DNA from: an uncultured Erysipelotrichaceae bacterium
GTDB taxonomy: Bacteria > Bacillota_I > Bacilli_A > RFN20 > CAG-826
DNA: 64,000 bases
Assembly: GCA_902800355.1 (NCBI GenBank)
Contig: CADCEE010000005.1
Span: 12,465 to 76,464 of the forward strand
Direction: 5' to 3'
Each line of letters starts with the position of its first letter. The stretch's first letter is position 1. A program made the translations under genes and the position numbers. Shown in pieces: positions 1-64,000 of the stretch. Below the pieces are notes generated by a model. The model made no database searches, was not told the DNA's origin, and saw nothing but the letters and a program-made list of their open reading frames with translations.

Positions 1-113
1 GGAATAGTTGTTCAGGTGCTTGAAGAAATCTTTAGAAATCTATTTAAAAAAGTAGAAGTACACGGATACGAGCAGTTAAACCTGTTCGATTTTAATTTTG
101 AGGAGGATGAATA

Positions 114-1589
114 ATGGCTTACGAGATTAATATTCACGTTGATAAAAGCGGAAAACTCGAGACAGATCAATTCCCTCTCGAATTATCCGTTTATAGGGAA
201 AGTAAAAGAGTAAAACTCTTATTCGATGTCGATGTCGAGATTGACTCTACTTACCATTACCTTAAATTTACACACAAAAATGCAACCTATTTATATAGAG
301 TCCATAACAACGAATTTGAGATTCCTAAAGCAATTACTGCCTATGAAGGTAGATGGGAAATGTCATTTGTTGCCTGTGATGAAGTCGCTAATAGTGACTC
401 AACAATTACAGCAAATTATATTTATGCATCCGAGCCTGTTGTTGCTGATGTTCTTAAAGGAAATTTAGGCATTATCCATACATCGGAAGAATTTACTTTA
501 TTGTCTCAACTAGTTGAAGGAACATTTGACCATTTTGAAATTCCTAATGGTTGTACTTACATCACTTCGTACTTCTTATCTCAAGCAAGTAACGAATTTG
601 CTGTTAGTGTTCCTTATACAGTTGTGACTATCGAGGATCACGCTTTCTACGAAAGTGGATGTACAAGAATTGATTTTGAAGAAGGCTCTCAATTAGCTTC
701 TTTGGAAGATTATGCCTTATATAGAATTCCTAATTTGGAAGACATCAATTTTCCATCATCTCTTTCAAGATGGGGCAACTACAACTTAAGTGGTTGTGGA
801 AGTGAATATGTCACCTTTGGTGCTAATTCAAATTTAAGAATCTTATCTTCCTATGCTTTTTGGAATGCTCCAAAACTCAAGAAGTTATATCTTCCTGATA
901 GATTACAGCAATTTTCAGGAGGTACTGCAGTAGTCAAGGGTTGTCCTTTATTAAATGAGATTTGGTTCCCTAACACAATTAATGTTCCAATCCCATTAGA
1001 AGCGATTCAAGACTGTCCTGTCTTAAGTAAGATTACATTGCAAAGTAACTTCAATGTTAACGCAAACTTTGGTAACTGTACTTCCTTAACTAGAGAATCA
1101 GTTATTCAGATGTTTAGAAACTTAAAAGACTTATCGAATGCTGCTTCAAAAGTTATCTCAATTCATCAAGCTGTCTATGACAGGCTAGAGGAAGAAGATA
1201 TCGACATTGCCACGAATAAGAACTGGACAATCGGTATTGTTGGTGGAGATAATCCATTAGCAGGTAAGTCATTCCATTATGAGAATAGTCAAATCTCGAT
1301 TGATTTAGAATTCTCTTACGGATTTGGCTGTATCTCAATTGATGCTAATGCAGTCAACTTCACATACGAATATTTATCTGACACTACATTTAAGATTGAT
1401 ATTTCAGGTGGAGATTATATCCCAAGTGCGTGGGGCAACTTTATGCCAGTCCCAGTCGGTGAAGTCATAAATGACACAGGCGTTATTACTTTCAGTAGTG
1501 GTGAAGCTTCTTCAGTGAAACTAAAAACTTATTCCAATAATAATGTTGGAACAAATAGAACATTCAATTTAGTGAGGGAGGGAGACTAG
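114..1589 (+). CDS. BspA-type leucine-rich repeat (LRR_5-like) protein encoded inside the phage head module
   Basis: AGGAGG 98-103 then ATG 114. Repeated ~22-25 aa units with a conserved L..L..I.FP..L..IG..AF..C..L pattern (e.g. ...YALYRIPNLEDINFPSSL..., ...LKKLYLPDRLQQFSGG..., ...LNEIWFPNTINVP...). Confidence 0.55.
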   Translation: MAYEINIHVDKSGKLETDQFPLELSVYRESKRVKLLFDVDVEIDSTYHYLKFTHKNATYLYRVHNNEFEIPKAITAYEGRWEMSFVACDEVANSDSTITANYIYASEPVVADVLKGNLGIIHTSEEFTLLSQLVEGTFDHFEIPNGCTYITSYFLSQASNEFAVSVPYTVVTIEDHAFYESGCTRIDFEEGSQLASLEDYALYRIPNLEDINFPSSLSRWGNYNLSGCGSEYVTFGANSNLRILSSYAFWNAPKLKKLYLPDRLQQFSGGTAVVKGCPLLNEIWFPNTINVPIPLEAIQDCPVLSKITLQSNFNVNANFGNCTSLTRESVIQMFRNLKDLSNAASKVISIHQAVYDRLEEEDIDIATNKNWTIGIVGGDNPLAGKSFHYENSQISIDLEFSYGFGCISIDANAVNFTYEYLSDTTFKIDISGGDYIPSAWGNFMPVPVGEVINDTGVITFSSGEASSVKLKTYSNNNVGTNRTFNLVREGD

Positions 1590-1599
1590 TATGGAAGTA

Positions 1600-1758
1600 G
1601 TCATTGAGAAAGGCAGAAAAGTCCTAAAAGCAAAAGATGGATATATCATTCAAAGTGTGACTGATGGCTCTATCTTAGGCAAAAAACTCATTCTAGGTAA
1701 AAAGGACTCCGAAATTCATTATCACGAGATTCCTATAGAAATCCCAAGCGAAGAATAA
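1600..1758 (+). CDS. Small hypothetical phage protein (52 aa)
   Basis: GGGAGGGAG RBS directly upstream of ATG 1600; fills the gap between the LRR gene and the portal gene; below the ORF-track length cutoff. Confidence 0.35.
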   Translation, partial: VIEKGRKVLKAKDGYIIQSVTDGSILGKKLILGKKDSEIHYHEIPIEIPSEE

Positions 1759-1771
1759 GGAGGTTTAATCG

Positions 1772-3028
1772 ATGGGTTTATTTGACATCTTTAAACGAAA
1801 AAAGAAAGTAGTAGTGCCCATTGATTATGACACTAGACTTTTTCAAACAACCCTAAACTTGTTCAGCGATTTTGGGGATAACATTAACGCTAGTGATGTG
1901 GTGAAAATCTGCATTGATAGAATCGCCACGCATTCAGCAAAGCTGAAACCACGATATGTGAAGACTCAAGATGATAAAACTGTCCTTGAGAAGAAAGGCA
2001 ATTTAGCCTATCTACTCAAATTTCAGCCTAATCCTATGATGACACCATATGATTTCATTTATCGAGTGGTCACATTACTCTATTTAAATAACAATGCGTT
2101 CATATACCCAGTGTATGATCCATTAACATATGACCTCTTAGAGTTATGGCCAATAAAACCTAATTCAGTTGAGGCATTAAAAGATGAAAGCGGAGAATTG
2201 TATCTCCGTTTTTATTTCACTGACAAGAAAGCATTCACGCTCCCATACGAATCCATTATTCATTTAAGAAGATTCTATGGAACAAACGATATCTTTGGTG
2301 GAAGCGGTGCTGTTAGCGACCATGCTGCTCTATTAAAAACCATTAAGATCAATGATTCGGTTTTGCAAGGGTTAGATAACGCTATTAAAACATCATTTCA
2401 AATCAAAGGTTTATTGAAAATAAACGGAATGCTTAACGAGAAGGATAAGCAAGCTCAAAAAGCTGAATTTGAGAAAGCACTCAAGGATTCGGTTGAGAGT
2501 GGAGGTTCTTCCATTGTTCCTGTTGACTTGAAAGCAGACTATGTTCCTCTTTCAGTTGATCCAAAACTAGTGGATAGTAACACGCTTACATTCCTTCAAA
2601 AGAAAATCATTACTTATTTTGGCGTTAGCGATGCCATCTACGATAACAAGTACAACGAAAATGAGTACAACGCCTTCTACGAAGGAGTTATTGAAGGAAT
2701 TGCCATCGCAATGTCTGAAGCATTTTCCAAAGCGTTATTAACAAGAAGTCAGTTGGAACATGGTGAACAAATCATCTTCTATTCCGAAAGACTTCAATAT
2801 GCTTCTTGGAACACTAAAGTCCAAGCTATCGAGAAATTGATGGGTCTTGGCATCCTCTCTTTAAATGAATCTAGAGCACTTCTAGGGTTCGAACCAATTG
2901 AGGGAGGCAATCGAAGACTTCAATCTCTCAACTATGTTGATGCAGATAAAGCCAACGATTATCAACTACAACCAATCATCTTACAACCTAAGAAAAAGGA
3001 GGATCCAAAAGATGGAGAAGGAAACTAG
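1772..3028 (+). CDS. Phage portal protein (HK97-like module)
   Basis: AAGGAGG 1757-1763 then ATG 1772. 418 aa, immediately upstream of the prohead protease and major capsid genes (conserved portal-protease-capsid synteny); 3' end overlaps the protease start. Confidence 0.6.
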   Translation: MGLFDIFKRKKKVVVPIDYDTRLFQTTLNLFSDFGDNINASDVVKICIDRIATHSAKLKPRYVKTQDDKTVLEKKGNLAYLLKFQPNPMMTPYDFIYRVVTLLYLNNNAFIYPVYDPLTYDLLELWPIKPNSVEALKDESGELYLRFYFTDKKAFTLPYESIIHLRRFYGTNDIFGGSGAVSDHAALLKTIKINDSVLQGLDNAIKTSFQIKGLLKINGMLNEKDKQAQKAEFEKALKDSVESGGSSIVPVDLKADYVPLSVDPKLVDSNTLTFLQKKIITYFGVSDAIYDNKYNENEYNAFYEGVIEGIAIAMSEAFSKALLTRSQLEHGEQIIFYSERLQYASWNTKVQAIEKLMGLGILSLNESRALLGFEPIEGGNRRLQSLNYVDADKANDYQLQPIILQPKKKEDPKDGEGN

Positions 3029-3614
3029 ATTCTCTTCAATCGAAACTAGAAGCGATGATGAGAACAAGAAAATGATTGTTGAAGGCTATGCAATTGTCTT
3101 TGATGAAGAAACCTTAATCGGTGATGAAGAGAGAGGATTCATCGAAGTGATTGATAAAGGTGCCTTGGCAAGTACCAATATGAAAGATGTGCCATTTAAG
3201 TACAATCACAACGATGTCACATTGATCTTAGCGAGAACTAGAAATGGTTCTCTTTCTTTAGAAGTCGATGAAAAAGGACTCAAAATTAGAGCAGAACTCA
3301 TCGATACAACCAGTAACGTGGATATCTATAAATCCATTGTTGCAGGGTTATTAGACAAGATGTCATTTGCTTTCACTGTTAAAAGTCAAAGCTGGGATAG
3401 AAGTGGAAAGATACCAAAAAGAACGATTACGGCAATTGATCGTCTCTTTGATGTATCCGTTGTTGATTTGCCTGCATACGACCAAACTTCCATCCAAGCA
3501 AGTGCTCGTTCTTTAGAGTTGGTGGAGACCGAACTAAAGGCATTGGATGATGCAGAGAACTTAGAACGTAGAAAAGTGATTGCCAAACGCATAAAAATCA
3601 AAACCAAAAATTAG
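3012..3614 (+). CDS. Prohead maturation protease (HK97 family, S78-like)
   Basis: AAGGAGGA 2995-3002 then ATG 3012 (MEKETRFSSIETRSDDENKKMIVEGYAIVFDEE...). The track start at 2898 is the same frame but lies inside the portal ORF. Size ~200 aa and position between portal and capsid. Confidence 0.6.
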   Translation: MEKETRFSSIETRSDDENKKMIVEGYAIVFDEETLIGDEERGFIEVIDKGALASTNMKDVPFKYNHNDVTLILARTRNGSLSLEVDEKGLKIRAELIDTTSNVDIYKSIVAGLLDKMSFAFTVKSQSWDRSGKIPKRTITAIDRLFDVSVVDLPAYDQTSIQASARSLELVETELKALDDAENLERRKVIAKRIKIKTKN

Positions 3615-3628
3615 GAGGAATTCATTTT

Positions 3629-4789
3629 ATGAATTTAGAATTACGTTTAAAGGAAATTAAGACCCGCCTTGAAGAAATTAGGGGTCTTGCTGAAACCGAA
3701 TCTGATGTCGAAAAACTTGAAGCTTTAGACAAAGAATCCGATGAATTAATCAATGAACGCAAAGCCATCGAAAAGAAACTCGCAATGAGAGGCAAATTCG
3801 ATGTCAAAGAAGTCATTGAAACTAAACACGAGAATAACGAAGAGCTCGAAGCACGTGGCAAAGCCTTAAAAGAAGGCAGAACTGTCACAATTGCTGCTGA
3901 TGGTGTTTTACTCCCTGAACACGTTGATGACAAAATCTCACCTGTTCCTTTCCGTGAAGTCTCTACTTTAGTAGAACAAGTTCACACCGTTAACTTAAAA
4001 GGTGGCGAAACCTACAAGAAATCTTTCGTTAAATCTCATGGCACTGGTGGTTTAACCGCTGAAGGTGATCCATACACAACTGCTGAACCTGAATTTGGTT
4101 ACTTAACCATCTCCAAGGTCAAAGTTACTGCTTATGCAGAAATTACCGAAGAGCTCGAAAAACTTCCTGCTGCTGATTACCAAGGTGAAGTTGTCAAAGG
4201 AGTCAACATCGCTTTAAGAAAGAAAATCTCCGAACAAATCTTACGCGGTGCGGGTACCACAAACACATTCAAGGGCATCTTCTCAGCTAACTGTGAAGCA
4301 CTTGCTGATGCAACTGACCTTGAAATTTCTGCTATCGATGAAAACACACTCGATGAAATCGTTTACGCCTATGGTGGTGATGAAGAAGTCGAAGGTGGCT
4401 GTGTCCTCATCCTCAATAAGAATGACTTACGTGCATTCGCTGGTTTAAGAACTAGAGAAGGTAGAAAAGTCCACACTGTTGACTACAAGGCCAAAACAAT
4501 CGATGGCATCCCATTCATCATCTCTTCACATTGCAAAGCAATCTCTGCATCTGCAACACAAGTTGGTGAATATGGTATGGCTTATGGTCCACTCGCTAAC
4601 TACGAAGTTCCAATCTTCAGTGGTGTTGAAGTAGCCAAATCCACTGATTACAAATTCAAAGATGGCATCATCTGCTACAAAGCATCAGTCTTCACTGGTG
4701 GTAACGTAGTTGGCTACAAAGGTTTCTTAAGAGTCAAGAAAGCCACTGCTCAAGAAGCAGAATCTGACGAAGAAGAAAACCATGACTAA
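3629..4789 (+). CDS. Major capsid protein (HK97-fold) with N-terminal coiled-coil delta/scaffold-like segment
   Basis: GGAGGAA RBS, 386 aa, N-terminal ~100 aa coiled-coil rich in E/K (LELRLKEIKTRLEEIRG...), follows the protease; hairpin GAAGG-CGAGC-CCTTC downstream at 4878-4892. Confidence 0.65.
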   Translation: MNLELRLKEIKTRLEEIRGLAETESDVEKLEALDKESDELINERKAIEKKLAMRGKFDVKEVIETKHENNEELEARGKALKEGRTVTIAADGVLLPEHVDDKISPVPFREVSTLVEQVHTVNLKGGETYKKSFVKSHGTGGLTAEGDPYTTAEPEFGYLTISKVKVTAYAEITEELEKLPAADYQGEVVKGVNIALRKKISEQILRGAGTTNTFKGIFSANCEALADATDLEISAIDENTLDEIVYAYGGDEEVEGGCVLILNKNDLRAFAGLRTREGRKVHTVDYKAKTIDGIPFIISSHCKAISASATQVGEYGMAYGPLANYEVPIFSGVEVAKSTDYKFKDGIICYKASVFTGGNVVGYKGFLRVKKATAQEAESDEEENHD

Positions 4790-4948
4790 TTAAGGTCGAA
4801 ACACGGAGGTCAGCTCGCTAACCTTGATAAGTCGCTAGTCGCAATATATATGAAACGAGAGATCAATAAATGTATATGAAGGCGAGCCCTTCCGTTTAAG
4901 AGTAATAGGAAGAATTTTAACGAATAGATAAAAGAGGAGGTGTCTAAA

Positions 4949-5260
4949 ATGTCGAGCGAAAACATGCTTAATTTGATGAAGAAAGCTTTGCTTATCCCTG
5001 CAACCGAAAACTACGCTGATGATGAAATATCCGTTCATATCGCCTCGTGCCGCCAGTTACTAATCACAACTGGAGTTCCTCGTGAAATCGCTGAATCGGA
5101 CGATCATCCTTTAGTGACAGCTCTTATTACCATATATGTGAAGACAAACTTCGGATTTAAAAGCGATGGGACAGTGAAAGAGCTTCCTAAGAGCTTTGAC
5201 GTCTTACTCAGGCAACTATGTTTACATAATCCTGAGGTTGATGGAGGTTCATCCTCGTGA
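4949..5260 (+). CDS. Head-tail connector (gp6-like) protein
   Basis: AGGAGG 4935-4940 then ATG 4949; ~104 aa; first gene after capsid in a head-tail joining cluster. Confidence 0.45.
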   Translation: MSSENMLNLMKKALLIPATENYADDEISVHIASCRQLLITTGVPREIAESDDHPLVTALITIYVKTNFGFKSDGTVKELPKSFDVLLRQLCLHNPEVDGGSSS

Positions 5261-5607
5261 TAGCGTACCCTAATTCCGGCAACATTTCCTTATTCCTATT
5301 ACGTGTTAAAACAGCTGAAGATGACTTGGGCAACCAAGGATATCGGTTGGTCGACTCCAAGGAGGTGGTAGGGATGATAAGCTCTATCACTTCTAAGGAA
5401 TTCTATTCATCAAAACAAACTCAAACGAAGGTGGACTTTAAGGTCTCCATTCAAGCGTTCATCTATGATGGAAGCAAATATATCTATATTCAAAGAGAAG
5501 ACAAAATATATGAGGTTCAACGTACCTATCAAAATGGTATGTGGATGGAATTATATGCATCTGAATCTTCTTTAAAGAAGGAGGATATTCAAAGATGGAA
5601 CCTATGA
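5257..5607 (+). CDS. Head closure / head-tail joining protein (hypothetical)
   Basis: GTG 5257 overlaps the upstream stop (GTGA). An alternative start at ATG 5374 has a strong AGGAGG 5360-5365. Small protein in the connector cluster. Confidence 0.35.
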   Translation: MIAYPNSGNISLFLLRVKTAEDDLGNQGYRLVDSKEVVGMISSITSKEFYSSKQTQTKVDFKVSIQAFIYDGSKYIYIQREDKIYEVQRTYQNGMWMELYASESSLKKEDIQRWNL

Positions 5608-5987
5608 CACCTGAAAAACTACCAGTTGAAATTGAACGTGCCGTTAGGGATTACACCAAAGATGTTGAATTAGCGATAGTTCAACGTTTGGACAAAACGG
5701 CAGATCAAATACTGGATTACATCAAATCAAACGCTCCAAAGAGAAGTCATTCAGGTGAGCACTTAGCGGATGCGTTTATTAAAGAATCCTATGGTGAGGG
5801 TGTAAATCAAACGATTGTTATATACTCAAAAACCAAAGGATCAATCGTTCATCTAATAGAACTTGGTTTTAGACATCGAAATGGAAAGATGGTCGCTGCT
5901 CGTCCGTTTATGAGACCTGCATACGATGAATTCGCTCCAAAGATGCTAGAGGATATTCAAAAGATTATCGAAAGGGGTGGTGAATAA
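5595..5987 (+). CDS. Phage head-tail joining protein (HK97 gp10-like size class)
   Basis: 130 aa, overlaps the previous ORF by 13 nt, RBS AAGGAGG 5578-5584. Confidence 0.4.
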   Translation: MEPMTPEKLPVEIERAVRDYTKDVELAIVQRLDKTADQILDYIKSNAPKRSHSGEHLADAFIKESYGEGVNQTIVIYSKTKGSIVHLIELGFRHRNGKMVAARPFMRPAYDEFAPKMLEDIQKIIERGGE

Positions 5988-6331
5988 TGCTTAAAAAACT
6001 TAGAGAAGTATTGCTTACAGTCCTTCCGACAGTTATTTACGCTCATATCGATTATGATAATGAGCAAAACGCTGATCCACCTTTGATTGTCTATCAAGAG
6101 ATTGGCAAAAGACCTCCTCAATTTGGAGATGATAAGCCAGTTTACTACGTAAGAACGATACAAATCACATTAATAACGAAGAAAAAAGATGAAGCCCTAG
6201 AAGAGAAACTCGAAAGAGCATTGCTCAACAAAGACTACATCTTTTCTTTAACAACGGAGTTTAGAAACTCTGATGGCTCTATAAGTAGAGTCTATGAAAT
6301 TAGGCTGGAGGAATTTAAATATGCCAAATAA
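5987..6331 (+). CDS. Tail completion / tail terminator-like protein (hypothetical)
   Basis: 114 aa; start overlaps the upstream stop (ATAATG); immediately precedes the major tail protein. Confidence 0.35.
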   Translation: MLKKLREVLLTVLPTVIYAHIDYDNEQNADPPLIVYQEIGKRPPQFGDDKPVYYVRTIQITLITKKKDEALEEKLERALLNKDYIFSLTTEFRNSDGSISRVYEIRLEEFKYAK

Positions 6332-6902
6332 CAAAATTACATTCGGTTTACGAAATGTTCATTACGCCATTGCCAATCAAGATAACAATGGTAACTGGAG
6401 CTTTGATACTCCAGTCGCTCTACAAGGAGCACAAGAATTCTCAAGTGAAGTAGTGGGTGGTAGCACCAATGTCTACGCAGATGATACCTTGTATGCATCT
6501 TTAGTACAAAACGCTGGTAGAACATTAACTCTTAAATTCACTGAAATCCCTGATGAATTCAAAACAGCAGTCCTTGGATACAAGAGACTTGCCAATGGTA
6601 ACTTAGTGGAAATCGCTAATGCACCTGTTGTCACATTTGCTCTTGGTTTCGAGTTCCAAGGCGATGCTAAAGCAAGAAGAGTTTGGTACTACTTATGTAG
6701 TGTTACTCCAATTGCAGAAGCAACCAAATCCAAAGCGGATTCAATTGAAGCAAATAGTGTTACTCTCAACATTACTGCTAGACCAATCGAAGTTGGCGAT
6801 GATTTAATCACCAATTGCGTGTCTGCTAAAGGCGATAGTAACTACACTAACTTCTTAACAACCGCACCTGTGATTCCTGAAATCCCTGCATCTAATCCAT
6901 AG
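6321..6902 (+). CDS. Major tail protein
   Basis: GGAGG 6306-6310 then ATG 6321 (MPNNKITFGLRNVHYAI...). ~193 aa, immediately upstream of the G/GT chaperone pair and tape measure. Confidence 0.55.
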   Translation: MPNNKITFGLRNVHYAIANQDNNGNWSFDTPVALQGAQEFSSEVVGGSTNVYADDTLYASLVQNAGRTLTLKFTEIPDEFKTAVLGYKRLANGNLVEIANAPVVTFALGFEFQGDAKARRVWYYLCSVTPIAEATKSKADSIEANSVTLNITARPIEVGDDLITNCVSAKGDSNYTNFLTTAPVIPEIPASNP

Positions 6903-6913
6903 GAGTGAGAATC

Positions 6914-7270
6914 ATGGAACGTACAGTTAAACTTAATGGGAAGGAACTAAGATTAGCTTCTTCCCTTTTTACTATTATTTCCTATAGGAATGTTTTCGGA
7001 ACTGAACTATTTGATGATGTCGAAAAGTTAGATAAAGCAATGCAAACAAATAAGAACGATGTCGGTAGATTTATCGATGTCCTTTTTAGATTAATCTACG
7101 TGCTTCATAAACCTTTCTATGCTGATTCATACGATCACTTTCTTCAATCTTTCGACTTCAGTGTTCTTTCTAACGTGGAAGAATTAACAGTTTTGGCGAA
7201 TACGATTGGTGAACTTCTTGGTGAAGTGAAGAAACAATCTAATGGAACTGATTTAGCCCCAAAACAATAA
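6914..7270 (+). CDS. Tail assembly chaperone (gpG-like), 0-frame product
   Basis: AGGAG 6900-6904 then ATG 6914; ends TAA 7268-7270; directly followed by an open -1 frame extending to 7456. Confidence 0.6.
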   Translation: MERTVKLNGKELRLASSLFTIISYRNVFGTELFDDVEKLDKAMQTNKNDVGRFIDVLFRLIYVLHKPFYADSYDHFLQSFDFSVLSNVEELTVLANTIGELLGEVKKQSNGTDLAPKQ

Positions 7271-7456
7271 AGCCAGGGGAGAACATCACGGCAAACATTA
7301 TTTTTAACCTGGCTCAATTAGGAATACCGATTCGTGATGCGGAATTCTTTGATATTAGGACTTACCTTGACATAGTCAAATTACAAAAATCCATCTATGA
7401 AGAAGGTGGTTCTAAACAAGCGACTCAAGCAGATATTGATGCTTTTTTAGGGTAGG
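7258..7456 (+). other. Programmed -1 ribosomal frameshift site (CCCAAAA at 7258-7264) and GT extension of the tail chaperone
   Basis: Heptamer C.CCA.AAA fits X_XXY_YYZ in the G frame 3 codons before its stop. The -1 frame is open from 7261 to TAG 7454-7456 (KTIKPGENITANIIFNLAQLGIPIRDAEFFDIRTYLDIVKLQKSIYEEGGSKQATQADIDAFLG). Confidence 0.65.
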
Positions 7457-7467
7457 AGGTGAGAGAA

Positions 7468-9762
7468 ATGGCAGAAGCGATTAAAGGTCTTAATATTAAG
7501 CTCGGACTTGATACCACTGAACTAGAGGCTTCTATCAAATCTCTCAATTCCGACTTAAAAGAACAACAACGTGATTTAGCCGCAATTAATAAAAACTTAA
7601 AATACGATTCTTCTAACGTTGATCTATGGAAGCAAAAGCAATCTAAGTTAAACGAAGTTCTTCAAACAACAAAGAAGAAATTAGATGAACAAAAGAAGGC
7701 TCTTGATGTTGCTAGAGAAGGTGTCAAATTAGGCACTGTTTCTGAGCAAGAATTCAACAAGATGCAACGTGCCATCCAATATACGGAGGCAGAAGTAGCA
7801 AAGCTAAATAAGGAACTTAAGGAGACTGAAGGCAAGATTTCAAGTCTTGGTAGCGTTAATGTTGAGAAACTCTCGGCAATTGGATCAGCAATGACCAAAT
7901 ACATTACCGCTCCAGTTACGGCAGCGGTTACAGCTTTATCAGCTTTAGCATTAAAAACCACTGAAACAGTTAATCAAATGTCCGATACCGCTAAACAACT
8001 TGGTGTTGGCCTTGAAGCAATGCAGAAGTGGGAATATGCAGCAAAGCAACTTGGTAGTGAAACCCAATACCTTGATAAGGCATTCCAAAAAGTTAACAAC
8101 TTGTTAGGCCAAATTGCTAACGGAGATGATGTCTCTGAACAATTAGCAAAGATTGGTTTAACAATGGATGATTTAGCAGGTTTGGATGCAGAACAAGCCT
8201 TCGCTAAAATCCGTAGTTCTATTGCTAGCGTAGAAGATGCTGCTACAAGAACTGCTTTAGCAAATCAATTCTTTGGAGATAAATTAGGGACTTTACTTAA
8301 CCCTGTTTTATCTGCTTCCGAAGAAGAACTTCAATCTTGGATGGATGAAGCCGAGAAAGTCGGTATCGTATCTGAAGAAGATGCAGAAATTACTGGTGCT
8401 CTTGGTAATGAAATCTATGCACTTAAACAAGCGTTTCTTTCTTTAAGAACTGAACTTGCAACCGCATTAGCTCCGATTATCACAAAGATAGTGGAGTTCT
8501 TAAGAGAAAAAGTAATACCAAAAATTAAAGAACTTATTCAAAAGTTCAATGAGATGTCCACAAGGATGAAGGGAATCATAGGTGTTGTTACGGCGGTAGC
8601 GGCTGCGATTGGACCAATTCTTACAATCGTTGCTAAAGCAATAACAATGTTTATGAAGTTCAAAGAAGTTCTTGGAACAGTCAGCGAAGCATTCAAAGCT
8701 GTAGGTGGTGCCGCTAAGGCAGGTCCATGGGCTGCACTCATTGCTTTGATAGCGGTGTTACTTCTTCAAAACGAAAACTTCAGAGCCTTACTCAAAAGGG
8801 TTCTTGAAATAGTTCAACAGTTAATCGACAAAATAGTCGAACTTGTTGGAAGAATCATTGAAAAATTGAAACCAATCCTCGACATTTTGATGAATGTTAT
8901 TAATCAAATCATTGATGTATTGGTCGAGGTTATAGATGGCATCCTAGATGTTGTCATGATGGTGTTAGATGAAGTAGTAAAACTACTTGAGAAACTCATT
9001 GATCCAATAACTAGAATCTTAGAAATGCTCACGGCAATCTTGATTCCTGTCACTCAGTTGATAGCAAAGATTCTTCAAGTTGTAGCAAAGATTCTTCAAT
9101 TAGTTATTGGACTTATTGTTCAGATCATCGAAGCAGTAATTGAGTTAATCGATGGGGTTTTGAACATCTTAATCGAAATCATCAACGTAATAGTGGACAT
9201 CTTAGGTGCTGTTATAAATGTTGTAGTGACTTTACTCGACATCTTGGTCGATATTCTAGAACCAATCCTCGAGATCATCTTGGCGATTCTAGAACCACTT
9301 ATCGAATTCATCTCAGGAATTATTGAAATCATCGCTTCCTTGTTCGAAGTGTTGATGCCTCTTATTGAGATTTTCTTAACACCAATTATGGATATCCTTG
9401 ATGTAATCTTTGAGATCATTGAGGCAATTTCTCCTATTTTGGTGATTATTGGAAATGTCATTAAAGCGGTAATTCTTCCTGTTCTCCAACTCTTGATGCA
9501 AATCTTAAAACCAATCCTCGATATCCTAAGTGCCATTATCAATGCGATTAAATGGATTTTGGATCACACAGTTGGTTGGTTAATTAAGTTAATCGAAAAG
9601 ATGTTTGGCACAGGAGACTTTGATGCAGAGAATACGGTCAAAACAACAAGCAATTCATATATGAATACTGACAATTCTCGTACAACAAATAATGTCACTA
9701 TTAACACTAGTGGCGATGTTGATATGGATTCAATTAACGAAGCTTTAGGAGGTGCCTACTAA
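7468..9762 (+). CDS. Tail tape measure protein
   Basis: AGGAGG 7453-7458 then ATG 7468. ~765 aa, N-terminal coiled coil, central hydrophobic segments, long C-terminal Ile/Leu/Asp/Val repeat region; position after G/GT. Confidence 0.75.
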   Translation: MAEAIKGLNIKLGLDTTELEASIKSLNSDLKEQQRDLAAINKNLKYDSSNVDLWKQKQSKLNEVLQTTKKKLDEQKKALDVAREGVKLGTVSEQEFNKMQRAIQYTEAEVAKLNKELKETEGKISSLGSVNVEKLSAIGSAMTKYITAPVTAAVTALSALALKTTETVNQMSDTAKQLGVGLEAMQKWEYAAKQLGSETQYLDKAFQKVNNLLGQIANGDDVSEQLAKIGLTMDDLAGLDAEQAFAKIRSSIASVEDAATRTALANQFFGDKLGTLLNPVLSASEEELQSWMDEAEKVGIVSEEDAEITGALGNEIYALKQAFLSLRTELATALAPIITKIVEFLREKVIPKIKELIQKFNEMSTRMKGIIGVVTAVAAAIGPILTIVAKAITMFMKFKEVLGTVSEAFKAVGGAAKAGPWAALIALIAVLLLQNENFRALLKRVLEIVQQLIDKIVELVGRIIEKLKPILDILMNVINQIIDVLVEVIDGILDVVMMVLDEVVKLLEKLIDPITRILEMLTAILIPVTQLIAKILQVVAKILQLVIGLIVQIIEAVIELIDGVLNILIEIINVIVDILGAVINVVVTLLDILVDILEPILEIILAILEPLIEFISGIIEIIASLFEVLMPLIEIFLTPIMDILDVIFEIIEAISPILVIIGNVIKAVILPVLQLLMQILKPILDILSAIINAIKWILDHTVGWLIKLIEKMFGTGDFDAENTVKTTSNSYMNTDNSRTTNNVTINTSGDVDMDSINEALGGAY
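8800..9560 (+). repeat. Degenerate tandem peptide repeats within the tape measure gene
   Basis: Recurring ~11-residue units of the form ILD/ILE-ILxxVIxxIID/E (e.g. KPILDILMNVINQIIDVLVEVIDGILDVVMMVLDEVV ... EPILEIILAILEPLIEFISGIIEIIASLFEVLMPLIEIF ... KPILDILSAIINAI). Confidence 0.6.
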
Positions 9763-10592
9763 TGAGAAGAAAACTATATTTAGTTAACGAAGTTGGTAGC
9801 ACCTTCTATTTTGACTACACCCACAATTGTGTCATCGAAGAAATGGATGGCTTTGGTTTTGAGTTCGACATTGACTATGAAGAGTTTGATTCAAGGTTTG
9901 TTGAGACAAAACGAAAGATTCCTCAAAGAACCCTTGATTTAACCCTTGATTTCTTTGATGGGTATCATGGTTTTACTCGATGGAGAGAATTCATTACTAA
10001 AAGTAAAGAAGTTCGACTCTTCTATGAAACATCTGTTGGGAAAAAATATTGCTACGTTAATGTTGTCTCTTCAACAAAAGCACAGTTAGAGAGTGGAGTG
10101 CTTAAAAGCAAGGTGAAGATTGATTGTTTATCTCTTTGGCTTGTAAATAAGTCTGCTCATATAGAAGTTACTGATGCTGGTGGTGGAAAGATTTATACGT
10201 ATCAATACCCATATGTATATGCAGTTTCCTTTAATGGAAAAGTCACTGTTAATAATGAATCATCTAGGAATGTACCTTTGGTAATTAGATTAATTGGCAA
10301 TTGCTATAACCCTAGAGTAATCATTCGTCAAAATGGTGTTGATATACAAACATTAAGATTGATAGTTGATGAAAGAGACGAACCAACGATTGTTATTTGC
10401 TCTGAACCAACTAATCAATACATCAAGCGGCTTTTAGATGCAGAAGAACAAGACTATTACGATAAGCAAGACTTTAGTTGTGAAAACTTCTTATTCTTAC
10501 CACCCGGTGAAAGTGAAATATTCTTTGATCCTGGAGTAAGAGAAGAAGCGACCTGTGAAATCTCGTTTAAAGAAGAATATATCGCTCATTAG
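9762..10592 (+). CDS. Distal tail protein (Dit-like) / siphovirus tail component
   Basis: 276 aa; start overlaps the tape measure stop (TAATG); canonical position after TMP. Confidence 0.4.
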   Translation: MRRKLYLVNEVGSTFYFDYTHNCVIEEMDGFGFEFDIDYEEFDSRFVETKRKIPQRTLDLTLDFFDGYHGFTRWREFITKSKEVRLFYETSVGKKYCYVNVVSSTKAQLESGVLKSKVKIDCLSLWLVNKSAHIEVTDAGGGKIYTYQYPYVYAVSFNGKVTVNNESSRNVPLVIRLIGNCYNPRVIIRQNGVDIQTLRLIVDERDEPTIVICSEPTNQYIKRLLDAEEQDYYDKQDFSCENFLFLPPGESEIFFDPGVREEATCEISFKEEYIAH

Positions 10593-10601
10593 GAGGTGTC
10601 T

Positions 10602-11666
10602 ATGCAACTTATCTTTTTAAGTGAACAAGACTTATCAGTAATGGACTACGGTTACGCCACTGATGATTTCGATATTATTCTTGATGCGTTAGTACCTCAA
10701 AAGTCAAAATTCACAGTAAATAAACAAAGTTTAAAAGCGAAAGTTGGTGACTTATTAATTGTTAAAGAAAATGGTTATCCATATGTTGGAATAATCACCT
10801 CTATAAAAACTGATGAAAAGTTACAAACTAAAGTGGAAACAAAAGACTATTTATCTCTTCTTGATGTAGATGTACCTCTTCCAAGAACTTTTAGTGGTAA
10901 CTCAGCTCAATTTATTGTGAATCTGATAAACAACACTTTTAAGTATTCAGGTGACACATACCAAAATGTCAGTTATCTCGAAACATCGGTTGAGGTGGTG
11001 AAGAACTGTAATCTAGCTTATGAAGCAGACACTAAAGAAAACATCCTAGATTTGGTAGAGGAATTCTCTAAAACCTATGGCATTAGACTTGAATACCAAG
11101 TTGTCCTTGCTAATGGAAAGTTTTCCAAAATTAGAATACGAGTTGTTTCTGCTAAAGTTGGTGTCACCATGAAGTCAACTCTTGGTGGTATTACTAATCT
11201 CAACGTAAATGACACAAACGAAATAAGTTTAAACAAAGTTTTTTACATACCAAAAGCTGAGAATACGCAGCATACAAGTCAAGTTATATATTACTTAACA
11301 AACGATGGGCAAGTGGTAACAACAGCACCTGCTCTTAAACGTATTCCAAAAGTGAAGATGAAGTACGAATTCTTTTCTGATAAGGATTATGATTCGCTTC
11401 TTACTAAAGCTACAAAGGCATTAGTGGATTCTTCACTAGAACACACGATCACATTTAATTTCTCATTTATCACCAATCAAATTGATGCTCTTCAAGAACT
11501 AAAAGTTGGTGCAATTGTGAGATTCATCACGGAAAGTAAGACCTACGATACCATCGTTTCTAAGATGGAATTCAAAGGAACTTTCAATGTCGCTAAGGTC
11601 ACACTTGGTGAATATCGCCTGTCTTTGACAGACAAACTCAAATTATTCGATAGGAGGTCTGCTTAA
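10602..11666 (+). CDS. Tail-associated (Tal-like / baseplate) protein without a recognisable lysin domain
   Basis: AGGAGG 10591-10596 then ATG 10602; ~355 aa; position after Dit. Confidence 0.4.
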   Translation: MQLIFLSEQDLSVMDYGYATDDFDIILDALVPQKSKFTVNKQSLKAKVGDLLIVKENGYPYVGIITSIKTDEKLQTKVETKDYLSLLDVDVPLPRTFSGNSAQFIVNLINNTFKYSGDTYQNVSYLETSVEVVKNCNLAYEADTKENILDLVEEFSKTYGIRLEYQVVLANGKFSKIRIRVVSAKVGVTMKSTLGGITNLNVNDTNEISLNKVFYIPKAENTQHTSQVIYYLTNDGQVVTTAPALKRIPKVKMKYEFFSDKDYDSLLTKATKALVDSSLEHTITFNFSFITNQIDALQELKVGAIVRFITESKTYDTIVSKMEFKGTFNVAKVTLGEYRLSLTDKLKLFDRRSA

Positions 11667-12442
11667 TGGCTATTCAAAAAATTACATTCGATGCCGCTTC
11701 GGTATCAAGCAAAATGGATGCCGATATCAATCACTTTTTAACAAGTGGTGTGAATGGCATTTTTTACGGCATTTTAGGTAGATGCCAAGCTTCAGTCAGC
11801 AATAACTATATTTCTTTCCAAAATGGTTACGTACAGGTATACGGAAGAAGAATCTTTGTTGAGAGTGGAACTAAGATATCGGTTTCTTTGGATGGATCAG
11901 CTTATGGCATTGTTGTTATCAAAATTGATCTCGGAAATAACACAATCTCTTTAGAGAAGAAAGAAGCTAGTTCTGCTTATCCAACGCTTATTCAAAATGA
12001 CTTAATGAATGGTGGTCTCATCTATGAGTTTCCGCTTTGTAGATATACCAAAACCTCATCTTCAATCACTTTGGATTCTACATATGATCCACCATATATT
12101 AAAAATGACCAAACAAAGATTAACGAGAAAGCAACTGAAGTCAAAAATGATGCTAGCTCCAAATATGGTTATCTCTATGATGGCTGGTCACACTTGTCTT
12201 ATGGTCACTGTTATACATTTGATAACATCAACTCATTAAACGCCTATAACGGAATTATTAGTGTTTATGTCGGTGGAACAAATGTTATTTTCTGCGGAGC
12301 TTCAGTAGGTGGAAGTGGTGGCATCGTTCATTACCGCTATAACGGTCAAGATTGCACACTTTCATGTCAACTAACTAGCAGCAAACTATATGTCGAAGAT
12401 AGTAGGGGGAATGAACCAAAATATGCAAGAGTTATTAGATAG
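11666..12442 (+). CDS. Putative tail fibre / receptor-binding protein (hypothetical)
   Basis: 258 aa, start overlaps upstream stop (TAATG), Ser/Gly/Tyr-rich beta-type composition, last gene of the tail block. Confidence 0.3.
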   Translation: MAIQKITFDAASVSSKMDADINHFLTSGVNGIFYGILGRCQASVSNNYISFQNGYVQVYGRRIFVESGTKISVSLDGSAYGIVVIKIDLGNNTISLEKKEASSAYPTLIQNDLMNGGLIYEFPLCRYTKTSSSITLDSTYDPPYIKNDQTKINEKATEVKNDASSKYGYLYDGWSHLSYGHCYTFDNINSLNAYNGIISVYVGGTNVIFCGASVGGSGGIVHYRYNGQDCTLSCQLTSSKLYVEDSRGNEPKYARVIR

Positions 12443-13031
12443 ATTATTTTCACCAAACAAGATTTTATTGGTGTATCGCTGCGGTTCTTTAATCTTTGGA
12501 CTAAGCGATGATGAAAGCGATAAAGATTTTACTGTCGTCATTGATGGATTTGATAGTTGCAATGTAGTCAAAACTGATGATTGCGATTTCTTTACCTTTG
12601 GTAGAAGTTATTTTGAGAAGCTTAAAAACTTCGATAAAGGGTGTCTAACATATTTCCTTTGTTGGTTAGACAACACACTTCTCGCCAAAGAAAACATCAT
12701 ATATGTTGATGATTCAATCAAAGATCAACTTGATGAGTTCTTATATATCGATTTCAAAAAACATTTTAAAGATTGGCTTTATCGCTTGATTGCTTATTTT
12801 GGTATCAGGCTTGAAAACTACAAGGATGAAAAGAGTCTTTATCATTTGTATCGAGTCGAATCCCTTATTAGGCATTACAAAGAAACAGGCAAGTTTGAAT
12901 ATTACTTCTCTGAAGAGAACTTCGAACTAGCGAAAGACCTTAAAACTAATATGAACATAGAAAAGCATCTCCCAAGATTAAAGGAGATTTTTTCTTACTT
13001 GTTAAGTCTTTATGAGGAGGAACAAGAATGA
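12390..13031 (+). CDS. Pol-beta superfamily nucleotidyltransferase (KNTase/MNT-like) with helical C-terminal domain
   Basis: NTase signature LVYRCGSLIFGLSDDESDKDFTVV (hG[GS]-x9-13-Dh[DE]h). C-terminal helical part has an RVESLIRH (Rx6H, HEPN-like) element. Alternative start ATG 12411. Confidence 0.5.
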   Translation: MSKIVGGMNQNMQELLDRLFSPNKILLVYRCGSLIFGLSDDESDKDFTVVIDGFDSCNVVKTDDCDFFTFGRSYFEKLKNFDKGCLTYFLCWLDNTLLAKENIIYVDDSIKDQLDEFLYIDFKKHFKDWLYRLIAYFGIRLENYKDEKSLYHLYRVESLIRHYKETGKFEYYFSEENFELAKDLKTNMNIEKHLPRLKEIFSYLLSLYEEEQE

Positions 13032-13297
13032 GTCACATCGTAGAAATCATCATAACAACAGCGTCTATCATTACTGCATTGGGAGTAATCTTTGGGATTC
13101 TATTTGCCTTATTCAAATGGCTTATGAAAAGAGATAAAAACGATGCAGAAATCAAAGAGATAAAGGAAGAACAATCTATTCTCACCAAAGGTGTTCTTGC
13201 CTGTCTTAAAGGTTTAAAGGAACAAGGATGTGATGGTCCAGTTACGGTAGCAATTGCCGAAATTGAAGATCACATAAACAAACAAGCTCATAAATAG
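13028..13297 (+). CDS. Small single-pass membrane protein (holin-like) with charged C-terminus
   Basis: N-terminal TM (IIITTASIITALGVIFGILFALFKWL) then KRDKND-rich tail; overlaps previous gene by 4 nt. Confidence 0.4.
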   Translation: MSHIVEIIITTASIITALGVIFGILFALFKWLMKRDKNDAEIKEIKEEQSILTKGVLACLKGLKEQGCDGPVTVAIAEIEDHINKQAHK

Positions 13298-13308
13298 GAG
13301 GAGCAAAT

Positions 13309-13689
13309 ATGAACCAAATCTTACTTAATATTTTAGCTGCTGTAGTGACAGCAATTGTCCTTCCTCTCATTTCCTATATTGGAGTGAGATTTTCAACTTA
13401 CCTTAATAACAAGATTAAAGATGAAACCGCTAAGAGACTATTGAACGAAGCGACACAAATCGTTCTTAATGCCACAAGAGTGGTTTTTCAGACCTATGTT
13501 GAGGCTTTGAAAGCTGAAGGCAAATTCGATAAAGATGCTCAATTAATTGCCCTTAACAAGGCTAAATCGATTGTCCTAGCAGAACTTAAAGAAGACACTA
13601 GGTCATTCATTGAAAAGAACTATGGAGACTTAACTTCATGGATCACAAATCAAATTGAAGCATCAATCAATATTCTCAAAAACGCATAA
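13309..13689 (+). CDS. Small N-terminally membrane-anchored protein (holin-like / hypothetical)
   Basis: AGGAGGAG RBS; N-terminal TM (ILLNILAAVVTAIVLPLISYIGV) followed by a soluble helical domain; followed by terminator 13709-13736. Confidence 0.4.
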   Translation: MNQILLNILAAVVTAIVLPLISYIGVRFSTYLNNKIKDETAKRLLNEATQIVLNATRVVFQTYVEALKAEGKFDKDAQLIALNKAKSIVLAELKEDTRSFIEKNYGDLTSWITNQIEASINILKNA

Positions 13690-13708
13690 AACGATTCAAA
13701 ACGTACTC

Positions 13709-13736
13709 AGGCTCTCTACCAAGGGAGCCTTTTCTT
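13709..13736 (+). terminator. Rho-independent terminator closing the phage late operon
   Basis: AGGCTC-TCTACCAAGG-GAGCCT hairpin then TTTCTT. Confidence 0.55.
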
Positions 13737-13750
13737 ACAGGAGTCGAACT

Positions 13751-13885
13751 ATGAATCAAGAACTAAAGTTAGAACTAGCCAAAGCATTTATTGATTATGT
13801 ATGGCTTAAAGGAAAAATCTCTGATGAAGAAAGGTCAAAAAGTGAGGCTATCATCAAAGAAAAATTAAATCCAAAAAAAGTGTAA
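13751..13885 (+). CDS. Small hypothetical protein (44 aa)
   Basis: AGGAG then ATG 13751 (MNQELKLELAKAFIDYVWLKGKISDEERSKSEAIIKEKLNPKKV). Confidence 0.3.
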   Translation: MNQELKLELAKAFIDYVWLKGKISDEERSKSEAIIKEKLNPKKV

Positions 13886-14015
13886 AAGGTCGCTGACGAA
13901 ATAAATTGGTCGCGGCAGTATAAATATGAAGAGGGCGGGCGAAAGCCCATATATTTTTTGCCCTATGGAATCCCATCGGTTGCCGAGGGGAACAAAACAA
14001 AGAAAGGAGAAAACT

Positions 14016-15449
14016 ATGAAGAAAAGAGTAGTGGCTTATGCGAGAGTTTCTTCCAAATCTAGATCACAAGCACATTCCTTGGAATTTCAAAAATCATACT
14101 GGAATGAAAAATTAGCAACTGATCCTGATTATGAATTTCTCGGTTTATATGCCGACCACGGAATAAGTGGTAAATCCATTAAGAACAGGACTCAGTTCCT
14201 ACGAATGATTCATAAAGCAATGGATGGAGGAATAGATATTATCTTTACAAAATCAGTGCAAAGGTTTGCTCGTAATACGGAAGAGTTGTTATCAATTGTC
14301 CATGAATTAAGAGATATCGGTGTTGCTGTTGTATTTGAAAAAGAAAATATTAATACCTTACAAATAACTAGTGACTTGTTTCTTACGGTTGCCGCCGCTG
14401 TGGCAGAAGAAGATTTATCTAGATACAGGGCTAATGTTGTTTGGAGCATTGAAGAATCATATAAAAGAGGAAAACCAATTTCTTTTGGCGGAAGAGTTTT
14501 TGGATATCACGTTGGAAAAAACTGTGCTTTGACCATCAATGAGGAAGAAGCTGAAGTGGTTAGAAAAATCTTTGAACTATACATTAGTGGATATAGTCTC
14601 AATGACCTTAAGAATTACTTAGATTCCAAAGGAATTAAGTCACCTATGGGAAGTGTATGGTCAAATTCGACATTAAGTGGAATTCTTCGAAATGAAAAAT
14701 ATATAGGCGATGTGATGCTTCATAAAGAAATTCAGGTAAATGGTGTTAGGAAAGTGATTAGAAATAAAGAAGTGAATCAGTATTATATCGAAAATCATCA
14801 CCCTGCAATTATTACAAAAGAAGTTTTCAAAAAAGCACAGGAAGTAGCTGAATCAAGAAGAAATCCATTATTGGTTGGATTAGTAAACAAAGAATATCCT
14901 TTTACAGCGTTAATTGAATGTTCCTGTTGTCATAAGAAGTTCCATCATAAATTCAATCATTCGAGTTCTAATTATTCTGCTCCTTGGTATCGTTGCTCAT
15001 CTACTAGAGATAAATGTACTTCAACAGCGATTAGAGAAGACATTTTAGAAGAACTCTTTATTGAGGCATTTAATGAGTTTGTTAGAAATAGATATCAAGG
15101 TGTTGAAGAACAAGATTATCAATCCCAAATAGATGCTAAAGAAAAAGAAGAACAGGAATTAACTAAACTATACGCTAATGGTTGGATATCTAAAGAAGAT
15201 TATGATTCCGAACTCAACCAAATCTTAGAAACAAAAAACAAGCTGTTGAAAGAACAAAGTTCTTTAAAATCGAGATTAATAACTGATAGAGATTATAAAG
15301 AACTTAAAGTGTTTGACCCAACAAAGGTAACAAAGTTCCTTAAAAAATGCATTGTCAAAAGAGATACCATCGAATTTCATTTCTACAACGGTGTAATCAT
15401 TTCAAAAAAGGTAATAAATAGGAGGATTTATCATTATGCCACAAACTAA
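14016..15449 (+). CDS. Large serine recombinase (resolvase/invertase catalytic domain + recombinase domain + zinc ribbon), first of a tandem pair
   Basis: AAAGGAGA RBS then ATG 14016. N-terminus VVAYARVSSKSRSQ (catalytic Ser motif), C-rich region (CSCCHKKFHH...CSSTRDKC), C-terminal coiled coil. Track start 13926 is an upstream in-frame extension lacking an RBS. Confidence 0.8.
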   Translation: MKKRVVAYARVSSKSRSQAHSLEFQKSYWNEKLATDPDYEFLGLYADHGISGKSIKNRTQFLRMIHKAMDGGIDIIFTKSVQRFARNTEELLSIVHELRDIGVAVVFEKENINTLQITSDLFLTVAAAVAEEDLSRYRANVVWSIEESYKRGKPISFGGRVFGYHVGKNCALTINEEEAEVVRKIFELYISGYSLNDLKNYLDSKGIKSPMGSVWSNSTLSGILRNEKYIGDVMLHKEIQVNGVRKVIRNKEVNQYYIENHHPAIITKEVFKKAQEVAESRRNPLLVGLVNKEYPFTALIECSCCHKKFHHKFNHSSSNYSAPWYRCSSTRDKCTSTAIREDILEELFIEAFNEFVRNRYQGVEEQDYQSQIDAKEKEEQELTKLYANGWISKEDYDSELNQILETKNKLLKEQSSLKSRLITDRDYKELKVFDPTKVTKFLKKCIVKRDTIEFHFYNGVIISKKVINRRIYHYATN

Positions 15450-17040
15450 TGTCAGGATTATCAAAGCAAATCCGTTTAATTTTAAAAACGAGGCCACTGA
15501 ATCACGCTTATTAAAAGTAGCGGCATATGCACGTGTCTCCACTGATAGCGAAGAACAAGAAGACTCATTCGATAGGCAAGTAAGTTACTACAGCAATTAT
15601 ATCCAATCGAATCCTGAATGGGAGTTTGTGAAAGTCTATAGTGATCCAGGTATTTCAGGAACAAAGGCAGAATCTAGGCCTGGCTTTATGGAAATGATGG
15701 AAGACTGTAGAAAAGGAAAGATTAATAGAATATTAGTTAAATCAATAGCTCGTTTTGCTAGAAATACTGTTGATGCTCTCAAGTATATTAGAGAACTAAA
15801 AGAACTTGGTATCAGCGTTTATTTTGAAGCACACAATCTTGATACTGGCACAAGTGGTGGCGAAGTCCTATTAACAATTCTTGCTGCAACTGCTGAGGAA
15901 GAATCTAGAACAATTTCTAAGAATATCAAATGGACATATCAAAAGAAATTCGAAAGAGGGGAGTTTGTTTTTAATTACTCTCAATTCCTCGGGTTGAAGA
16001 AAACTGATGAAGGATTTGTAATTGTTGAGGAAGAAGCTGAAACTGTACGAAGAATTTATAGAGAATTCTTAAGTGGTGGATCATATCAACAAATTGCAAA
16101 AGGATTAAACGAAGACAATGTAAAAACACCTAGTGGAAGGGGAAGGTTTTCTGCCGCTGTTATTAAAAGCATCTTAACAAATGAAAAGTACTATGGTGCT
16201 TGTATAATGGGGAAAACATTTAAACCTGATGTTTTATCTAAAAAGAGATACAAAAATACAGGTCAAGTTGATTCCTACTATGTAGAAAACGCACTTCCTC
16301 AAATTGTTTCAAAAGAAACTTGGGATAGGGTTCAATTTGAAATTAAAGAAAGAGATGAAAATAGGGGTGTATCAAATAAAGTTTATGGCAAATTCTCTAG
16401 TGCATATCCTTTTTCCAAAATTATTAGATGTGGTTGTTGTGGTTCCTTATTTGTTCGTAATAAGAATATGAGGGGTCATGGTAAAAATATACCTTGTTGG
16501 ACTTGTTCGAGTCATTTTTATCACAGTGATTCATGTCCTCAAAAAGGAATCTCTGAAGAATCAATAAAGAGAGCATTTGTAACTGTTATTAACGAAATAG
16601 CTGAAAATGTTGTAGAACTTAAAAAGGTTGTTGCTGATTCAATTAGAGAATCTATGATGAATACCCCAAAATTTACACCTGAACAACTCGAAGAAGAAAT
16701 CATTGATTTACAGGAAGATATGTTGGAACTCCATAAAAGAAAAACAAAAGGTTTAGTATCTCCAAAAGATTATGCAGAACAGGGACAAGCTCTCGCAGAT
16801 AAAATAGACTTAAAGAAGAGATTGCTTGATGAAATTAAATCCAAGATGATTCTTACCGAACTTACGGCAAAACGAATGACCGAGATTGAAGAGGTTCTTT
16901 CTACTCTTAAGCCTACCGATGACTTTAACGAAATTATATTTAGAAAAATGGTGGAGTCTATCACCGTAAACGATAGAACAAAGTTAACATTCAAATTCAA
17001 GGTTGGCATCGAAAAAACAATAGAAACCGAAATAAAATGA
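15436..17040 (+). CDS. Large serine recombinase, second of a tandem pair (paralogue of the upstream gene)
   Basis: GGAGGA 15421-15426 then ATG 15436, overlapping the upstream gene by 14 nt. AAYARVSTDSEEQ catalytic motif, Cys cluster (CGCCGS...CWTCSSH...C), long C-terminal coiled coil. Confidence 0.8.
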   Translation: MPQTNVRIIKANPFNFKNEATESRLLKVAAYARVSTDSEEQEDSFDRQVSYYSNYIQSNPEWEFVKVYSDPGISGTKAESRPGFMEMMEDCRKGKINRILVKSIARFARNTVDALKYIRELKELGISVYFEAHNLDTGTSGGEVLLTILAATAEEESRTISKNIKWTYQKKFERGEFVFNYSQFLGLKKTDEGFVIVEEEAETVRRIYREFLSGGSYQQIAKGLNEDNVKTPSGRGRFSAAVIKSILTNEKYYGACIMGKTFKPDVLSKKRYKNTGQVDSYYVENALPQIVSKETWDRVQFEIKERDENRGVSNKVYGKFSSAYPFSKIIRCGCCGSLFVRNKNMRGHGKNIPCWTCSSHFYHSDSCPQKGISEESIKRAFVTVINEIAENVVELKKVVADSIRESMMNTPKFTPEQLEEEIIDLQEDMLELHKRKTKGLVSPKDYAEQGQALADKIDLKKRLLDEIKSKMILTELTAKRMTEIEEVLSTLKPTDDFNEIIFRKMVESITVNDRTKLTFKFKVGIEKTIETEIK

Positions 17041-17046
17041 TTAAAG

Positions 17047-17082
17047 CCTAGTGGATGAATAATCTACTAGGTCTTTTTTTTT
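17047..17082 (+). terminator. Rho-independent terminator after the recombinase pair
   Basis: CCTAGTGGA-loop-TCTACTAGG hairpin followed by a T9 run. Confidence 0.6.
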
Positions 17083-17162
17083 ATGCTTTTGATCAAAGTG
17101 GTCTTTATGAATATATAAAATTGTTGTAAAATTGATATAAATTTAATCACATAGGGAGACTT

Positions 17163-17348
17163 ATGGACTTTTCGCCTCAGGAAATTAAAAACTTAAGATT
17201 AAAGCTTATGATGACCCAAACCGAATTTGCTAAATTAGTTGGGGTTTCTTTTCTTTCAATCAACAGGTACGAAAACGGAAAATCTAAACCGACTTTCAAG
17301 GTGCAAAGAAAATTAACTGAACTGAAGGCTAAAATGGAGGAAGACTAA
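17163..17348 (+). CDS. XRE-family helix-turn-helix transcriptional regulator (61 aa)
   Basis: LMMTQTEFAKLVGVSFLSINRYENGKSKP is a classic XRE HTH. Stop 17346-17348 is 1 nt before the next ATG, and the RBS for the next gene (GGAGGAAG) lies inside its 3' end. Confidence 0.75.
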   Translation: MDFSPQEIKNLRLKLMMTQTEFAKLVGVSFLSINRYENGKSKPTFKVQRKLTELKAKMEED

Positions 17349-17349
17349 C

Positions 17350-19581
17350 ATGGCAGAGTGCAATCCTGAGTTATGGAAACTTAAAAATATTAAAGAGGCA
17401 TTGGAAGGCGAAATTACCATCAATGGTTCTAAAAGGAAAATAGTCATTCCTTTATTCCAAAGGGGAAAGAGATGGACAAAAGAAACAAAGGATATGTTTA
17501 TCGACTCTCTAACGAAAGGTTATCCGATTGGTTCCTTGCTTTTCTACAAGACTCAAGTCGACAATGTCGATGTTTTTACATTGATTGACGGATTGCAAAG
17601 AGGATCCTCTATTAAAGAATATTTATCGAATCCAACTAAGTTCTTTGACATATCAAAAATTAGCAAAGAAGCAAGGGAAAAACTCTATGGTTTAGTAGTG
17701 GTAGGTGGAAATGCCGAAGTGCAAAAAGCGAAAGCAGATGAGTTGTTAACCACCTATATTAGAAGTCTTAAAACCTATGATGATTATGATCTATTGAACT
17801 TATACACCCTTTTCCTGAACGAGTTCCCTGTCTTAAATGGAAAAACAAGCGAGTTCGGATTAGCAGTCAGGGATGAACTCAATCGTTTGAAAAATGACTA
17901 CAATCACTTAAGTGAAATCCAAATACCTGCGGTTGTTTATACAGGCGATGAATCGACGTTACCTGAGATTTTTACCAGGATCAACAAAGAGGGAAAACCT
18001 CTATCCGAATATGAGATATTTGCCGCTTCTTGGCCTAGTGCTGAATTCAAGATTGAAAACGAGCAAATAGTTGAATATGTGCTTAAGAAATACGATATGT
18101 TGAATGACACTGAATTTACTCTCAGTGGTTACAATCGTGATGAAAAGAGAATCAACAAGAGCGTGAACGCATTTGAATATGCATTCGGCTTTTCTAAATA
18201 CATTACAAACAAGTATTCATCCTTAGCTTTCTATACCGATATTCCTGATGATGTGGCGAATCAGGTCGGCTTCCAACTTATAAATGCCTGCTTCAATTCA
18301 TCCCACAGTCAAATCAAAGATGTCCATAAGATAATCACGAGATTCTCCTCTAACATTTCGAAACTCGAAGAGGCTATTGAAGACTCAATAAGGTTCGTGG
18401 ATAAGTGCATCGAGCCAATTCTCAAGTTCAAAGGGAACAACAGGGAGAAGAAAAAAGGCTTCCACTCTCAATTCCAAATCATGTCCCTCATCTCGTTTGT
18501 TTTCAGGAAGAAGTACAACATCCAAGATGACACGTTGAAAATCAACGAAGACTGGAGAGCCAGTAAACAAAAACTGGAAGAGAACATTTGGAAATACTAT
18601 GTCTTTGACATCATCAATAAATATTGGGGTGAAGGCGGCACAGGAAAAATCCATTCCGCTAACTCCGAAAATAGATATTTGACCGATTTGACTAGCGAAC
18701 AATTTGGTGCCGCTTACGATTCTTATTCTGCGGCTTTGTTAAGCAGGAGAGAAATCAAGAATGTTTCGTACCCAAGCGACATCGACTATGTGATTCTCAA
18801 CACGATTTACTTAAACCTTTTCACCGCAATGGATCAATTGTCTCTAAAGAGGTTTGATGTAGAGCACATCGCAACAAAGGACCAAATGAAGAAGTTCATC
18901 AAGGTCACCAATGGCGAAGGTTTACCTATCTCGCACATTGCCAACCTATGCTACTTGCCTGAGTTCGAAAACAGGAGCAAAGGATCGAAAAACTTCTACC
19001 AAGATACCAATTACCTATCCAAAGCTGGAACAACCATTGAAACCATCGAAGAAAAATATAGTTTCACTTCAAAACCAGACCTCGAGTTTATGGATTTGGA
19101 ATATCAGGATGGCGATTTTGACATCCTTAGACTTTATTATGTCGATGAGTTCCTCGCTAATAGAAACAAGATTGTAAGAAAGAAGTTCTTAGAATCCCTA
19201 GGTTTTGAAAACGCAGAGGAGGTGGCGGCACCTGTTCAAGAAATCCAATCCGAAACGGTGTTCAATGAACAATACTATAGGACAACCAAGATTGGTCGTT
19301 TGGTGAGGGAAACATTCAGCTATTTATCTAGGAATGGATATTTCAGCGATGTTGATGTCAAAAACCTAAAAAACAAGGATTATTCCTTAAAGGAATTGGG
19401 CGCAGCATATCCAGTTTTATTAGAGGTGGACCAAGACCCTCACGATTCCCATGGCACGATGAGATATTACAAAGATTCCATTGAGATTAATGGGCACAAA
19501 TACTATTTGACAAGCGAGTGGTTTGAACACGATAGAAAGCTTGTTGTGCCTTGGATCAAAAAGAAATTAGGGCAGATTTAA
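17350..19581 (+). CDS. Single-chain GmrSD-family (DUF262 + DUF1524 His-Me finger) type IV restriction-like nuclease
   Basis: N-terminal DUF262/ParB-like signature FQRGKRWTKETKDMFIDSLTKGYPIGSLLFY...LIDGLQRGSSI (DGQQR variant). C-terminal DUF1524 signature DVEHIATKD...ISHIANLCYLPEFENRSKGSKNF. Confidence 0.75.
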   Translation: MAECNPELWKLKNIKEALEGEITINGSKRKIVIPLFQRGKRWTKETKDMFIDSLTKGYPIGSLLFYKTQVDNVDVFTLIDGLQRGSSIKEYLSNPTKFFDISKISKEAREKLYGLVVVGGNAEVQKAKADELLTTYIRSLKTYDDYDLLNLYTLFLNEFPVLNGKTSEFGLAVRDELNRLKNDYNHLSEIQIPAVVYTGDESTLPEIFTRINKEGKPLSEYEIFAASWPSAEFKIENEQIVEYVLKKYDMLNDTEFTLSGYNRDEKRINKSVNAFEYAFGFSKYITNKYSSLAFYTDIPDDVANQVGFQLINACFNSSHSQIKDVHKIITRFSSNISKLEEAIEDSIRFVDKCIEPILKFKGNNREKKKGFHSQFQIMSLISFVFRKKYNIQDDTLKINEDWRASKQKLEENIWKYYVFDIINKYWGEGGTGKIHSANSENRYLTDLTSEQFGAAYDSYSAALLSRREIKNVSYPSDIDYVILNTIYLNLFTAMDQLSLKRFDVEHIATKDQMKKFIKVTNGEGLPISHIANLCYLPEFENRSKGSKNFYQDTNYLSKAGTTIETIEEKYSFTSKPDLEFMDLEYQDGDFDILRLYYVDEFLANRNKIVRKKFLESLGFENAEEVAAPVQEIQSETVFNEQYYRTTKIGRLVRETFSYLSRNGYFSDVDVKNLKNKDYSLKELGAAYPVLLEVDQDPHDSHGTMRYYKDSIEINGHKYYLTSEWFEHDRKLVVPWIKKKLGQI

Positions 19582-19582
19582 T

Positions 19583-20176
19583 ATGAGTTGGGATACTACT
19601 GAAAAACGAATCAAATGCCCTTGTGGTAGGGGCGAAATAGTTCAGGTGAACAAAGATAATGATTGGGGTCAATACATCGAAGGAACTCCTGTTATCGAAT
19701 GCCCTGAATGTGCTAAGAAATATAAGCTTGTATCAAATACACATTCGTCATATAAGCCTGGTCACGGCAGTTGGACTAACTATTACTTAGTCCCAAAGGG
19801 ACTCAAACCCGATAAAAAATACAAGAACTCCTTTGAATACGTGAATGAGTATGAATTGGCCAAAAAGGATTTTGCTGAATACCTAATAGTGGATTATCCA
19901 AAGAGCGTTTTGGAAGAAGTTTACACAGAACTTTTGAATGCAACCTCGGTTTCGGCTTTGAGAAGTGCTGCGAGAAGAATTGCAAAGGATAAGAAGAGAT
20001 ACACGGGATCCTGCAAGATAAAGGAACTAACCCCATTAGTCAAAAAAGCCATCGATGGATTTGATTCCTATAATGGCAATTGGCAACAAAGGGATGATGA
20101 AGAACAGGAAAATATCAAGGCAGAGGAAGAGTATCTAGCCAAGGTTCGCAAGGAAGGAATTTTGCTTGATTTATAG
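19583..20176 (+). CDS. Zinc-ribbon protein of unknown function, translationally coupled to the GmrSD-like gene
   Basis: ATG 2 nt after the upstream stop (TAATATG). N-terminal CPCG-x17-CPEC zinc ribbon; acidic C-terminus; no recognisable catalytic motif. Confidence 0.5.
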   Translation: MSWDTTEKRIKCPCGRGEIVQVNKDNDWGQYIEGTPVIECPECAKKYKLVSNTHSSYKPGHGSWTNYYLVPKGLKPDKKYKNSFEYVNEYELAKKDFAEYLIVDYPKSVLEEVYTELLNATSVSALRSAARRIAKDKKRYTGSCKIKELTPLVKKAIDGFDSYNGNWQQRDDEEQENIKAEEEYLAKVRKEGILLDL

Positions 20177-20195
20177 CAAAAAATCCGTTCGATTC

Positions 20196-20320
20196 CTCCC
20201 ATCCCCTTTAAAATGTATCAATGTTGTAGTGCAACCCCTTTCAAAAAGGACTAAATGTATCAATATTGTTGTACTAACACAACTTGATTAAATAGGATTG
20301 ATACAAAGTCAGTCCTTTTT
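20196..20320 (+). repeat. Structured intergenic repeat element, copy A (nested stems; ends in a terminator-like stem plus T-run)
   Basis: AAAAAGGACT...AGTCCTTTTTT outer stem, TGTATCAAT/ATTGATACA inner stem, GTTGT-ACTAAC-ACAAC hairpin. The motifs ATGTATCAA and TTAAATAGGATTGAT...GTCAGTCCTTTT recur at 21613-21680. Confidence 0.5.
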
Positions 20321-20352
20321 TCTTGCTTAAAAAAGTCTAATATATTATAGAA

Positions 20353-20374
20353 TAAGACTATGTCTTATGATAAG
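20353..20374 (+). promoter_or_regulatory. Interlocking palindromes (operator-like) immediately upstream of the 125-aa ORF
   Basis: TAAGAC-TAT-GTCTTA (6-3-6) overlapping CTTAT-G-ATAAG (5-1-5), 9 nt before ATG 20383. Confidence 0.35.
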
Positions 20375-20382
20375 ATATAAGC

Positions 20383-20760
20383 ATGACAAAAAAGAAAAGA
20401 CTAACTCATGATCAAAAGATAATTAAAGCTTTAGAAAAAATCAAAACTCCTATTGTTGATGAAATTAGGAATTTGTCTATCTTTTTTAAAGCGAGGTCAC
20501 GAAGCAACGAGACCGGAATGGAACATGTAGCTAAGAATTATCATGGTTTGGATCCAAGCGATATTGAATTATTAATAGATTGTATTAAAAATCCTATTGA
20601 ACATATTAAAGATAGAAGATATCCAAAAACATACTGTTATTACCACGCTAGAAAGCATGACAAAAATCATTACATCAAAGTTGTTGTTAAGGTTGAAAAC
20701 GATTTTAAAACAGGGTATATATCTTCGATATTCATTACATCAAAAATTAAAAATAAGTAG
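20383..20760 (+). CDS. Small basic hypothetical protein (125 aa)
   Basis: Lys-rich (pI clearly basic), no motif I can assign; sits between the repeat element and the vat-like gene. Confidence 0.4.
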   Translation: MTKKKRLTHDQKIIKALEKIKTPIVDEIRNLSIFFKARSRSNETGMEHVAKNYHGLDPSDIELLIDCIKNPIEHIKDRRYPKTYCYYHARKHDKNHYIKVVVKVENDFKTGYISSIFITSKIKNK

Positions 20761-20890
20761 TGGAATTAACCGATTACTATGATAAAATAACTGTGTCAAA
20801 GGTGGAAAGTCGCTGTGCGACCACGACGCATTTCTTCGGAAATGGATTGACTAGCGATTCAGGATGCAGCGCCCTGATTGACAAATAATC

Positions 20891-20915
20891 ACATCTCATT
20901 GAGATGTTTTCTTTT
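20891..20915 (+). terminator. Intrinsic terminator/attenuator hairpin 24 nt upstream of the vat-like start codon
   Basis: ACATCTC-ATT-GAGATGT perfect stem followed by TTTTCTTTT; lies at the 3' end of an unusually GC-rich ~130 nt leader (20775-20880). Confidence 0.55.
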
Positions 20916-20938
20916 ATGTTTTTTGCTATCATATTTAT

Positions 20939-21583
20939 ATGGAAAAAGAGATGAAACCAATTTATCCGAACTCACAATTTAAGTCTTTTTGTTATATCAA
21001 AAGCGTAGTTACTAGACCAAATATTATTGTGGGCGATTATTCCTATTATGATGATAGTGAGGACGGCCCGGAATCTTTTGAAAAACACGTAACCCATCAT
21101 TATGACTTTATGGGCGATAAGCTTATTATTGGTAAGTTTGTTGCAATAGCAAGAGGCGTGGAGTTTGTGATGAATGGTGCTAATCACATGTTAGATTGTT
21201 TAACAACTTATCCTTTTGAAATCATTGATGAATTCAAAGGTCTATCTAGACCATTCGGAGATAGAGGAAACCGTGGAGATACAGTTGTAGGTAACGATGT
21301 CTGGATTGGTCAAAACGCCACAATATTACCAGGAGTTCATATTGGTGATGGCGCGATTATAGGCGCTAATGCAGTAGTAGCAAAAGATGTTCCTCCGTAT
21401 GCAGTTGTTGTGGGCAATCCTGCTATTATTAAGAAATATAGATTTGATAAAGAAACAATCAATCTTCTTTTAGAACTCAAATGGTGGGACAAAGATATTG
21501 AAGAAATCAAAAAACTAATCCCATTACTTACTGGTGACTTAGCAAATAATAAAAAAGAACTTAAAAAAATATTGAAGAAATAG
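20939..21583 (+). CDS. vat: Vat-family xenobiotic (streptogramin A-type) O-acetyltransferase, hexapeptide-repeat
   Basis: Strong family-level similarity to Vat/SatA-type enzymes: [84 protein letters not shown]. Confidence 0.8.
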
Positions 21584-21599
21584 TGTTCCAAAGTCTTTC

Positions 21600-21685
21600 A
21601 GTTTGTTCCACATGTATCAAAACACTGAAACCCTGTCAATTTAGTTAAATAGGATTGATGCTGATGTGTCAGTCCTTTTATTTGA
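21600..21685 (+). repeat. Structured intergenic repeat element, copy B (degenerate)
   Basis: Shares ATGTATCAA and TTAAATAGGATTGAT-N8-GTCAGTCCTTTT with copy A; sits between vat and the metal permease gene. Confidence 0.45.
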
Positions 21686-21722
21686 ATAAAAGAACATTAA
21701 GTTATATTATATAAAGCGGACT

Positions 21723-22586
21723 ATGACTTGGGACATTGTAAAAGACGTATTATTAGATGCATTAAAAGATAGCGCGCTAGTGCTAGCCTTTGTTTTTGCA
21801 TTTCATCTTTTGCTATCTTTTATCGAAGATAAGCTATCTAAGTTTTTAACCAAAAATCAAAAGTTATCTCCTTTACTAGGTTCTTTATTTGGAATTATTC
21901 CACAGTGCGGAACTTCAGTGTTAGCCGGTGATTTATATATTAAAAGATATATTACCTTTGGTACTTTAGTAGCGGTCTTCTTATCTTGCAGTGATGAAGC
22001 TATCTTAGTGCTACTTACTAAACCTAGCGAGAAAACTATTATGGTTTTACCACTTATCGCTAGTAAGTTTGTTATTGGTTTTGTTATTGGCTATCTCATT
22101 GATTTAATTTATCGAAAACAAGAAATAAATAAGCCAGAAGAAGAGTTAACTGATGTTATTTGTCATGAACATCATCATGAACACACAAAAATTCATAAAC
22201 ATTTAATTCATCCACTTGTTCACTCTTTGGAAATATTTGCCTATGTTTTAGTCATTAATGTTTCTTTAGGGCTTATTATCGCTAGTGTGGGTGAAGATAA
22301 CTTTAAGAGCTTCTTAACATCTAATCGTTATTTAACTCCAATATATGCTTCTTTAGTGGGCCTTATCCCTAACTGTGCCTCTAGTGTTTTACTATCTGAA
22401 TTATATCTTAGTGGTGGATTATCTTTTGGAGCCTTACTTGCTGGATTATTAGTAAATTCAGGCTTAGGTATGATGGTTTTATTAAAGAGCAAGACTGCAC
22501 TTAAAAAAGCGGGATTAGTGGTATTAATTTGTTTAATTACTGCAATTTCGTTTGGCTATATTTTCTGTGCAATAATTGGGTTTTAA
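21723..22586 (+). CDS. Putative metal-ion permease with internal two-fold duplication and His-rich cytoplasmic loop
   Basis: Two homologous halves (IIPQCGTSVLAGDLY... and LIPNCASSVLLSELY...) separated by HEHHHEHTKIHKH; ~10 predicted TM segments. Confidence 0.5.
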   Translation: MTWDIVKDVLLDALKDSALVLAFVFAFHLLLSFIEDKLSKFLTKNQKLSPLLGSLFGIIPQCGTSVLAGDLYIKRYITFGTLVAVFLSCSDEAILVLLTKPSEKTIMVLPLIASKFVIGFVIGYLIDLIYRKQEINKPEEELTDVICHEHHHEHTKIHKHLIHPLVHSLEIFAYVLVINVSLGLIIASVGEDNFKSFLTSNRYLTPIYASLVGLIPNCASSVLLSELYLSGGLSFGALLAGLLVNSGLGMMVLLKSKTALKKAGLVVLICLITAISFGYIFCAIIGF

Positions 22587-22636
22587 AAAATATAAGCATT
22601 TATTTTTTTAGTTTGTGAGGGTATATTATTAACGCT

Positions 22637-23578
22637 ATGTCAAAAGTATCAGAACAAAAAGAATTACAAAAGAAATTACAAAAAGCACGTAACATCAATG
22701 ATCCTATGGATGCCTACGTGATGGAAAAGTTTTCTTTACCAATTGCGAAATTATTTCATAAATTAGGCTTAAGTCCTAATGTCGCTACTATTTGCTCTAT
22801 GATTATTGGTATTGTTGGAGCGACATTTTTAGCTTTCCCATACCATTGGATTTGGCCTTTATGTATTGGTTGTTTCTTAGTTTTATTCTCATACGTGTTT
22901 GATTGCGCGGATGGACAAATTGCTCGTATGTCAGGAAACGGATCATTATATGGAAGATGTTTTGACGGCTTCTCCGATGGAGTGGTGTATTTCGCAATTT
23001 ATGTCGCTGTATCGATTCATATTATGCTTTGGGATAATATCCCATTTACTAATATTCCTTGGAATGGATGGATTTTCTTTATCTCGGTTCCAGTAGGCGT
23101 ATATTTCCATGCGACCCAAGCTAGAGTTGCTGATTATCTTAAAAATGAATATATGTATATTACTGGTAGTTCACATAGTGAATTATCCACAACTGCTGAT
23201 TTAAAGAAACAAGTAGATGAATTAGCACCAAATAAATTCTTACCTCGCTTAGTGTATAACTCATATATTACCTACACTAAAAACCAAGAGAAGATGACAC
23301 CAAACTTCCAAAAGTTACATCAAAAAATTATTGATAATGGTGGAGTGATTCCAGAAAAAGTTTCTGAGATGTGGAAAAAAGGCGTTAATAAGTATGTTTG
23401 GTTATCTAATTTATTAGTCTTTAATTTTAGAACTTTAACTTTGTTAACTTTAATGTGCTTTAACCAAGCTTTCTGGATTTTCCCAGTGAACGTTGTGGTT
23501 TTAGAAGCTTTAAAATATTTCTTACTTATTAAACATGAACGTCTTGCTAAAAAGTGTTTAGAGGAAGGCTTTAATTAA
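22637..23578 (+). CDS. CDP-alcohol phosphatidyltransferase family protein
   Basis: DCADGQIARMSGNGSLYGRCFDGFSDGVV matches D-G-x2-A-R-x8-G-x3-D-x3-D; multiple TM segments. Confidence 0.65.
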   Translation: MSKVSEQKELQKKLQKARNINDPMDAYVMEKFSLPIAKLFHKLGLSPNVATICSMIIGIVGATFLAFPYHWIWPLCIGCFLVLFSYVFDCADGQIARMSGNGSLYGRCFDGFSDGVVYFAIYVAVSIHIMLWDNIPFTNIPWNGWIFFISVPVGVYFHATQARVADYLKNEYMYITGSSHSELSTTADLKKQVDELAPNKFLPRLVYNSYITYTKNQEKMTPNFQKLHQKIIDNGGVIPEKVSEMWKKGVNKYVWLSNLLVFNFRTLTLLTLMCFNQAFWIFPVNVVVLEALKYFLLIKHERLAKKCLEEGFN

Positions 23579-24687
23579 TGAAATTTAGATGGCGTATCCT
23601 TTTCTTTGCTTTAGGTATTGGCGGGATCGTTTTAATGGCATGGCAAAACGATTGGTTTAGAGGTACAGATTGGGGTACTTTATTTAACCCAGGTATCGCA
23701 TGGTTATTAGCATCTATTTTCGCGGTTTGGATTGTGATTTATTTCCTTCATGCTTTTAGTTATAAACTAATTCTCTGTGAAGATTCTAAAAGCGTTAAAA
23801 TGCATTCAATGATGCGTATCTGTGCCGCTGGATTTGCTTTAAATAACGTTACTCCTGCTGGTTTAGTAGGTGGAGAGCCTTATCGAATTATGGCTTTAAA
23901 ACGATATGTTTCTGTAGAAAGAGCAGCCTCTTCTACTTTAACTTTCTCTATTATGTATGCGGTTGGCCACTTCTTACTTTGGGTAACCGGTATTGCCATG
24001 TTTGCTATTTATCATTTCTTTGGACATAGCGCTCCAGTATGGGTGTCTATTTTACTTGGTGTCTCAGGTGGAGTTTTATTCTTATTAGTCTTAGGTTTTT
24101 TCATCTTTAAAAAGATTGGCTTCGCTTATCCTGCGATGCGCTTATTAGCAAAGATTCCTCTTTTAAGGAAAAAGATGGCCCCTTATGTTGAAAAACATAA
24201 AGAATCATATATTGAAATCGATGATAACATCAGAGCCTTTAGAAACAAGACTTGGAGATTTATTGCTGTGCTTTTGCTTCAATATTCCACTAGATTATTA
24301 GAGGCTTTAGAATATTTCTTAATTCTTTTCTATGTATGTTTATCTCTTGACAAGAGTGTTAATTATTTTGATGGCTTGCTAATTATGTCGACCGCATCTT
24401 TAATGGGTAACTTACTATTTATTATTCCAATGCAAGCGGGTTCTAGAGAATTAGGTACTCAAATGGCGTTGTCATTTGTTTTAGGACCAGAAGCTACTTC
24501 TTTAGGTATATTAGGACCTGTTGGTCTTATCTATAGATTTAGAGAATTAACTTTCATTATCATCGGTATTATTCTTGTTCTTACTGGGCGAAAATATAAA
24601 AAAGACCAGATTAAAGAATTTGTTGATCGCTCACTAAAAGATCAAATTGAACTTGCTAACGAATTGGAGCAAGAAAAAAATCAATAG
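23578..24687 (+). CDS. Polytopic membrane protein, lysylphosphatidylglycerol-synthase-TM / flippase-like family (tentative)
   Basis: Start overlaps upstream stop (TAATG); ~8 TM helices; co-operonic with the CDP-alcohol phosphatidyltransferase. Confidence 0.4.
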   Translation: MKFRWRILFFALGIGGIVLMAWQNDWFRGTDWGTLFNPGIAWLLASIFAVWIVIYFLHAFSYKLILCEDSKSVKMHSMMRICAAGFALNNVTPAGLVGGEPYRIMALKRYVSVERAASSTLTFSIMYAVGHFLLWVTGIAMFAIYHFFGHSAPVWVSILLGVSGGVLFLLVLGFFIFKKIGFAYPAMRLLAKIPLLRKKMAPYVEKHKESYIEIDDNIRAFRNKTWRFIAVLLLQYSTRLLEALEYFLILFYVCLSLDKSVNYFDGLLIMSTASLMGNLLFIIPMQAGSRELGTQMALSFVLGPEATSLGILGPVGLIYRFRELTFIIIGIILVLTGRKYKKDQIKEFVDRSLKDQIELANELEQEKNQ

Positions 24688-24725
24688 TTTATATTTAAGC
24701 GTTTTGCTATAATACATAACGCTAT

Positions 24726-24800
24726 GGACCCATAGCTCAAAGGAAGAGCCCTCCGCTCATAACGGAGTTGTTGTAGTGTCGGGATCTACTGGGTCCACCA
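24726..24800 (+). tRNA. tRNA-Met/Ile2 (anticodon CAT) candidate with atypical T-arm
   Basis: Acceptor GGACCCA/TGGGTCC, D-stem GCTC/GAGC, anticodon stem CTCCG/CGGAG with loop CTCATAA, 3' CCA. T-arm reads GTAGT-GTCGGGA-TCTAC (one T.T mismatch, G at position 54). Confidence 0.6.
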
Positions 24801-24804
24801 AAAT

Positions 24805-24895
24805 GGAGATTTACCCAAGTGGTTGAAGGGGTCGGTCTTGAAAACCGATAGGAGGTGCAAGCCTCGCTAGGGTTCAAATCCCTAAATCTCCGCCA
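24805..24895 (+). tRNA. tRNA-Ser (anticodon TGA)
   Basis: GGAGATT...AATCTCC acceptor, anticodon loop CTTGAAA, long variable arm, T-loop GGTTCAAATCC, CCA encoded. Confidence 0.8.
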
Positions 24896-24908
24896 AAAAG
24901 TAAAAAAT

Positions 24909-24935
24909 ACTCACTAAAATATAGTGAGTTTTTTC
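24909..24935 (+). terminator. Rho-independent terminator after the tRNA pair
   Basis: ACTCACTA-AAATA-TAGTGAGT then T6. Confidence 0.6.
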
Positions 24936-24972
24936 TTTGATTTTGTCATAATATTTCAAGAGGTAAATTAAT

Positions 24973-26559
24973 ATGAAAAGAAACATTTTATTTGCTATAT
25001 TTCCTGCAATTGTTTGTTTAGCAGGTTGTTCTCAAGATTCTCCAAAAGATTATTTTAAATCTTGGAATAAAGATGATAAGGCGACTGGCTCTTTAAATGT
25101 TTTGATTAACTATGTTAAAGATGTTACTAATCCAAATTCTCAGAATTTTATTCCTGTAGAGGATAGAATTGCGACATTTGATATGGATGGCACTTTTATT
25201 GGAGAGTTATATCCAACATATTTTGAATATAATTTGTTAGAATATCGCGCTTTAGAAGATCCTAACTTTAAAGACATTTGTCCTATTGAAGTTAAAGAAG
25301 TGGCTCAAGAAATTAGGGACTTTGTTAGAAAAGGCACCAAAATACCAGATCGTTTTGATATTAGACATGCGCACGCTGCCGCTAAAGCCTATGCAGGAAT
25401 GAGTGTTGCGGAATTTGATAGGTACGTCAAAGAATACGCTAAAAATACTCCAAATGGATTTACCGGCATGACTTATGCTACTAGTTTTTATAAACCAATG
25501 TTAGAAATATTTGATTATCTAAAAGATAATAAATTTACTTATTATGTGGTATCAGGATCTGATCGATATATTTGCCGCGCTTTAGTGGAATCAATTGGTA
25601 TTCCTTCTAATAGAGTTATCGGCATGGATGTCGTTACTAAGGCCAGCGGACAAGGATACGAAGATGGTGTTGAATACACAATGAAATCTGATGAATACCT
25701 TATTCGAACTGATGAATTGATTATTAAAAATTTAAAAACTAACAAGGCTAAACAAATCTCTCAAGAAATTGGTAAAATTCCTGTTCTTTCCTTTGGAAAT
25801 AGTAGTGGTGATGAAGCGATGCATAACTACTGTAAGAGTAATCCAAAATATAAAACTGAAGTCTTTATGGTTGTTGCAGATAATGATAAACAAGACCATA
25901 TCGACCCAGAAGAAACCGCGAAAAGAATCGCCAAATGGGAAGCTAACAACTATAACATTTTTTCAATGAATGACGACTTTAAAACAATTTATGGAGAAAA
26001 TGTCCAAAAGGTTGATTTCTCTTGGTCTGCTACCACTGTAAATGAGTTAGCGGACTATGATGCTTTCATTAGCGAAGCCAGTAAAGCACCAAGTAAAACC
26101 TATACCAAAGCTATTTTAGATATTTATAACGATACTGATGAGCACTTTACCTCTAAACCAACGGAAAGTATTCATGAACATCACCAATATCAGGCAACTT
26201 ATAATTCTGAGACTGGTTTATGGTCTATTAGCGATGATCCTCTTATTGATGCTTATTCAATCTATTTAAATAACAAAGCCAAAGATTTAACTCAAGATCA
26301 CGTTATTTATAACGAACAAATGTTCCAAAGTAGAGACATTCATTACTATACCACTGCACATGGATATCGTTACCGCTATAAGGCTAGCGGAACATCAACC
26401 GCACCTATAGAATCTACTAACGCCGCAATGGGTGTTGATTTATTCAACCAATATGGTTATTACATTTATCACGAATATAATCTTTCAATGGTTTTTGAAG
26501 GTGGAAATAACGCTATTGCTAGTAGTGAAACTATCTTCATTTCCTATATCGTCGAATAG
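24973..26559 (+). CDS. HAD-superfamily phosphatase lipoprotein
   Basis: Signal peptide with lipobox LAGC; HAD motif I FDMDGTF; 528 aa. Confidence 0.55.
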   Translation: MKRNILFAIFPAIVCLAGCSQDSPKDYFKSWNKDDKATGSLNVLINYVKDVTNPNSQNFIPVEDRIATFDMDGTFIGELYPTYFEYNLLEYRALEDPNFKDICPIEVKEVAQEIRDFVRKGTKIPDRFDIRHAHAAAKAYAGMSVAEFDRYVKEYAKNTPNGFTGMTYATSFYKPMLEIFDYLKDNKFTYYVVSGSDRYICRALVESIGIPSNRVIGMDVVTKASGQGYEDGVEYTMKSDEYLIRTDELIIKNLKTNKAKQISQEIGKIPVLSFGNSSGDEAMHNYCKSNPKYKTEVFMVVADNDKQDHIDPEETAKRIAKWEANNYNIFSMNDDFKTIYGENVQKVDFSWSATTVNELADYDAFISEASKAPSKTYTKAILDIYNDTDEHFTSKPTESIHEHHQYQATYNSETGLWSISDDPLIDAYSIYLNNKAKDLTQDHVIYNEQMFQSRDIHYYTTAHGYRYRYKASGTSTAPIESTNAAMGVDLFNQYGYYIYHEYNLSMVFEGGNNAIASSETIFISYIVE

Positions 26560-26575
26560 TCATTATTTATTAATA

Positions 26576-26610
26576 AATAAAAACACGTAATAATAACCTA
26601 CGTGTTTTTT
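26576..26610. terminator. Bidirectional terminator
   Basis: A-run, AACACGTA-...-TACGTGTT stem, T-run. Confidence 0.55.
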
Positions 26611-26620
26611 ATATCTTTTT

Positions 26621-26710
26621 TGGCGGAGGAAGAGGGATTTGAACCCTCGCTCCTGTTACAGACTACGAGCTTTCCAAGCCCGCCCCTTCAGCCTCTTGGG
26701 TATTCCTCCG
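26621..26710 (-). tRNA. tRNA-Ser (anticodon GGA)
   Basis: Reverse complement reads GGAGGAATACCCAAGAGGCTGAAGGGGCGGGCTTGGAAAGCTCG...GGGTTCAAATCCCTCTTCCTCCGCCA; long variable arm. Confidence 0.8.
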
Positions 26711-26800
26711 TGTTTTGGCTGCGATATGTATTATAACTAAACAATTCTTAACTGTAAACTTTATTTATATAAAATATATAAGTAAAATAGAGTTGAGATT

Positions 26801-27763
26801 ATGATTTCTTTTATTATCAAAAAAGAAGAAGAGGGACAAACCCTTGAGAAATTTGTGAAAAAGGTATTAAGTGAAGCACCTTTATCTTTTATCTATAAAT
26901 TATTCCGTAAAAAAGATGTCAAGGTTAACGGGCACTGGCAAGACAAGAAATATACTATTTCTAGTGGAGAAGAAATATCTATTTATATTACTGATTCTCA
27001 ACTAGAAGAATTTAAAAGACAAGTTGAATCAAAACAAGTTGAAGATATTTCGAACTGGATTATTTATGAAGATGAAAATGTTTTATTAATCAATAAGCCT
27101 CGTGGAGTGTTGGTGCAAAAGAATTCCGAGGACTCTAACGCTTTAGATGAAATGGTGATTTCTTATTTGATAAATAAAGGTGAATACGATCCTAATAAGA
27201 ATCTAGGATATAAACCCGCTCCTGCACATAGACTTGATAGAAATACTGCAGGAATTGTGGTCTTTGGTAAAAATATTGCGACTTTAAGATATCTAGCTGA
27301 TGCACTTAATGATAAAAGTGTCATTTCTAAACGTTATTTAGCCCTTGTAAAAGGCGAAATAGATAAAGATGGGGAGATTAATGCCCCTTTATTAAAAAAC
27401 AGCAAATCGCAACGTGTTTCTGTATCTAAAGAAGGTAAACCTTCTACTACTAGATATAAAGTTATAGAAACTTTTAAAGGCAATACACTTTTAGAAGTCG
27501 AGTTATTAACAGGAAGAACTCATCAAATTAGAGTCCATATGGCGTATATTAATCACCCGGTAATTGGAGACTCAAAATACGGTGATTATGAGCTTAACAA
27601 AGAGATTGAATCTAAGTATGGATTTAAGAATCAATTTCTAGAAGCGTATCAATTAGATTTCCATAAATTAGATAATCCGTTAAAATATTTATCAGGAAGA
27701 TCTTTTAAGATTTCATTAAATGATGAATTCTTAAATTTAATAAATAATATCAAAGGAGAATAA
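26801..27763 (+). CDS. RluA-family 23S rRNA pseudouridine synthase (RluC/RluD-like, with S4 domain)
   Basis: HRLDRNTAGIVVFGKN catalytic motif; N-terminal S4-like region; 320 aa. Confidence 0.7.
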   Translation: MISFIIKKEEEGQTLEKFVKKVLSEAPLSFIYKLFRKKDVKVNGHWQDKKYTISSGEEISIYITDSQLEEFKRQVESKQVEDISNWIIYEDENVLLINKPRGVLVQKNSEDSNALDEMVISYLINKGEYDPNKNLGYKPAPAHRLDRNTAGIVVFGKNIATLRYLADALNDKSVISKRYLALVKGEIDKDGEINAPLLKNSKSQRVSVSKEGKPSTTRYKVIETFKGNTLLEVELLTGRTHQIRVHMAYINHPVIGDSKYGDYELNKEIESKYGFKNQFLEAYQLDFHKLDNPLKYLSGRSFKISLNDEFLNLINNIKGE

Positions 27764-27764
27764 T

Positions 27765-29465
27765 ATGGCTACTAGTGAAAATTATAAGCGTTGGTTAGAA
27801 TCACCAAAAGTTAGTGAGAAAGACAAAGCCGCTTTAAAAGCGATGTCTCAAGTAGAAATTGATGATGCATTTTTTAAAGACGTTGAATTTGGCACGGCTG
27901 GTATGAGAGGTATTTTAGGTCCGGGCACTAATAGATTAAATGAATTTACTGTGAAAAAAGCAACAGTGGGATTTGCTAAATATTTATTAGAAAAATATAC
28001 TGACGCCAAAACCTCAGGTGTAGTGATTTCTCATGATAATAGACATATGTCTAGAGAATTTACTTTATTAACCGCTAAAATACTTTCTGAATTTGGTATA
28101 AAAGCATATATCTTTGATTCTCTTAGACCTACTCCAGAATTATCTTTTGCTGTGAGATATATGAAGGCTATAGGCGGAGTAATGATTACTGCTAGCCATA
28201 ACCCAAAAGAACATAACGGCTATAAGGTTTATGATGAAACTGGGTGTCAACTCGTTCCTGATAAGATTGCTCGACTAGTAGAAATTATTGGTGAACTACC
28301 TAATGAACTTGAAGTGGAATATACCCCAGTAGATAAACCTGCTGAAATTATCACCCTTTCTAAAGAAGTTGATGATGAATATGTGAGACTAGTAGAATCC
28401 ATTGTTTTAAACAATGATTTAAATAAAAAAGGATTTAAGATAGTCTTTACTCCTAATCACGGCACCTCTTATGTTAATGCGATGAGAGTGTATAAAGATT
28501 TAGGATATGAAGTTTATCCAGTTTTATCTCAGTGTGATCCAGATCCAGACTTCTCTGGTACATTATCTCCTAACCCAGAAGATCCAAGAAGTTATATTGA
28601 ATCAATTAAACTCGCAAAAGAAATAGAGGCTCAACTTGTAGTGATGACTGACCCTGATGGAGATAGATGTGGCTTAGCATATTTATCAAGTAAAGGTGAA
28701 TATAAAACCTTAACCGGCAATCAAAGTGCCGCGATGTTAATGGATTATATTTTCCATGTTAGACAAGAACGTGGTTTATTACATAAAGACGGAGTGATGT
28801 ATAACACAGTGGTTACTTCTTCTTTGGGAGAAGAAGTTGCCTCCTACTATGGAGTAAAAACCGAACAATTCTTAACTGGATTTAAATTTATTGGAAACCG
28901 TATTGATTACTATGAAAAACATGGTGGTGGCCACTATTTTGAATTTGGTTATGAAGAAAGTTATGGTTGCTTAATCGCTCCATTTGCTAGAGATAAAGAC
29001 GGCTTACAAGCCATCACTATGTATAGTGAAATGGCCTTATATTACCATTTGCAAGGCAAGACCTTAGATATGGTGTGGGAAGATCTTGGCAAGCGCTTTG
29101 GCTATCATGAAGATCAAGTCTACTCGATTGCTTTTGCTGGATCTGCAGGTGACCAACAAATGAAATCTTTAATGACTAACTTAAGAACTAATCCATTTAT
29201 TGAATTAGACGGTAATAAAGTTGTCAAGGTTGATGACTATCAATTATCTTTAAGCAAGGCTGATAATATTTGTAAGAAAATTGATTTACCTAAGAGTAAC
29301 GTTATTAAACTTTATTTTGAAGATGGCACCACAATTGCGGTCCGTCCATCTGGAACAGAAGCAAAAGTCAAATTTTATATTGGCGTTAAGGCTGGTTCTT
29401 TAAAAGAAGCAGAAGCTAAACCAAAATTACTTTACGAGAAATTTAAGGCTCTATTAGGTATTTAA
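27765..29465 (+). CDS. Phosphoglucomutase / phosphomannomutase family
   Basis: Active-site TASHNP, DPDGDRCG metal-binding loop; 566 aa. Confidence 0.75.
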   Translation: MATSENYKRWLESPKVSEKDKAALKAMSQVEIDDAFFKDVEFGTAGMRGILGPGTNRLNEFTVKKATVGFAKYLLEKYTDAKTSGVVISHDNRHMSREFTLLTAKILSEFGIKAYIFDSLRPTPELSFAVRYMKAIGGVMITASHNPKEHNGYKVYDETGCQLVPDKIARLVEIIGELPNELEVEYTPVDKPAEIITLSKEVDDEYVRLVESIVLNNDLNKKGFKIVFTPNHGTSYVNAMRVYKDLGYEVYPVLSQCDPDPDFSGTLSPNPEDPRSYIESIKLAKEIEAQLVVMTDPDGDRCGLAYLSSKGEYKTLTGNQSAAMLMDYIFHVRQERGLLHKDGVMYNTVVTSSLGEEVASYYGVKTEQFLTGFKFIGNRIDYYEKHGGGHYFEFGYEESYGCLIAPFARDKDGLQAITMYSEMALYYHLQGKTLDMVWEDLGKRFGYHEDQVYSIAFAGSAGDQQMKSLMTNLRTNPFIELDGNKVVKVDDYQLSLSKADNICKKIDLPKSNVIKLYFEDGTTIAVRPSGTEAKVKFYIGVKAGSLKEAEAKPKLLYEKFKALLGI

Positions 29466-29466
29466 T

Positions 29467-30474
29467 ATGTCTAAAATTGGAATATTAGGTTCTGGTACTT
29501 GGGGTACCGCTTTAGCTAATATGTTCGCTCTTCATGAGCATGAAGTGACTTTATATTCTTCTTTTAAAGAAGAAACTGAGTCATTAGTTAAAACACATAG
29601 ACATCCTCATTTAGATTGCGAATTAACTGATAAAATTGAATTCACTAATGATGTCGATAAAGCTTGTTTAAATAAAGATATCATTATCTTTGCTTCACCT
29701 TCTCCTTATATCAGAGCAAGTGTTACAAAGGCTAAACCATATGTAAATAAAAAACAAATTTTAGTGTGTGTTGCTAAAGGTATTGAACCAGACACTCATT
29801 ATTTTATGAGCGAAATTATGGAAGATGTTCTTGGTAAAGGCTATAAAATTGTAGCCTTAAGTGGACCTACTCACGCTGAAGAAGTGGCGATATGTCAACC
29901 AACCTGCATTGTTTCTGCTTCTAAAAATAAAGAAGCAAGAAGAATCATTCAAAAAGAATTCTCTAACGATATTCTTAGAGTTTATACCAATAAAGACATT
30001 AGAGGCGTAGAGCTCTGTGGCGCGCTTAAGAATATTGTCGCTTTAGCGGCTGGCATGTCAGAAGGCTTAGGTTATGGAGATAACGCGAAAGCCGCAATTA
30101 TTACTAGAGGTTTAGCGGAAATCACTAGACTTGGTAAAAAGATGCACTGTAAAACAAAAACATTCTATGGCTTAGCTGGTATTGGCGATATTGTTGTTAC
30201 TGCAACTAGTTTACATTCTCGTAATCATAACGCAGGTGTTTTACTTGGCAAAGGTTATTCCTTAGAAGATACACTTAAGGAAATAGGAATGGTGGTGGAA
30301 GGAGTTAACGCTCTTATTGCTGCTAAACAACTTCAAAAGAAATATAATGTAGAACTCCCGATTATAGAAGCTGCTTATAATATTATTCAAGGTAAACTAG
30401 AAGTTGGAGATGTTCTTCCGGTTTTATTTGGGAGAAGACCTCAAAGCGAAACTAGATACAAAAAGGCAAAATAA
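29467..30474 (+). CDS. gpsA: NAD(P)H-dependent glycerol-3-phosphate dehydrogenase
   Basis: GSGTWGTALA Rossmann motif; 335 aa; start overlaps upstream stop. Confidence 0.75.
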   Translation: MSKIGILGSGTWGTALANMFALHEHEVTLYSSFKEETESLVKTHRHPHLDCELTDKIEFTNDVDKACLNKDIIIFASPSPYIRASVTKAKPYVNKKQILVCVAKGIEPDTHYFMSEIMEDVLGKGYKIVALSGPTHAEEVAICQPTCIVSASKNKEARRIIQKEFSNDILRVYTNKDIRGVELCGALKNIVALAAGMSEGLGYGDNAKAAIITRGLAEITRLGKKMHCKTKTFYGLAGIGDIVVTATSLHSRNHNAGVLLGKGYSLEDTLKEIGMVVEGVNALIAAKQLQKKYNVELPIIEAAYNIIQGKLEVGDVLPVLFGRRPQSETRYKKAK

Positions 30475-30495
30475 AAAGGACATTGTCCTTTTTTC
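30472..30495. terminator. Bidirectional terminator between gpsA and trpS
   Basis: AGGAC-ATT-GTCCT then T5. Confidence 0.55.
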
Positions 30496-31482
30496 TTATA
30501 AGCTTAATAACCCAACCGCTTTTTTCACTCTATTAAGAGTTTTATTAGCGACTTCATTAGCCTTTTTAGCGCCTTCAATTAAGACTTTTTCATAGGCTTT
30601 TGATTCTAAGATTTGTCTATATTTCTTTTGGAATTCTTCTAACTCTGCTATAACAACATCAGCGACTGCTTTTTTAAAATCTCCATATCGATAACCAACA
30701 AATTCTTTTTCGGCTTCTTCGATACTAATGTCTTTTAAAGAAGCATAAATTGTTAATAAATTAGAAATCCCTGGTTTATTTTCGACATCGTATTTGACTT
30801 CGCTGCCAGAATCAGTAACTGCTGACATAATTTTCTTTCTAACGACCGCTAAATCATCTTTTAGGAAGATATCACCTTTTGGATCGCTTTTAGACATCTT
30901 TTTAGTTGGATCACTTAAAGACATAATTCTTGCTCCAACCTTACGCATTTCAGGTTTTGGCATGGTTAAGATATCTCCGTAGCGGTTATTAAATCTATTA
31001 ACTAAATCTCTAGTTAGTTCGACGTGTTGTTTTTGGTCTTCTCCTACTGGAACAATAGAAGCATCATATAAAATGATGTCACTAGCCATTAATACCGGAT
31101 AAGCAAATAAGCCTAATCCGATAGCGGATTCTTTCATCTTAGATGATTTATCTTTGAACTGAGTCATACGACTTAATTCACCCATATATAAATAATTTTG
31201 CATAATAGCGTTCATTTCAGCGTGAGCGGAAACAGAACTTTGAAGGAATAAGGTGACTTTAGAAGTATCTAACCCTGCTGCCATATAAAAGCAAGCGAGG
31301 TCGATAGAGTTTTGTCTTAGTACTTCTGGATCGATTGGTAAAGTTAAAGCATGTAAGTCAGCGATGAAATAAAAACACTCGCCTCTATTAACTTCTTTTG
31401 GTAAATGTTTGAGTACACCAATATAATTTCCTAATGTTAATTGTCCAGTTGGTTTAATACCGGTTAAGATTCTTTCTGCCAT
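30496..31482 (-). CDS. trpS: Tryptophan--tRNA ligase
   Basis: Class I signatures TGIKPTGQLTLGNY (HIGH region) and KMSKSD (KMSKS). Confidence 0.85.
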   Translation of the reverse strand: MAERILTGIKPTGQLTLGNYIGVLKHLPKEVNRGECFYFIADLHALTLPIDPEVLRQNSIDLACFYMAAGLDTSKVTLFLQSSVSAHAEMNAIMQNYLYMGELSRMTQFKDKSSKMKESAIGLGLFAYPVLMASDIILYDASIVPVGEDQKQHVELTRDLVNRFNNRYGDILTMPKPEMRKVGARIMSLSDPTKKMSKSDPKGDIFLKDDLAVVRKKIMSAVTDSGSEVKYDVENKPGISNLLTIYASLKDISIEEAEKEFVGYRYGDFKKAVADVVIAELEEFQKKYRQILESKAYEKVLIEGAKKANEVANKTLNRVKKAVGLLSL

Positions 31483-31580
31483 AACTTTTCCTTCTTTAGC
31501 AAATAGTGTATGTCAAATAAGTGAATTTTTCCATATTAAAATAAGGAAAGAGTGTTGTATTATATATCTCGGAAAAACTT

Positions 31581-32006
31581 ATGATTAAAATTTATACCTC
31601 TCCAAGTTGTAGTTCATGTCGTAAAGCTAAAGACTTCTTTAAAAAGGAAGAGATTCCTTATCAAGAAAAAAATATTTTTGTCGCAACTTTAAATGATGAT
31701 GAACTCAAGGATATGCTGACTAAAAGTGAAAACGGTACGGAAGACATCATTTCCACAAGAAGCAAAATTATTAAAGAAAAAAATGTCGACTTAGAGAGCA
31801 TGACAATCAAAGAGTTAATTGCTTTTATTAGAGAAAATCCATCGGTGTTAAAACGACCTATAATGGTGGATGATAGGAAAATACAAGTAGGTTATAACCC
31901 TGAAGAGATTAGAGTCTTCATTCCTCATGAAAAAAGAATCGAGCAGTGGTCTTGTAAGAAAAGTGAGTGTCCTACTTATAATAACTGCGACTCAAAAATT
32001 AATTAA
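31581..32006 (+). CDS. spx: Spx/ArsC-family global regulator with C-terminal Cys-rich extension
   Basis: IKIYTSPSCSSCRKAKDFF (CxxC redox switch), IISTRSK, QVGYNPEEIRVFIP all align with Spx; extra tail WSCKKSECPTYNNC. Confidence 0.75.
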   Translation: MIKIYTSPSCSSCRKAKDFFKKEEIPYQEKNIFVATLNDDELKDMLTKSENGTEDIISTRSKIIKEKNVDLESMTIKELIAFIRENPSVLKRPIMVDDRKIQVGYNPEEIRVFIPHEKRIEQWSCKKSECPTYNNCDSKIN

Positions 32007-32596
32007 AGATTATATATTGCGCGTCTAGCCTTGTTTATATAATCTTTTTTTATGCTTAGCCCATATGGCTTAATTATTTCATTTAACTGCGATTTTGCTA
32101 GTGATTCTGAGCTAGATTCAACTTCTAAGTTATAATCCACTTTATCTCTAAAATAATTTTTATCGATCACTAATAAGCAGTCTTTTAATCTAACTTCTAG
32201 TCTCTCTGTTTTTAGATTTGTGATGTATTTTATGGATTTTGGATTAATACCGTATTCTATTAATTTAGCGGTAATAGGTTTATACGATAATTCGAACTTT
32301 TTAAGTAAATTATCTTTTTCGTTGTCGGTTAAACTATGATTAATTTCAATTGCCCCATTTTGCTCTTGAATTTTTAATGTTAATTCGTATTTCTGATCGT
32401 TGATTTTTCTGATTCTTAACACTTTATGTGAATTAGTTAATTTCAAATCTTCTGTATCAAAATAATAGTTTTCGTTAACAATTTCTTCTTTTAGATAATT
32501 GGAATTTAAGTAATGCTTACGAATATTTAAATATTGCTCTTCATTAATCATGACGCGAGCTTCATATTCCATAGTGATATTGTCATTAACGTTCAT
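32003..32596 (-). CDS. CYTH-domain (triphosphate tunnel metalloenzyme) protein, YjbK-like
   Basis: N-terminal ExExK-type acidic motif (MEYEARV), 197 aa, adjacent to nadK as in the B. subtilis yjbK-ppnK neighbourhood. Confidence 0.5.
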   Translation of the reverse strand: MNVNDNITMEYEARVMINEEQYLNIRKHYLNSNYLKEEIVNENYYFDTEDLKLTNSHKVLRIRKINDQKYELTLKIQEQNGAIEINHSLTDNEKDNLLKKFELSYKPITAKLIEYGINPKSIKYITNLKTERLEVRLKDCLLVIDKNYFRDKVDYNLEVESSSESLAKSQLNEIIKPYGLSIKKDYINKARRAIYNL

Positions 32597-32613
32597 GGTT
32601 TAATTATGCTACA

Positions 32614-33417
32614 ATGATTAGCACAAGTAAAAATCAAATTATGAAAATTGCTTTATGTTATAAAAGTGAAAAGATTGCTGATGAGACTATCTCTAGTATT
32701 AAAGAGAAAATTTTATCGTATGGTTTTGAACTAGATGACTCTAAACCTGATGTTGTTTTATTTATCGGTGGAGATGGTACCTTTTTAAGGGCGGTACATC
32801 AATACTATAACGAACTTTCTAAGGTAAAGTTTGTGGGTTTATGTAAGGGACATCTAGGATTCTTTTATTCATATGATGAAAGTGAACTCGACGTTTTGTT
32901 CAGCGATTTAAAACGTGGCGTTTGTAAAAGTGAATCTCATCATTTGTTATCTGCTAAAGTTGATAACGAAGAGATTTATGCGATTAATGAGATTAGAATT
33001 GAATCTCCATTCCATACTTTAATTAGTGACGTTTATATTAATGGTGAATCATTAGAAACATTCAGAGGTAATGGATTAGTAGTGTCTACTTCCTTAGGAA
33101 GTACGGCCTATAATAAATCTTTAGGTGGGGCAGTTATTTATCCTCAAATACCTTCAATGGAATTATCAGAAATTGCTCCAATCAATAACACAATTTATCA
33201 CTCATTACATTCTTCTTTAATTGTTGATAAAAATAGTGAAATTGTTTTAAAAACCAAAACTGATAACATCTTGCTTGGTTATGATCACTTAAATAAAAAT
33301 CTTCACTTAGCGTCCTCTATTTCGCTTAGACTTTCAGATAAAGTGGTGATCCTTCTTAGAAATAAAGACTATTCATACACTAAATTATTAAAATCAAAAT
33401 TTGTAGGTGACAAATAA
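32614..33417 (+). CDS. nadK: NAD kinase
   Basis: GGDGT motif (FIGGDGTFLRA), NE/D motif region, 267 aa. Confidence 0.75.
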   Translation: MISTSKNQIMKIALCYKSEKIADETISSIKEKILSYGFELDDSKPDVVLFIGGDGTFLRAVHQYYNELSKVKFVGLCKGHLGFFYSYDESELDVLFSDLKRGVCKSESHHLLSAKVDNEEIYAINEIRIESPFHTLISDVYINGESLETFRGNGLVVSTSLGSTAYNKSLGGAVIYPQIPSMELSEIAPINNTIYHSLHSSLIVDKNSEIVLKTKTDNILLGYDHLNKNLHLASSISLRLSDKVVILLRNKDYSYTKLLKSKFVGDK

Positions 33418-33557
33418 TGTTTATACAATCAACTTTTAAAGATGATGTTAATGCTTTCTTAAAATCTGGAGCTTTCTGGATTGCTTTGGGAATTGCTATT
33501 TTGATTGTGATAACAATTACGGTTTTACTAATTAAAAATCGCAAAAAAAAGAAGTAA
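33417..33557 (+). CDS. Small single-TM protein (46 aa), start overlapping the nadK stop
   Basis: TAATG overlap; hydrophobic core AFWIALGIAILIVITITVLLI then KNRKKKK. Confidence 0.3.
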   Translation: MFIQSTFKDDVNAFLKSGAFWIALGIAILIVITITVLLIKNRKKKK

Positions 33558-33559
33558 TA

Positions 33560-34120
33560 TTACTTCTTTATTTCTTTAATTGCTTCTAATATTTCTTTAA
33601 CAGGGAATCCGATTACGTTATCGACACTACCGATAACTTTTTTAATGATTGGGAATTTCTTATTATCTTGAACACCATAGGCTCCAGCTTTATCCAGTGG
33701 AGATCCACTAGCGATATATTTATCAATTAGTTCATCACTTAATTCATTAAATATAACTTCACTAGTTACGTGAGATACTATCTCCTTATTTAAATATTTA
33801 ATTCTGAACCCCGTATGTACGTAGTGAGATTTATTGGATAATTCTTTTAATATTCTTTTCGCATCACTTTTATCAGCTGGTTTACCAATAATTTGATTAT
33901 TTAAAACCACAATTGTGTCGGCAGAAATAATTAAATCGTTAGGATAATGTATATCAACCGCTTCTCCTTTTCTTTTAGCGATATCTTCAACCGCTAATAT
34001 TGGAGAGAGTTTATACGAAGATTCTTCATCAATATCCTCAACAGCGACGATAAAATCTGATGAAATTAATTTCATCAATTCTTGTCTTCTTGGTGATTTT
34101 GAGGCTAAAACAAATCTCAT
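33560..34120 (-). CDS. maf: Maf-family nucleoside triphosphate pyrophosphatase
   Basis: LASKSPRRQELM N-terminal signature; 186 aa; start overlaps RNase J stop. Confidence 0.75.
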   Translation of the reverse strand: MRFVLASKSPRRQELMKLISSDFIVAVEDIDEESSYKLSPILAVEDIAKRKGEAVDIHYPNDLIISADTIVVLNNQIIGKPADKSDAKRILKELSNKSHYVHTGFRIKYLNKEIVSHVTSEVIFNELSDELIDKYIASGSPLDKAGAYGVQDNKKFPIIKKVIGSVDNVIGFPVKEILEAIKEIKK

Positions 34121-35802
34121 TAGTTTTTCGACATGATGATTGGAATAATCATTGGATAACGTTTGGTTCTTGTGTATACAAATTTGCTAGCGACATCTTT
34201 AACAATCATCTTTAATTCAGAGAAATTAGTTTTACTTCCTAATTTTTCTCTAACAGCAGAAGCCACTAAAGATTGACATTCTAATATTGCTTTTTCATTA
34301 TGCTTTTGAACAACGCCTCTATTATAAACAATTGGATTTTCTAATAGAGTGTTATTTCTACTATCTATCGCTAATGCGATAATTAGCATTCCGTCTTCGT
34401 GAAGTATTCTTCTATCTTCCATGACTGCTTCAGCAAGCCCATTAATATCTTTTCCGTCAATATAAGAAACACCGTGTTCAACTTGATAGCCTAATTTAAC
34501 TTTGTGTTTAGCAAGCACTAAAGTGTCTCCGTTATCTAAAACGAAACAGTTTTCTTGTGGGATGCCTAAAGTGTTAGCAAGTTCAGCGTGAAGTCTTAAC
34601 ATACGGTATTCTCCGTGCATAGGCATAAAGTATTTTGGACTAAATAATTTTAAGATTAATCTTAGTTCTTGTTTAGATGGGTGACCTGAGGAGTGAATAT
34701 CCGCTAAGATGGAGTTAGTGATACATTCTGCCCCACATCTTGTTAATAAGTTAACAATGTGAGCAATCATAATGCCATTTCCTGGAATAGCGCTACTAGA
34801 AAATACTACGGTATCTCCTGGCATCACGTGGATATCTTTATGGTCTCCACCAGCAATTCTACTTAAAGCAGCGTTTGGTTCTCCTTGGCTACCAGTACAA
34901 AGAATTAATAATTCTCCGGCTTTGTATTTTTTAATTTCGCTTGCTGGGATAATGCTACTATCTGGAATATGGATATAACCAAAGCTACGAGAGATATCGA
35001 CAGCCTTCTCCATGCTTTTACCAACAATAGTAATATAACGTTTATGTTTGACTGCGGATTCACAGATTTGTTGAATTCTAGAAATGTTACTTGAGAATGT
35101 GGAAACGATTATTCTACCCATTGCGTTATTAAATATTTCGTTAATGGAGTCATTAACGTTCTTCTCGCTTGGGGTATAGCCTTCTTGTTCGGCGTTAGTG
35201 GAGTCACTTAATAGTAAATCAACACCTTCTCTACCGAGTTCGGCAATTCTTTGTAGTTCGATATCTGGTCCAATTGGAGTTAAGTCAACTTTAAAGTCGC
35301 CAGTAGAGACGATTCTACCTTCTCTAGTATCGATTACGACTCCAAAGGAGTCAGGGATAGAGTGAGTCACTCTAAAGAAGGAAATATTGAAGTCTCCAAT
35401 TTTTACTTTAGTGTCGCTATTATATTCCACAATTTTGACACGATCAGACATACGATATTCTTCTAATCTACTTTTAATTAATGCACACGCAAGTTTAGGA
35501 GCGTAAATTACTGGGATATTAACATTTTGGATAAGAAAAGGAATGCCACCAATATGGTCTTCGTGGCCGTGCGTGATAATTAACGCTTTGATTTTATTTT
35601 TATTGTTTTTAAGGTGTGTGAAATCTGGAACGATATAGTCAATTCCTGGGAATTCTACTCCAGGGAATTTAACGCCACAGTCAATAATGACGATTTGCTC
35701 CTCATTTTCGAAGCAATACATGTTTTTGCCGACTTCTCCTAGCCCACCTAAAGCATAAATAGAAACCGGTAGAGAAATATTCTTATCCATTGGTGCCTCC
35801 AA
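34120..35802 (-). CDS. rnj: Ribonuclease J (metallo-beta-lactamase / beta-CASP)
   Basis: HGHEDHIGG motif, 560 aa, beta-CASP architecture. Confidence 0.8.
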   Translation of the reverse strand: MEAPMDKNISLPVSIYALGGLGEVGKNMYCFENEEQIVIIDCGVKFPGVEFPGIDYIVPDFTHLKNNKNKIKALIITHGHEDHIGGIPFLIQNVNIPVIYAPKLACALIKSRLEEYRMSDRVKIVEYNSDTKVKIGDFNISFFRVTHSIPDSFGVVIDTREGRIVSTGDFKVDLTPIGPDIELQRIAELGREGVDLLLSDSTNAEQEGYTPSEKNVNDSINEIFNNAMGRIIVSTFSSNISRIQQICESAVKHKRYITIVGKSMEKAVDISRSFGYIHIPDSSIIPASEIKKYKAGELLILCTGSQGEPNAALSRIAGGDHKDIHVMPGDTVVFSSSAIPGNGIMIAHIVNLLTRCGAECITNSILADIHSSGHPSKQELRLILKLFSPKYFMPMHGEYRMLRLHAELANTLGIPQENCFVLDNGDTLVLAKHKVKLGYQVEHGVSYIDGKDINGLAEAVMEDRRILHEDGMLIIALAIDSRNNTLLENPIVYNRGVVQKHNEKAILECQSLVASAVREKLGSKTNFSELKMIVKDVASKFVYTRTKRYPMIIPIIMSKN

Positions 35803-35875
35803 TACATTGCTTATGTAAAAATAGGTGCTTTTATTTTAGCACACTATTTATAAAATAAATCAATTTATTTTTAAA

Positions 35876-36418
35876 TTAGATTAATTGTTCTCCTGGTAGA
35901 GCTTGATCAGGAGCTTGCTTATTAATGTGGTCATAGAAGAAGACACCGTTTAGGTGGTCATATTCATGTTGAAGAACAATAGCATCATATCCAAAAGCGG
36001 TGATAACTATTTCTTCTCCTCTAATCGCTTCATAAGCTTTCATTTTAATTTTATAGTAGCGGTGGACTAATCCGTTATGCTCATTATCTACGCTTAAACA
36101 GCCTTCTCCTGCTTCTAAAGCACACTGTTTGACTGAAGTTTCTAACATCACTGGATTAACTAGTTGATATTCAACTGGTCCATTTTGAGTTTCATAATAA
36201 ATGACAAACATTCTTTTTAATAATCCAATTTGAATAGCGGCCATTCCTACCCCTGGTCGATAGTTATGTTTTTTAGCGTATTCTTCATCTTGAGATTTCT
36301 TTAGATAATCAAGCATTGTATCTAATGTATTTTTATCTTCCTTAGATAAAGGCATCTCTACTGGGAGAGATTTTTTTCTCATGATAGGATTAGAATCTTT
36401 GACTATTTTTAATTTCAT
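35876..36418 (-). CDS. def: Peptide deformylase
   Basis: GVGMAAIQIG, EGCLS and HEYDHLNG (HExxH) motifs. Confidence 0.8.
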   Translation of the reverse strand: MKLKIVKDSNPIMRKKSLPVEMPLSKEDKNTLDTMLDYLKKSQDEEYAKKHNYRPGVGMAAIQIGLLKRMFVIYYETQNGPVEYQLVNPVMLETSVKQCALEAGEGCLSVDNEHNGLVHRYYKIKMKAYEAIRGEEIVITAFGYDAIVLQHEYDHLNGVFFYDHINKQAPDQALPGEQLI

Positions 36419-36476
36419 ATTTTAAATATCTTATCTTATATCTTTTTGCAAAGCAAATAGGTATAATATTTTTGAT

Positions 36477-36827
36477 ATGAACGAAAGAATATTTGACCTC
36501 TCAACTAGACTAAATCAGTCTTTAGTGAATAACCCTAAAGTCAAGCAGTTAAATAAATTAGAAGAAGAATTAGATAATTCTTATGAAGTTTATTTATTAA
36601 GTCAAAAAAAGGATGAAGCTTTAGAGTTATATACAAAACTTAAAGAAGTTTATAAAGATGATAATGAAGAAGTTAAAGCTAGTCTAATTAAGCTAAAAGA
36701 GGCTAAAGAGAATTTATCTAATCACCCTTTAGTGAAATCTTATTTATCTATATATAATGAAGTTAGAGATTTATATATGGAAGTTGATGATATTTTATTT
36801 TCAGAATTTAAAGGAAGAAATTGCTAA
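36477..36827 (+). CDS. YlbF/YmcA-family (UPF0342) regulatory protein
   Basis: 116 aa all-helical protein with the family's N-terminal L..S..V.....L pattern; tentative. Confidence 0.4.
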   Translation: MNERIFDLSTRLNQSLVNNPKVKQLNKLEEELDNSYEVYLLSQKKDEALELYTKLKEVYKDDNEEVKASLIKLKEAKENLSNHPLVKSYLSIYNEVRDLYMEVDDILFSEFKGRNC

Positions 36828-37378
36828 TGGGGATGAGAGTAATAGGTGGAATATATCGTCACCGTAAATTAGTTTATCCCGAATCTAATCCTGATATTAG
36901 ACCGACTAAAGATCGAATTAGAGAAGCCTTCTTTTCTATTGTAGGTAATATTGAAAATAAAATGTTTTTAGATTTATATGCAGGTAGTGGCTCAATAGGA
37001 ATAGAAGCGATTTCTAGAGGAGCAAATAAATCTATTTTTGTGGATTTCTCTAAAGAGGCTTTGAAATATGTTAAAGAAAATATCTCTTCTTTAAAGTTAG
37101 AATCTAACTCTGAAATTTATAATTTAGAAGACTTAAAAGCCTTAGAGTTATTTAAAGAAAAAGGTTATAAGTTTGATGTCATCTATTTAGACCCACCTTA
37201 TGAAAAAGGAAAATATGAAAAAGTACTTAACTATATATTTTCTAATAATTTAATTAATAAAAATGGTTTAGTTGCGGTAGAGATTAATCGCGTCTTAAAT
37301 ATTGATCCTAGTTGGAATAAAAAAATAAAAGAGTATCATTATGGTGAGATTCGTTTATATACTTTTATAGAGGAATAA
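36821..37378 (+). CDS. rsmD: 16S rRNA (guanine966-N2)-methyltransferase
   Basis: DLYAGSGSIGIEAISRGA SAM motif and DPPY motif. Confidence 0.75.
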   Translation: MLMGMRVIGGIYRHRKLVYPESNPDIRPTKDRIREAFFSIVGNIENKMFLDLYAGSGSIGIEAISRGANKSIFVDFSKEALKYVKENISSLKLESNSEIYNLEDLKALELFKEKGYKFDVIYLDPPYEKGKYEKVLNYIFSNNLINKNGLVAVEINRVLNIDPSWNKKIKEYHYGEIRLYTFIEE

Positions 37379-37380
37379 AA

Positions 37381-37851
37381 ATGAAAATTGCTGTTTATCC
37401 TGGAAGCTTTGATCCAATCACTAATGGACATTTAGATATCTTAAATAGAGCATGCTCTTTATTTGATAAGGTTATTGTTTTAGTAGCGAATAATCCAAAT
37501 AAATCCTCCAATTTTTCTGCTTTAGAAAGAGTGGAGATGATTAAAGAAGCTACTAAAGGGAATAAGAAAGTTGAAGTTACTAGCGATAGCGGATTGACTG
37601 TAGAGTTTGCTAAAAAACATCAAGCCACTCACTTAATTAGAGGCTTGAGGGCAGTAAGTGATTTCGAATATGAATTCCAACTCGCTAGCGCTAACGAATA
37701 TATTGATCCAAAAATAGATACAGTATTCTTAATGGCTAGAGGGGACAAAACATTTATCTCTAGTAGTTCAATTATCACGATGGCAAAGCAAGGCATAGAC
37801 GTTTCTAAACTTGTCCCTGAAAGTGTATTAAAAAGATTAAATAACATTTGA
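37381..37851 (+). CDS. coaD: Phosphopantetheine adenylyltransferase
   Basis: GSFDPITNGHLDI (T/HxGH) motif; 156 aa. Confidence 0.8.
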   Translation: MKIAVYPGSFDPITNGHLDILNRACSLFDKVIVLVANNPNKSSNFSALERVEMIKEATKGNKKVEVTSDSGLTVEFAKKHQATHLIRGLRAVSDFEYEFQLASANEYIDPKIDTVFLMARGDKTFISSSSIITMAKQGIDVSKLVPESVLKRLNNI

Positions 37852-37860
37852 TAAATATTA

Positions 37861-37886
37861 AAAAAAAGACCGCAAGGTCTTTTTAT
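37861..37886. terminator. Bidirectional terminator
   Basis: A8-AGACC-GCAA-GGTCT-T5. Confidence 0.6.
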
Positions 37887-37902
37887 TAATTAATATAATT
37901 AA

Positions 37903-38736
37903 TTATTCAGGCATTTCTGGATCGAAGATACCTTCGTAATTCCATAAGTCTCTAACAACCATGCCTTTTGTAGCGGCGTTGATTGTATCATAGAAATCAA
38001 AGTCGATGTAATTATAAATTAATTGGGTAATGCCGTTACATCCATAATATCCTTGATCAAATTTTTCTAAATCAACCACCATAGTTAATGGAGTATCTAA
38101 CCCTTCGTCAGAAGTAGATGCAGCGTCTAATTTAGAAGATTTTGTCTTCATAGAAGAAACAACAGAAGATTTATTTTTGGTGTTGAGGTTTCTATATAAT
38201 GGATAATCTTCGTCATCACATTCTCCGTAATATTCAACTAATTCTTCGAATAATCCAGTGTGTTTGGCATAAATTGGTTTGGCTAAATATTCTTTACCAG
38301 CATCATCCATCTTATCAACTAAGATAGTGAACATTTTAAATCCTTGAACATAGCCGCTGTCGATGGCATTGACATAGCCTTCGTAAGCATCCTTACAATT
38401 GGTGCAGTCTTGTTTGACAAATGAAATGATGAATTTTGTAACTTTGAATTCATCTTTGATTTTTTTATGACTATCAGAGCCATAATTTTCTAAGTATCCT
38501 AACAATCTATCGGCTTGTCCGTTTTCTTCTAAAGAAAGGGCTTGAGCTTGGTACCATGAATATTCAGTGTTATCTTCTTTTGCAAATAAGTTTTCAAAAC
38601 CTCTTTTGATGTAAGGAATTGAGAAGATGATGGCGAAAATACCACCAACAATTAATAAAGGTTGGACCCATGCTGTACTAGCAATCCAGCGTCCTATTTT
38701 TGCAAAGAAATGTCCGATAGCTCTTAAGATTTTCAT
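37903..38736 (-). CDS. Membrane-anchored CxxC protein (possible thioredoxin-fold thiol:disulfide oxidoreductase)
   Basis: N-terminal TM anchor; FVKQDCTNCKDAY CxxC after a beta-strand-like segment. Confidence 0.35.
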   Translation of the reverse strand: MKILRAIGHFFAKIGRWIASTAWVQPLLIVGGIFAIIFSIPYIKRGFENLFAKEDNTEYSWYQAQALSLEENGQADRLLGYLENYGSDSHKKIKDEFKVTKFIISFVKQDCTNCKDAYEGYVNAIDSGYVQGFKMFTILVDKMDDAGKEYLAKPIYAKHTGLFEELVEYYGECDDEDYPLYRNLNTKNKSSVVSSMKTKSSKLDAASTSDEGLDTPLTMVVDLEKFDQGYYGCNGITQLIYNYIDFDFYDTINAATKGMVVRDLWNYEGIFDPEMPE

Positions 38737-38920
38737 GATAATTAGCCTCCTATATTTACATATAGCGAATAAATGATATCACTTTAGCCATTTATTTTCA
38801 ATAAAATAATATACTTTTTTGTTCTGAAGTTAATTTCTCTGAAATTAAAAATTATATTGTCACATGATTTTGTTTCTAGTTGATATTTAAAATGTGAATG
38901 TATAAAATACATGTTAGATT

Positions 38921-39938
38921 ATGAAAAAGTTCAGTAAATTTAAGCGTAAGTTTAACAATTACATGTACGATCATATTGGCTTACGTGAAGGATTAAATTT
39001 TTCTAAGGGCGCGCTTGTAGCCGCATTAACTGCGCTATTATATGCGTTTGGGTTTTATTGTTTTGTTGCTCCTTCTCCTCTAGTTGAAAATCATGCCACT
39101 ATATATGGATCTTCAATTACTACTGGTGGAGTTGGTGGAATATCTCAGGTTATCTGGATGATTTTTTCTTTATGTGGTGCTAACGTCAGCATTTCTACAA
39201 TGCAATCCATTTTCTATTTTGCATTGAATGTCCCTATTGTAATTTTTGCTTTCTTCAAAATTGGTAAAAAGTTTTCGATTTTAACATTACTAAATGTTGG
39301 ACTATCTTCATTATTTATTTGGGCATTTTCAAATGTCGAGTTTATGAATAAGGTTTCATATGCTTTAGACAACGAAGTAACTAGTTATCATAGCGCCCGC
39401 GTCCTATTCGCGGCCATTAGTATTGGGCTTGCTAGTAGTATTGCTTTCCGTAACGAAATCTCTTGTGGTGGCATTGATGTTATTTCCTATTATTTTGCTC
39501 TTAGAAAATCAACGAGTGTAGGTAAATATGCTACTGCGCTTAATTCGGTTATTTTATTAACGTATTAACACCCCAACTAGAGATGCAAATGTTGATATTG
39601 CATTTGTGAATTTGCTCTTCTCATTCTTGTATTTATTCTCTGTAATGCTTGTGGTCGATTTTGTGAACATCAGAAACAAGAAAGTGCAGATTCAAATTAT
39701 TACGTCTATTAAAGATATTTCCTCAGTTTTGATAGCGAATTTCCCGCATTCGACTACAACATTATCTGGCGTAGGTGGCTACTCTCACACCGAAAAAACT
39801 GTCGTCTACATGGTCGTCTCCTCTAACGAAGTAAAGCGAGTCATTGACCTTGTTAGAAAAGTTGATCAACACGCTTTCGTTACTGTCACATCTTTAATTC
39901 AAGCATACGGCAACTTCTTCATTAAACCAGTTGAATAA
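38921..39938 (+). pseudogene. YitT-family (DUF161 + DUF2179) membrane protein split into two frames (frameshift or sequencing error)
   Basis: ORF 38921-39568 carries the DUF161-type region (..CGGIDVISYY..); ORF 39606-39938 (GTG start) carries DUF2179 (VVYMVVSSNEVKRVIDLVRK..FVTVTSL). The second frame is open back to 39561, overlapping the end of the first. Confidence 0.45.
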
Positions 39939-39993
39939 GATTTCAAATTAGTAGTATAAAAAAATCACTGGGCGATTCCAGTGATTTTCTTTA

Positions 39994-41262
39994 TTAGATT
40001 TGGTCTAATTCTTCTCTGATTTTTTCTTGATCTAGATTTTGTCCGATGAACACTAATTTGATGAGCTTGTCACCGTATTTTTCATCCCAATCATGAGCAA
40101 AGTTTTTATCATTTTCGATAAGCATCTGTAATTGTTTTTGTGTTAATTGTTCGCTATACCAAATGCCTGATTCGTTTAAGGTTTGTTGATGACCGGCTTG
40201 TTCATAGACATAAGCTTTTTTAAGTTCTTCTTTGAAATAGAGAATGCCTTTAGATCTAATTAAGTGATGTTTATTTTCATTAGCCCATTTGACGAACTTT
40301 TCTTTTTCAAATGGTCTTCTACGATAATAGACCATAGTGTTCACATCATATTCATCAGCGGTACCTTCATCATCATTTTCCCCAATTCCATGTTCGTGAT
40401 GGTGATGATGGTGGTGATGATGTTCATGCTCTTCGTGATGATGTTCATGTTCATGCTCATCTTCGTCTTCATCATCGTCGTGATGGTGGTGATGTTCATG
40501 TTCTTCATCCGAATCAACTTCATTATCCCAGTCTTCAAATTCTCTAATCCATGCTGCAGAAGTAGAAGCTTCTTCAAAATTAAATAATTTTGTGTCTACT
40601 AATTCATCGATGTCAACATCGCAATAATCAGTTTCAATGATCTTAGCTTTAGGTTGAATAGCTTTAATGACCTTTTTAACTCTATCCAATTCTACTTTGG
40701 AAATCTCACTTACCTTATTTAATAAGATAACGTCACAGAACTCAATTTGTTGAATGACAAGGTTTTCGAGATTTTCTTCTCCTCTTTCGGTTTCTTGAAG
40801 TACTTCTCCACATCCAAATTCATCTCTTAATCTTAAAGCGTCAGTAACAGAAATAACCGCATCTAATTCATAGAATTTAGGAAGTTTTCTTTTCTTAAAT
40901 TCTTCTTCCATGTAAGCGATAGTTTGAGCGATTGGAACTGGTTCACAAATGCCGCTCGCCTCAATTAAGATGTGATCAAATTTTTGAGATTGTACTAAAT
41001 CTGCTAATTGCTCTATTAAATCTTTTTTTAATGTACAGCAGATACATCCGTTTTGAAGTGAGACTAAGTTATTGTCTTGTGAGGAGACAATTCCGTTTTT
41101 TTCAATGAGTTCGGCATCGATATTAACTTCACCTAAATCATTAACAATAACTGCCATCTTATGGTTCTTGGCGTTTTTTAAAATGTGATTGATCAAGGTG
41201 GTTTTGCCACTTCCAAGATAACCAGTTATTAAAGTAATAGGAACGGTTTTAATTGTTGACAT
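39994..41262 (-). CDS. COG0523-family GTPase (zinc metallochaperone, YciC/ZigA-like) with long His/Asp/Glu-rich insertion
   Basis: P-loop GYLGSGKTT, CICC (CxCC) motif, ~45-aa insert DEEHEHHHHHDDDEDEDEHEHEHHHEEHEHHHHHHHHHEHG. Confidence 0.75.
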   Translation of the reverse strand: MSTIKTVPITLITGYLGSGKTTLINHILKNAKNHKMAVIVNDLGEVNIDAELIEKNGIVSSQDNNLVSLQNGCICCTLKKDLIEQLADLVQSQKFDHILIEASGICEPVPIAQTIAYMEEEFKKRKLPKFYELDAVISVTDALRLRDEFGCGEVLQETERGEENLENLVIQQIEFCDVILLNKVSEISKVELDRVKKVIKAIQPKAKIIETDYCDVDIDELVDTKLFNFEEASTSAAWIREFEDWDNEVDSDEEHEHHHHHDDDEDEDEHEHEHHHEEHEHHHHHHHHHEHGIGENDDEGTADEYDVNTMVYYRRRPFEKEKFVKWANENKHHLIRSKGILYFKEELKKAYVYEQAGHQQTLNESGIWYSEQLTQKQLQMLIENDKNFAHDWDEKYGDKLIKLVFIGQNLDQEKIREELDQI

Positions 41263-41289
41263 ATATGACTCCTAATTAATTGTATTTAT

Positions 41290-41380
41290 TGGCGGAGAAG
41301 AAGGGATTTGAACCCTTGCAGGACTTGCATCCTCTAGCAGTTTTCGAAACTGCCCCCTTCAGCCGCTTGGGTACTTCTCC
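41290..41380 (-). tRNA. tRNA-Ser (anticodon CGA)
   Basis: Reverse complement GGAGAAGTACCCAAGCGGCTGAAGGGGGCAGTTTCGAAAACTGC...GGGTTCAAATCCCTTCTTCTCCGCCA. Confidence 0.8.
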
Positions 41381-41466
41381 AGCGAGTTCAATTATAACCA
41401 CTTATGAATAAAATTGCTATATCAATCAATTATGAATAGAAAAATTCATAACTACTCTCTATAATA

Positions 41467-43236
41467 ATGTATTGTATGAGACTTGGAGACTTTACTGATT
41501 ATCGATTTATCATCTTCTTTGTCACCTTATTAGTGTTAGGCATTTTATTAGTTGTCGTAATTTTGTATTACGCTTTCGGATCTCATAATGAAATAAAGTT
41601 CAAAAAACAAATTTCTTATGAAAGCACAACAACACGTATTTTTATTATCGATGTGAAAAAGAATAAATATGTCGTTTTTAATAAAAGCGACATCTCTCAC
41701 AAAAAGACTGCAGATTTATTCTCTTTTTATTCTTCTTTTCACCCAAATGACGTAGAGCGAGTAAAGAACTGGATCTTTGATATTTGTGTTAACCCTAATG
41801 ATGTTAATGAATATTTAGAGGCTGATGTTTTAATTAATAGAACTAATAAAGTCTGCTTCTCTTTATTAAGATTATTAGACTATAACCGTGAAGTGGGATT
41901 AATTCATTTAGAAAGTCACTTACTTAAATACATCACTCCACTTAATGAACCTAAAAAGAAGATTACTGGTAAAAAAGCTCCTACTGGAATAGTGAAACGT
42001 AGCCAAATCATGCAGATGATTAATAAAAATAAATCTTTAGCAGGGTTTACTTATTGCATTAGATTTTTCTACACCAAACAAAAAGTTATCTCTAATGATA
42101 AAGTTGAGCGTTACATGGTTATGAATTTAAAAAACGCTGTATATCCATTTGCCTCTAATCCTAGATTAACTAGACAAATGTTAGATAATGGAGATAATGA
42201 ACTCTTCTTATTTGATTTACATTTTTCAAATAAAGAACCAGCGATGCAGCTTGCTAATTCGATTGCCAAGGCTATTAGAAGAGAAATGGAAGTTAACGGC
42301 TTTGCGGGATTTATTAATTTCTCTATTGGTGTCGTGGAAAATGCAAACTTCTATCAAGATTATGACGCCATTGAAGAAAAAGCTAGAGAAGCTTGTATGG
42401 CAGGACAAACTAACTCTAAAGAGATTGTCTTACATCAACGTAATATTGAAGCTAATACAGAGATGGTTTTATATAACGAACAAATTGAACATATCCTTAA
42501 GGATAACGTCTTAAGATTCTTATACCGCCCAATTATCAACGCCAAAACGAGCCAAGTGATTGGATACTTTGAATATGTTAAAGCCTATGACTCACCATTT
42601 TCTAGTTATGCCGAAATGTCTAAATACGCAGCGCGTATTAATTTAAATACTGAATTGCTTGCCAAAGTGAGTAAGAATGTAGTCTCTAAATTCATCATGG
42701 AAAGACCAGAAGAATCAATGAGATTGTTCTTCACTATTTCTATGGTGGATGTTAATAGTGTTTATGACATTATCTCCCAAATCCCTAACTATGAAAAAGC
42801 GCATATTATTCTTGTTTTTGATGAACAAGAGATTAATGAGAACTCTACTAATATTGAATTATTAGTCCATACCCTTGAAGGACTTAAAGATAAAGGCTTT
42901 GAACTAGCATTATCCTTAAAAGATAAAAACTTATTACTTAACGATACTGTTTATTTCCAATTCCATTACTTCGTTGTTGGTAGTGCAATGATGGAAGAAG
43001 TGAAAGAGAATAACCGTATTCGATTATCTTTATATGCTTTAATTGAGTCGCTTCTTAAATATAGCCGACCAATTATCGCGACCGACTTAGAAGGATGGCA
43101 AGCTGTGGAATTAATTATTAAAAGCGGCATCAACTATATTTCTAGTGATGCTATATCTGCTTCTAATGATATGCTTCTTCCTATTGAGAAGAAGAAAATG
43201 GAGAAAGTTACCGCGATGGCGGATAAATATTTATAG
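41467..43236 (+). CDS. Membrane-anchored protein with C-terminal degenerate EAL-like domain (tentative)
   Basis: N-terminal TM. C-terminal region shows EAL-fold landmarks in degenerate form (LYRPIIN for YQPI, EYV for EAL, ATDLEGWQAVELIIKSGINYISSDAIS resembling the AEGVE...QGY segment). Confidence 0.3.
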   Translation: MYCMRLGDFTDYRFIIFFVTLLVLGILLVVVILYYAFGSHNEIKFKKQISYESTTTRIFIIDVKKNKYVVFNKSDISHKKTADLFSFYSSFHPNDVERVKNWIFDICVNPNDVNEYLEADVLINRTNKVCFSLLRLLDYNREVGLIHLESHLLKYITPLNEPKKKITGKKAPTGIVKRSQIMQMINKNKSLAGFTYCIRFFYTKQKVISNDKVERYMVMNLKNAVYPFASNPRLTRQMLDNGDNELFLFDLHFSNKEPAMQLANSIAKAIRREMEVNGFAGFINFSIGVVENANFYQDYDAIEEKAREACMAGQTNSKEIVLHQRNIEANTEMVLYNEQIEHILKDNVLRFLYRPIINAKTSQVIGYFEYVKAYDSPFSSYAEMSKYAARINLNTELLAKVSKNVVSKFIMERPEESMRLFFTISMVDVNSVYDIISQIPNYEKAHIILVFDEQEINENSTNIELLVHTLEGLKDKGFELALSLKDKNLLLNDTVYFQFHYFVVGSAMMEEVKENNRIRLSLYALIESLLKYSRPIIATDLEGWQAVELIIKSGINYISSDAISASNDMLLPIEKKKMEKVTAMADKYL

Positions 43237-43247
43237 GAGATTTTCTT

Positions 43248-44684
43248 ATGGAAAATAATCAAATTAAAAACCAATCAATCACCAGACAAGAAGACGATTT
43301 TGCGCAGTGGTACACTGACGTCTGTAAAAAAGCCGAATTAATGGATTACTCATCAGTTAAAGGTTTTATTATATATCGACCTTATGGCTATGCCATTTGG
43401 GAACAAATTCAAAAATATCTAGACGCTAGATTTAAAGAAACCGGGCATGAAAATGTTTATATGCCAATGGTCATTCCAGAATCTTTATTTAATAAAGAAA
43501 AAGAACACGTTGAAGGATTTGCTCCTGAATGTTTAGTGGCTACTCAAGGTGGAAAAGAATCATTAGAAGACAAATTGATTGTTAGACCAACTAGTGAAGT
43601 TTTGTTCTGCGATCATTACGCGAAGATCATTAAATCTTATAGAGATTTACCAAAACTATATAACCAGTGGTGTTCTGTTGTTAGATGGGAAAAGACTACT
43701 AGACCATTTTTAAGAGGAGCAGAGTTCTTATGGCAAGAAGGTCACACAATGCACGAAAGTGAAGTGGAAGCTAGAACCGAAACTCTTAAAATGCTTGAAG
43801 TTTATGATGATTTAGGAAGAGATATTTTAGCGATTCCATTTTCTAAAGGTAGAAAAACCGATAAAGAAAAATTCTCAGGAGCGTTAGAGACTTATTCAAT
43901 TGAAGCTTTAATGCCAGATGGCAAGGCCTTACAATGCGGCACAACACACTATTTTGGTAGTGGCTTTGCTAAAGCTTTTGGAATTCAATTCCAATCTAAA
44001 GAAGGTAAATTAGAAAATCCATATCAAACTTCTTGGGGTGTTTCTACTAGATTAATTGGCGCCACTATCATGGTGCACGGAGATGATAATGGTTTAGTTT
44101 TACCGCCTTACGTTGCTCCTATTCAAGTTGTTGTTATTCCTGTTGCCGCTAATAAACCAGGAGTTATTCCTGCTTGTAGAGAGGTTGCTTCTAGATTACT
44201 TAAAGCTGGCTATAGAGTGAAATTAGATGATTCTGATAAGACTCCAGGATGGAAATTTTCTGAATATGAAATGAAAGGTGTTCCACTAAGAGTGGAACTT
44301 GGTCCTAGAGACATTGAAAAAGGACAAGTCGTTATCGCTAAAAGAAATGATGGCTCTAAAGTATTTGTTTCTTTAGAAGAACTTGAAGACAAAGTTAAAG
44401 AACTCATCAAAACTATTCATCAAGAAATGTATGAAAAAGCTTATAAATATTTATTAGAACATACCACTGATGTTCATAACATGGATGAACTTAATAAAGC
44501 GTTAGACTTTGGTGGTTATAGCAAGATGATGTGGTGTGGTGACCGCGCTTGTGAAGATAAAATTAAAGAACTCACTAACGCAACTGCTAGATGCTTACCT
44601 TTTAATCAAATGGCTAACGGAGAGATTTGTCCGGTGTGCGGAAAGAAAGCTAGTAAAGTTGTCTTATTCGCTAAAGCTTATTAA
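43248..44684 (+). CDS. proS: Proline--tRNA ligase (archaeal/eukaryote-like type II form)
   Basis: FAQWYTDVCKKAEL, RPTSE, class II motifs, C-terminal Zn-binding CGDRAC...CPVCGKKA; 478 aa. Confidence 0.8.
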   Translation: MENNQIKNQSITRQEDDFAQWYTDVCKKAELMDYSSVKGFIIYRPYGYAIWEQIQKYLDARFKETGHENVYMPMVIPESLFNKEKEHVEGFAPECLVATQGGKESLEDKLIVRPTSEVLFCDHYAKIIKSYRDLPKLYNQWCSVVRWEKTTRPFLRGAEFLWQEGHTMHESEVEARTETLKMLEVYDDLGRDILAIPFSKGRKTDKEKFSGALETYSIEALMPDGKALQCGTTHYFGSGFAKAFGIQFQSKEGKLENPYQTSWGVSTRLIGATIMVHGDDNGLVLPPYVAPIQVVVIPVAANKPGVIPACREVASRLLKAGYRVKLDDSDKTPGWKFSEYEMKGVPLRVELGPRDIEKGQVVIAKRNDGSKVFVSLEELEDKVKELIKTIHQEMYEKAYKYLLEHTTDVHNMDELNKALDFGGYSKMMWCGDRACEDKIKELTNATARCLPFNQMANGEICPVCGKKASKVVLFAKAY

Positions 44685-44715
44685 AAAAACAAGGAACCTA
44701 TGGTTCCTTTTTTCT
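44684..44715. terminator. Bidirectional terminator after proS
   Basis: A7-CAAGGAACC-TAT-GGTTCCTT-T6. Confidence 0.6.
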
Positions 44716-45342
44716 TACCTTTTTATATAAAGCATATAACGCTATGGAGGAAGCTAAAGCTACTATATTTAGACCTATCAGCATTACAAAACCTATTCCT
44801 AATCCTAAACTTCCAAAAGCGTACCAATCCCAGCCTTCAATATTTCCATAATCATTAAAGGCGATTAAACAACTTATATAAATAATTCCATATGTTCCAG
44901 AAGGAATAGCGGAGAAAAAATTCCATTTAAATTTAAGTTCAACTTTAGGCTCTATAAATATAAACGTGATAATAGAAACAACCGGAATTATTAAGTGCAT
45001 ATATAAATTAGCGCCTAAAAACACCATATCTATACCCATAAGCGGGGCTAAATATCCTAACACTGTTAAAAAAGTTAACGTTAAACAAGTAGTGGACATT
45101 AATTTTAGAATTACAATCCAAGTTGGATATTTATCTTTTTTAAATAATAAATAAATTAAGGATATCAAAGCGCTTATCCCCATAAAGATATTGCTTTGCA
45201 CAGTGAAATACTTTAAGGCGTGTAATTTTGAGCCTTTGATAAAGCCATCACTTGTAGTGATCATTGCGTAAATAGAAATCAAAACTAAAACAACGATCAG
45301 AAAGTTAAAAAATAAATTTAGATATCTTTTTCTAGAATTCAT
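44698..45342 (-). CDS. Polytopic membrane protein (hypothetical)
   Basis: 214 aa, ~6 TM helices. Confidence 0.4.
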   Translation of the reverse strand: MNSRKRYLNLFFNFLIVVLVLISIYAMITTSDGFIKGSKLHALKYFTVQSNIFMGISALISLIYLLFKKDKYPTWIVILKLMSTTCLTLTFLTVLGYLAPLMGIDMVFLGANLYMHLIIPVVSIITFIFIEPKVELKFKWNFFSAIPSGTYGIIYISCLIAFNDYGNIEGWDWYAFGSLGLGIGFVMLIGLNIVALASSIALYALYKKVRKKEP

Positions 45343-45721
45343 CGCTTAATAATTTTATATCAATAACATCTTTAATCGATATAGATTTTCGATTATCAAA
45401 AATAATTAATTTATCAATTTGGTCAATGCGTTTGATATATCCTTTATAAATAAAGTAATTCTTTTTATTTGCTACATAATATTTTACTTCAATATAGTCG
45501 CCTTTATTTAAGTAGCGGAGAGTCTCTTCTAATTCTTGCTTTTTATCTTCTGCAAGTAATTTCTTATCTTCTTTTATTTCTTGAGAGGCAGATATTGCTT
45601 CTGCATAACCAACAAGCGCGGCAAAAGGAGCAAACTGGGCTGCTCGGTTTTCTGGACTCATCTGTGGGTGATTTTTACTTACATGATGAGGTAGATTAAT
45701 AATGTCATCATATTTACCCAT
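45332..45721 (-). CDS. YolD-like protein (UmuD functional analogue partner of Y-family polymerase)
   Basis: 129 aa, immediately downstream of and overlapping the Y-family polymerase gene (conserved yqjW/yqjX-type pairing); C-terminal YIEVKYY...IKGYIKRID motif region. Confidence 0.55.
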   Translation of the reverse strand: MGKYDDIINLPHHVSKNHPQMSPENRAAQFAPFAALVGYAEAISASQEIKEDKKLLAEDKKQELEETLRYLNKGDYIEVKYYVANKKNYFIYKGYIKRIDQIDKLIIFDNRKSISIKDVIDIKLLSDEF

Positions 45722-47217
45722 TACGCTTTATGACCACCGATTTGTTCGTTACGTTCTCTAGTGGTCCCTCCTTCTTCAAAGTCTCTTCCTTTAAGAACTT
45801 TGTTCTTACCGTACTTCTTTTTAATCGTGTTTATTGTTTGCTGCAACTTATTTTCTTCTTCGAGTTTAGCTTTTACTACTTCTTTTTTCTTTTCTAATTC
45901 GTCGTAGTCTACAAATAGATTAAGTTGTTCATAATCTCTTTCAAATTTCTTGATTTCGTTTATCTTAATAACTCTAGTGGCCACGATATACATTCTTCTA
46001 ACATGGAGCTTTTTATTCACTAATTTATCAAACAATCTTACTGACGCTCCTTCTATTAAAGAAGTGGAGTTAGTGAATTGACCAATATTAATAGAAGAGT
46101 GATTACCTTTAGGTATATCTCTACCATACCAATCTTTATCAATGACAATATTGTCTTGAGTTAAGTCTTTAACGTCATAACCAATAGAGATTGCGATTTG
46201 ATCTGTTAATAATCCTTTAGCCACCATATCTAAAGATAAGGATTCTGCCATCTCTTTAATGATAAGTAGGGCTTTACTATATTCATATGGTCCAGGAAGA
46301 ACTTGACCTATTGAAAGTGAATTATTTTCTGGTTCATAAGATTTAATCTTATCCATAGTGACTGGCTCATATCCCCAAGCATGGTCAATTAAAAGTTCAG
46401 CGTTAATTCCAAATTCTTCATATAAAACGTCTTCGTTTATTAATGACTGTCTAGCGATATCACCCATAGTGAATAAACCAAGATTATATAATCTTTTGGT
46501 TAATCCTCTTCCTACTCTCCAGAAATCCGTTAAAGGTAAATGGTCCCATAATAATCTTCGATAAGACATTTCATCTAGAGTCGCAATTCTTACCCCATCT
46601 TCATTTTCTTTAGCGTGTTTAGCCAATATATCCATCGCCACTTTACATAGATATAAGTTATCCCCAACTCCTGCAGTAGCGGTGATACCAGTTTTTTCAT
46701 ATACTTCCTTAACTAACATCGAAGCGATTTGACTAGCACTCTTTTTATAAGTCTTTAAATATTTAGTGACATCGATAAAAACCTCATCAATTGAATAGAC
46801 ATGAATATCTTCACTATCAATATATTTAAGATATATTTTATATATCTCGGTACTCTTTTGAATGTATTTAGCCATTTGTGGAGGAGCGATCACAAAATCT
46901 AATTCTAGCGATGGATTTCTTTTAAGTTGATCATCGTTAAAACTTTTGGCCACAAATTTATGATTAGGGGCCTTTTTAATTCTTTGATAGTTAATCTTTT
47001 TAACTGCTTCTTTAGCCTCAAATAATCGGCATCTTCCTGGTAGACCATACGCTTTTAAAGAAGGAGATACCGCTAGACAAATAGTTTTATCGGTTCTAGT
47101 AGGATCCGCCACCACTAAATGGGTCTTTAAAGGATTAAGATTTCTTTCCATACATTCAACGGATGCATAAAAAGATTTCAAGTCGATAGCGATATATTGC
47201 TTTTTTAATTCTGGCAT
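45721..47217 (-). CDS. Y-family (UmuC/DinB-like) translesion DNA polymerase
   Basis: N-terminal IAIDLKSFYASVEC palm motif, 498 aa, paired with the YolD-like gene. Confidence 0.75.
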   Translation of the reverse strand: MPELKKQYIAIDLKSFYASVECMERNLNPLKTHLVVADPTRTDKTICLAVSPSLKAYGLPGRCRLFEAKEAVKKINYQRIKKAPNHKFVAKSFNDDQLKRNPSLELDFVIAPPQMAKYIQKSTEIYKIYLKYIDSEDIHVYSIDEVFIDVTKYLKTYKKSASQIASMLVKEVYEKTGITATAGVGDNLYLCKVAMDILAKHAKENEDGVRIATLDEMSYRRLLWDHLPLTDFWRVGRGLTKRLYNLGLFTMGDIARQSLINEDVLYEEFGINAELLIDHAWGYEPVTMDKIKSYEPENNSLSIGQVLPGPYEYSKALLIIKEMAESLSLDMVAKGLLTDQIAISIGYDVKDLTQDNIVIDKDWYGRDIPKGNHSSINIGQFTNSTSLIEGASVRLFDKLVNKKLHVRRMYIVATRVIKINEIKKFERDYEQLNLFVDYDELEKKKEVVKAKLEEENKLQQTINTIKKKYGKNKVLKGRDFEEGGTTRERNEQIGGHKA

Positions 47218-47276
47218 ATATTAATTGTATAAAAAAATCTACTCCCTAAGAAGTAGATTTTATTGTTTTTTAAATA

Positions 47277-48284
47277 CTATTTAAATGTTCCTTCTGGATA
47301 GCAGCGGTGCATCGTCTTTTCAATTGCCTCTTTTAATCCGCCTCTAGTGATATGAAGTTCTTCGGCAACTTTATCCATGACTTCAGGTTCAATGCAGCAT
47401 TTATTTCCAGACATAATTTCTTTCATTACAAGTTTGAAGTTAAGTCCTGGCTCTAAGCCTTTCTTCATTTCTTTTTTTGCTACCATCTTGCCACCCCAAG
47501 CGCATAAAGTCTTACCTGGGTGAATAATCTTTCTTGGTTTCTTTAAGACTGCCCCAGTCATAGTGCTTAACATGAAATCAAATGATTTATTCTCGTCCCC
47601 TACTGGATACCTTTCTCCGTCTTTTCCGTATTCAATCGCTCCAATAGCGGCTTCGGCGATATGTTCAACAGCAATCATTGAAGTGCTTCCCTTTGGGAAG
47701 AAAATGAATTTATGACCGTTAACGTATCTATCTAAGAAGACATCTCTCCAAATAGGCATTCTTTCTGGCATGGTACCAAAGATATATGGGAATTCTAGTA
47801 TCACAACTTCCATATTTTTCTTTTGTTCATTTAATAATTTAGCTTGTTCGACACGACATCTAACATATGGGTGTTTTTCTGCTAATTTCATTTCTGGATA
47901 TCTTCTATCAAAATAAGCGAAGTAGGAGTTAAAGCAGGCTGCCTTTTTAATACCGGCTTTTTCTGCTGCTCTAAAACATTTAGCGCATTCAACTACTAAT
48001 CTTCTATGAAAATATTCATAGGCAGGAGCTTTAGGGGTTTCTCTATCATCTGGTCCTACCGAATAAATCATATAGTCATAACCTTTAAACATTTTGGTTA
48101 ATGTTTCTTCGTCTGTTTCAAATAAATCAGTGAATCTCACATCAACTTCTTTAGGATACCAACCTTCTAAATTGACATCATCTAAAGAGATTGAGCCAAC
48201 TTTATATCCTTTCTTTAACGCTAACATGGTGGTGTAGTAACCTAAAAAACCAGTCCCACCCAAAATCAATAATTTCTTACTCAT
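47277..48284 (-). CDS. NAD(P)-binding epimerase/dehydratase-family (SDR-like) protein
   Basis: LLILGGTGFLGYYTT Rossmann motif; 335 aa. Confidence 0.55.
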   Translation of the reverse strand: MSKKLLILGGTGFLGYYTTMLALKKGYKVGSISLDDVNLEGWYPKEVDVRFTDLFETDEETLTKMFKGYDYMIYSVGPDDRETPKAPAYEYFHRRLVVECAKCFRAAEKAGIKKAACFNSYFAYFDRRYPEMKLAEKHPYVRCRVEQAKLLNEQKKNMEVVILEFPYIFGTMPERMPIWRDVFLDRYVNGHKFIFFPKGSTSMIAVEHIAEAAIGAIEYGKDGERYPVGDENKSFDFMLSTMTGAVLKKPRKIIHPGKTLCAWGGKMVAKKEMKKGLEPGLNFKLVMKEIMSGNKCCIEPEVMDKVAEELHITRGGLKEAIEKTMHRCYPEGTFK

Positions 48285-48372
48285 AGTTATATCCTCGTTG
48301 AAATAATTATTACATTATTTAATGAATGATAAAACTGTAAAATAGTTTGTATAGATATTATCTAAATAAAAT

Positions 48373-48401
48373 AAAACCACTGATTATATTCAGCGGTTTT
48401 T
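48373..48401. terminator. Terminator-like hairpin (bidirectional)
   Basis: AAACCACTGA-...-TCAGCGGTTT (one mismatch) followed by T-run. Confidence 0.45.
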
Positions 48402-48409
48402 GTCCTTAA

Positions 48410-48500
48410 TGGCGGAGTAGGAGAGACTCGAACTCTCGCACCAGTTGCCCGATCTACTTCCTTAGCAGGGAAGCCCCTTCACCAACTTGGGTACTACTCC
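48410..48500 (-). tRNA. tRNA-Ser (anticodon GCT)
   Basis: Reverse complement GGAGTAGTACCCAAGTTGGTGAAGGGGCTTCCCTGCTAAGGAAG...GAGTTCGAGTCTCTCCTACTCCGCCA. Confidence 0.8.
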
Positions 48501-48596
48501 AGTTCTTGTGAACGCTAGATATCATAACACAATTAAATGTATTTATTAAATAATTATTTATTTTTTGCTTTTTTGATGAATTTTTTTCCTTTATCG

Positions 48597-48645
48597 GCAA
48601 ATAATTTGCATATATGTTGCAAGTTGCCGTTAAATTGAATATAGT
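48597..48645 (+). promoter_or_regulatory. adhE promoter region with palindromic operator-like sites
   Basis: Perfect palindrome GCAAAT-A-ATTTGC (48597-48609) nested in CGGCAA-N23-TTGCCG. Candidate -35 TTGCAA (48617-48622) and -10 TATAGT (48640-48645), 17-nt spacing. Confidence 0.4.
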
Positions 48646-48665
48646 TATAGCTGAGGTACATAAAT

Positions 48666-51431
48666 ATGAAATATATGTCTGTAGCCGAAACCGCAAAAAA
48701 ATGGAAACTTTCTGAAAGAAGTGTACGTAATTATTGCGCTGAAGGCAAAGTTGAAGGTGCTTTTTTAACTGGTAAGACTTGGAATATCCCAAGCGATGCG
48801 AAAAAACCAGCTAATAGTGCTAAAAAAGAGGAGATTATCTCTCCAGAAGAAGAAGTTAATGAATTAGTGGCTAAGGCTCAAGTGGCTTTAAAAGAATTCT
48901 CTAACTTTACTCAAGATCAAATTGATTATATTGTCGCGAAGATGTCTGTATCTGGTTTAGACCATCATGGCACACTTGCTCAAGCGGCAATTGAAGAAAC
49001 TAAAAGAGGTGTTTTTGAAGATAAGGCCACTAAGAACTTATTCGCCTGCGAATATGTTGTTAATAATATGCGGCATTTAAAGACTGTTGGTGTTATCTCT
49101 GAAGATCCAGTTACTGGAATTACAGAAATCGCTGAACCAATCGGTGTTATTTGCGGTATTACCCCGGTAACTAATCCAACTAGTACAGTTATCTTTAAAT
49201 CTTTAATTTGTATTAAAACCAGAAACCCTATTATTTTCGCATTCCATCCAAGCGCTCAACAATGTTCTAAACAAGCAGCGATTGTAATGCGTGACGCTGC
49301 TGTTGCAGCAGGCGCACCTGAAAACTGCATTCAATGGATTGAACATCCAAGTATGGAAGCAACTTCTTTATTAATGAACCACCCAGGAGTCGCTACTATT
49401 TTAGCTACTGGTGGTAACGCCATGGTTAAGGCAGCTTATAGCTGCGGTAAACCTGCTATGGGTGTTGGCGCAGGTAATGTTCCTGCTTATATGCATAAAT
49501 CTTGTAATGTCGAACAAGCAGTTAACGATATCGTTTTATCTAAGTCTTTTGATAACGGTATGATTTGTGCGTCTGAACAAGCGGTTATTATTGATAAAGA
49601 AATCTATGATGAAGCAATTAACTTATTCAAGAGATTTAAAGTTTACTTTGTAAACGAAGAAGAAAAGAAGAAATTATCCCGCTATATGTTTGGCTTTGCT
49701 GCTGGAGATGAAGGTGTTGAAGGAGCTAAATTAAATCCTGATATCGTTGGTAAACCAGCTTACTGGATTGCTGAACAAGCTGGTATTAAAATTCCTAAAG
49801 ATACTTCTGTAATTGGAGTATTTTGTAAAGAAGTCGGTCCTAAAGAACCAATTAGTAGAGAAAAGTTGTCTCCAGTATTAGCATTCTTTAAATCTAATAG
49901 TGAAAACGAAGGTATTGAAAAGTCTGCACAAATGGTGGCATTTAATGGCTTAGGTCATAGTGCGACTATCCACTGTGCTGAACAAGCCCTTGCCGATAAA
50001 TTTGGCGATAAAGTTTTAGCCATGAGAATTATATGGAACTCTCCATCCACCTTTGGTGGCATTGGTAATGTCTATAACTCATTCCTTCCATCTTTAACTC
50101 TTGGTTGTGGAAGCTATGGTAAAAACTCTATCGGAGGTAATGTCTCCGCAGTTAATTTAATCAACGTCAAGAAAGTTGGTAAAAGGAGAAACACTGTGCA
50201 ATGGTTTAAAGTCCCTCGCAAAATTTATTTTGAGAGAAATTCAATTCAATATTTAAAATCTTGTAAAGACATGGAAAAAGTCTTTATCGTTACTGATACC
50301 TCGATGGTGGAATTTGGATTCTTTAAAAAGATTACCGAACAAATTAACGGTAGACGTAACAAAGTTACAATGCAGTTATTCTGTGATGTCGAACCAGATC
50401 CAGATATCGAGACAGTTCGTAAGGGAACTGAGCAAATGAAGATCTTCCAACCAGACACCATTATCGCTTTAGGTGGTGGTTCGGTTATGGATGCTGCAAA
50501 AGGTATGTGGTTATTCTATGAACATCCAGAAGTGAACTTTGACGACTTAAAACAAAAGTTCATGGACATTCGTAAAAGAGCCTTCAAATATCCAGAATTA
50601 GGTAATAGAAGTAGACTCATTTGTATTCCTACTACTTCCGGAACCGGTAGTGAAGTTACCCCATTTGCGGTTATTTCCGATAAGAAGAATAATAAGAAAT
50701 ATCCTTTAACTGACTATTCTTTAACTCCAACTATCGCTATTGTTGACCCAGAATTTACTACTAACTTACCTCCTAGACCAACTGCAATGACTGGTATGGA
50801 CGTTCTTACTCATGCTATTGAAGCATATGTTAGCGTGATGGCAAGTGATTATACGGACGGCTTAGCTTTAAAGGCTATTCAATTAGTCTTTGAATATTTA
50901 CCACGTTGTGTCAAAGACGGTCAACACGACTTAGAAGCTAGAGAAAAAATGCATAACGCGGCCACTATTGCGGGTATGGCATTTGCTAATGCTTTCCTAG
51001 GTATGACCCACTCTATGGCTCATAAAGTTGGAGCAGAATTCCATACAGTACATGGCTTAGCTTGTTCTATCTTATTACCACACGTTATTAGATATAATGG
51101 ACAAGTACCAACCAAACTTAGTGTCTGGCCAAAATATAACCATTATTGTGCTGATAAGAAATATCAAGAAATCGCTAAACTCCTTGGCTTAAAAGCCTCT
51201 ACCCCAGAAGAAGGAGTGGAATCTTTAGCCTCAGCTTGTGAAAAATTAGCAAAAGAAATTGGTTTAGCCACTTGCTTTAAAGATACTGGCATTGAAAAAG
51301 AAGCATTCTATTCTCACTTAGATCGAATTGCTGTTCTTGCTTATGAAGATCAATGCTCTCCATGTAATCCAAGAGTTCCACTTGTAGAAGACATGAAAGT
51401 TATCTTAAAAGAAGCTTACGAAGGAAAATAA
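48666..51431 (+). CDS. adhE: Bifunctional aldehyde/alcohol dehydrogenase AdhE with an extra N-terminal excisionase-type HTH domain
   Basis: From ~residue 60 it aligns with canonical AdhE (EEVNELVAKAQVALKEFSNFTQDQ..., AEPIGVICGITPVTNPTST, Fe-ADH half with GGGSVMDAAK). Residues 1-58 (MSVAETAKKWKLSERSVRNYCAEGKVEGAFLTGKTWNIP) look like an HTH_17/MerR-type DNA-binding domain. No in-frame ATG exists between the HTH and the AdhE body. Confidence 0.8.
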   Translation: MKYMSVAETAKKWKLSERSVRNYCAEGKVEGAFLTGKTWNIPSDAKKPANSAKKEEIISPEEEVNELVAKAQVALKEFSNFTQDQIDYIVAKMSVSGLDHHGTLAQAAIEETKRGVFEDKATKNLFACEYVVNNMRHLKTVGVISEDPVTGITEIAEPIGVICGITPVTNPTSTVIFKSLICIKTRNPIIFAFHPSAQQCSKQAAIVMRDAAVAAGAPENCIQWIEHPSMEATSLLMNHPGVATILATGGNAMVKAAYSCGKPAMGVGAGNVPAYMHKSCNVEQAVNDIVLSKSFDNGMICASEQAVIIDKEIYDEAINLFKRFKVYFVNEEEKKKLSRYMFGFAAGDEGVEGAKLNPDIVGKPAYWIAEQAGIKIPKDTSVIGVFCKEVGPKEPISREKLSPVLAFFKSNSENEGIEKSAQMVAFNGLGHSATIHCAEQALADKFGDKVLAMRIIWNSPSTFGGIGNVYNSFLPSLTLGCGSYGKNSIGGNVSAVNLINVKKVGKRRNTVQWFKVPRKIYFERNSIQYLKSCKDMEKVFIVTDTSMVEFGFFKKITEQINGRRNKVTMQLFCDVEPDPDIETVRKGTEQMKIFQPDTIIALGGGSVMDAAKGMWLFYEHPEVNFDDLKQKFMDIRKRAFKYPELGNRSRLICIPTTSGTGSEVTPFAVISDKKNNKKYPLTDYSLTPTIAIVDPEFTTNLPPRPTAMTGMDVLTHAIEAYVSVMASDYTDGLALKAIQLVFEYLPRCVKDGQHDLEAREKMHNAATIAGMAFANAFLGMTHSMAHKVGAEFHTVHGLACSILLPHVIRYNGQVPTKLSVWPKYNHYCADKKYQEIAKLLGLKASTPEEGVESLASACEKLAKEIGLATCFKDTGIEKEAFYSHLDRIAVLAYEDQCSPCNPRVPLVEDMKVILKEAYEGK

Positions 51432-51487
51432 TTAATCTAAATCCCCTTAGACTTTAAATCTAAAGGGATTTTCTTTATAATTAGGCT

Positions 51488-52762
51488 ATGAAAACTTTAT
51501 TAAAAAACGCAAAAATTTTATCAATGAAAGATGACCAAATTAGAGAAGGTCATGTGGTTATTAGCGATAACCGTATTAGTGAAGTCGGACCTCAAGTAGA
51601 TGTTAACGCCAAATACGATAAGGTAATTGACTGTGAAGGCAATTTATTAATGCCAGGATTTAAAAATGCTCACACACATAGTGCGATGACATTTTTACGT
51701 AGTAAAGCTGATGATTCAGCCTTACATGATTGGCTATTTAAAGAAATATTTCCTCGAGAAGCTAATTTACATTCTGGATGTGTTTATGAACTCGCTAAAG
51801 TAGCTTTACTTGAATATTTGACAAGCGGCATTACTGGAGTAGTTGACCAATACTTCTTCCCTGAGGAATTTGAAAGGGCATGTAAAGAATATGGCTTTAG
51901 AGCGGTCAATCTTATCATGTATGACCCAGATAGTAGAAATAAAGAGACCTGTTTAAAATTAATTAAATGTAACGAAGACAAAGATAGTCTAGTGAAGGCT
52001 GTTATTGGTTTACATAGCGAATACACTCCAACAGATGAGATGTTTAAAACCACTAAAGAGATATTAGACGAGACTAAACTTCCTTTCTATACTCACTTAA
52101 GTGAGACTTATCAAGAAGTGGAAGGCTGCTTATCTAGACGTGGAATTCGTCCAATGAAATTCTTTGATGACTTACATTTCTTTGATCGTGGTGGAGCGAT
52201 ATTCCACGGTGTATATTTAGATGATAATGATATAAATATCATTAAAAAGAGAAATATTATTGTTGTTTCTAATCCTGCTAGTAATATGAAACTCGCTAGT
52301 GGAGTCGCAGAAATTAAAAAGCTTCTTTCTAAAGGAGTGACTGTAGCCTTAGGCACTGATGGACCAGCTAGTAATAACGCTTTGGATATGTTTAGAGAAA
52401 TGTATTTAGTAACTGGTTTACAAAAGTTAGTTCTTAAAGATCCTATTTCTATTCCGGCTTTTGAGGTTTTAAAAATGGCAACCATTAACGGGGCAAAAGC
52501 CATGAATCTAAGTGACGGAGATACTCTAGAAGTTGGTAAACTTGCCGATATCATCATGATTGATTTATCTAGACCAAGTATGCAACCAATTAACAATATT
52601 GTTAATAATCTAGTTTACGCTGGAGAAAAAGATGTCGTAAAGATGACAATGATTAACGGCAAAGTTTTATATTATGATAGAGAATTCTTTGTGGGTGAAG
52701 ATATTAAAGAACTCTATAAGAGAGTACAAAAAATGACTGAATATTTATCAGTCATCAAGTAA
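51488..52762 (+). CDS. mtaD: Amidohydrolase-family deaminase (5'-methylthioadenosine/S-adenosylhomocysteine deaminase-like)
   Basis: Metal-binding HTHSAM (HxH) near the N-terminus, later HLSE and TDGPASNN motifs; 424 aa. Confidence 0.6.
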   Translation: MKTLLKNAKILSMKDDQIREGHVVISDNRISEVGPQVDVNAKYDKVIDCEGNLLMPGFKNAHTHSAMTFLRSKADDSALHDWLFKEIFPREANLHSGCVYELAKVALLEYLTSGITGVVDQYFFPEEFERACKEYGFRAVNLIMYDPDSRNKETCLKLIKCNEDKDSLVKAVIGLHSEYTPTDEMFKTTKEILDETKLPFYTHLSETYQEVEGCLSRRGIRPMKFFDDLHFFDRGGAIFHGVYLDDNDINIIKKRNIIVVSNPASNMKLASGVAEIKKLLSKGVTVALGTDGPASNNALDMFREMYLVTGLQKLVLKDPISIPAFEVLKMATINGAKAMNLSDGDTLEVGKLADIIMIDLSRPSMQPINNIVNNLVYAGEKDVVKMTMINGKVLYYDREFFVGEDIKELYKRVQKMTEYLSVIK

Positions 52763-53836
52763 TAGTTCAATTAAAGAATTATCGCTTAGTAAATTATTTA
52801 ATTGGGCCTTGTTAATTATGACAAGGTCTTTTGTTTTCTTATAGTAGACATTGATAATGTGATCTTCATAATTACTTTCTTTAGTGTAGTCATGTTTTTG
52901 ATTATCTAAACTTTCTTCAATTAAAGTCATCATTAGTCTTCTTAAATATAAATAGAATGATGATTCTAACCAGTATAAATAAGTAGTGGACTTAGAATAT
53001 TTTTCACTCTTTTTGAATTTGAGGAATAACTCTAATCCGTCTTCTGGGGAATGCCATAAATCAATAAATGCATAATCGCTTTTTAAATCAGTTTTTAGAT
53101 ATTTAAGCGCATCATCTTGAACTATTTCTATCTTCTCTTTATTTAGAAAATAATCTAATAGATTATCTTTAAATAATTTAATGATGTTAGGGTCGTTTTC
53201 TATAACTTTAACGTGGCTAACTTCTTCTTTATTTGAGACCATAAACGGGAGATAGCCTAAGCCTAGTCCGAAAACAATAACATCACCCTTAATTTCTTTA
53301 ATAGATTTTTCCATTGTTTCGATTTCATTAGGAGTAATATTCATCCATGTTACTCCTTGATAGTTAAGAGCTAAAAAATTGAACTTCTCTTTAAAATAAC
53401 CTAAGGAGTTTATTTCTATATAGTCTTTACTAGACATATCTTTATAGGCGAATAATTCATATGGTTCGTAGTGGTCCCACACTAGTTCATATTTACCTAA
53501 CTTAATGGTCTTAGGTTTTATTAATTTATAGTAGGCATTATTTAAATATTTAGATATATCTAATTCGTTAATTGCCTTAGCGATATATTTATTAAAGATT
53601 TCTTCATTATCTTCAATTGATAAATCAATATCTAAATAATCACTGATTTTAGATAGAAATACTTCATGCGTGTCACTTTTAAATTTATTGCTTAAAAGAT
53701 TAATCTCTTTTTTATTAGTGATTTCTAAATTAGCAAAGATGCTACCTAATAAATCTGAGATAGAAAGATTAAGTTCATGTTTATCAATTAATTCATTTAA
53801 GTAACTTTTTAATTCTGGGTTATCTACAAATTTCAT
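52748..53836 (-). CDS. Protein with C-terminal spermidine-synthase-like (PABS/class I MTase) fold and uncharacterised N-terminal domain
   Basis: VIVFGLGLGYLPFMV...VKVIENDPNII...IEIVQDDALKYLK...DYAFIDLWHSPEDG matches the PABS GGGDGG / D-x-D fold pattern; N-terminal ~150 aa unassigned. Confidence 0.4.
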   Translation of the reverse strand: MKFVDNPELKSYLNELIDKHELNLSISDLLGSIFANLEITNKKEINLLSNKFKSDTHEVFLSKISDYLDIDLSIEDNEEIFNKYIAKAINELDISKYLNNAYYKLIKPKTIKLGKYELVWDHYEPYELFAYKDMSSKDYIEINSLGYFKEKFNFLALNYQGVTWMNITPNEIETMEKSIKEIKGDVIVFGLGLGYLPFMVSNKEEVSHVKVIENDPNIIKLFKDNLLDYFLNKEKIEIVQDDALKYLKTDLKSDYAFIDLWHSPEDGLELFLKFKKSEKYSKSTTYLYWLESSFYLYLRRLMMTLIEESLDNQKHDYTKESNYEDHIINVYYKKTKDLVIINKAQLNNLLSDNSLIELLLDD

Positions 53837-53894
53837 ATTAACATTCTATATTTTTATTTCCATTTTTCAAAATTATTGTATAATTTTAGCAATT

Positions 53895-54944
53895 ATGGCT
53901 ACAAGAAAAGGTTTATGTCCATATTGTGTAACTCATAGAGTGGAACGTCGTATCTTCCCGGTTAATCCAGAAGCATCGACTTGTTTTTGCCCAATTTGTA
54001 TGAAAGAAGTGGAGCCAAAAGTCGCAATTGAAGGCTACGCGGAATTAATTTCTAAGATGCTTTTAAAGGCTGATAACACTTTATTTGTTACTTGTGACCC
54101 AGTTCTTGCTTATAGTCAATACGCTTCTGTTATTGAACTTGAACCAAAAGAGGCTCACGCTTTGTTAGGGAGAATCCTTTGCCTTATCTATATGAGCAAA
54201 GTCCGTAAGTCCTATTTAGCGGAAGCTTATACATTACTTGAAAACACTCCTTATGAAGGATGTGATATTGATGACTTTATCTTCTTCTTAAAGAAAATTA
54301 ATTTTGCTTTGGACGAATATGAATTCGCGGTCAAAATGAAATTAACGTTTAGATCATATTTTTATGATGTTGAATGTTTAAAACTATATTGGGTACATCT
54401 ACGTGACACGATTAAAATGAAAGAATTAATTCTTTCAATAATTAAAAACATTAAAAAAGACCATCACTCAAGTCAAGTTGAAGTTATGGATAATATGCTT
54501 GAACATAATATCGGTGAGAAAAAGAATGAACTCCGCACTGACGCTTATACATGTGATGGTACTCCTTATCGCTATGTTAAAACTTATAATGAAAAAGCGG
54601 TCATTGATGTTTCCACTAAAAAAAGAATCAATACTCACTTAAATAGATTCCGTTTATCAAGTTTAAATATTGATGATAAGCATAAACGTTATATCAAAGA
54701 CCAAGTCTTTAAGGATTACACAAAAGTGGTTCAATCTCAAAAAGTGGCTTTTGTGTTCTCAATTATCTTTTATATCTTAACAGCGGGAGGAGTTGCTTCT
54801 ACTGTGATCTTTAAAGATGACCCTATTTTCTTTTATTCATTATTAGGTGGAAGCGCATTGTTATTTATTGTCGCTACTATATTATTTATCTTAAGTATTT
54901 CTTGGAGAGTGACTTTAAAGAAAAGAAGACTACGTATCGATTAA
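53895..54944 (+). CDS. Zinc-ribbon + helical repeat + C-terminal 2-TM protein (hypothetical)
   Basis: CPYC-x17-CPIC at the N-terminus; two TM helices at the C-terminus. Confidence 0.35.
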   Translation: MATRKGLCPYCVTHRVERRIFPVNPEASTCFCPICMKEVEPKVAIEGYAELISKMLLKADNTLFVTCDPVLAYSQYASVIELEPKEAHALLGRILCLIYMSKVRKSYLAEAYTLLENTPYEGCDIDDFIFFLKKINFALDEYEFAVKMKLTFRSYFYDVECLKLYWVHLRDTIKMKELILSIIKNIKKDHHSSQVEVMDNMLEHNIGEKKNELRTDAYTCDGTPYRYVKTYNEKAVIDVSTKKRINTHLNRFRLSSLNIDDKHKRYIKDQVFKDYTKVVQSQKVAFVFSIIFYILTAGGVASTVIFKDDPIFFYSLLGGSALLFIVATILFILSISWRVTLKKRRLRID

Positions 54945-55540
54945 GACGCGTAGCCATTTATCTTTAGATAAGTTAATAATTTTTTTAGAGCTTTACCGCG
55001 GTGAGAAACCCGGTTTTTTTCTTCTTCACTTAACGAGGCGTAACTCTTATTAAGTTCATCGCAGATAAATACTGGATCATATCCAAAGCCAGTAGTGCCG
55101 TCCGGTTCATGACCAATTCTACCTGGGACGATGCCTTCAAATAATAAAGGTTTATCTTCAACATTTACTAAAACGATGTCGCACATAAATCTAGCAGAGC
55201 GGTCTAATCCTTCTAATTCTTTATCTAAGACTTTAAAAGCCTCTAAATGACCTCCACATTCTTTGGCAAATCTAGCGGAGTGTAGTCCTGGTTTATTATT
55301 TAAGGCTAAAATTTCTAAGCCTGAATCATCAGCAATAATAGGCATTTTAGTAACTTGTTGTAGAGCCTTAGCTTTGATTAAAGCGTTTTCGTAATATGTT
55401 TTACCGTCTTCTACTACCTCCCCAATATTAATATTAAGGTCTTTCATCCCATACACTGTTATATGATGTGGAGATAATATTTGTCTAATTTCTTTTAGTT
55501 TATGGTCGTTATTAGTGGCCACGAGTAGTTCAAAGTTCAT
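54941..55540 (-). CDS. rdgB: Non-canonical purine NTP pyrophosphatase (RdgB/HAM1)
   Basis: LVATNNDHKLKEIRQIL N-terminal signature, FGYDPVF motif; 199 aa. Confidence 0.75.
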   Translation of the reverse strand: MNFELLVATNNDHKLKEIRQILSPHHITVYGMKDLNINIGEVVEDGKTYYENALIKAKALQQVTKMPIIADDSGLEILALNNKPGLHSARFAKECGGHLEAFKVLDKELEGLDRSARFMCDIVLVNVEDKPLLFEGIVPGRIGHEPDGTTGFGYDPVFICDELNKSYASLSEEEKNRVSHRGKALKKLLTYLKINGYAS

Positions 55541-55634
55541 ATATTTATATTTATATAAGGATAATAAGAATGCAACAATTTTAAAAAAATTAGCACTCTA
55601 TATTGACGAGTGCCAAAAATGAGTTATAATATAC

Positions 55635-55661
55635 TTAGCACTTGAGGATTGAGAGTGCTAA
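55635..55661 (+). promoter_or_regulatory. CIRCE (HrcA operator) upstream of clpB
   Basis: TTAGCACTT-GAGGATTGA-GAGTGCTAA versus consensus TTAGCACTC-N9-GAGTGCTAA (17/18 arm positions), 17 nt upstream of the clpB ATG. Confidence 0.75.
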
Positions 55662-55677
55662 AAGGAGGTCACAAATT

Positions 55678-57795
55678 ATGAACAATATGCAAGGTATGGA
55701 AGATTATTCCCAAGATGAAAATATCTTAGAAAAATTTGGTCGAGATGTGACTAAAGCTGCCAAGGAAGGAAAAATAGACCCTGTTATTGGTAGAGATGAA
55801 GAAATTCATCAAATCATCGAAGTATTAAGTAGAAAAAATAAAAATAACGTCATCCTTATCGGTGAACCAGGTGTAGGTAAGACAGCAATTATTGAAGGAC
55901 TTGCTTTAAGAATTGTAAAAGATGATGTTCCTACTAGTTTAAAAAACAAAATGATTTATGAACTAGATATGGGAGCGTTAGTAGCGGGCGCTAAATATCG
56001 AGGAGAATTTGAAGAGCGACTTAAAGCCGTTCTTAATAAAATTAAGAATTCTGAAGGTCAAATCATTCTTTTTATCGACGAGATTCATTTAATTGTCGGC
56101 GCTGGTCAAACTGAAGGAGCGCTTGACGCTTCTAATATGCTTAAACCAATGCTTGCTCGAGGAGAAATTGACTGTATTGGCGCGACTACTTTAAAAGAGT
56201 ATCGACTTTATATTGAAAAAGATCGAGCGCTAGAAAGACGATTCCAACAAGTCTTAGTCAATGAACCTTCTGTTGAAGACAGTATTTCTATTCTTCGTGG
56301 ACTTAAAGAGAAATTTGAAACTCATCACGGGGTGAAAATCACTGATAATGCGATTGTCGCTGCAGTATCTTTATCTAATAGATATATTACTAGTAGATAT
56401 CTCCCAGATAAGGCAATCGATTTAATTGATCAAGCCTGTGCTTCAATAAGAGTGGAACTTGAATCTACTCCAATTGAATTAGATGAATTATCTAGAAAGA
56501 TTAAACAATTAGAAATTGAAAAGTTTGCTTTGGAAAAAGAGAGCGATGAATCTTCTAAAAAGAGATTAGAGAAGATTAATTCAAATTTAGACAATCTTAA
56601 AAAAGAGCAGGAAGAGATGAATTCTAAGTGGCAAAAAGAAAAAGAAATTAATCAAAGGATTAAAGAACAAAAAACCGCTTTAGATAAATTGAGATTTGAT
56701 TTAGATAATGCCTTTTATAATGCGGACTATGAAAAAGCCTCTAAACTCCAATATAAAGATATTCCGGAATTAGAAAAGAAGATTAAGGAATTAGAACAGT
56801 CTAACAAAGACAAAAAGATTCTTTCTGAAGTGGTGACTGAAGAAGAAATCGCGAAGATTGTTTCTAAAATCACTAACATCCCTTTAAGCAAGATTTCTCA
56901 AGGTGAAAAAGAAAAAGTAATGCACTTAGAAGAGCAGCTTAGAAAAAGAGTGATTGGTCAAGATGAGGCTCTTAAACTTGTAAGCGATGCGATTATTCGT
57001 CAACGTGCAGGTATTAAAGACCAAAATAGACCAATTGGTTCATTTATGTTTTTAGGTCCTACTGGAGTTGGAAAAACCGAAGTTGCTAGAAGCTTAGCGG
57101 AACTCTTATTTGATAGTGAGACTCATATGGTGAGAATCGATATGAGTGAATATATGGAGAAATATTCAACCTCTAGATTAATTGGTGCCCCACCAGGATA
57201 TGTGGGCTATGAAGAGGGCGGACAATTAACAGAAAAAGTTAGAAGAAATCCATATTCCATTGTCTTATTCGATGAAATCGAAAAAGCTCATCCTGAAGTA
57301 TTTAACTTATTGCTTCAAATCTTGGATGATGGTCGATTAACTGACTCTCAAGGTAGAGTGGTGGATTTTAAAAACACAATCATTATTATGACGTCTAATC
57401 TTGGTAGTGAATATCTACTTAACGGTAAACGAAAAGAAGTTGATAACTTGATTCATCAAACCTTTAAACCAGAATTCTTAAACCGTATTGATGAGATAAT
57501 CTACTTTAATCCACTTACTAAAGACAACCAATATAAGATTGTGGAGAAACTCTTAAATACCTTAAATGAGCGACTTAAAGAGAACTATTATTCCTTTGAA
57601 TTCTCCTCCAAGGTTAAACAATATATCCTTGATAGTGCCTACTCTCCTACTTTTGGAGCTAGACCACTTAAGAGATTCATTCAAAATAATATTGAGACTT
57701 TAATCGCTAAAGAGATTATTCAAGGAAATATCTCTACTAAATATAAGTATTTACTTGATTACATCGATGATAAATTAGTTATCTCGAAGATGTAA
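55678..57795 (+). CDS. clpB: Chaperone ClpB lacking the N-terminal domain
   Basis: AAAGGAGG then ATG 55678. NBD1 starts ~residue 20 ([11 protein letters not shown] Walker A), long M-domain coiled coil, NBD2 GPTGVGKTE; ~705 aa. Confidence 0.85.
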
Positions 57796-57861
57796 AAGCG
57801 AAGGTGGTGATAAAATCATCACCTTTTTGTTTGTTTTAAGATATAATTCTAGTAACGATTT

Positions 57862-58575
57862 ATGTATCAAGAAAAATTTGTCGTAGGTAAAAGTGAAATC
57901 GATATTAACGGGGAAATTAAAATTTCTCGATTAATGTTACACGCTCAAGATGTCGCTAGTGAACACGCTAGAAGATTAAAAATTGACCGCGATGTTTTAA
58001 TGAAAGACAATAATATCTGGGTAGTGGTTAGAACTGACATTAAAATTAATCGTTTACCTAAACTTAAAGAGAAATATTTTTTATCTACTCATCCTGGAGA
58101 AACTAAGGGATTTATGTTTCCTAGATTTTTCCAAGTCTATGATAAACATAAAAACTTATTAGTGAGCATTTCATCAACCTGGGTCATTGTCAATTTTGAT
58201 ACACGTAAAATTGCCTTACATCCATTAAAGGATATGACTTTACCTTTTGAAAATGATCCTAGTGATTTAGAGCTTCCTTCTAAAATAAATGATGAAGCCT
58301 CTAATATTGTTTTAGAACGTTTAACTAAAGAAAGTGAATTAGATGTTAATTTACATATTAATAACACATTCTATTACGATTATGTTTTAGATGTTCATGA
58401 TGAATCTTTCTATAAAGAAAATCGTGTTAGTCGATTAACTCTTAACTACGAAAAAGAAATTATTCACCCTAGTAAGATTGTTATCTTTTCTAACAAAAGT
58501 AACCCTGAAGTTATTGTGGGTAAAGTTAACGATAACATTTCTTTTGCTTCAAAGGTTGAATATACAAAAAGATAA
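57862..58575 (+). CDS. Acyl-ACP thioesterase family protein
   Basis: 237 aa with the double hot-dog acyl-ACP thioesterase pattern (N-terminal IDINGEIKISRLM..., second half YDYVLDVH). Confidence 0.55.
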   Translation: MYQEKFVVGKSEIDINGEIKISRLMLHAQDVASEHARRLKIDRDVLMKDNNIWVVVRTDIKINRLPKLKEKYFLSTHPGETKGFMFPRFFQVYDKHKNLLVSISSTWVIVNFDTRKIALHPLKDMTLPFENDPSDLELPSKINDEASNIVLERLTKESELDVNLHINNTFYYDYVLDVHDESFYKENRVSRLTLNYEKEIIHPSKIVIFSNKSNPEVIVGKVNDNISFASKVEYTKR

Positions 58576-58633
58576 AGAAAGATACCTAATTTATTAGGTT
58601 TCTATTATTATATAGATACAAGGAGTTTAATAT

Positions 58634-60046
58634 ATGAAGAGTGTAATTCGAATATTTAACTTTGTGATTATGGGGGTTGCTGCGATTGCGATGATCCTAT
58701 TATTTGTCACATCCACTTTTACATTTAATTCCCGCATATCAATTGATAACAAATTCATTAGTAATTACTTTAATGACGTTGTTAAACAGATTAATGTTGG
58801 TTCAATTGATCCTAGCGAAACTGATCCAGTATTAAAAGAGAACTACATTAATGATATTGATGTTGCTCATGTCTTAGGTACTGACCACATCAATTTAACA
58901 ATGGCTGTCGATTTAAACTTTAGTGAAGTTTCTTCCTTAATGGGAAAAGAAGACCGCGATTTAATTAATCAAGAATTAATTTCTAAAAACGTCGATGGTG
59001 TCTTTAAAGATTTACACGAAGCAGTGGATATTCTTACAGAATACACCGCTAGAACTGTTCTTCGTGGAGTCGCTAAAAAGGAAGTGTATAAACAACTTAA
59101 AAAATCTCTAGAAGAAAAAGGTTCTTCTACTCCTGCTATCGACATTATGGAAGAAGTGGGAATGAACGATAATTACTTTAGAGGTTTTGCTAAAGCTTTA
59201 TATGATACTGCTAATACTTCATCAGATCCTGAGCATCATCCAGAAAAAGGGTGCACAGTTGATGCTTTTGCTGATGTCATTATTGATCAGTTAAAACTCG
59301 TTATTAATGAAGCCAAAGAAGTTACTGGTGGCCAAGTCGATATTAATGCGATGATTAATGACCCTAACTTAAAGGAGAACTTAAAAAGCAACTTTACCAA
59401 AGTTTTAAATAACGCTGGTCTAATGTCTAGTGATGGAAATTCATGTGTCAAAATTAGCCAAGCAACTTATATTTTCTTGGCTAAATCTCTTAAAGAAAAT
59501 TTATCCTCGTCTACTTCAATTCCAGCTTCAGAATTAGAACCTGGTCCAGGTGAATCAAATGAGGATTATGCGAATAGATTAACCAAATTATATGTCTATA
59601 GTGTTCTTCCAGATGCTTTCTATCAAATCGCTGGATATGTTTGCTTAGGCTTATTAATTGGCGTTATTGTCTTTGCGATTATTTGGGGAATCTTATTAAT
59701 AATTACTGTTGTTAGAACCTTCTCAAGAGAAAAGCCGTGGACGATTTTTGGTCCGTGGTTCTGGATTGTGGGTTCGTTACAGATTGTATTAGGTCTGGCC
59801 TTAACGATATTTGCGAAATTCTATTTACCAAGCCTATCATTTATTCAAAGCAAGTTAGAAGGTACACCAATTCAAAGCTTTGCTATCGCTCCAAGAACAT
59901 CGATATTAGTGCCTTCAATTATCTTTATTGCGATGATAGTGTTTGCTATTGTCTACACAATCCTAGCGCATTCAGTCAAGGTAGATTATAGAAATAAAAG
60001 AAGCGGCAGAGGTCCAAAACCTACGGAGGTAGTTATCCATGAATAA
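58634..60046 (+). CDS. Membrane protein (N-terminal anchor, large extracellular domain, C-terminal TM bundle), hypothetical
   Basis: 470 aa; TM at N-terminus and 3 TM near the C-terminus; overlaps downstream lipoprotein gene by 8 nt. Confidence 0.4.
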   Translation: MKSVIRIFNFVIMGVAAIAMILLFVTSTFTFNSRISIDNKFISNYFNDVVKQINVGSIDPSETDPVLKENYINDIDVAHVLGTDHINLTMAVDLNFSEVSSLMGKEDRDLINQELISKNVDGVFKDLHEAVDILTEYTARTVLRGVAKKEVYKQLKKSLEEKGSSTPAIDIMEEVGMNDNYFRGFAKALYDTANTSSDPEHHPEKGCTVDAFADVIIDQLKLVINEAKEVTGGQVDINAMINDPNLKENLKSNFTKVLNNAGLMSSDGNSCVKISQATYIFLAKSLKENLSSSTSIPASELEPGPGESNEDYANRLTKLYVYSVLPDAFYQIAGYVCLGLLIGVIVFAIIWGILLIITVVRTFSREKPWTIFGPWFWIVGSLQIVLGLALTIFAKFYLPSLSFIQSKLEGTPIQSFAIAPRTSILVPSIIFIAMIVFAIVYTILAHSVKVDYRNKRSGRGPKPTEVVIHE

Positions 60047-61379
60047 GAAATTCTTACTTTCCATTTGTTTATTAAGTGGCTCTTTAGCCTTATCTAGCTG
60101 TTCGTTATTTAACGATAACGATATTATTCAGCCTAATATTTATAATCCAATTTATGACGAGGAAGAAACTATTCCTCCAGGAACTACAGTTATCGATTCA
60201 CCTTCAGGTGAAGTGGCTGCAAAAGACGCGCCTAGTGAAGCTGGAGAAGGAACTAAAGTATTTAAAAATCTTTGCTATGGAACTTATGATTCTAAAAATG
60301 ATAAATTCTATGTTCCTAACACCTACAAGGTAGGTGGTTCACATCATATGGGTTATAACGTTAATGGTGGGGAAGATTATCCTGACGCTAACCAATTACA
60401 TAATAACTATGACTTATATGTTCCTAGCGAAAGTAAAACTCCTAGAAATCAAAAGCACATTGTTATTCTATTTATCCATGGTGGAGCTTGGGTATCTGGA
60501 GTTAAAACAGATGTTAATCCATATATCCATAATTTCGCCAGCAAAGGTTATATTACCGCAACCATTAAATACACACTCTTAAGAAAAGAAATGGATGATC
60601 CATCTCGTTCAATATTTAGAAATTTAGATGAAATTGATGCGTGCATCAAATCTATTAAAGATGTTTTAGGACAATTAAAATTTGATACCACTAAAACTGA
60701 ACTTGTCATTGGTGGAGCTTCCTCTGGAGCTCATTTATCAATGCTTTATGCTTATTCGCGCGGTAAAGAATCCGCTATCCCAATTAAGTTTATTGTTGAT
60801 GCGGTTGGACCAGTTGATATTAAAGAAAATGCATGGAAATCTTTTACTCACTCCACCGAAGAAGTTTTAAATGCCGGTATTGATAAAAATGCAATCGCAA
60901 CACAAGAATCCGCTAGCAATCTCTCACCTTTAAGAATTAGTGATGGTAGTGAAGAGACTAAATACTGGGATGATTATGAAACGTTCAGAATCGCCAACGG
61001 AATGTGTGGACTTCCTTATTCATTAGAAGAGGCTGAACAAGCAAAGACTGACCATACAGTACCTTCTTATGTTGATTTAACTGCGGAAGGACATGGAGAA
61101 GACCAATTATCTGTTACTTATTGGATTAATAAGGCTGATGAAGCTTCTAAATTCAAAATCATTTGTGCTTATTCTGGAATTGACACCATTGTCGGTATAA
61201 ATCAATACGCAACTCTTCAAACCGCTTTAGATGCTAAAGGCATTACTTATTACACCAGTACTACTGAACCACATCAAGGCTATATCTATTTTAAAGATAA
61301 AGGCCACGATAAAATTAATGAAGATACTGTTCACTACAATGAATTAATTACAGCAGTGGATAGTTGGTGTAAAGAATAA
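60039..61379 (+). CDS. Lipoprotein alpha/beta-hydrolase (esterase/lipase-like)
   Basis: Signal peptide plus lipobox LSSC; oxyanion HGGAW; nucleophile elbow GGASSGAH (GxSxG). Confidence 0.6.
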   Translation: MNKKFLLSICLLSGSLALSSCSLFNDNDIIQPNIYNPIYDEEETIPPGTTVIDSPSGEVAAKDAPSEAGEGTKVFKNLCYGTYDSKNDKFYVPNTYKVGGSHHMGYNVNGGEDYPDANQLHNNYDLYVPSESKTPRNQKHIVILFIHGGAWVSGVKTDVNPYIHNFASKGYITATIKYTLLRKEMDDPSRSIFRNLDEIDACIKSIKDVLGQLKFDTTKTELVIGGASSGAHLSMLYAYSRGKESAIPIKFIVDAVGPVDIKENAWKSFTHSTEEVLNAGIDKNAIATQESASNLSPLRISDGSEETKYWDDYETFRIANGMCGLPYSLEEAEQAKTDHTVPSYVDLTAEGHGEDQLSVTYWINKADEASKFKIICAYSGIDTIVGINQYATLQTALDAKGITYYTSTTEPHQGYIYFKDKGHDKINEDTVHYNELITAVDSWCKE

Positions 61380-61390
61380 TTGATTTCAAA

Positions 61391-61420
61391 AAATAAAACA
61401 GTGCATCAGCACTGTTTTTC
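61391..61420. terminator. Rho-independent terminator
   Basis: AACAGTGC-ATCA-GCACTGTT then TTTTTC. Confidence 0.6.
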
Positions 61421-61428
61421 AAATCGTT

Positions 61429-61502
61429 TGGAGCAGGTGACGGGAATCGGACCCGCATAACTAGCTTGGAAGGCTAGTGTTCTACCACTGAACTACACCT
61501 GC
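61429..61502 (-). tRNA. tRNA-Gly (anticodon TCC)
   Basis: Reverse complement GCAGGTGTAGTTCAGTGGTAGAACACTAGCCTTCCAAGCTAGTTATGCGGGTCCGATTCCCGTCACCTGCTCCA. Confidence 0.85.
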
Positions 61503-61546
61503 GAGTAGCGAATGTTATTTTATAACACCCGCTTAATTATAGCAAA

Positions 61547-61855
61547 TTATTTCTTACAAAATTCTCTAATTTGATCTTCTCTTAAAAAACCACTAAATCT
61601 TCTAACGAGTTTTCCTTCTGAGAAAAAGAATAATGTTGGAATGCTTTCGACTTGGAATGCTCCAGCAAGTTCAGGGGCTTCATCAGTATCAACTTTAACG
61701 ATTTGTACATTGAAGTCTTCCTTCTTGTCTAATCCTTCTAAAACTGGTCCTAACATTCTACATGGTCCACACCAAGTGGCAAAGAAGTCTAATAAGACAT
61801 CTCCTTTAGAAAGTAATTCTTTTAATTCTTCTTGTGTTTCGACGTGTTTAATCAT
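61547..61855 (-). CDS. trxA: Thioredoxin
   Basis: WCGPC active site; 102 aa. Confidence 0.85.
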   Translation of the reverse strand: MIKHVETQEELKELLSKGDVLLDFFATWCGPCRMLGPVLEGLDKKEDFNVQIVKVDTDEAPELAGAFQVESIPTLFFFSEGKLVRRFSGFLREDQIREFCKK

Positions 61856-61856
61856 C

Positions 61857-62756
61857 TTATAATCCTCCGTTTTGAATAATAAATATAATGGCGATAATTA
61901 GTATATGTAATGGGTAATACATGTAAGTTCCAATTCGGAACCATTTAGCATTATAACCTCTTTTACCAGAATAAAACAAAAGTAATGCACTAGAAAGTAA
62001 TGCATATAGTTGAATTCCGGCATCCCAGAATACTCCTTTTGGCCATAAATAGATAAATACGAATTGAAAGGTTAATACGACAACATTAACTAAAATTAAG
62101 AATAAGTTAACCGCAAATCTATAACTGCCGTTTTCAACCCATATGCTTTTATCTATTCCCGACTTTTCTTGTAAATAATCTAGGAATATATCTGCGAATG
62201 TATATGAGAAATAGAATCCTAATCCTAAAACAATAGACACCCAGTCATATTGCATATTAAGAAAATAAGGGAACCAGTGTATCTCGATGGCGTTACCTGT
62301 TTCTATAGATTTTACCACAAAAGAGAGTATAGAAAACGCAAGCGGAAGTAGTGTAAGTAATTTAACTTTTATATTCGGGTGTTTAACCAAATATATTGCT
62401 AGGGCAGTTAATACTAAGTCAATAAAAATGTTTCCGTGTCTATATATTGAGGTTGCCGCTGGGAATAGATTTGTAAATGTAAATAATATAAAGGCAATAG
62501 AAACTACGGAACCAACAATACCTAGCTTTAAAATATATTTATTAAAGTTCTTAGTATGTCTTACTCCTTCTGCGACTAAAAAGATGAATAGCGGTAAGGC
62601 TAATCGACCAAAAATTCTAAATATATTTGACAGGTCGATCATTATCTGAACAGTTGGATACTGCATAGCAAAATAAATCCCTAAATGATCTAAAGTCATA
62701 AAGACAATAGCAAGGATTTTGAGCCAAAAAGACGACAAAAATGTGATTTTTTTCAT
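61857..62756 (-). CDS. TraX-family membrane protein
   Basis: N-terminal LKILAIVFMTLDHLG signature typical of TraX; ~8 TM; overlaps the CPBP gene by 4 nt. Confidence 0.5.
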   Translation of the reverse strand: MKKITFLSSFWLKILAIVFMTLDHLGIYFAMQYPTVQIMIDLSNIFRIFGRLALPLFIFLVAEGVRHTKNFNKYILKLGIVGSVVSIAFILFTFTNLFPAATSIYRHGNIFIDLVLTALAIYLVKHPNIKVKLLTLLPLAFSILSFVVKSIETGNAIEIHWFPYFLNMQYDWVSIVLGLGFYFSYTFADIFLDYLQEKSGIDKSIWVENGSYRFAVNLFLILVNVVVLTFQFVFIYLWPKGVFWDAGIQLYALLSSALLLFYSGKRGYNAKWFRIGTYMYYPLHILIIAIIFIIQNGGL

Positions 62757-63511
62757 GAATTAATTACTATAACCTGTCCAACAACAACGAATAAATTGTT
62801 TGCAATGTGCGCGATAAGCGAGCATGGTAAATCGTATAAATCATAGGCTAAAGCTAGTAACGCTCCAGGAATAACATAGGTTGGTAAAACGATGAATTCG
62901 GTAGCGATATTTCCGCTGAAGTCCATATGGATAAATCCAAAGATTAAGCTAGCAAAAATATATGCAGCAACTCGATGCCATCTTTTTATCAGATTGAATA
63001 GACCAACTCGATAAGTAAGCTCTTCACATGCTGGTCCAATAAATCCAAAAATGATTATAGAAGCGGCTGGATATCTAGCGATAACTTGTCTAATACTGGT
63101 TTCATTTGTGCCTGGTCCAACTGTATAGAATAGGTTAATAATAGTCATATATAATTGATCAAACGCAAGTATGACTCCACCTATTACGATTCCAACTACA
63201 TAAGGAAGCCAACTTTTAAATTTTGGGAATAGCTTTTTATAATCAAGTCCAATGACAGCAACTAAGATAGCAAACAATATCGAATAAGTGATTAACGCTT
63301 TTGCTCCAGCTTTATCGACTTCATTCATCGAAAATAGGATTGTACCGACGACTGTGGAAATTAAAGATAAGACGAAAACATTGCCTATTGCAAATAAAAG
63401 AACTTCTTTCCATATGTCGAGCTGAGCGTTCTTAAATGGCGCGTATTTACCTGTTAATAAGCCACCTCTTTGCTCGCTTTTATTAGCTGAATTTTCTTCT
63501 TTTGAAAACAT
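62753..63511 (-). CDS. CPBP-family (CAAX / Abi) intramembrane metalloprotease
   Basis: EELTYRVGLF (EExxxR motif 1), FGFIHM (motif 2), HIANN (motif 3); polytopic. Confidence 0.65.
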   Translation of the reverse strand: MFSKEENSANKSEQRGGLLTGKYAPFKNAQLDIWKEVLLFAIGNVFVLSLISTVVGTILFSMNEVDKAGAKALITYSILFAILVAVIGLDYKKLFPKFKSWLPYVVGIVIGGVILAFDQLYMTIINLFYTVGPGTNETSIRQVIARYPAASIIIFGFIGPACEELTYRVGLFNLIKRWHRVAAYIFASLIFGFIHMDFSGNIATEFIVLPTYVIPGALLALAYDLYDLPCSLIAHIANNLFVVVGQVIVINS

Positions 63512-63580
63512 TATCTTTATTTTCCTTAAGAAAAATAATACACTAAAAGCACGTTGAAAGGTAGATTTTACTAGTAAAAT

Positions 63581-63964
63581 ATGGCTAATTTCACCATCTC
63601 AAAAGAAGGACAAGGTTATATTGAATTGCTTAAAAGCAAATTTTATTCCTATGCTTTTCCTGTTTCTGATGTTGAGGAGTTTAAAGTTAGGCTTGAGGAA
63701 ATTAGAAAGGCAAATCCAAAAGCAAAACACGTGGTCTATGCCTATCGAATTGGTGCGAATTCTAAATCCACTGACGATAAAGAACCTAAAGGAACAGCGG
63801 GTAGGCCTCTACTTGAACTATTAACAAAAAAGAACTTAGTGGATACAGCAATTATCGTAGTTCGATATTTTGGAGGTAGTGAATTAGGAGCGTCTCGCTT
63901 ATTAAGAACATATTTAGCTAGTGGAGTCGACGCTATTAATCATTCAACTGTTGTTGAAAAATAA
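63581..63964 (+). CDS. IMPACT/YigZ-family N-terminal domain protein (short, 127 aa)
   Basis: HVVYAYRIG ... GTAGRPLLELL ... VVRYFGGSELGASRL match UPF0029; lacks the usual C-terminal DUF1949 half. Confidence 0.5.
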   Translation: MANFTISKEGQGYIELLKSKFYSYAFPVSDVEEFKVRLEEIRKANPKAKHVVYAYRIGANSKSTDDKEPKGTAGRPLLELLTKKNLVDTAIIVVRYFGGSELGASRLLRTYLASGVDAINHSTVVEK

Positions 63965-64000
63965 GAAAGGCATCATTATGGCAGATTGTAATCATCAATG

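Follow-up and report, generated by a model that had tools for sequence, protein, structure and literature searches.

Defence hotspots at prophage ends are moron or cargo slots beside the integrase and the att site. The GmrSD family of nucleases is defined by a DUF262 domain with a DGQQR motif, a DUF1524 domain with an EHxxP motif and a helical linker between them (PMC11322646, PMC12065111), and the domain logic of DUF262-containing defence proteins has been described (PMC12065111). RptR represents a type of small repressor found in defence islands (PMC12255303). The described enzymes nearest to the nuclease of the locus presented here are BrxU from E. fergusonii pEFER (PDB 7P9K) and the GmrSD-family type IV restriction enzymes Eco94GmrSD, SspE and E. 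faecalis EF_B0059. The locus lies in a 64-kb stretch of DNA from an uncultured Erysipelotrichaceae bacterium, which was analysed as a whole (the window). We consider it likely that its three genes are a mosaic operon of defence cargo, located at the end of a siphovirus-like prophage that adjoins a candidate att site, and not a dedicated three-part system.

Cassette anatomy and prophage setting

Three ORFs lie at 17163-20176 on the plus strand, each 1 nt from the next, and are bracketed by two terminator-like hairpins; coordinates and sizes agree exactly with those of an initial annotation. We refer to the ORFs as genes 1 to 3. The features of the locus are as follows.

13926-15449, plus strand: large serine recombinase 1, 507 aa (Pfam Resolvase 1.3e-25, Recombinase 8e-27, Zn_ribbon_recom 3e-9)
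15436-17040, plus strand: large serine recombinase 2, 534 aa (Pfam Resolvase 1.8e-36, Recombinase, Zn_ribbon_recom)
17046-17081, plus strand: terminator-like hairpin and T-run after the recombinase gene (11-bp stem, T9)
17085-17162, plus strand: conserved leader (promoter/operator region), approximately 97% nt identity to contig L126
17163-17348, plus strand: gene 1, XRE-family HTH protein, 61 aa (stop TAA 17346-17348)
17350-19581, plus strand: gene 2, BrxU/GmrSD-like nuclease, 743 aa (stop TAA 19579-19581)
19583-20176, plus strand: gene 3, uncharacterised Cys4 zinc-ribbon and helical-bundle protein, 197 aa
20211-20272, plus strand: two 20-nt direct repeats, AAATGTATCAATGTTGTAGT and AAATGTATCAATATTGTTGT, recurring with a period of 42 nt, within the conserved sequence 3' of gene 3
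20256-20305, no strand assigned: candidate attR, 50 bp, with inverted half-sites TGTATCAAT and ATTGATACA and the phage/host junction at approximately 20281-20284
20294-20325, plus strand: terminator-like hairpin and T-run closing the transcription unit (9-bp stem, T-rich tail)

The spacers are a single C before the gene 2 ATG at 17350 and a single T before the gene 3 ATG at 19583, and all three start codons are backed by N-terminal conservation among homologues (MxxxxxEIKxLRLK in the HTH protein, MAxCxPExW in gene 2 and MSW(D/E) in gene 3). The upstream hairpin contains an inverted repeat (17047-17056 and 17062-17071), and a hairpin with a T-run can be read at the equivalent position in L028 and L126. 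No Rfam family matches anywhere across 16500-21500. Independent metagenome contigs (L007-L010 and L039) carry the same cassette with 98% nt identity, so that an assembly artefact can be dismissed. The Shine-Dalgarno sequence before gene 3 is weak in the window, compared to AGGAGG in L014. Together with the 1-nt junctions, this implies that expression of gene 3 in the window is probably dependent on gene 2 translation, a coupling that would fit a functional link between the two genes.

The setting is one of defence and mobile elements, as the initial annotation had recognised: tape measure, tail and holin genes lie upstream of the cassette, followed by the two serine recombinase genes. Recombinase 1 has 75% aa identity to the first recombinase of the phage contig L126, and recombinase 2 is 99%, 75.5% and 35% identical to its counterparts in L039, L126 and L028, each of which has a cargo gene led by an HTH on its 3' side. 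On the other side, L007, L014 and L126 share the sequence flanking gene 3 at its 3' end, with 83% nt identity to L126 as against 59% for gene 3 itself. The half-site TGTATCAAT occurs three times in all in the 64-kb window (20214, 20256 and, on the minus strand, 20297). Homology of the window to L007 stops at 20281 and that to L014 at 20284; past this junction, just the TTGATACAA half-site is kept in the window, L007 and L126. We regard 20256-20305 as a candidate attR of the prophage, which puts the cassette on the phage side of it and hence within the prophage. Of the genomic context first proposed, the position downstream of the recombinase pair stands, but the supposed resistance cassette, a Vat-like acetyltransferase gene scoring under its NCBIfam cut-off, is on the host side of the candidate attR. 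When viral contigs were scanned for exact patterns of the leader and of the att repeat, the L126 contig alone was returned. A 9-mer shared by the leader and the att arm, ATTGTTGTA, was considered as a common operator and rejected: there are two copies in the window, a number reached in 23% of shuffles.

The putative nuclease gene and its relatives

The gene 2 product consists of a ParB/DUF262 NTPase domain (residues ~24-226, with the motif IDGLQRG), a helical middle domain, a putative His-Me finger (FDVEHIATK...NLCYLPE..NRSKG, residues ~502-545) and a variable C-terminal tail (residues ~625-743). Pfam PF03235 (GmrSD_N/DUF262) matches residues 24-226 at 3e-25, and all 35 of the 35 family members match as well. 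Both motifs quoted in the initial annotation are present and conserved: among 35 homologues, D80, G81, L82, Q83 and R84 of DGLQRG are invariant, as are D503, E505, H506, K510, N532, N541, R542 and K544 of DVEHIATKD...NLCYLPEFENRSKGSK. With this domain order and BrxU as best structural match, the protein is indeed single-chain GmrSD/BrxU-like. The DUF1524 assignment, however, may hold at the level of motif and fold only. Pfam DUF1524 (PF07510) gives no match on residues 401-743 at E<=10, nor on any of the 35 family members at E<=1, and a profile of the C-terminal half run against PDB sequences does not retrieve BrxU, SspE or DndI at E<=10. The nuclease motif aligns weakly with that of BrxU by hhalign (E 0.0019, probability 14%); for the BrxU N-terminus the values are E 0.007 by phmmer, 6e-4 by profile and 2.7e-6 by hhalign. 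The nuclease is a fresh member of the already known BrxU/GmrSD type, and its clade comprises hundreds of clusters in gut and rumen Firmicutes whose nuclease domain is missed by current DUF1524 models.

By analogy with GmrSD, BrxU and SspE, the enzyme would most likely bind modified incoming DNA (e.g., hydroxymethylated, glucosylated or methylated), with the ParB/DUF262 NTPase as sensor and the helical middle domain as DNA-binding part, and would most likely cut it with the His-Me finger nuclease in an NTP-dependent manner, shielding the lysogen from superinfecting phages.

The relatives of gene 2 were compared by neighbourhood, seen as 4-10 kb on either side of each homologue, most contigs being short. 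The 60% identical relatives (L011-L013) have neither an adjacent HTH gene nor gene 3 in the loci examined and sit among methylase, HNH, Fic and helicase genes; those with 49% identity come after two C5 methylases. Relatives at 60%, 49% and 50% identity alike lack an upstream HTH and a zinc-ribbon neighbour, and the slot 3' of gene 2 relatives is filled variously by HEPN_Apea, PD-(D/E)XK, EVE-HNH, EcoO109I, DUF6119 or methylase genes. In a clade of 778-aa proteins (43% identical), an HTH gene and the DUF262 gene again follow a serine recombinase pair, with a different HTH located 3-17 nt 5' of the nuclease and with unrelated third genes. The 314-aa third gene of this clade was compared as a possible distant relative of gene 3 and is not related. 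The cargo in this clade is DUF262 with HEPN_Apea, with PD-(D/E)XK, or with other genes of no assigned type followed by type I R-M. When the gene 2 and gene 3 families were searched by tblastn against GenBank phages and PLSDB plasmids, only short N-terminal matches were obtained, to DUF262 in Cetobacterium for gene 2 and to the zinc-ribbon knuckle in Ruminococcus, Sporolactobacillus, Planococcus and Paenibacillus for gene 3. As judged from these gene neighbourhoods, nucleases of the gene 2 type work as one polypeptide chain that needs no partner gene.

The initial annotation had suggested an undescribed variant of a type IV restriction or anti-phage module, with the HTH as a possible controller and gene 3 as a possible specificity, sensing or antitoxin subunit. 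In the strict form of this model, the HTH protein, the DUF262-HNH nuclease and the zinc-ribbon protein would be obligate parts of one three-component type IV restriction system. Several features favour this: terminators enclose the three genes as a single unit with 1-nt spacers, the arrangement is kept in at least five independent contigs, and the weak gene 3 ribosome-binding site in the window makes translational coupling to gene 2 probable. However, every contig with this arrangement is an at least 98% identical copy of one cassette, and a gene 3 homologue is found near none of approximately 90 loci with diverged gene 2 relatives (32-60% identical; 4-5 kb searched on either side). The annotation had itself named, beforehand, a lack of synteny between gene 3 homologues and GmrSD-like genes as grounds for abandoning its model, and this is essentially the outcome: gene 3 is beside gene 2 solely in copies of this cassette that are at least 99% identical. 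With, in addition, neither partner adjacent in the examined 60% relatives, and with the properties of gene 3 described below, we regard an obligate three-component system as improbable.

The zinc-ribbon gene, the HTH gene and a probable exchangeable cargo

Gene 3 is, as initially annotated, an uncharacterised Cys4 zinc-ribbon protein. Within 59 family members C12, C40 and C43 are invariant and C14 nearly so, and there is no match in Pfam, PADLOC, NCBIfam, PDB or BFVD. The family is unnamed and comprises 302 clusters at 50% identity, with a length of approximately 190 aa; scans of viral contigs with wider gene 3 alignments found nothing further. Homologues elsewhere, 43-96% identical, are located beside AbiH (one copy follows it), a HEPN-like 141-aa gene or R-M genes, or immediately behind the HTH gene. 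One context has a helicase and the HEPN-like 141-aa gene, then gene 3; a copy at 90% has the order HEPN-like gene, HTH, gene 3 with an ATGA overlap; and a free-standing copy with 96% aa identity has its own AGGAGG and lies downstream of an R-M island. Outside the copies of the window cassette, none of the gene 3 contexts contains a DUF262 gene. Gene 3 is under purifying selection where it has no gene 2 neighbour, and therefore would not be a nuclease subunit. DNA homology to the free-standing copy starts 3 nt before the gene 3 ATG, and this starting point marks a recombination joint. These three observations weigh further against the three-component model. In 4 of approximately 9 contexts gene 3 is near nuclease-type genes and this HTH family, and from such neighbourhoods a looser functional tie to nuclease cargo may exist.

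The position of gene 3 also allows a reading with no defence link, namely that the two serine recombinases use its product as an integration or excision accessory, either a recombination directionality factor or an att-site binder. The directionality factors known from serine integrases are small proteins of diverse sequence. In the window, L007 and L126, no other gene separates gene 3 from the candidate attR, and the repeat-bearing att-proximal flank is conserved alongside; the L014 gene 3 keeps this flank and follows a small ORF homologous to that preceding the window recombinases. Yet no serine recombinase is present in the visible flanks of the L001, L003, L005, L119-L122 and L124 homologues, no att-like motif was found in the visible flanks of the homologues scanned (L001-L006), and the gene 3 family is far broader than this phage group, so that such a role is very improbable.

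The assignment of gene 1 to the XRE-type HTH proteins is borne out by Pfam HTH_3 (1.7e-12). MqsA_antitoxin also matches (1.6e-7), in its HTH part alone (profile positions 70-119), as does TIGR03830 (positions 65-119) with a score under its cut-off; there is a weak match to the PADLOC Control_protein (1.9e-4), and the best PDB matches are PezA, the 434 repressor and the MqsA HTH. Within the leader, a candidate -35 (TTGATC, 17089-17094) and -10 (TATATA, 17112-17117) are followed by ATTGTTGTAAAATTGATATAAATTTAATC; these were read by eye and are absent from the consensus-scan list. A repeat search of the leader (17085-17162) found no inverted repeat or C-box, the terminator aside. Leader and HTH codons 1-53 share approximately 97% nt identity with L126, while the flanking recombinase genes share merely 66-67%, and in L007 the leader differs from that of the window by one base. 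The 61-aa HTH protein is probably a controller or repressor of the cargo operon.

It is not, however, dedicated to the nuclease. In L126, a 93% identical HTH with the near-identical leader heads a type II R-M pair, a C5 methylase and a Bpu10I-like restriction enzyme, which occupies the nuclease position; the full order is recombinases (75% aa), leader and HTH, methylase, Bpu10I-like enzyme, gene 3 (46% aa) and, last, the 3' flank seen in the window. Elsewhere, the HTH orthologue of L120/L121 overlaps gene 3 directly (ATGA), and in L124 a member of the HTH family precedes hsdM and an HTH of this family lies divergently beside gene 3.

The same loci raise the possibility that HTH and gene 3 are a true pair, an undescribed frame of regulator plus sensor or neutraliser, akin to a toxin-antitoxin system, in which nuclease effectors are interchangeable, being embedded in the frame or attached to it, and gene 3 would modulate or complement them. 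What lies between HTH and gene 3 differs from the window to L126, and the effectors vary: DUF262-HNH here, type II R-M in L126, and in L003 and L119-L121 a HEPN-like protein. Direct contact between the two genes, by the ATGA overlap in L120/L121 and divergently in L124, points the same way, as do the two contexts in which the HEPN-like 141-aa gene precedes a gene 3 that is 50% or 90% identical to that of the window. Moreover, the HTH resembles the MqsA antitoxin type, and the zinc-ribbon domain usual in MqsA might here reside on gene 3 instead. If such a frame existed, proteins of the 197-aa family would be no bystanders but would serve nuclease-based defence cargo in general as an accessory. 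We consider a true pair unlikely, if less so than the three-component system.

Because the comparative loci for gene 2, gene 3 and L126 oppose a dedicated system, we interpret the cassette as a swappable defence-cargo slot. In this mosaic operon, placed between the tandem large serine recombinase genes and the candidate attR, the small XRE HTH and its strongly conserved leader would form a portable controller, probably a C-protein-like autorepressor, with an exchangeable cargo position 3' of the HTH that is taken here by the single-chain BrxU/GmrSD-like enzyme. The zinc-ribbon gene would be a separate module, fused to the 3' end of the nuclease gene with the joint precisely at the zinc-ribbon start codon. 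Its family appears mainly in defence and mobile-element neighbourhoods, and our best guess is a protein that acts on its own, either as an accessory binding nucleic acid or as part of the defence island. The 1-nt spacers would make the cassette a single transcription and translation unit here, in an arrangement that seems recent and local. A neat three-gene system can thus be a recent patchwork, which calls for caution where defence systems are discovered from tight spacing in a single genome. The gene 3 family, recurring in defence and mobile-element neighbourhoods with no detectable known fold, is a reasonable candidate for experimental screening.

Comparison with described systems

Sequence likeness of gene 2 to BrxU is confined to approximately 60 N-terminal residues. 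Relative to the GmrSD family, the DGQQR motif reads DGLQR (first Q to L), and EHxxP is EHIAT in the gene 2 sub-clade, whereas the 778-aa clade has EHIAP. Gene 2 further differs from BrxU/GmrSD in its extra tail of approximately 120 aa, missing or different in sister clades, and in the translationally coupled HTH gene that precedes it. Among other DUF262 systems, the PADLOC PD-T4-2_A profile matches the gene 2 N-terminus, and the NsnA profile of Menshen (NsnABC) matches residues 31-414, i.e., the ParB-DUF262 and helical 'ParBDB' domains. Unlike NsnA in Menshen, however, gene 2 carries its own nuclease motif, as in GmrSD, and it has no NsnB ABC-ATPase and no NsnC/PIN-like effector beside it; the zinc-ribbon ORF, the att site and host genes are found instead.

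The HTH protein is comparable to the C proteins of R-M systems and to RptR-type repressors (PMC12255303), which are likewise small XRE-type HTH proteins, first in the operon and directly before restriction genes. The likeness to R-M C proteins includes an orthologue, in L126, that shares the leader and stands at the head of a bona fide type II R-M system. Yet no sequence relation of the window HTH to solved C proteins or to RptR was detected, no C-box-like inverted repeat was found in the leader, and the enzyme behind the HTH is type IV-like and independent of a methylase, so that a delay in its expression has no obvious use. MqsA-type antitoxins have an N-terminal CxxCG...CxxCG zinc domain fused to the HTH and an MqsR toxin next to them; the 61-aa window HTH has neither, with zero cysteines and no MqsR-like gene adjoining.

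The locus as a whole resembles the defence hotspots at prophage ends, with cargo likewise located between integrase genes and att, and with conserved flanks around content that varies among related phages (DUF262 nuclease or type II R-M). What sets the window slot apart is its borders: to the left, a portable HTH leader, and to the right, a zinc-ribbon gene that has diverged between the phages while remaining homologous. The locus documents a prophage-end cargo slot in which the portable leader would drive a type IV-like enzyme in one phage and type II R-M genes in another.

Anatomy of the cassette and its three products

The three open reading frames of the initial annotation are present exactly as described, including the 1-nt spacing: just one base lies between a stop codon and the ATG after it, and all three start codons are backed by the N-terminal conservation of homologues. 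The cassette is found again, at 98% nucleotide identity, on the independent metagenome contigs L007-L010 and L039. Given the terminator-like hairpins on either side, it forms one plausible transcription unit.

Features of the prophage end and the cassette (window coordinates)
7459-9762: tape measure
11666-12442: tail protein
13309-13689: holin
~13754-13885: small ORF just before the recombinases
17046-17081: terminator-like hairpin and T-run, 3' of the upstream recombinase gene
17163-17348: gene 1, XRE HTH (61 aa)
17350-19581: gene 2, DUF262 nuclease (743 aa)
19583-20176: gene 3, zinc-ribbon protein (197 aa)
20294-20325: second terminator-like hairpin and T-run
24805-24895: tRNA-Ser (anticodon TGA), ~4.5 kb right of the prophage end and away from the junction

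Gene 1 encodes a generic XRE HTH protein. It matches Pfam HTH_3 (1.7e-12), the MqsA model in the HTH part only and, weakly, the PADLOC 'Control_protein' profile, and its nearest PDB relatives are PezA, the 434 repressor and the MqsA HTH. A search of the leader, the conserved stretch before gene 1 (17085-17162), found no palindromic operator.

Gene 2 had been described as a single-chain GmrSD-like nuclease with DUF262 and DUF1524 domains. The DUF262 part held up (Pfam GmrSD_N, 3e-25, residues 24-226, motif IDGLQRG), but the Pfam DUF1524 model found nothing in the C-terminal half at E<=10 and matched 0 of 35 family members at E<=1. The PADLOC NsnA profile matches residues 31-414, a region equivalent to ParB-DUF262 together with the helical 'ParBDB' middle domain common to NsnA, DndB, GmrSD and SspE (PMC12065111). 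The protein has a clear ParB/DUF262 domain, and its overall fold is GmrSD-like. An invariant motif, FDVEH-I-A-T/P-K ... NLCYL ... NRSK, can be aligned by eye with FHVDHIYPK ... NLQLLEG..NNQKRQK of BrxU, with weak hhalign support (E 0.0019, probability 14%). The family signatures are DGQQR and EHxxP (PMC11322646), and the 778-aa sister clade has the canonical form of the latter, EHIAP. On this evidence, we class gene 2 with the BrxU/GmrSD-like enzymes, as a divergent one with a nuclease domain that Pfam in its current form does not pick up. Its C-terminal tail of ~120 extra residues, missing or replaced in sister clades, may be an additional DNA- or modification-reading domain. The tail (residues 625-743, ~19222-19578) consists of helices and then a small beta sheet; it is missing from 613-623-aa relatives and differs in the 778-aa clade. 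DUF4357 gives a weak match in one family member.

Gene 3 is, as originally annotated, an uncharacterised zinc-ribbon protein without an assignable domain: Pfam, PADLOC, NCBIfam, PHROGs and PDB return no match, and the confident AF2 model (pLDDT 90.4) combines a Cys4 zinc-ribbon region rich in beta structure (residues 4-71) with a helical bundle (89-191). An exhaustive profile search (E<=1e-3) yielded a family of 302 clusters at 50% identity, with mostly full-length members (170-210 aa), none of which carries a name. C12, C40 and C43 are invariant, and C14, G17, D27, W28 (DDWNR motif), L110 and Y160 nearly so. The zinc-ribbon N-terminal part (~residues 1-75) also exists as separate ~80-aa proteins, for example at 8001-8243 of contig L015 and in family representatives P0172, P0180, P0184 and others; one such gene lies on a viral contig between DUF1492 regulator and ParB-N6 methylase genes.

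The pairing of genes 2 and 3

Approximately 100 loci with gene 2 relatives were gathered and searched by tblastn for gene 3. It adjoins gene 2 only in the cassette copies that are at least 99% identical (L007-L010, L039). Within 4-5 kb on either side of 32-60% identical relatives, gene 3 was found in none of ~90 loci, so that no synteny of its homologues with diverged GmrSD-like genes was seen. The 60% identical relatives examined stand alone: no HTH lies upstream, and their neighbours are methylases, an HNH gene, Fic and helicases. The slot directly 3' of gene 2 relatives is variable in content, holding HEPN_Apea, PD-(D/E)XK, EVE-HNH, EcoO109I REase, DUF6119, C5 methylase, type IIG-like, Vsr, ATPase and unknown genes. 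Gene 3 homologues, for their part, occur in various surroundings.

Contexts of gene 3 homologues (identity, neighbours)
54%: after AbiH
50% (L003): after a helicase and a HEPN-like 141-aa gene
43%: after an acetyltransferase
53%: overlaps a 119-aa ORF; GIY-YIG protein next
62% (L124): divergent from an HTH-hsdM operon
96% (L014): free-standing behind an R-M island, Erysipelotrichaceae MAG
90% (L120/L121): HEPN-like gene, HTH orthologue, then gene 3, with ATGA overlap and no DUF262 gene

The HEPN-like ~141-aa protein has an RNHWAH (Rx4H) motif and a weak HEPN_Swt1 match, and is encoded immediately before gene 3 homologues. Present in L003 (3338-3763), L119 (1956-2384), L120 and L121, it is the most repeatable gene 3 neighbour seen, cassette copies aside; gene 3 of L003 and L119 is 50% and 90% identical to the window copy.

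Compared with copies lacking a DUF262 neighbour, gene 3 has a dN/dS of 0.12-0.13, so the gene is functional by itself. The window and the free-standing copy share DNA homology from 19580, 3 nt before the ATG, to 20284. Gene 3 plus its 3' flank thus make up a discrete module whose junction with the end of gene 2 is exact. The Shine-Dalgarno sequence before gene 3 is weak in the window, while the free-standing 96% copy has its own AGGAGG, which suggests that translation of gene 3 here depends on gene 2; such dependence is a local effect of the junction. Among the near-identical copies (window, L007, L039), divergence is two to three times higher in gene 3 than in gene 2. The dS values for the window versus L007 and L039 (~0.08-0.09 for gene 3 and 0.04 for gene 2, from small counts) hint at a separate recombination history for gene 3 even inside the cassette lineage. 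We read the close packing of the three genes as a mosaic of recent origin.

Exchanged cargo at the prophage end

Both serine recombinases recur in the related viral contig L126 (IMGVR_UViG_3300012007_000537), at 75% amino acid identity and only 66-67% at the nucleotide level. After them come a terminator and then a leader and HTH ~97% nucleotide identical to the window as far as HTH codon 53. Where the window has the DUF262 gene, L126 encodes a C5 cytosine methylase (Pfam, 2e-71) and a Bpu10I-like restriction endonuclease (4e-24), after which come a gene 3 homologue (46% amino acid identity) and the same 3' flank (83% nucleotide identity). With the R-M pair between the same borders, HTH/leader and gene 3/flank bracket a position with exchanged cargo, and the HTH is not, as had been proposed, dedicated to the DUF262 enzyme. 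The initial annotation's interpretation is supported in part, but not its dedicated three-component module: gene 3 is absent within 4-5 kb of gene 2 relatives at ~90 diverged loci, and the HTH heads an R-M pair in L126. We consider an obligate system of HTH, nuclease and gene 3 very unlikely. The HTH and gene 3 might instead be a frame for interchangeable nucleases, a reading supported by the contexts in L120/L121, L126 and L124 and by the repeated HEPN-like neighbour of gene 3. It is weakened by the occurrence of gene 3 without an HTH immediately upstream and by unequal divergence (HTH 93%, gene 3 46% amino acid identity), and we consider it unlikely too.

An analogous layout is seen in the 778-aa clade of gene 2 relatives (43% identical, human gut): lysin, two serine recombinases, terminator and promoter, a different ~70-aa HTH, the DUF262 nuclease and an unrelated third gene. 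The HTH of this clade is conserved (MLKNNIEVDVKVKCIE...) and ends 3-17 nt before the nuclease gene. Type I R-M follows the third gene in L028-L032, and other members differ downstream. Across these loci (L028-L032, L057, L070, L079 and others), the third gene is HEPN_Apea, PD-(D/E)XK or an unknown. Prophages thus repeatedly place an HTH and a DUF262 enzyme behind a pair of serine recombinases, an arrangement of which the third gene is no part.

Phage late genes occupy window positions 1-13,700 and are followed by the two recombinases; the prophage left end lies beyond the window. At the right, TGTATCAAT is present in three copies in the 64-kb window (20214, 20256 and, inverted, 20297). A 50-bp unit spans 20256-20305, its half-sites inverted (TGTATCAAT/ATTGATACA), and two 20-nt direct repeats lie within 20211-20305. 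Homology stops mid-unit, at 20281 for L007 and 20284 for L014, past which only a TTGATACAA half-site is common to the window, L007 and L126. Judged by this arrangement, 20256-20305 is probably the attR of a serine-recombinase prophage, a position that would make the entire cassette att-proximal cargo within the prophage. That gene 3, which precedes this site, is an integrase accessory strikes us as extremely improbable.

The 9-mer ATTGTTGTA has two copies in the window, at 17120-17128 in the HTH leader and 20265-20273 in the att-proximal repeat; at least two copies arise in 23% of shuffles, so the count is not statistically significant. ATTGATA/TATCAAT is likewise common to both places. The placement of ATTGTTGTA is suggestive of a candidate shared binding site. 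In L014 (7617-8700), a ATCAATATTGTTGTACT motif lies on both sides of the 96% identical gene 3, and the small ORF before it is homologous to the window ORF preceding the recombinases; this locus resembles a remnant or a small version of the right end of the prophage that lacks recombinases, HTH and cargo.

For a 125-aa ORF just past the candidate attR (20383-20760), searches of Pfam, PADLOC, NCBIfam and PHROGs gave nothing. The resistance cassette reported downstream is represented by a gene at 20939-21583, on the host side of the candidate attR. Its product is a hexapeptide-repeat acetyltransferase closest to Vat streptogramin A acetyltransferases, but its NCBIfam match (7e-77, 257 bits) is under the curated cut-off (300 bits), and the appropriate label is Vat-like rather than confirmed resistance gene.

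Proposed function and known counterparts

Two features retain their interest: the zinc-ribbon family, which has no name, and the portable cargo slot led by the HTH. In a lysogen, the leader promoter would drive all three cassette genes, and the HTH is probably a repressor of that promoter, its own, in the manner of the autorepressing R-M controller proteins and RptR (PMC12255303). By analogy with GmrSD, BrxU and SspE (PMC11322646, PMC12065111), the nuclease would recognise modified incoming DNA through its ParB-like NTPase and helical domains and cut it with its His-Me finger, so that superinfecting phages would be excluded.

Follow-up and report, generated by a model that had tools for sequence, protein, structure and literature searches.

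Two copies of a symmetric, probably serine-recombinase-type site around a Vat-like gene cassette beside a prophage in an uncultured Erysipelotrichaceae bacterium

Analysis of a repeat pair around a Vat-like acetyltransferase gene, within a 64,000-nucleotide stretch of DNA (the window), supported the view that the gene lies in a cassette bounded by att sequences. The two repeats, copies A and B, are probably two instances of one ~48-base, two-fold symmetric recombination site. Copy A is likely to be the right junction (attR) of a ~42-kb prophage with two large serine recombinases, and we have good confidence that the acetyltransferase cassette belongs, as a single unit, to an array of exchangeable genes present in many gut and rumen bacteria. 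The combined reading of site, prophage attR and recombinase-less cassette carries the same confidence. The locus contains the following features.

13926..15449, + strand: large serine recombinase 1 of the prophage, 507 aa (Pfam Resolvase, Recombinase and Zn_ribbon_recom)
15436..17040, + strand: large serine recombinase 2 of the prophage, 534 aa (Pfam Resolvase, Recombinase and Zn_ribbon_recom)
20177..20279, + strand: phage arm (P arm) at the prophage right junction (83% identity to the end of phage contig L015, then divergence)
20280..20281, + strand: CA, presumed crossover dinucleotide of copy A (sole junction sequence common to the arms)
20282..20322, + strand: copy A right arm (terminator scan, fold, same arm after tRNA-Glu in relatives)
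20323..20382, + strand: leader common to copies A and B (A/B alignments)
20383..20760, + strand: small basic ORF, 125 aa, putative BECR/PBECR-like (RelE/YoeB-type) RNase fold (predicted structure)
20780..20915, + strand: candidate small RNA gene R2 (conserved copies in relatives)
20939..21583, + strand: Vat-like streptogramin A O-acetyltransferase, 214 aa (NCBIfam Vat_ABCDEFH, Pfam Hexapep)
21583..21636, + strand: cassette 3′ arm, the P arm of copy B (conserved after vat in six named loci)
21637..21638, + strand: CA, presumed crossover dinucleotide of copy B (same register as copy A)
21639..21685, + strand: copy B right arm (terminator scan, fold)
21682..21710, + strand: promoter-like TTGAAT-17-TATTAT ahead of ArsP_2 (consensus scan, 9/12 matches)
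21723..22586, + strand: ArsP_2 family membrane protein (Pfam ArsP_2)

All repeat strings quoted by the sequence-only reading were found in the window. TTAAATAGGATTGAT was present exactly at 20288-20302 and 21645-21659, with no further match at up to two mismatches, and exact copies of GTCAGTCCTTTT lay at 20308-20319 and 21668-21679. The motif ATGTATCAA, said to occur three times, was confirmed at 20213, 20255 and 21612, but a fourth, unrelated copy lies at 57862. The repeat also extends further than first described. The best local alignment paired 20280-20366 with 21636-21729 and spanned the hairpin, the -10-like box and the ATG; its score of 57 compared with 18.6 ± 2.7 for shuffles (maximum 39, z = 14) and with a best score of 30 among 328 other windows. 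An nhmmer profile of the site family matched only copies A and B in the 64-kb window. Neither repeat, nor R2, gave an Rfam match at the gathering threshold or at E ≤ 10, and in phage and plasmid collections blastn found nothing similar to the region beyond distant vat matches.

Both copies share one layout: GTATCAA, 16 nt, CA, 16 nt, TTGATAC, with GTATCAA at -23 to -17 and TTGATAC at +17 to +23 around the CA. The site thus shows the imperfect two-fold symmetry over ~40-50 bp that characterizes large-serine-recombinase att sites. In copy A, the half-site AAATGTATCAATRTTGT is duplicated in the phage arm (20211-20230 and 20253-20272) and GTATCAA occupies 20257-20263. Beyond the CA come a 13-nt spacer and the hairpin AGGATTGATAC-AAA-GTCAGTCCT, with its stem at 20294-20316 and a T-run behind it; TTGATAC (20298-20304) is the mirror of GTATCAA. 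The leader that follows holds a -10-like TATATTATA box and a 6-codon mini-ORF (20360-20380, MSYDKI*) resembling the ArsP_2 start, MTWDIV. In copy B, the P arm begins within the vat stop codon and carries direct repeats GTGTTCCA (21583-21590) and TTGTTCCA (21603-21610) as well as GTATCAA (21614-21620). Here the CA lies 16 nt after GTATCAA and 13 nt before the hairpin AGGATTGATGC-TGAT-GTGTCAGTCCT (stem 21651-21676), which contains TTGATGC at 21655-21661 and ends in a T-run. This right arm, with the ArsP_2 leader, was also found in L006 and L007. The promoter-like match within that leader is weak, being no commoner than in shuffles.

A metagenome scan recovered more than 120 such sites, located either behind cassette arms or behind tRNAs, the latter covering 12 amino-acid identities. 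For register statistics we used 127 unique sites, 56 of tRNA type and 71 of non-tRNA type. CA stood exactly 13 nt ahead of the hairpin in 46/56 and 52/71 of these, respectively, and GTATYAN, the mirror of TTGATAC, exactly 38 nt ahead of it in 38/71 non-tRNA-type sites; in the other 56 of the 127, the tRNA T-loop stands in for the left half-site. Identical element sequence was found after different tRNAs. The arm comparison placed (C)CA as the sole junction sequence common to tRNA, phage and cassette arms, with right arms diverging from the first base after CA. Judged from where similarity breaks, partner sites therefore share only a 2-bp crossover, as att sites of this kind do, and these breakpoints point to CA as the likely place of exchange. 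The repeats appear to be recombination sites, and the unit between them has different neighbours elsewhere, with similarity breaking at one dinucleotide. The 13-nt spacer of the small-ORF arm differs among the window, L006 and L014, which indicates that some exchange or gene conversion within the arms occurs as well.

The probable target was recognized in relatives. In four related genomes (L006, L009, L010 and L014), tRNA-Asn and tRNA-Glu(UUC) lie immediately left of the same hairpin arm, and the right half-site directly abuts the CCA end of tRNA-Glu(UUC), the final two bases of that end corresponding to the CA of copy A. Beyond this arm the relatives carry hypervariable accessory genes and then ArsP_2, the first conserved chromosomal gene right of the array; in L006-L011 and L073 this gene anchors the array on the right. 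The tRNA remains complete as far as CCA and has only CA in common with the element at the junction. The P arms resemble the tRNA 3′ part to ~45%, the left arms spanning 26 nt, the length of the segment from T-stem to CCA. We had considered these left arms to be decayed tRNA-Glu halves and dropped the idea, the arm belonging to the phage with only CA shared.

The same weak resemblance and the location at a tRNA are what a classical tyrosine-integrase tRNA island, with repeats descended from duplicates of the tRNA-Glu 3′ part, would predict. Such an island would show a recombinase overlap of at least 7 nt, whereas junction identity is 2-3 nt and no direct repeat duplicates 7 nt or more of the tRNA 3′ part. 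Moreover, the tRNA keeps even its last base, the ~33 nt between the half-sites exceed what a tyrosine core would span, and no Phage_integrase family recurs in the Pfam census of 248 flanking ORFs: tyrosine integrases were absent from the families with at least two members and from the window region. We regard this explanation as scarcely credible. In the same census Resolvase was the commonest left-side family, and serine recombinases were the only recurrent recombinase of the metagenome scan, although one lay within the fetched flank at just 4 to 5 of ~120 loci; in L111, L124 and L135 it sits directly left of the P arm. In our limited full-text set, we met no account of serine-recombinase insertion at the CCA end of tRNAs.

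The sequence-only reading had made copy A the left flank of the cassette. This holds for its right half, which from 20282 would be the first arm of a resident array, but the left half, up to 20279, appears to be the end of the prophage. The two recombinase genes, which overlap by 14 nt, are encoded by the integrating element itself, as expected for an att site. The identical gene pair adjoins the same phage end in L029-L035, where an identical phage arm is joined to different flanks; counting the window, this end meets eight different right flanks directly after ...CTAACACA (ending ...ACACA). A 76% identical homologue of recombinase 2 was found in IMG/VR contig L015 together with the same right-end sequence, L015 sharing 20149-20284 and diverging beyond. 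Homology to L006, a relative that lacks the prophage, does not begin before 20284, and 20280 is the point at which metagenome contig L001 breaks. The phage is present in rumen samples, for example ERZ27280671 and ERZ28614624.

For a related phage, two partners of such an exchange could be compared. L135 has the order serine recombinase, P arm, CA, P′ arm, and its sequence starting right behind the CA matches L042 at 98.9% and L112 at 98.7% identity. The L042 site follows tRNA-Ser(CGA) and precedes phage replication genes, and that of L112 follows a tRNA 3′ end cut by the contig edge. We identify L135 versus L042 and L112, on sequence grounds, as an attP/attL pair, with tRNA-type junctions of more than one kind. 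The window phage showed attR alone, its attL and the tRNA-Glu of this genome lying beyond the window; IMG/VR contained no relative of its 197-aa phage protein and no match to the exact phage arm, so no attP of this phage.

Copy A had also been described as a set of nested stems. The complementarities listed do exist, but the minimum-free-energy fold is a local hairpin, AGGATTGAT/GTCAGTCCT, followed by a T-run, in preference to the outer stem AAAAAGGACT/AGTCCTTTTT. As an RNA structure the nesting did not survive: the outer stem is confined to the phage arm and missing from copy B and the tRNA-linked copies, and the left strand of the middle stem TGTATCAAT/ATTGATACA is replaced by the tRNA T-loop in 56/127 sites. 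TGTATCAAT/ATTGATACA is the inverted half-site pair of a DNA recombination site, not an RNA stem.

At the same time, the right half-site supplies the 5′ strand of a predicted terminator hairpin. Predicted terminators at 20294-20316 and 21651-21676 each consist of a G+C-containing stem-loop with a T-run downstream of a gene; a third follows R2, and the terminator scan returned 7 sites against 0.7 expected. Folding z-scores were ~-2.8, and the stem was preserved through compensatory changes (8 variants) with (T/C)GATAC invariant. These hairpins would terminate transcription. The alternative of reused terminators was half right: the right half-site is also a predicted intrinsic terminator. As a complete explanation, in which the repeats would be intrinsic terminators or a structured regulatory RNA at operon boundaries with no recombination role, it is disfavoured, and we give it a very low probability. 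It leaves unexplained the conserved left motif with its fixed distance, the CA register, a hairpin 13 nt past the CCA of tRNAs of 12 amino-acid identities, an identical element after different tRNAs, and the synteny breaks; in addition, the window's other tRNAs (Ser ×4 and Gly) lack the hairpin, and no Rfam family matches.

The unit between the two CA dinucleotides is 1,357 bp long, has no recombinase, and contains the small PBECR/RelE-like protein, the candidate small RNA and the Vat-like acetyltransferase. The whole 1.36-kb unit recurs in L006 and L156 beside other neighbours, and vat alone occurs in further genomes, again with different neighbours; in L030 the vat unit measures 0.76 kb. Across 7 loci, conservation of the vat 3′ arm extends to ...CTGCCA, beyond which five different right arms occur; loci with this arm include L006, L007, L014, L030, L107 and L156. 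The vat leader arm is preceded by the phage arm, by tRNA-Glu or by one of at least three other arms. The cassettes are very compact, the hairpin, 30 nt and the ATG at one end and a stop codon within the P arm at the other. This supported the proposal of an inserted cassette bracketed by duplicated att sequence, with similarity breaking at CA. The companion idea of a target-site duplication was rejected, the junctions having only the dinucleotide CA in common. The 1,357-bp unit itself looks like a fusion of two smaller cassettes: the R2/vat junction (~20917) has no site and would therefore have arisen by deletion rather than by site-specific recombination.

That such deletions occur is one argument for a different history, in which the cassettes are cargo-bearing right-end remnants of successive decayed tRNA prophages. 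Internal deletions would drive the decay, the remnants would be shuffled by homologous recombination across the 40-90 nt over which right arms are similar, and only intact phages would use the site enzymatically. Right arms are similar far beyond the site, and phage right ends bear like cargo beside the P arm (GmrSD and HTH in the window and L044). Furthermore, most cassette junctions consist of two P-type half-sites. Serine integrases normally do not pair two attP-like sites, and to our knowledge those of phages such as Bxb1 and phiC31 do not recombine them with each other. Against decay, the exchange points fall on CA and the arms are different from the very next base onward, the cassettes are extremely compact, as in L030, and both half-site motifs are retained at internal junctions. 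We consider the decay history unlikely.

Under site-specific exchange, the site would serve elements that enter tRNA genes at their CCA end, the target here being tRNA-Glu(UUC), which would end ...GGTCACCA left of the window. Copy B would be the junction of the 3′ arm of the recombinase-less cassette with the arm ahead of ArsP_2. The recombinases would cut at CA, and cassettes may have been placed, and may still be movable at present, in trans by such enzymes. With two P-type halves at most junctions, excision would therefore need a less directional TnpX/TndX-type enzyme or a different pairing. The right half-site would double as an intrinsic terminator with a -10-like box next to it, so that each insertion would end the upstream transcript (tRNA or previous cassette) and may drive the next gene. 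More tentatively, and at somewhat less than even chances, these arrays could be an integron-like cassette platform of gut and rumen Firmicutes, run by phage- or element-encoded large serine recombinases instead of IntI, in which compact recombinase-less cassettes are captured, stacked and reshuffled at tRNA CCA ends. A cassette would then consist of a terminator-hairpin arm, 1-3 genes for resistance or defence, and a 3′ arm in which GTATCAA is accompanied by accessory direct repeats. The universal T-loop would be read as one half-site, making any tRNA gene a potential docking point.

Large-serine-recombinase att sites are known from the temperate phages Bxb1 and phiC31 and the A118/LI integrase. 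Like them, the present sites measure ~48 bp, have imperfect two-fold symmetry with outer motifs ~17-23 bp from the centre, and limit partner identity to a non-palindromic dinucleotide; a recombinase gene lies near one prophage end, and an attP/attL pair was recovered. Unlike them, the target is the CCA end of many tRNA identities, with the T-loop replacing one outer motif, and there are paired recombinase genes, extra direct repeats in the P arms and internal junctions with two P-type halves. SCCmec and pseudo-SCC islands of staphylococci insert at rlmH through CcrA/CcrB recombinases. They share with our locus a side-by-side pair of large serine recombinase genes, a single conserved gene whose 3′ end receives the insertions, tandem arrays split by direct repeats, units without a recombinase that presumably moved in trans, and resistance cargo. 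The present arrays differ from SCCmec in their tRNA target, phage-borne recombinases, much smaller units (0.8-2.5 kb, often one gene) and hosts, which are rumen and gut Bacilli/Erysipelotrichaceae MAGs.

Integron cassettes are likewise compact, mostly single-gene, recombinase-less units in arrays, with a terminal recombination site beginning at the stop codon and the same gene at varied array positions. However, no IntI-type tyrosine recombinase appeared among the recurrent families of the flanking-ORF census or in the window region, and the site consensus lacks attC architecture (R″/L″-L′/R′, GTTRRRY core), its hairpin being a terminator with a T-run. The site is double-stranded, symmetric and serine-type, and units bring their own terminator and -10-like box where integron cassettes use a common Pc promoter. 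Tn4451/Tn5397-type transposons (TnpX/TndX) cross over at GA and carry their own recombinase. The resemblance lies in a large serine recombinase, a 2-bp crossover flanking the element and an excised-circle joint that resembles the target; their weak directionality control is what cassette movement between like sites would need. Unlike the present elements, they do not target tRNA ends or build arrays, and the dinucleotide here is CA.

In tycheposons and in CIME/ICE accretion, successive tRNA integration pushes older elements inward, leaving, as here, degraded or recombinase-less units with adaptive or defence cargo between repeated att sequences (bioRxiv 10.1101/2020.12.28.424599; PMC5704250). 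There, the repeats copy part of the tRNA and arise mostly through tyrosine recombinases (910/937 tycheposons) (same sources), whereas our locus shows no tRNA duplication, its repeat being a symmetric site carried by the element.

If site-specific exchange holds, a Vat-like gene and many defence or toxin genes (GmrSD, TIR, Fic, AbiEii-like, TNT) would travel in small units that phages common in livestock and human gut metagenomes could move between strains, a route of resistance and defence spread unflagged by current annotation. The tRNA T-loop/CCA end would be a natural, near-universal landing pad for serine recombinases, of interest for their target choice and for genome engineering. The site would also be the reason why metagenome contigs of these organisms break here.

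Assignment of the acetyltransferase to the Vat family stood as Vat-like: NCBIfam Vat_ABCDEFH was the best family at 257.5 bits, below its cut-off of 300, followed by CatB at 163 bits, with Pfam Hexapep also matched. An exact look-up of the 214-aa protein returned no record, as gene callers took the alternative start at 20951, which gives 210 aa. The 125-aa ORF had no Pfam, PHROG or NCBIfam match, and only 72 close homologues. Its predicted structure (pLDDT 89) best matched YoeB/RelE/HigB in the PDB (E 0.03-0.15, TM 0.35-0.55) and phage MuF C-terminal/PolyVal proteins in BFVD (E 1.4e-3, probability 1.0), suggesting the putative RNase fold. This ORF and a 159-aa ORF that also precedes R2 were not called homologues, the NYHGL motif alone being common to both.

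R2 consists of an extended -10 box, TGATAAAAT (20780-20788), a ~115-nt body and a terminator (20891-20907) with a T-run. A 51-aa minus-strand ORF across it was rejected, being broken by 1-, 3- and 4-nt indels in two copies. Nine full-length copies at 77-96% identity were found in relatives, with a consensus of four hairpins and little covariation. In L010 the 117-nt core (20794-20910) reaches 99% identity, against just 73% for ArsP_2.

Two repeat copies, A (~20196-20320) and B (~21600-21685), flank a small ORF and a vat gene. Every string quoted for them in the sequence-only reading was found where it had been placed, and the similarity it claimed holds, although it extends further than the reading gave. 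The best local alignment (20280-20366 with 21636-21729) scored 57, compared with 18.6 +/- 2.7 for shuffles (shuffle maximum 39, z = 14) and a top score of 30 among 328 other windows of the 64-kb sequence. A site-family profile search of the window detected copies A and B and no others. The outer stem proposed for copy A was absent from minimum-free-energy folds, in which local hairpins form instead.

Features of the window, in order
1 to ~20279: prophage (portal, capsid, tape-measure-size, tail; then recombinases, HTH protein, GmrSD-type nuclease, 197-aa protein)
13926-15449 and 15436-17040: two overlapping large serine recombinases
20294-20316: copy A hairpin, AGGATTGATAC-AAA-GTCAGTCCT, T-run directly after
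20383-20760, +: basic ORF, 125 aa
20780-20915, +: R2, candidate small RNA gene, conserved and non-coding (extended -10 box TGATAAAAT, ~115-nt body, four hairpins, own terminator)
after R2: Vat-like acetyltransferase
21651-21676: copy B hairpin, AGGATTGATGC-TGAT-GTGTCAGTCCT, T-run directly after
21723-22586, +: ArsP_2, the first chromosomal gene, followed by CDP-alcohol phosphatidyltransferase, LPG-synthase-like protein and tRNAs
24726-24797, +: Rfam tRNA call (45.7 bits; no ARAGORN call) directly 5′ of tRNA-Ser(UGA) at 24805

Comparison with other loci placed the prophage end within copy A. Homology to the prophage-free relative L006 begins at 20284, 5 nt past the end of its tRNA-Glu, and metagenome contig L001, 100% identical to the window, breaks at 20280. 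IMG/VR contig L015, with recombinases 76% identical, matched 20149-20284 at 83% and diverged beyond. Seven loci (L029-L035) whose 197-aa protein and recombinases are identical to those of the window always carry the phage end ...AAATGTATCAATATTGTTGTACTAACACA, followed by seven flanks each unlike that of the window, 3/7 with other hairpin sequences. These breakpoints therefore define 20177-20279 as the phage arm, with host or array sequence beginning just past the CA at 20280-20281, the counterpart of the final two bases of the tRNA CCA. Copy A is the attR of the prophage. The window opens with an ORF (114-1589, +) for an LRR_5 protein and not for the terminase; TerL, a C5 methylase, DNA polymerase A and a D5-type primase are encoded further left, outside it (loci L025-L028). 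The phage is common: one of its proteins occurs in 52 assembly-collection blocks, mainly on contigs of 20-50 kb.

Scanning species-representative genomes with ArsP_2 identified rumen MAGs labelled Bacillales, Bacilli or Erysipelotrichaceae. In four of these (L006, L009, L010, L014), tRNA-Asn and tRNA-Glu(UUC) adjoin the left side of the hairpin arm. Gene content from this arm to ArsP_2 differs genome by genome, and repeat copies lie between most gene blocks.

Arrays between hairpin arm and ArsP_2 in relatives
L006: small ORF, R2, vat, then 495-aa secreted protein
L007: hydrolase, Fic, vat
L009: 159-aa ORF and R2; MerR, flavodoxin, hydrolase; GNAT and TIR
L010: 159-aa ORF and R2; HTH protein; protease
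L014: vat, then small ORF and R2 (order reversed relative to the window)

An extra site copy lies 8 kb right of ArsP_2 in L009 (18680-20861), followed by an opposite-strand large serine recombinase gene, which suggests that this genome has a second docking point.

Both window copies and those of relatives share a common plan, with GTATCAA 23-17 nt left of CA and TTGATAC, the 5′ strand of the hairpin, 17-23 nt right of it. In tRNA-linked copies, the T-loop GTTCGAA stands in place of the left motif, 1 base nearer CA. CA is the sole junction sequence common to all left arms, and right arms diverge from the first base past it. Two-fold symmetry over 48 bp combined with a shared core of 2 bp marks a serine-recombinase site; it does not fit tyrosine integrases, for which an identical overlap of 6-8 bp is required.

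This plan recurred widely. A metagenome scan with the hairpin recovered at least 120 stretches, the samples including rumen, human gut and biogas, and all loci examined, including the metagenome matches listed, comprised 127 unique sites. Among the matches listed, 56/127 had a tRNA T-loop in the left arm, 46 of these 56 with the CCA end exactly 13 nt 5′ of the hairpin; the non-tRNA sites had CA in the same register in 52/71 cases and GTATYAN at the exact mirror position in 38/71. Again among the matches listed, the linked tRNAs covered 12 amino-acid identities (listed as Glu, Cys, Ser, Val, Thr, Gln, Pro, Leu, His, Trp, Arg and Leu isoacceptors).

When right arms were recovered via the left arm alone, stem sequences varied and complementarity was kept (AGCATTGATA/TATCAGTGCT; GCTCTAATA/TATTAGGGC; CAGGATC/GGTCCTG; GGTCTGATAC/GTATCAGTCC; GTGCTAAT/ATTAGCAC), with (T/C)GATAC or TAATAC at constant distance from CA. 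By its sequence, the hairpin fits a double role as recombinase half-site and predicted intrinsic terminator. Since elements insert just past the final tRNA base, the tRNA transcript would gain a new, predicted terminator from them.

Locus L135 carries, in order, a 602-aa serine recombinase, two ORFs, a P arm (the element side left of CA), CA and the hairpin arm. Starting at the base that follows CA, it matches L042 at 98.9% identity and L112 at 98.7%. In L042 the arm comes after tRNA-Ser(CGA) and precedes phage replication genes; in L112 the tRNA 3′ end before it is cut at the contig edge. By these alignments, L135 and L042/L112 form an attP/attL pair, and the match also shows that the hairpin arm arrives with the element. 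Half-sites are duplicated in the P arms of L135 (reverse strand, ~4805-4865; ACGTATYATATTCGTT, 37 nt apart) and of the window phage (AAATGTATCAATRTTGT, 20211-20230 and 20253-20272, 42 nt apart). L111 and L124, too, have a serine recombinase as the immediate left neighbour of the arm. Pfam families were tallied for 98 ORFs on the left of non-tRNA sites and 150 on the right of all sites, among the matches listed: Resolvase ranked first on the left, and no tyrosine integrase family had two members. Cargo included Hexapep/Vat-like proteins (8 ORFs), ABC transporters, radical SAM, Fic, AbiEii-like ATPases, MatE, restriction enzymes and GmrSD.

From CA to CA, the window unit spans 20282-21638 (1,357 bp) and contains no recombinase. 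Its Vat-like acetyltransferase scores 257 bits against NCBIfam Vat_ABCDEFH, below the cut-off of 300. The same unit follows tRNA-Glu in L006, and in L156 (a 733-kb contig, next to FeoAB genes) its neighbours are a GNAT cassette on one side and a different hairpin on the other. Alone, vat makes up a unit of 0.76 kb, which adjoins the phage in L030 and L034 and is also found after tRNA-Glu (L014, L107) and after other arms (L066, L071, L075, L143). Its 3′ arm is kept in seven loci through ...CTGCCA, followed by five different right arms. In the window and L006, the R2/vat boundary (~20917) has no site and, relative to L030, the R2 terminator replaces the vat-arm hairpin; the window unit therefore looks like two cassettes fused by deletion.

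Arms after cassette genes start within the stop codon (TAGTGTTCC...) and carry, ahead of GTATCAA, 2-3 direct repeats of an 8-11-mer, ~22 nt apart (window 21583-21610; left arms of L053, L057, L072, L076, L077, L081, L129 and L146). The repeats are near-identical within one arm and unlike between arms, even with the same cargo gene: vat arms carry GTGTTCCA, GTGTTCGG or GTGTAGCG. The pattern is a concerted one, and the repeats may be accessory-protein binding sites.

From their compactness, intact half-sites and many contexts, we infer that recombinase-less units are still mobile; the main rival explanation is decay of prophage ends combined with homologous recombination between similar arms. 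For mobile units, movement would proceed by excision between two like sites and re-insertion, for which TnpX/TndX-type enzymes, or CcrAB on pseudo-SCC elements, are models. An incoming P-CA-P′ element would recombine with the tRNA end plus its downstream sequence, whatever that is. The new left junction, tRNA-CA-P′, would again offer a good right half-site, so that later elements could insert and older ones would be pushed rightward. The prophage would then be the most recent arrival in this genome and copy B an older junction.

The 125-aa protein has no family match; it is one of a narrow group of 72 related proteins, all without family annotation. Its confident structure model (pLDDT 89) has a predicted fold that resembles YoeB/RelE/HigB toxins and phage MuF/PolyVal C-terminal nuclease domains. 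R2, without an Rfam match, has nine copies in relatives, 77-96% identical over full length, always 3′ of the 125-aa or 159-aa ORF except in L030. For L010, identity is only 73% in ArsP_2, 96% in R2 over 131 nt and 99% over a 117-nt core of R2. The protein and R2 are a possible toxin/RNA pair. Upstream, 3′ of the copy A hairpin and a -10-like box, a 6-codon ORF (20360-20380, MSYDKI*) resembles the ArsP_2 start (21723-21743, MTWDIV); the small-ORF cassette arm and ArsP_2 arm thus seemingly have common ancestry beyond the recombination site.

All components are of known kinds: serine-recombinase att sites, SCC-like composite islands, integron-like cassette arrays and tandem accretion at a tRNA. 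The last is shared with tycheposons and CIMEs (bioRxiv 10.1101/2020.12.28.424599; PMC5704250). Our literature search found no description of the combination seen here: a serine-type site with its centre at the CCA end of a tRNA, a T-loop that replaces one half-site, terminator arms carried by the element, and cassettes of a single gene with accessory direct repeats. The text of a survey of large serine recombinases does not mention tRNA (PMC10083194). Metagenome contig ends very frequently lie within 100-200 nt of a site (L001, L002, L008 and many of L036-L155); evidently, assemblies of site-bearing organisms break at array junctions.
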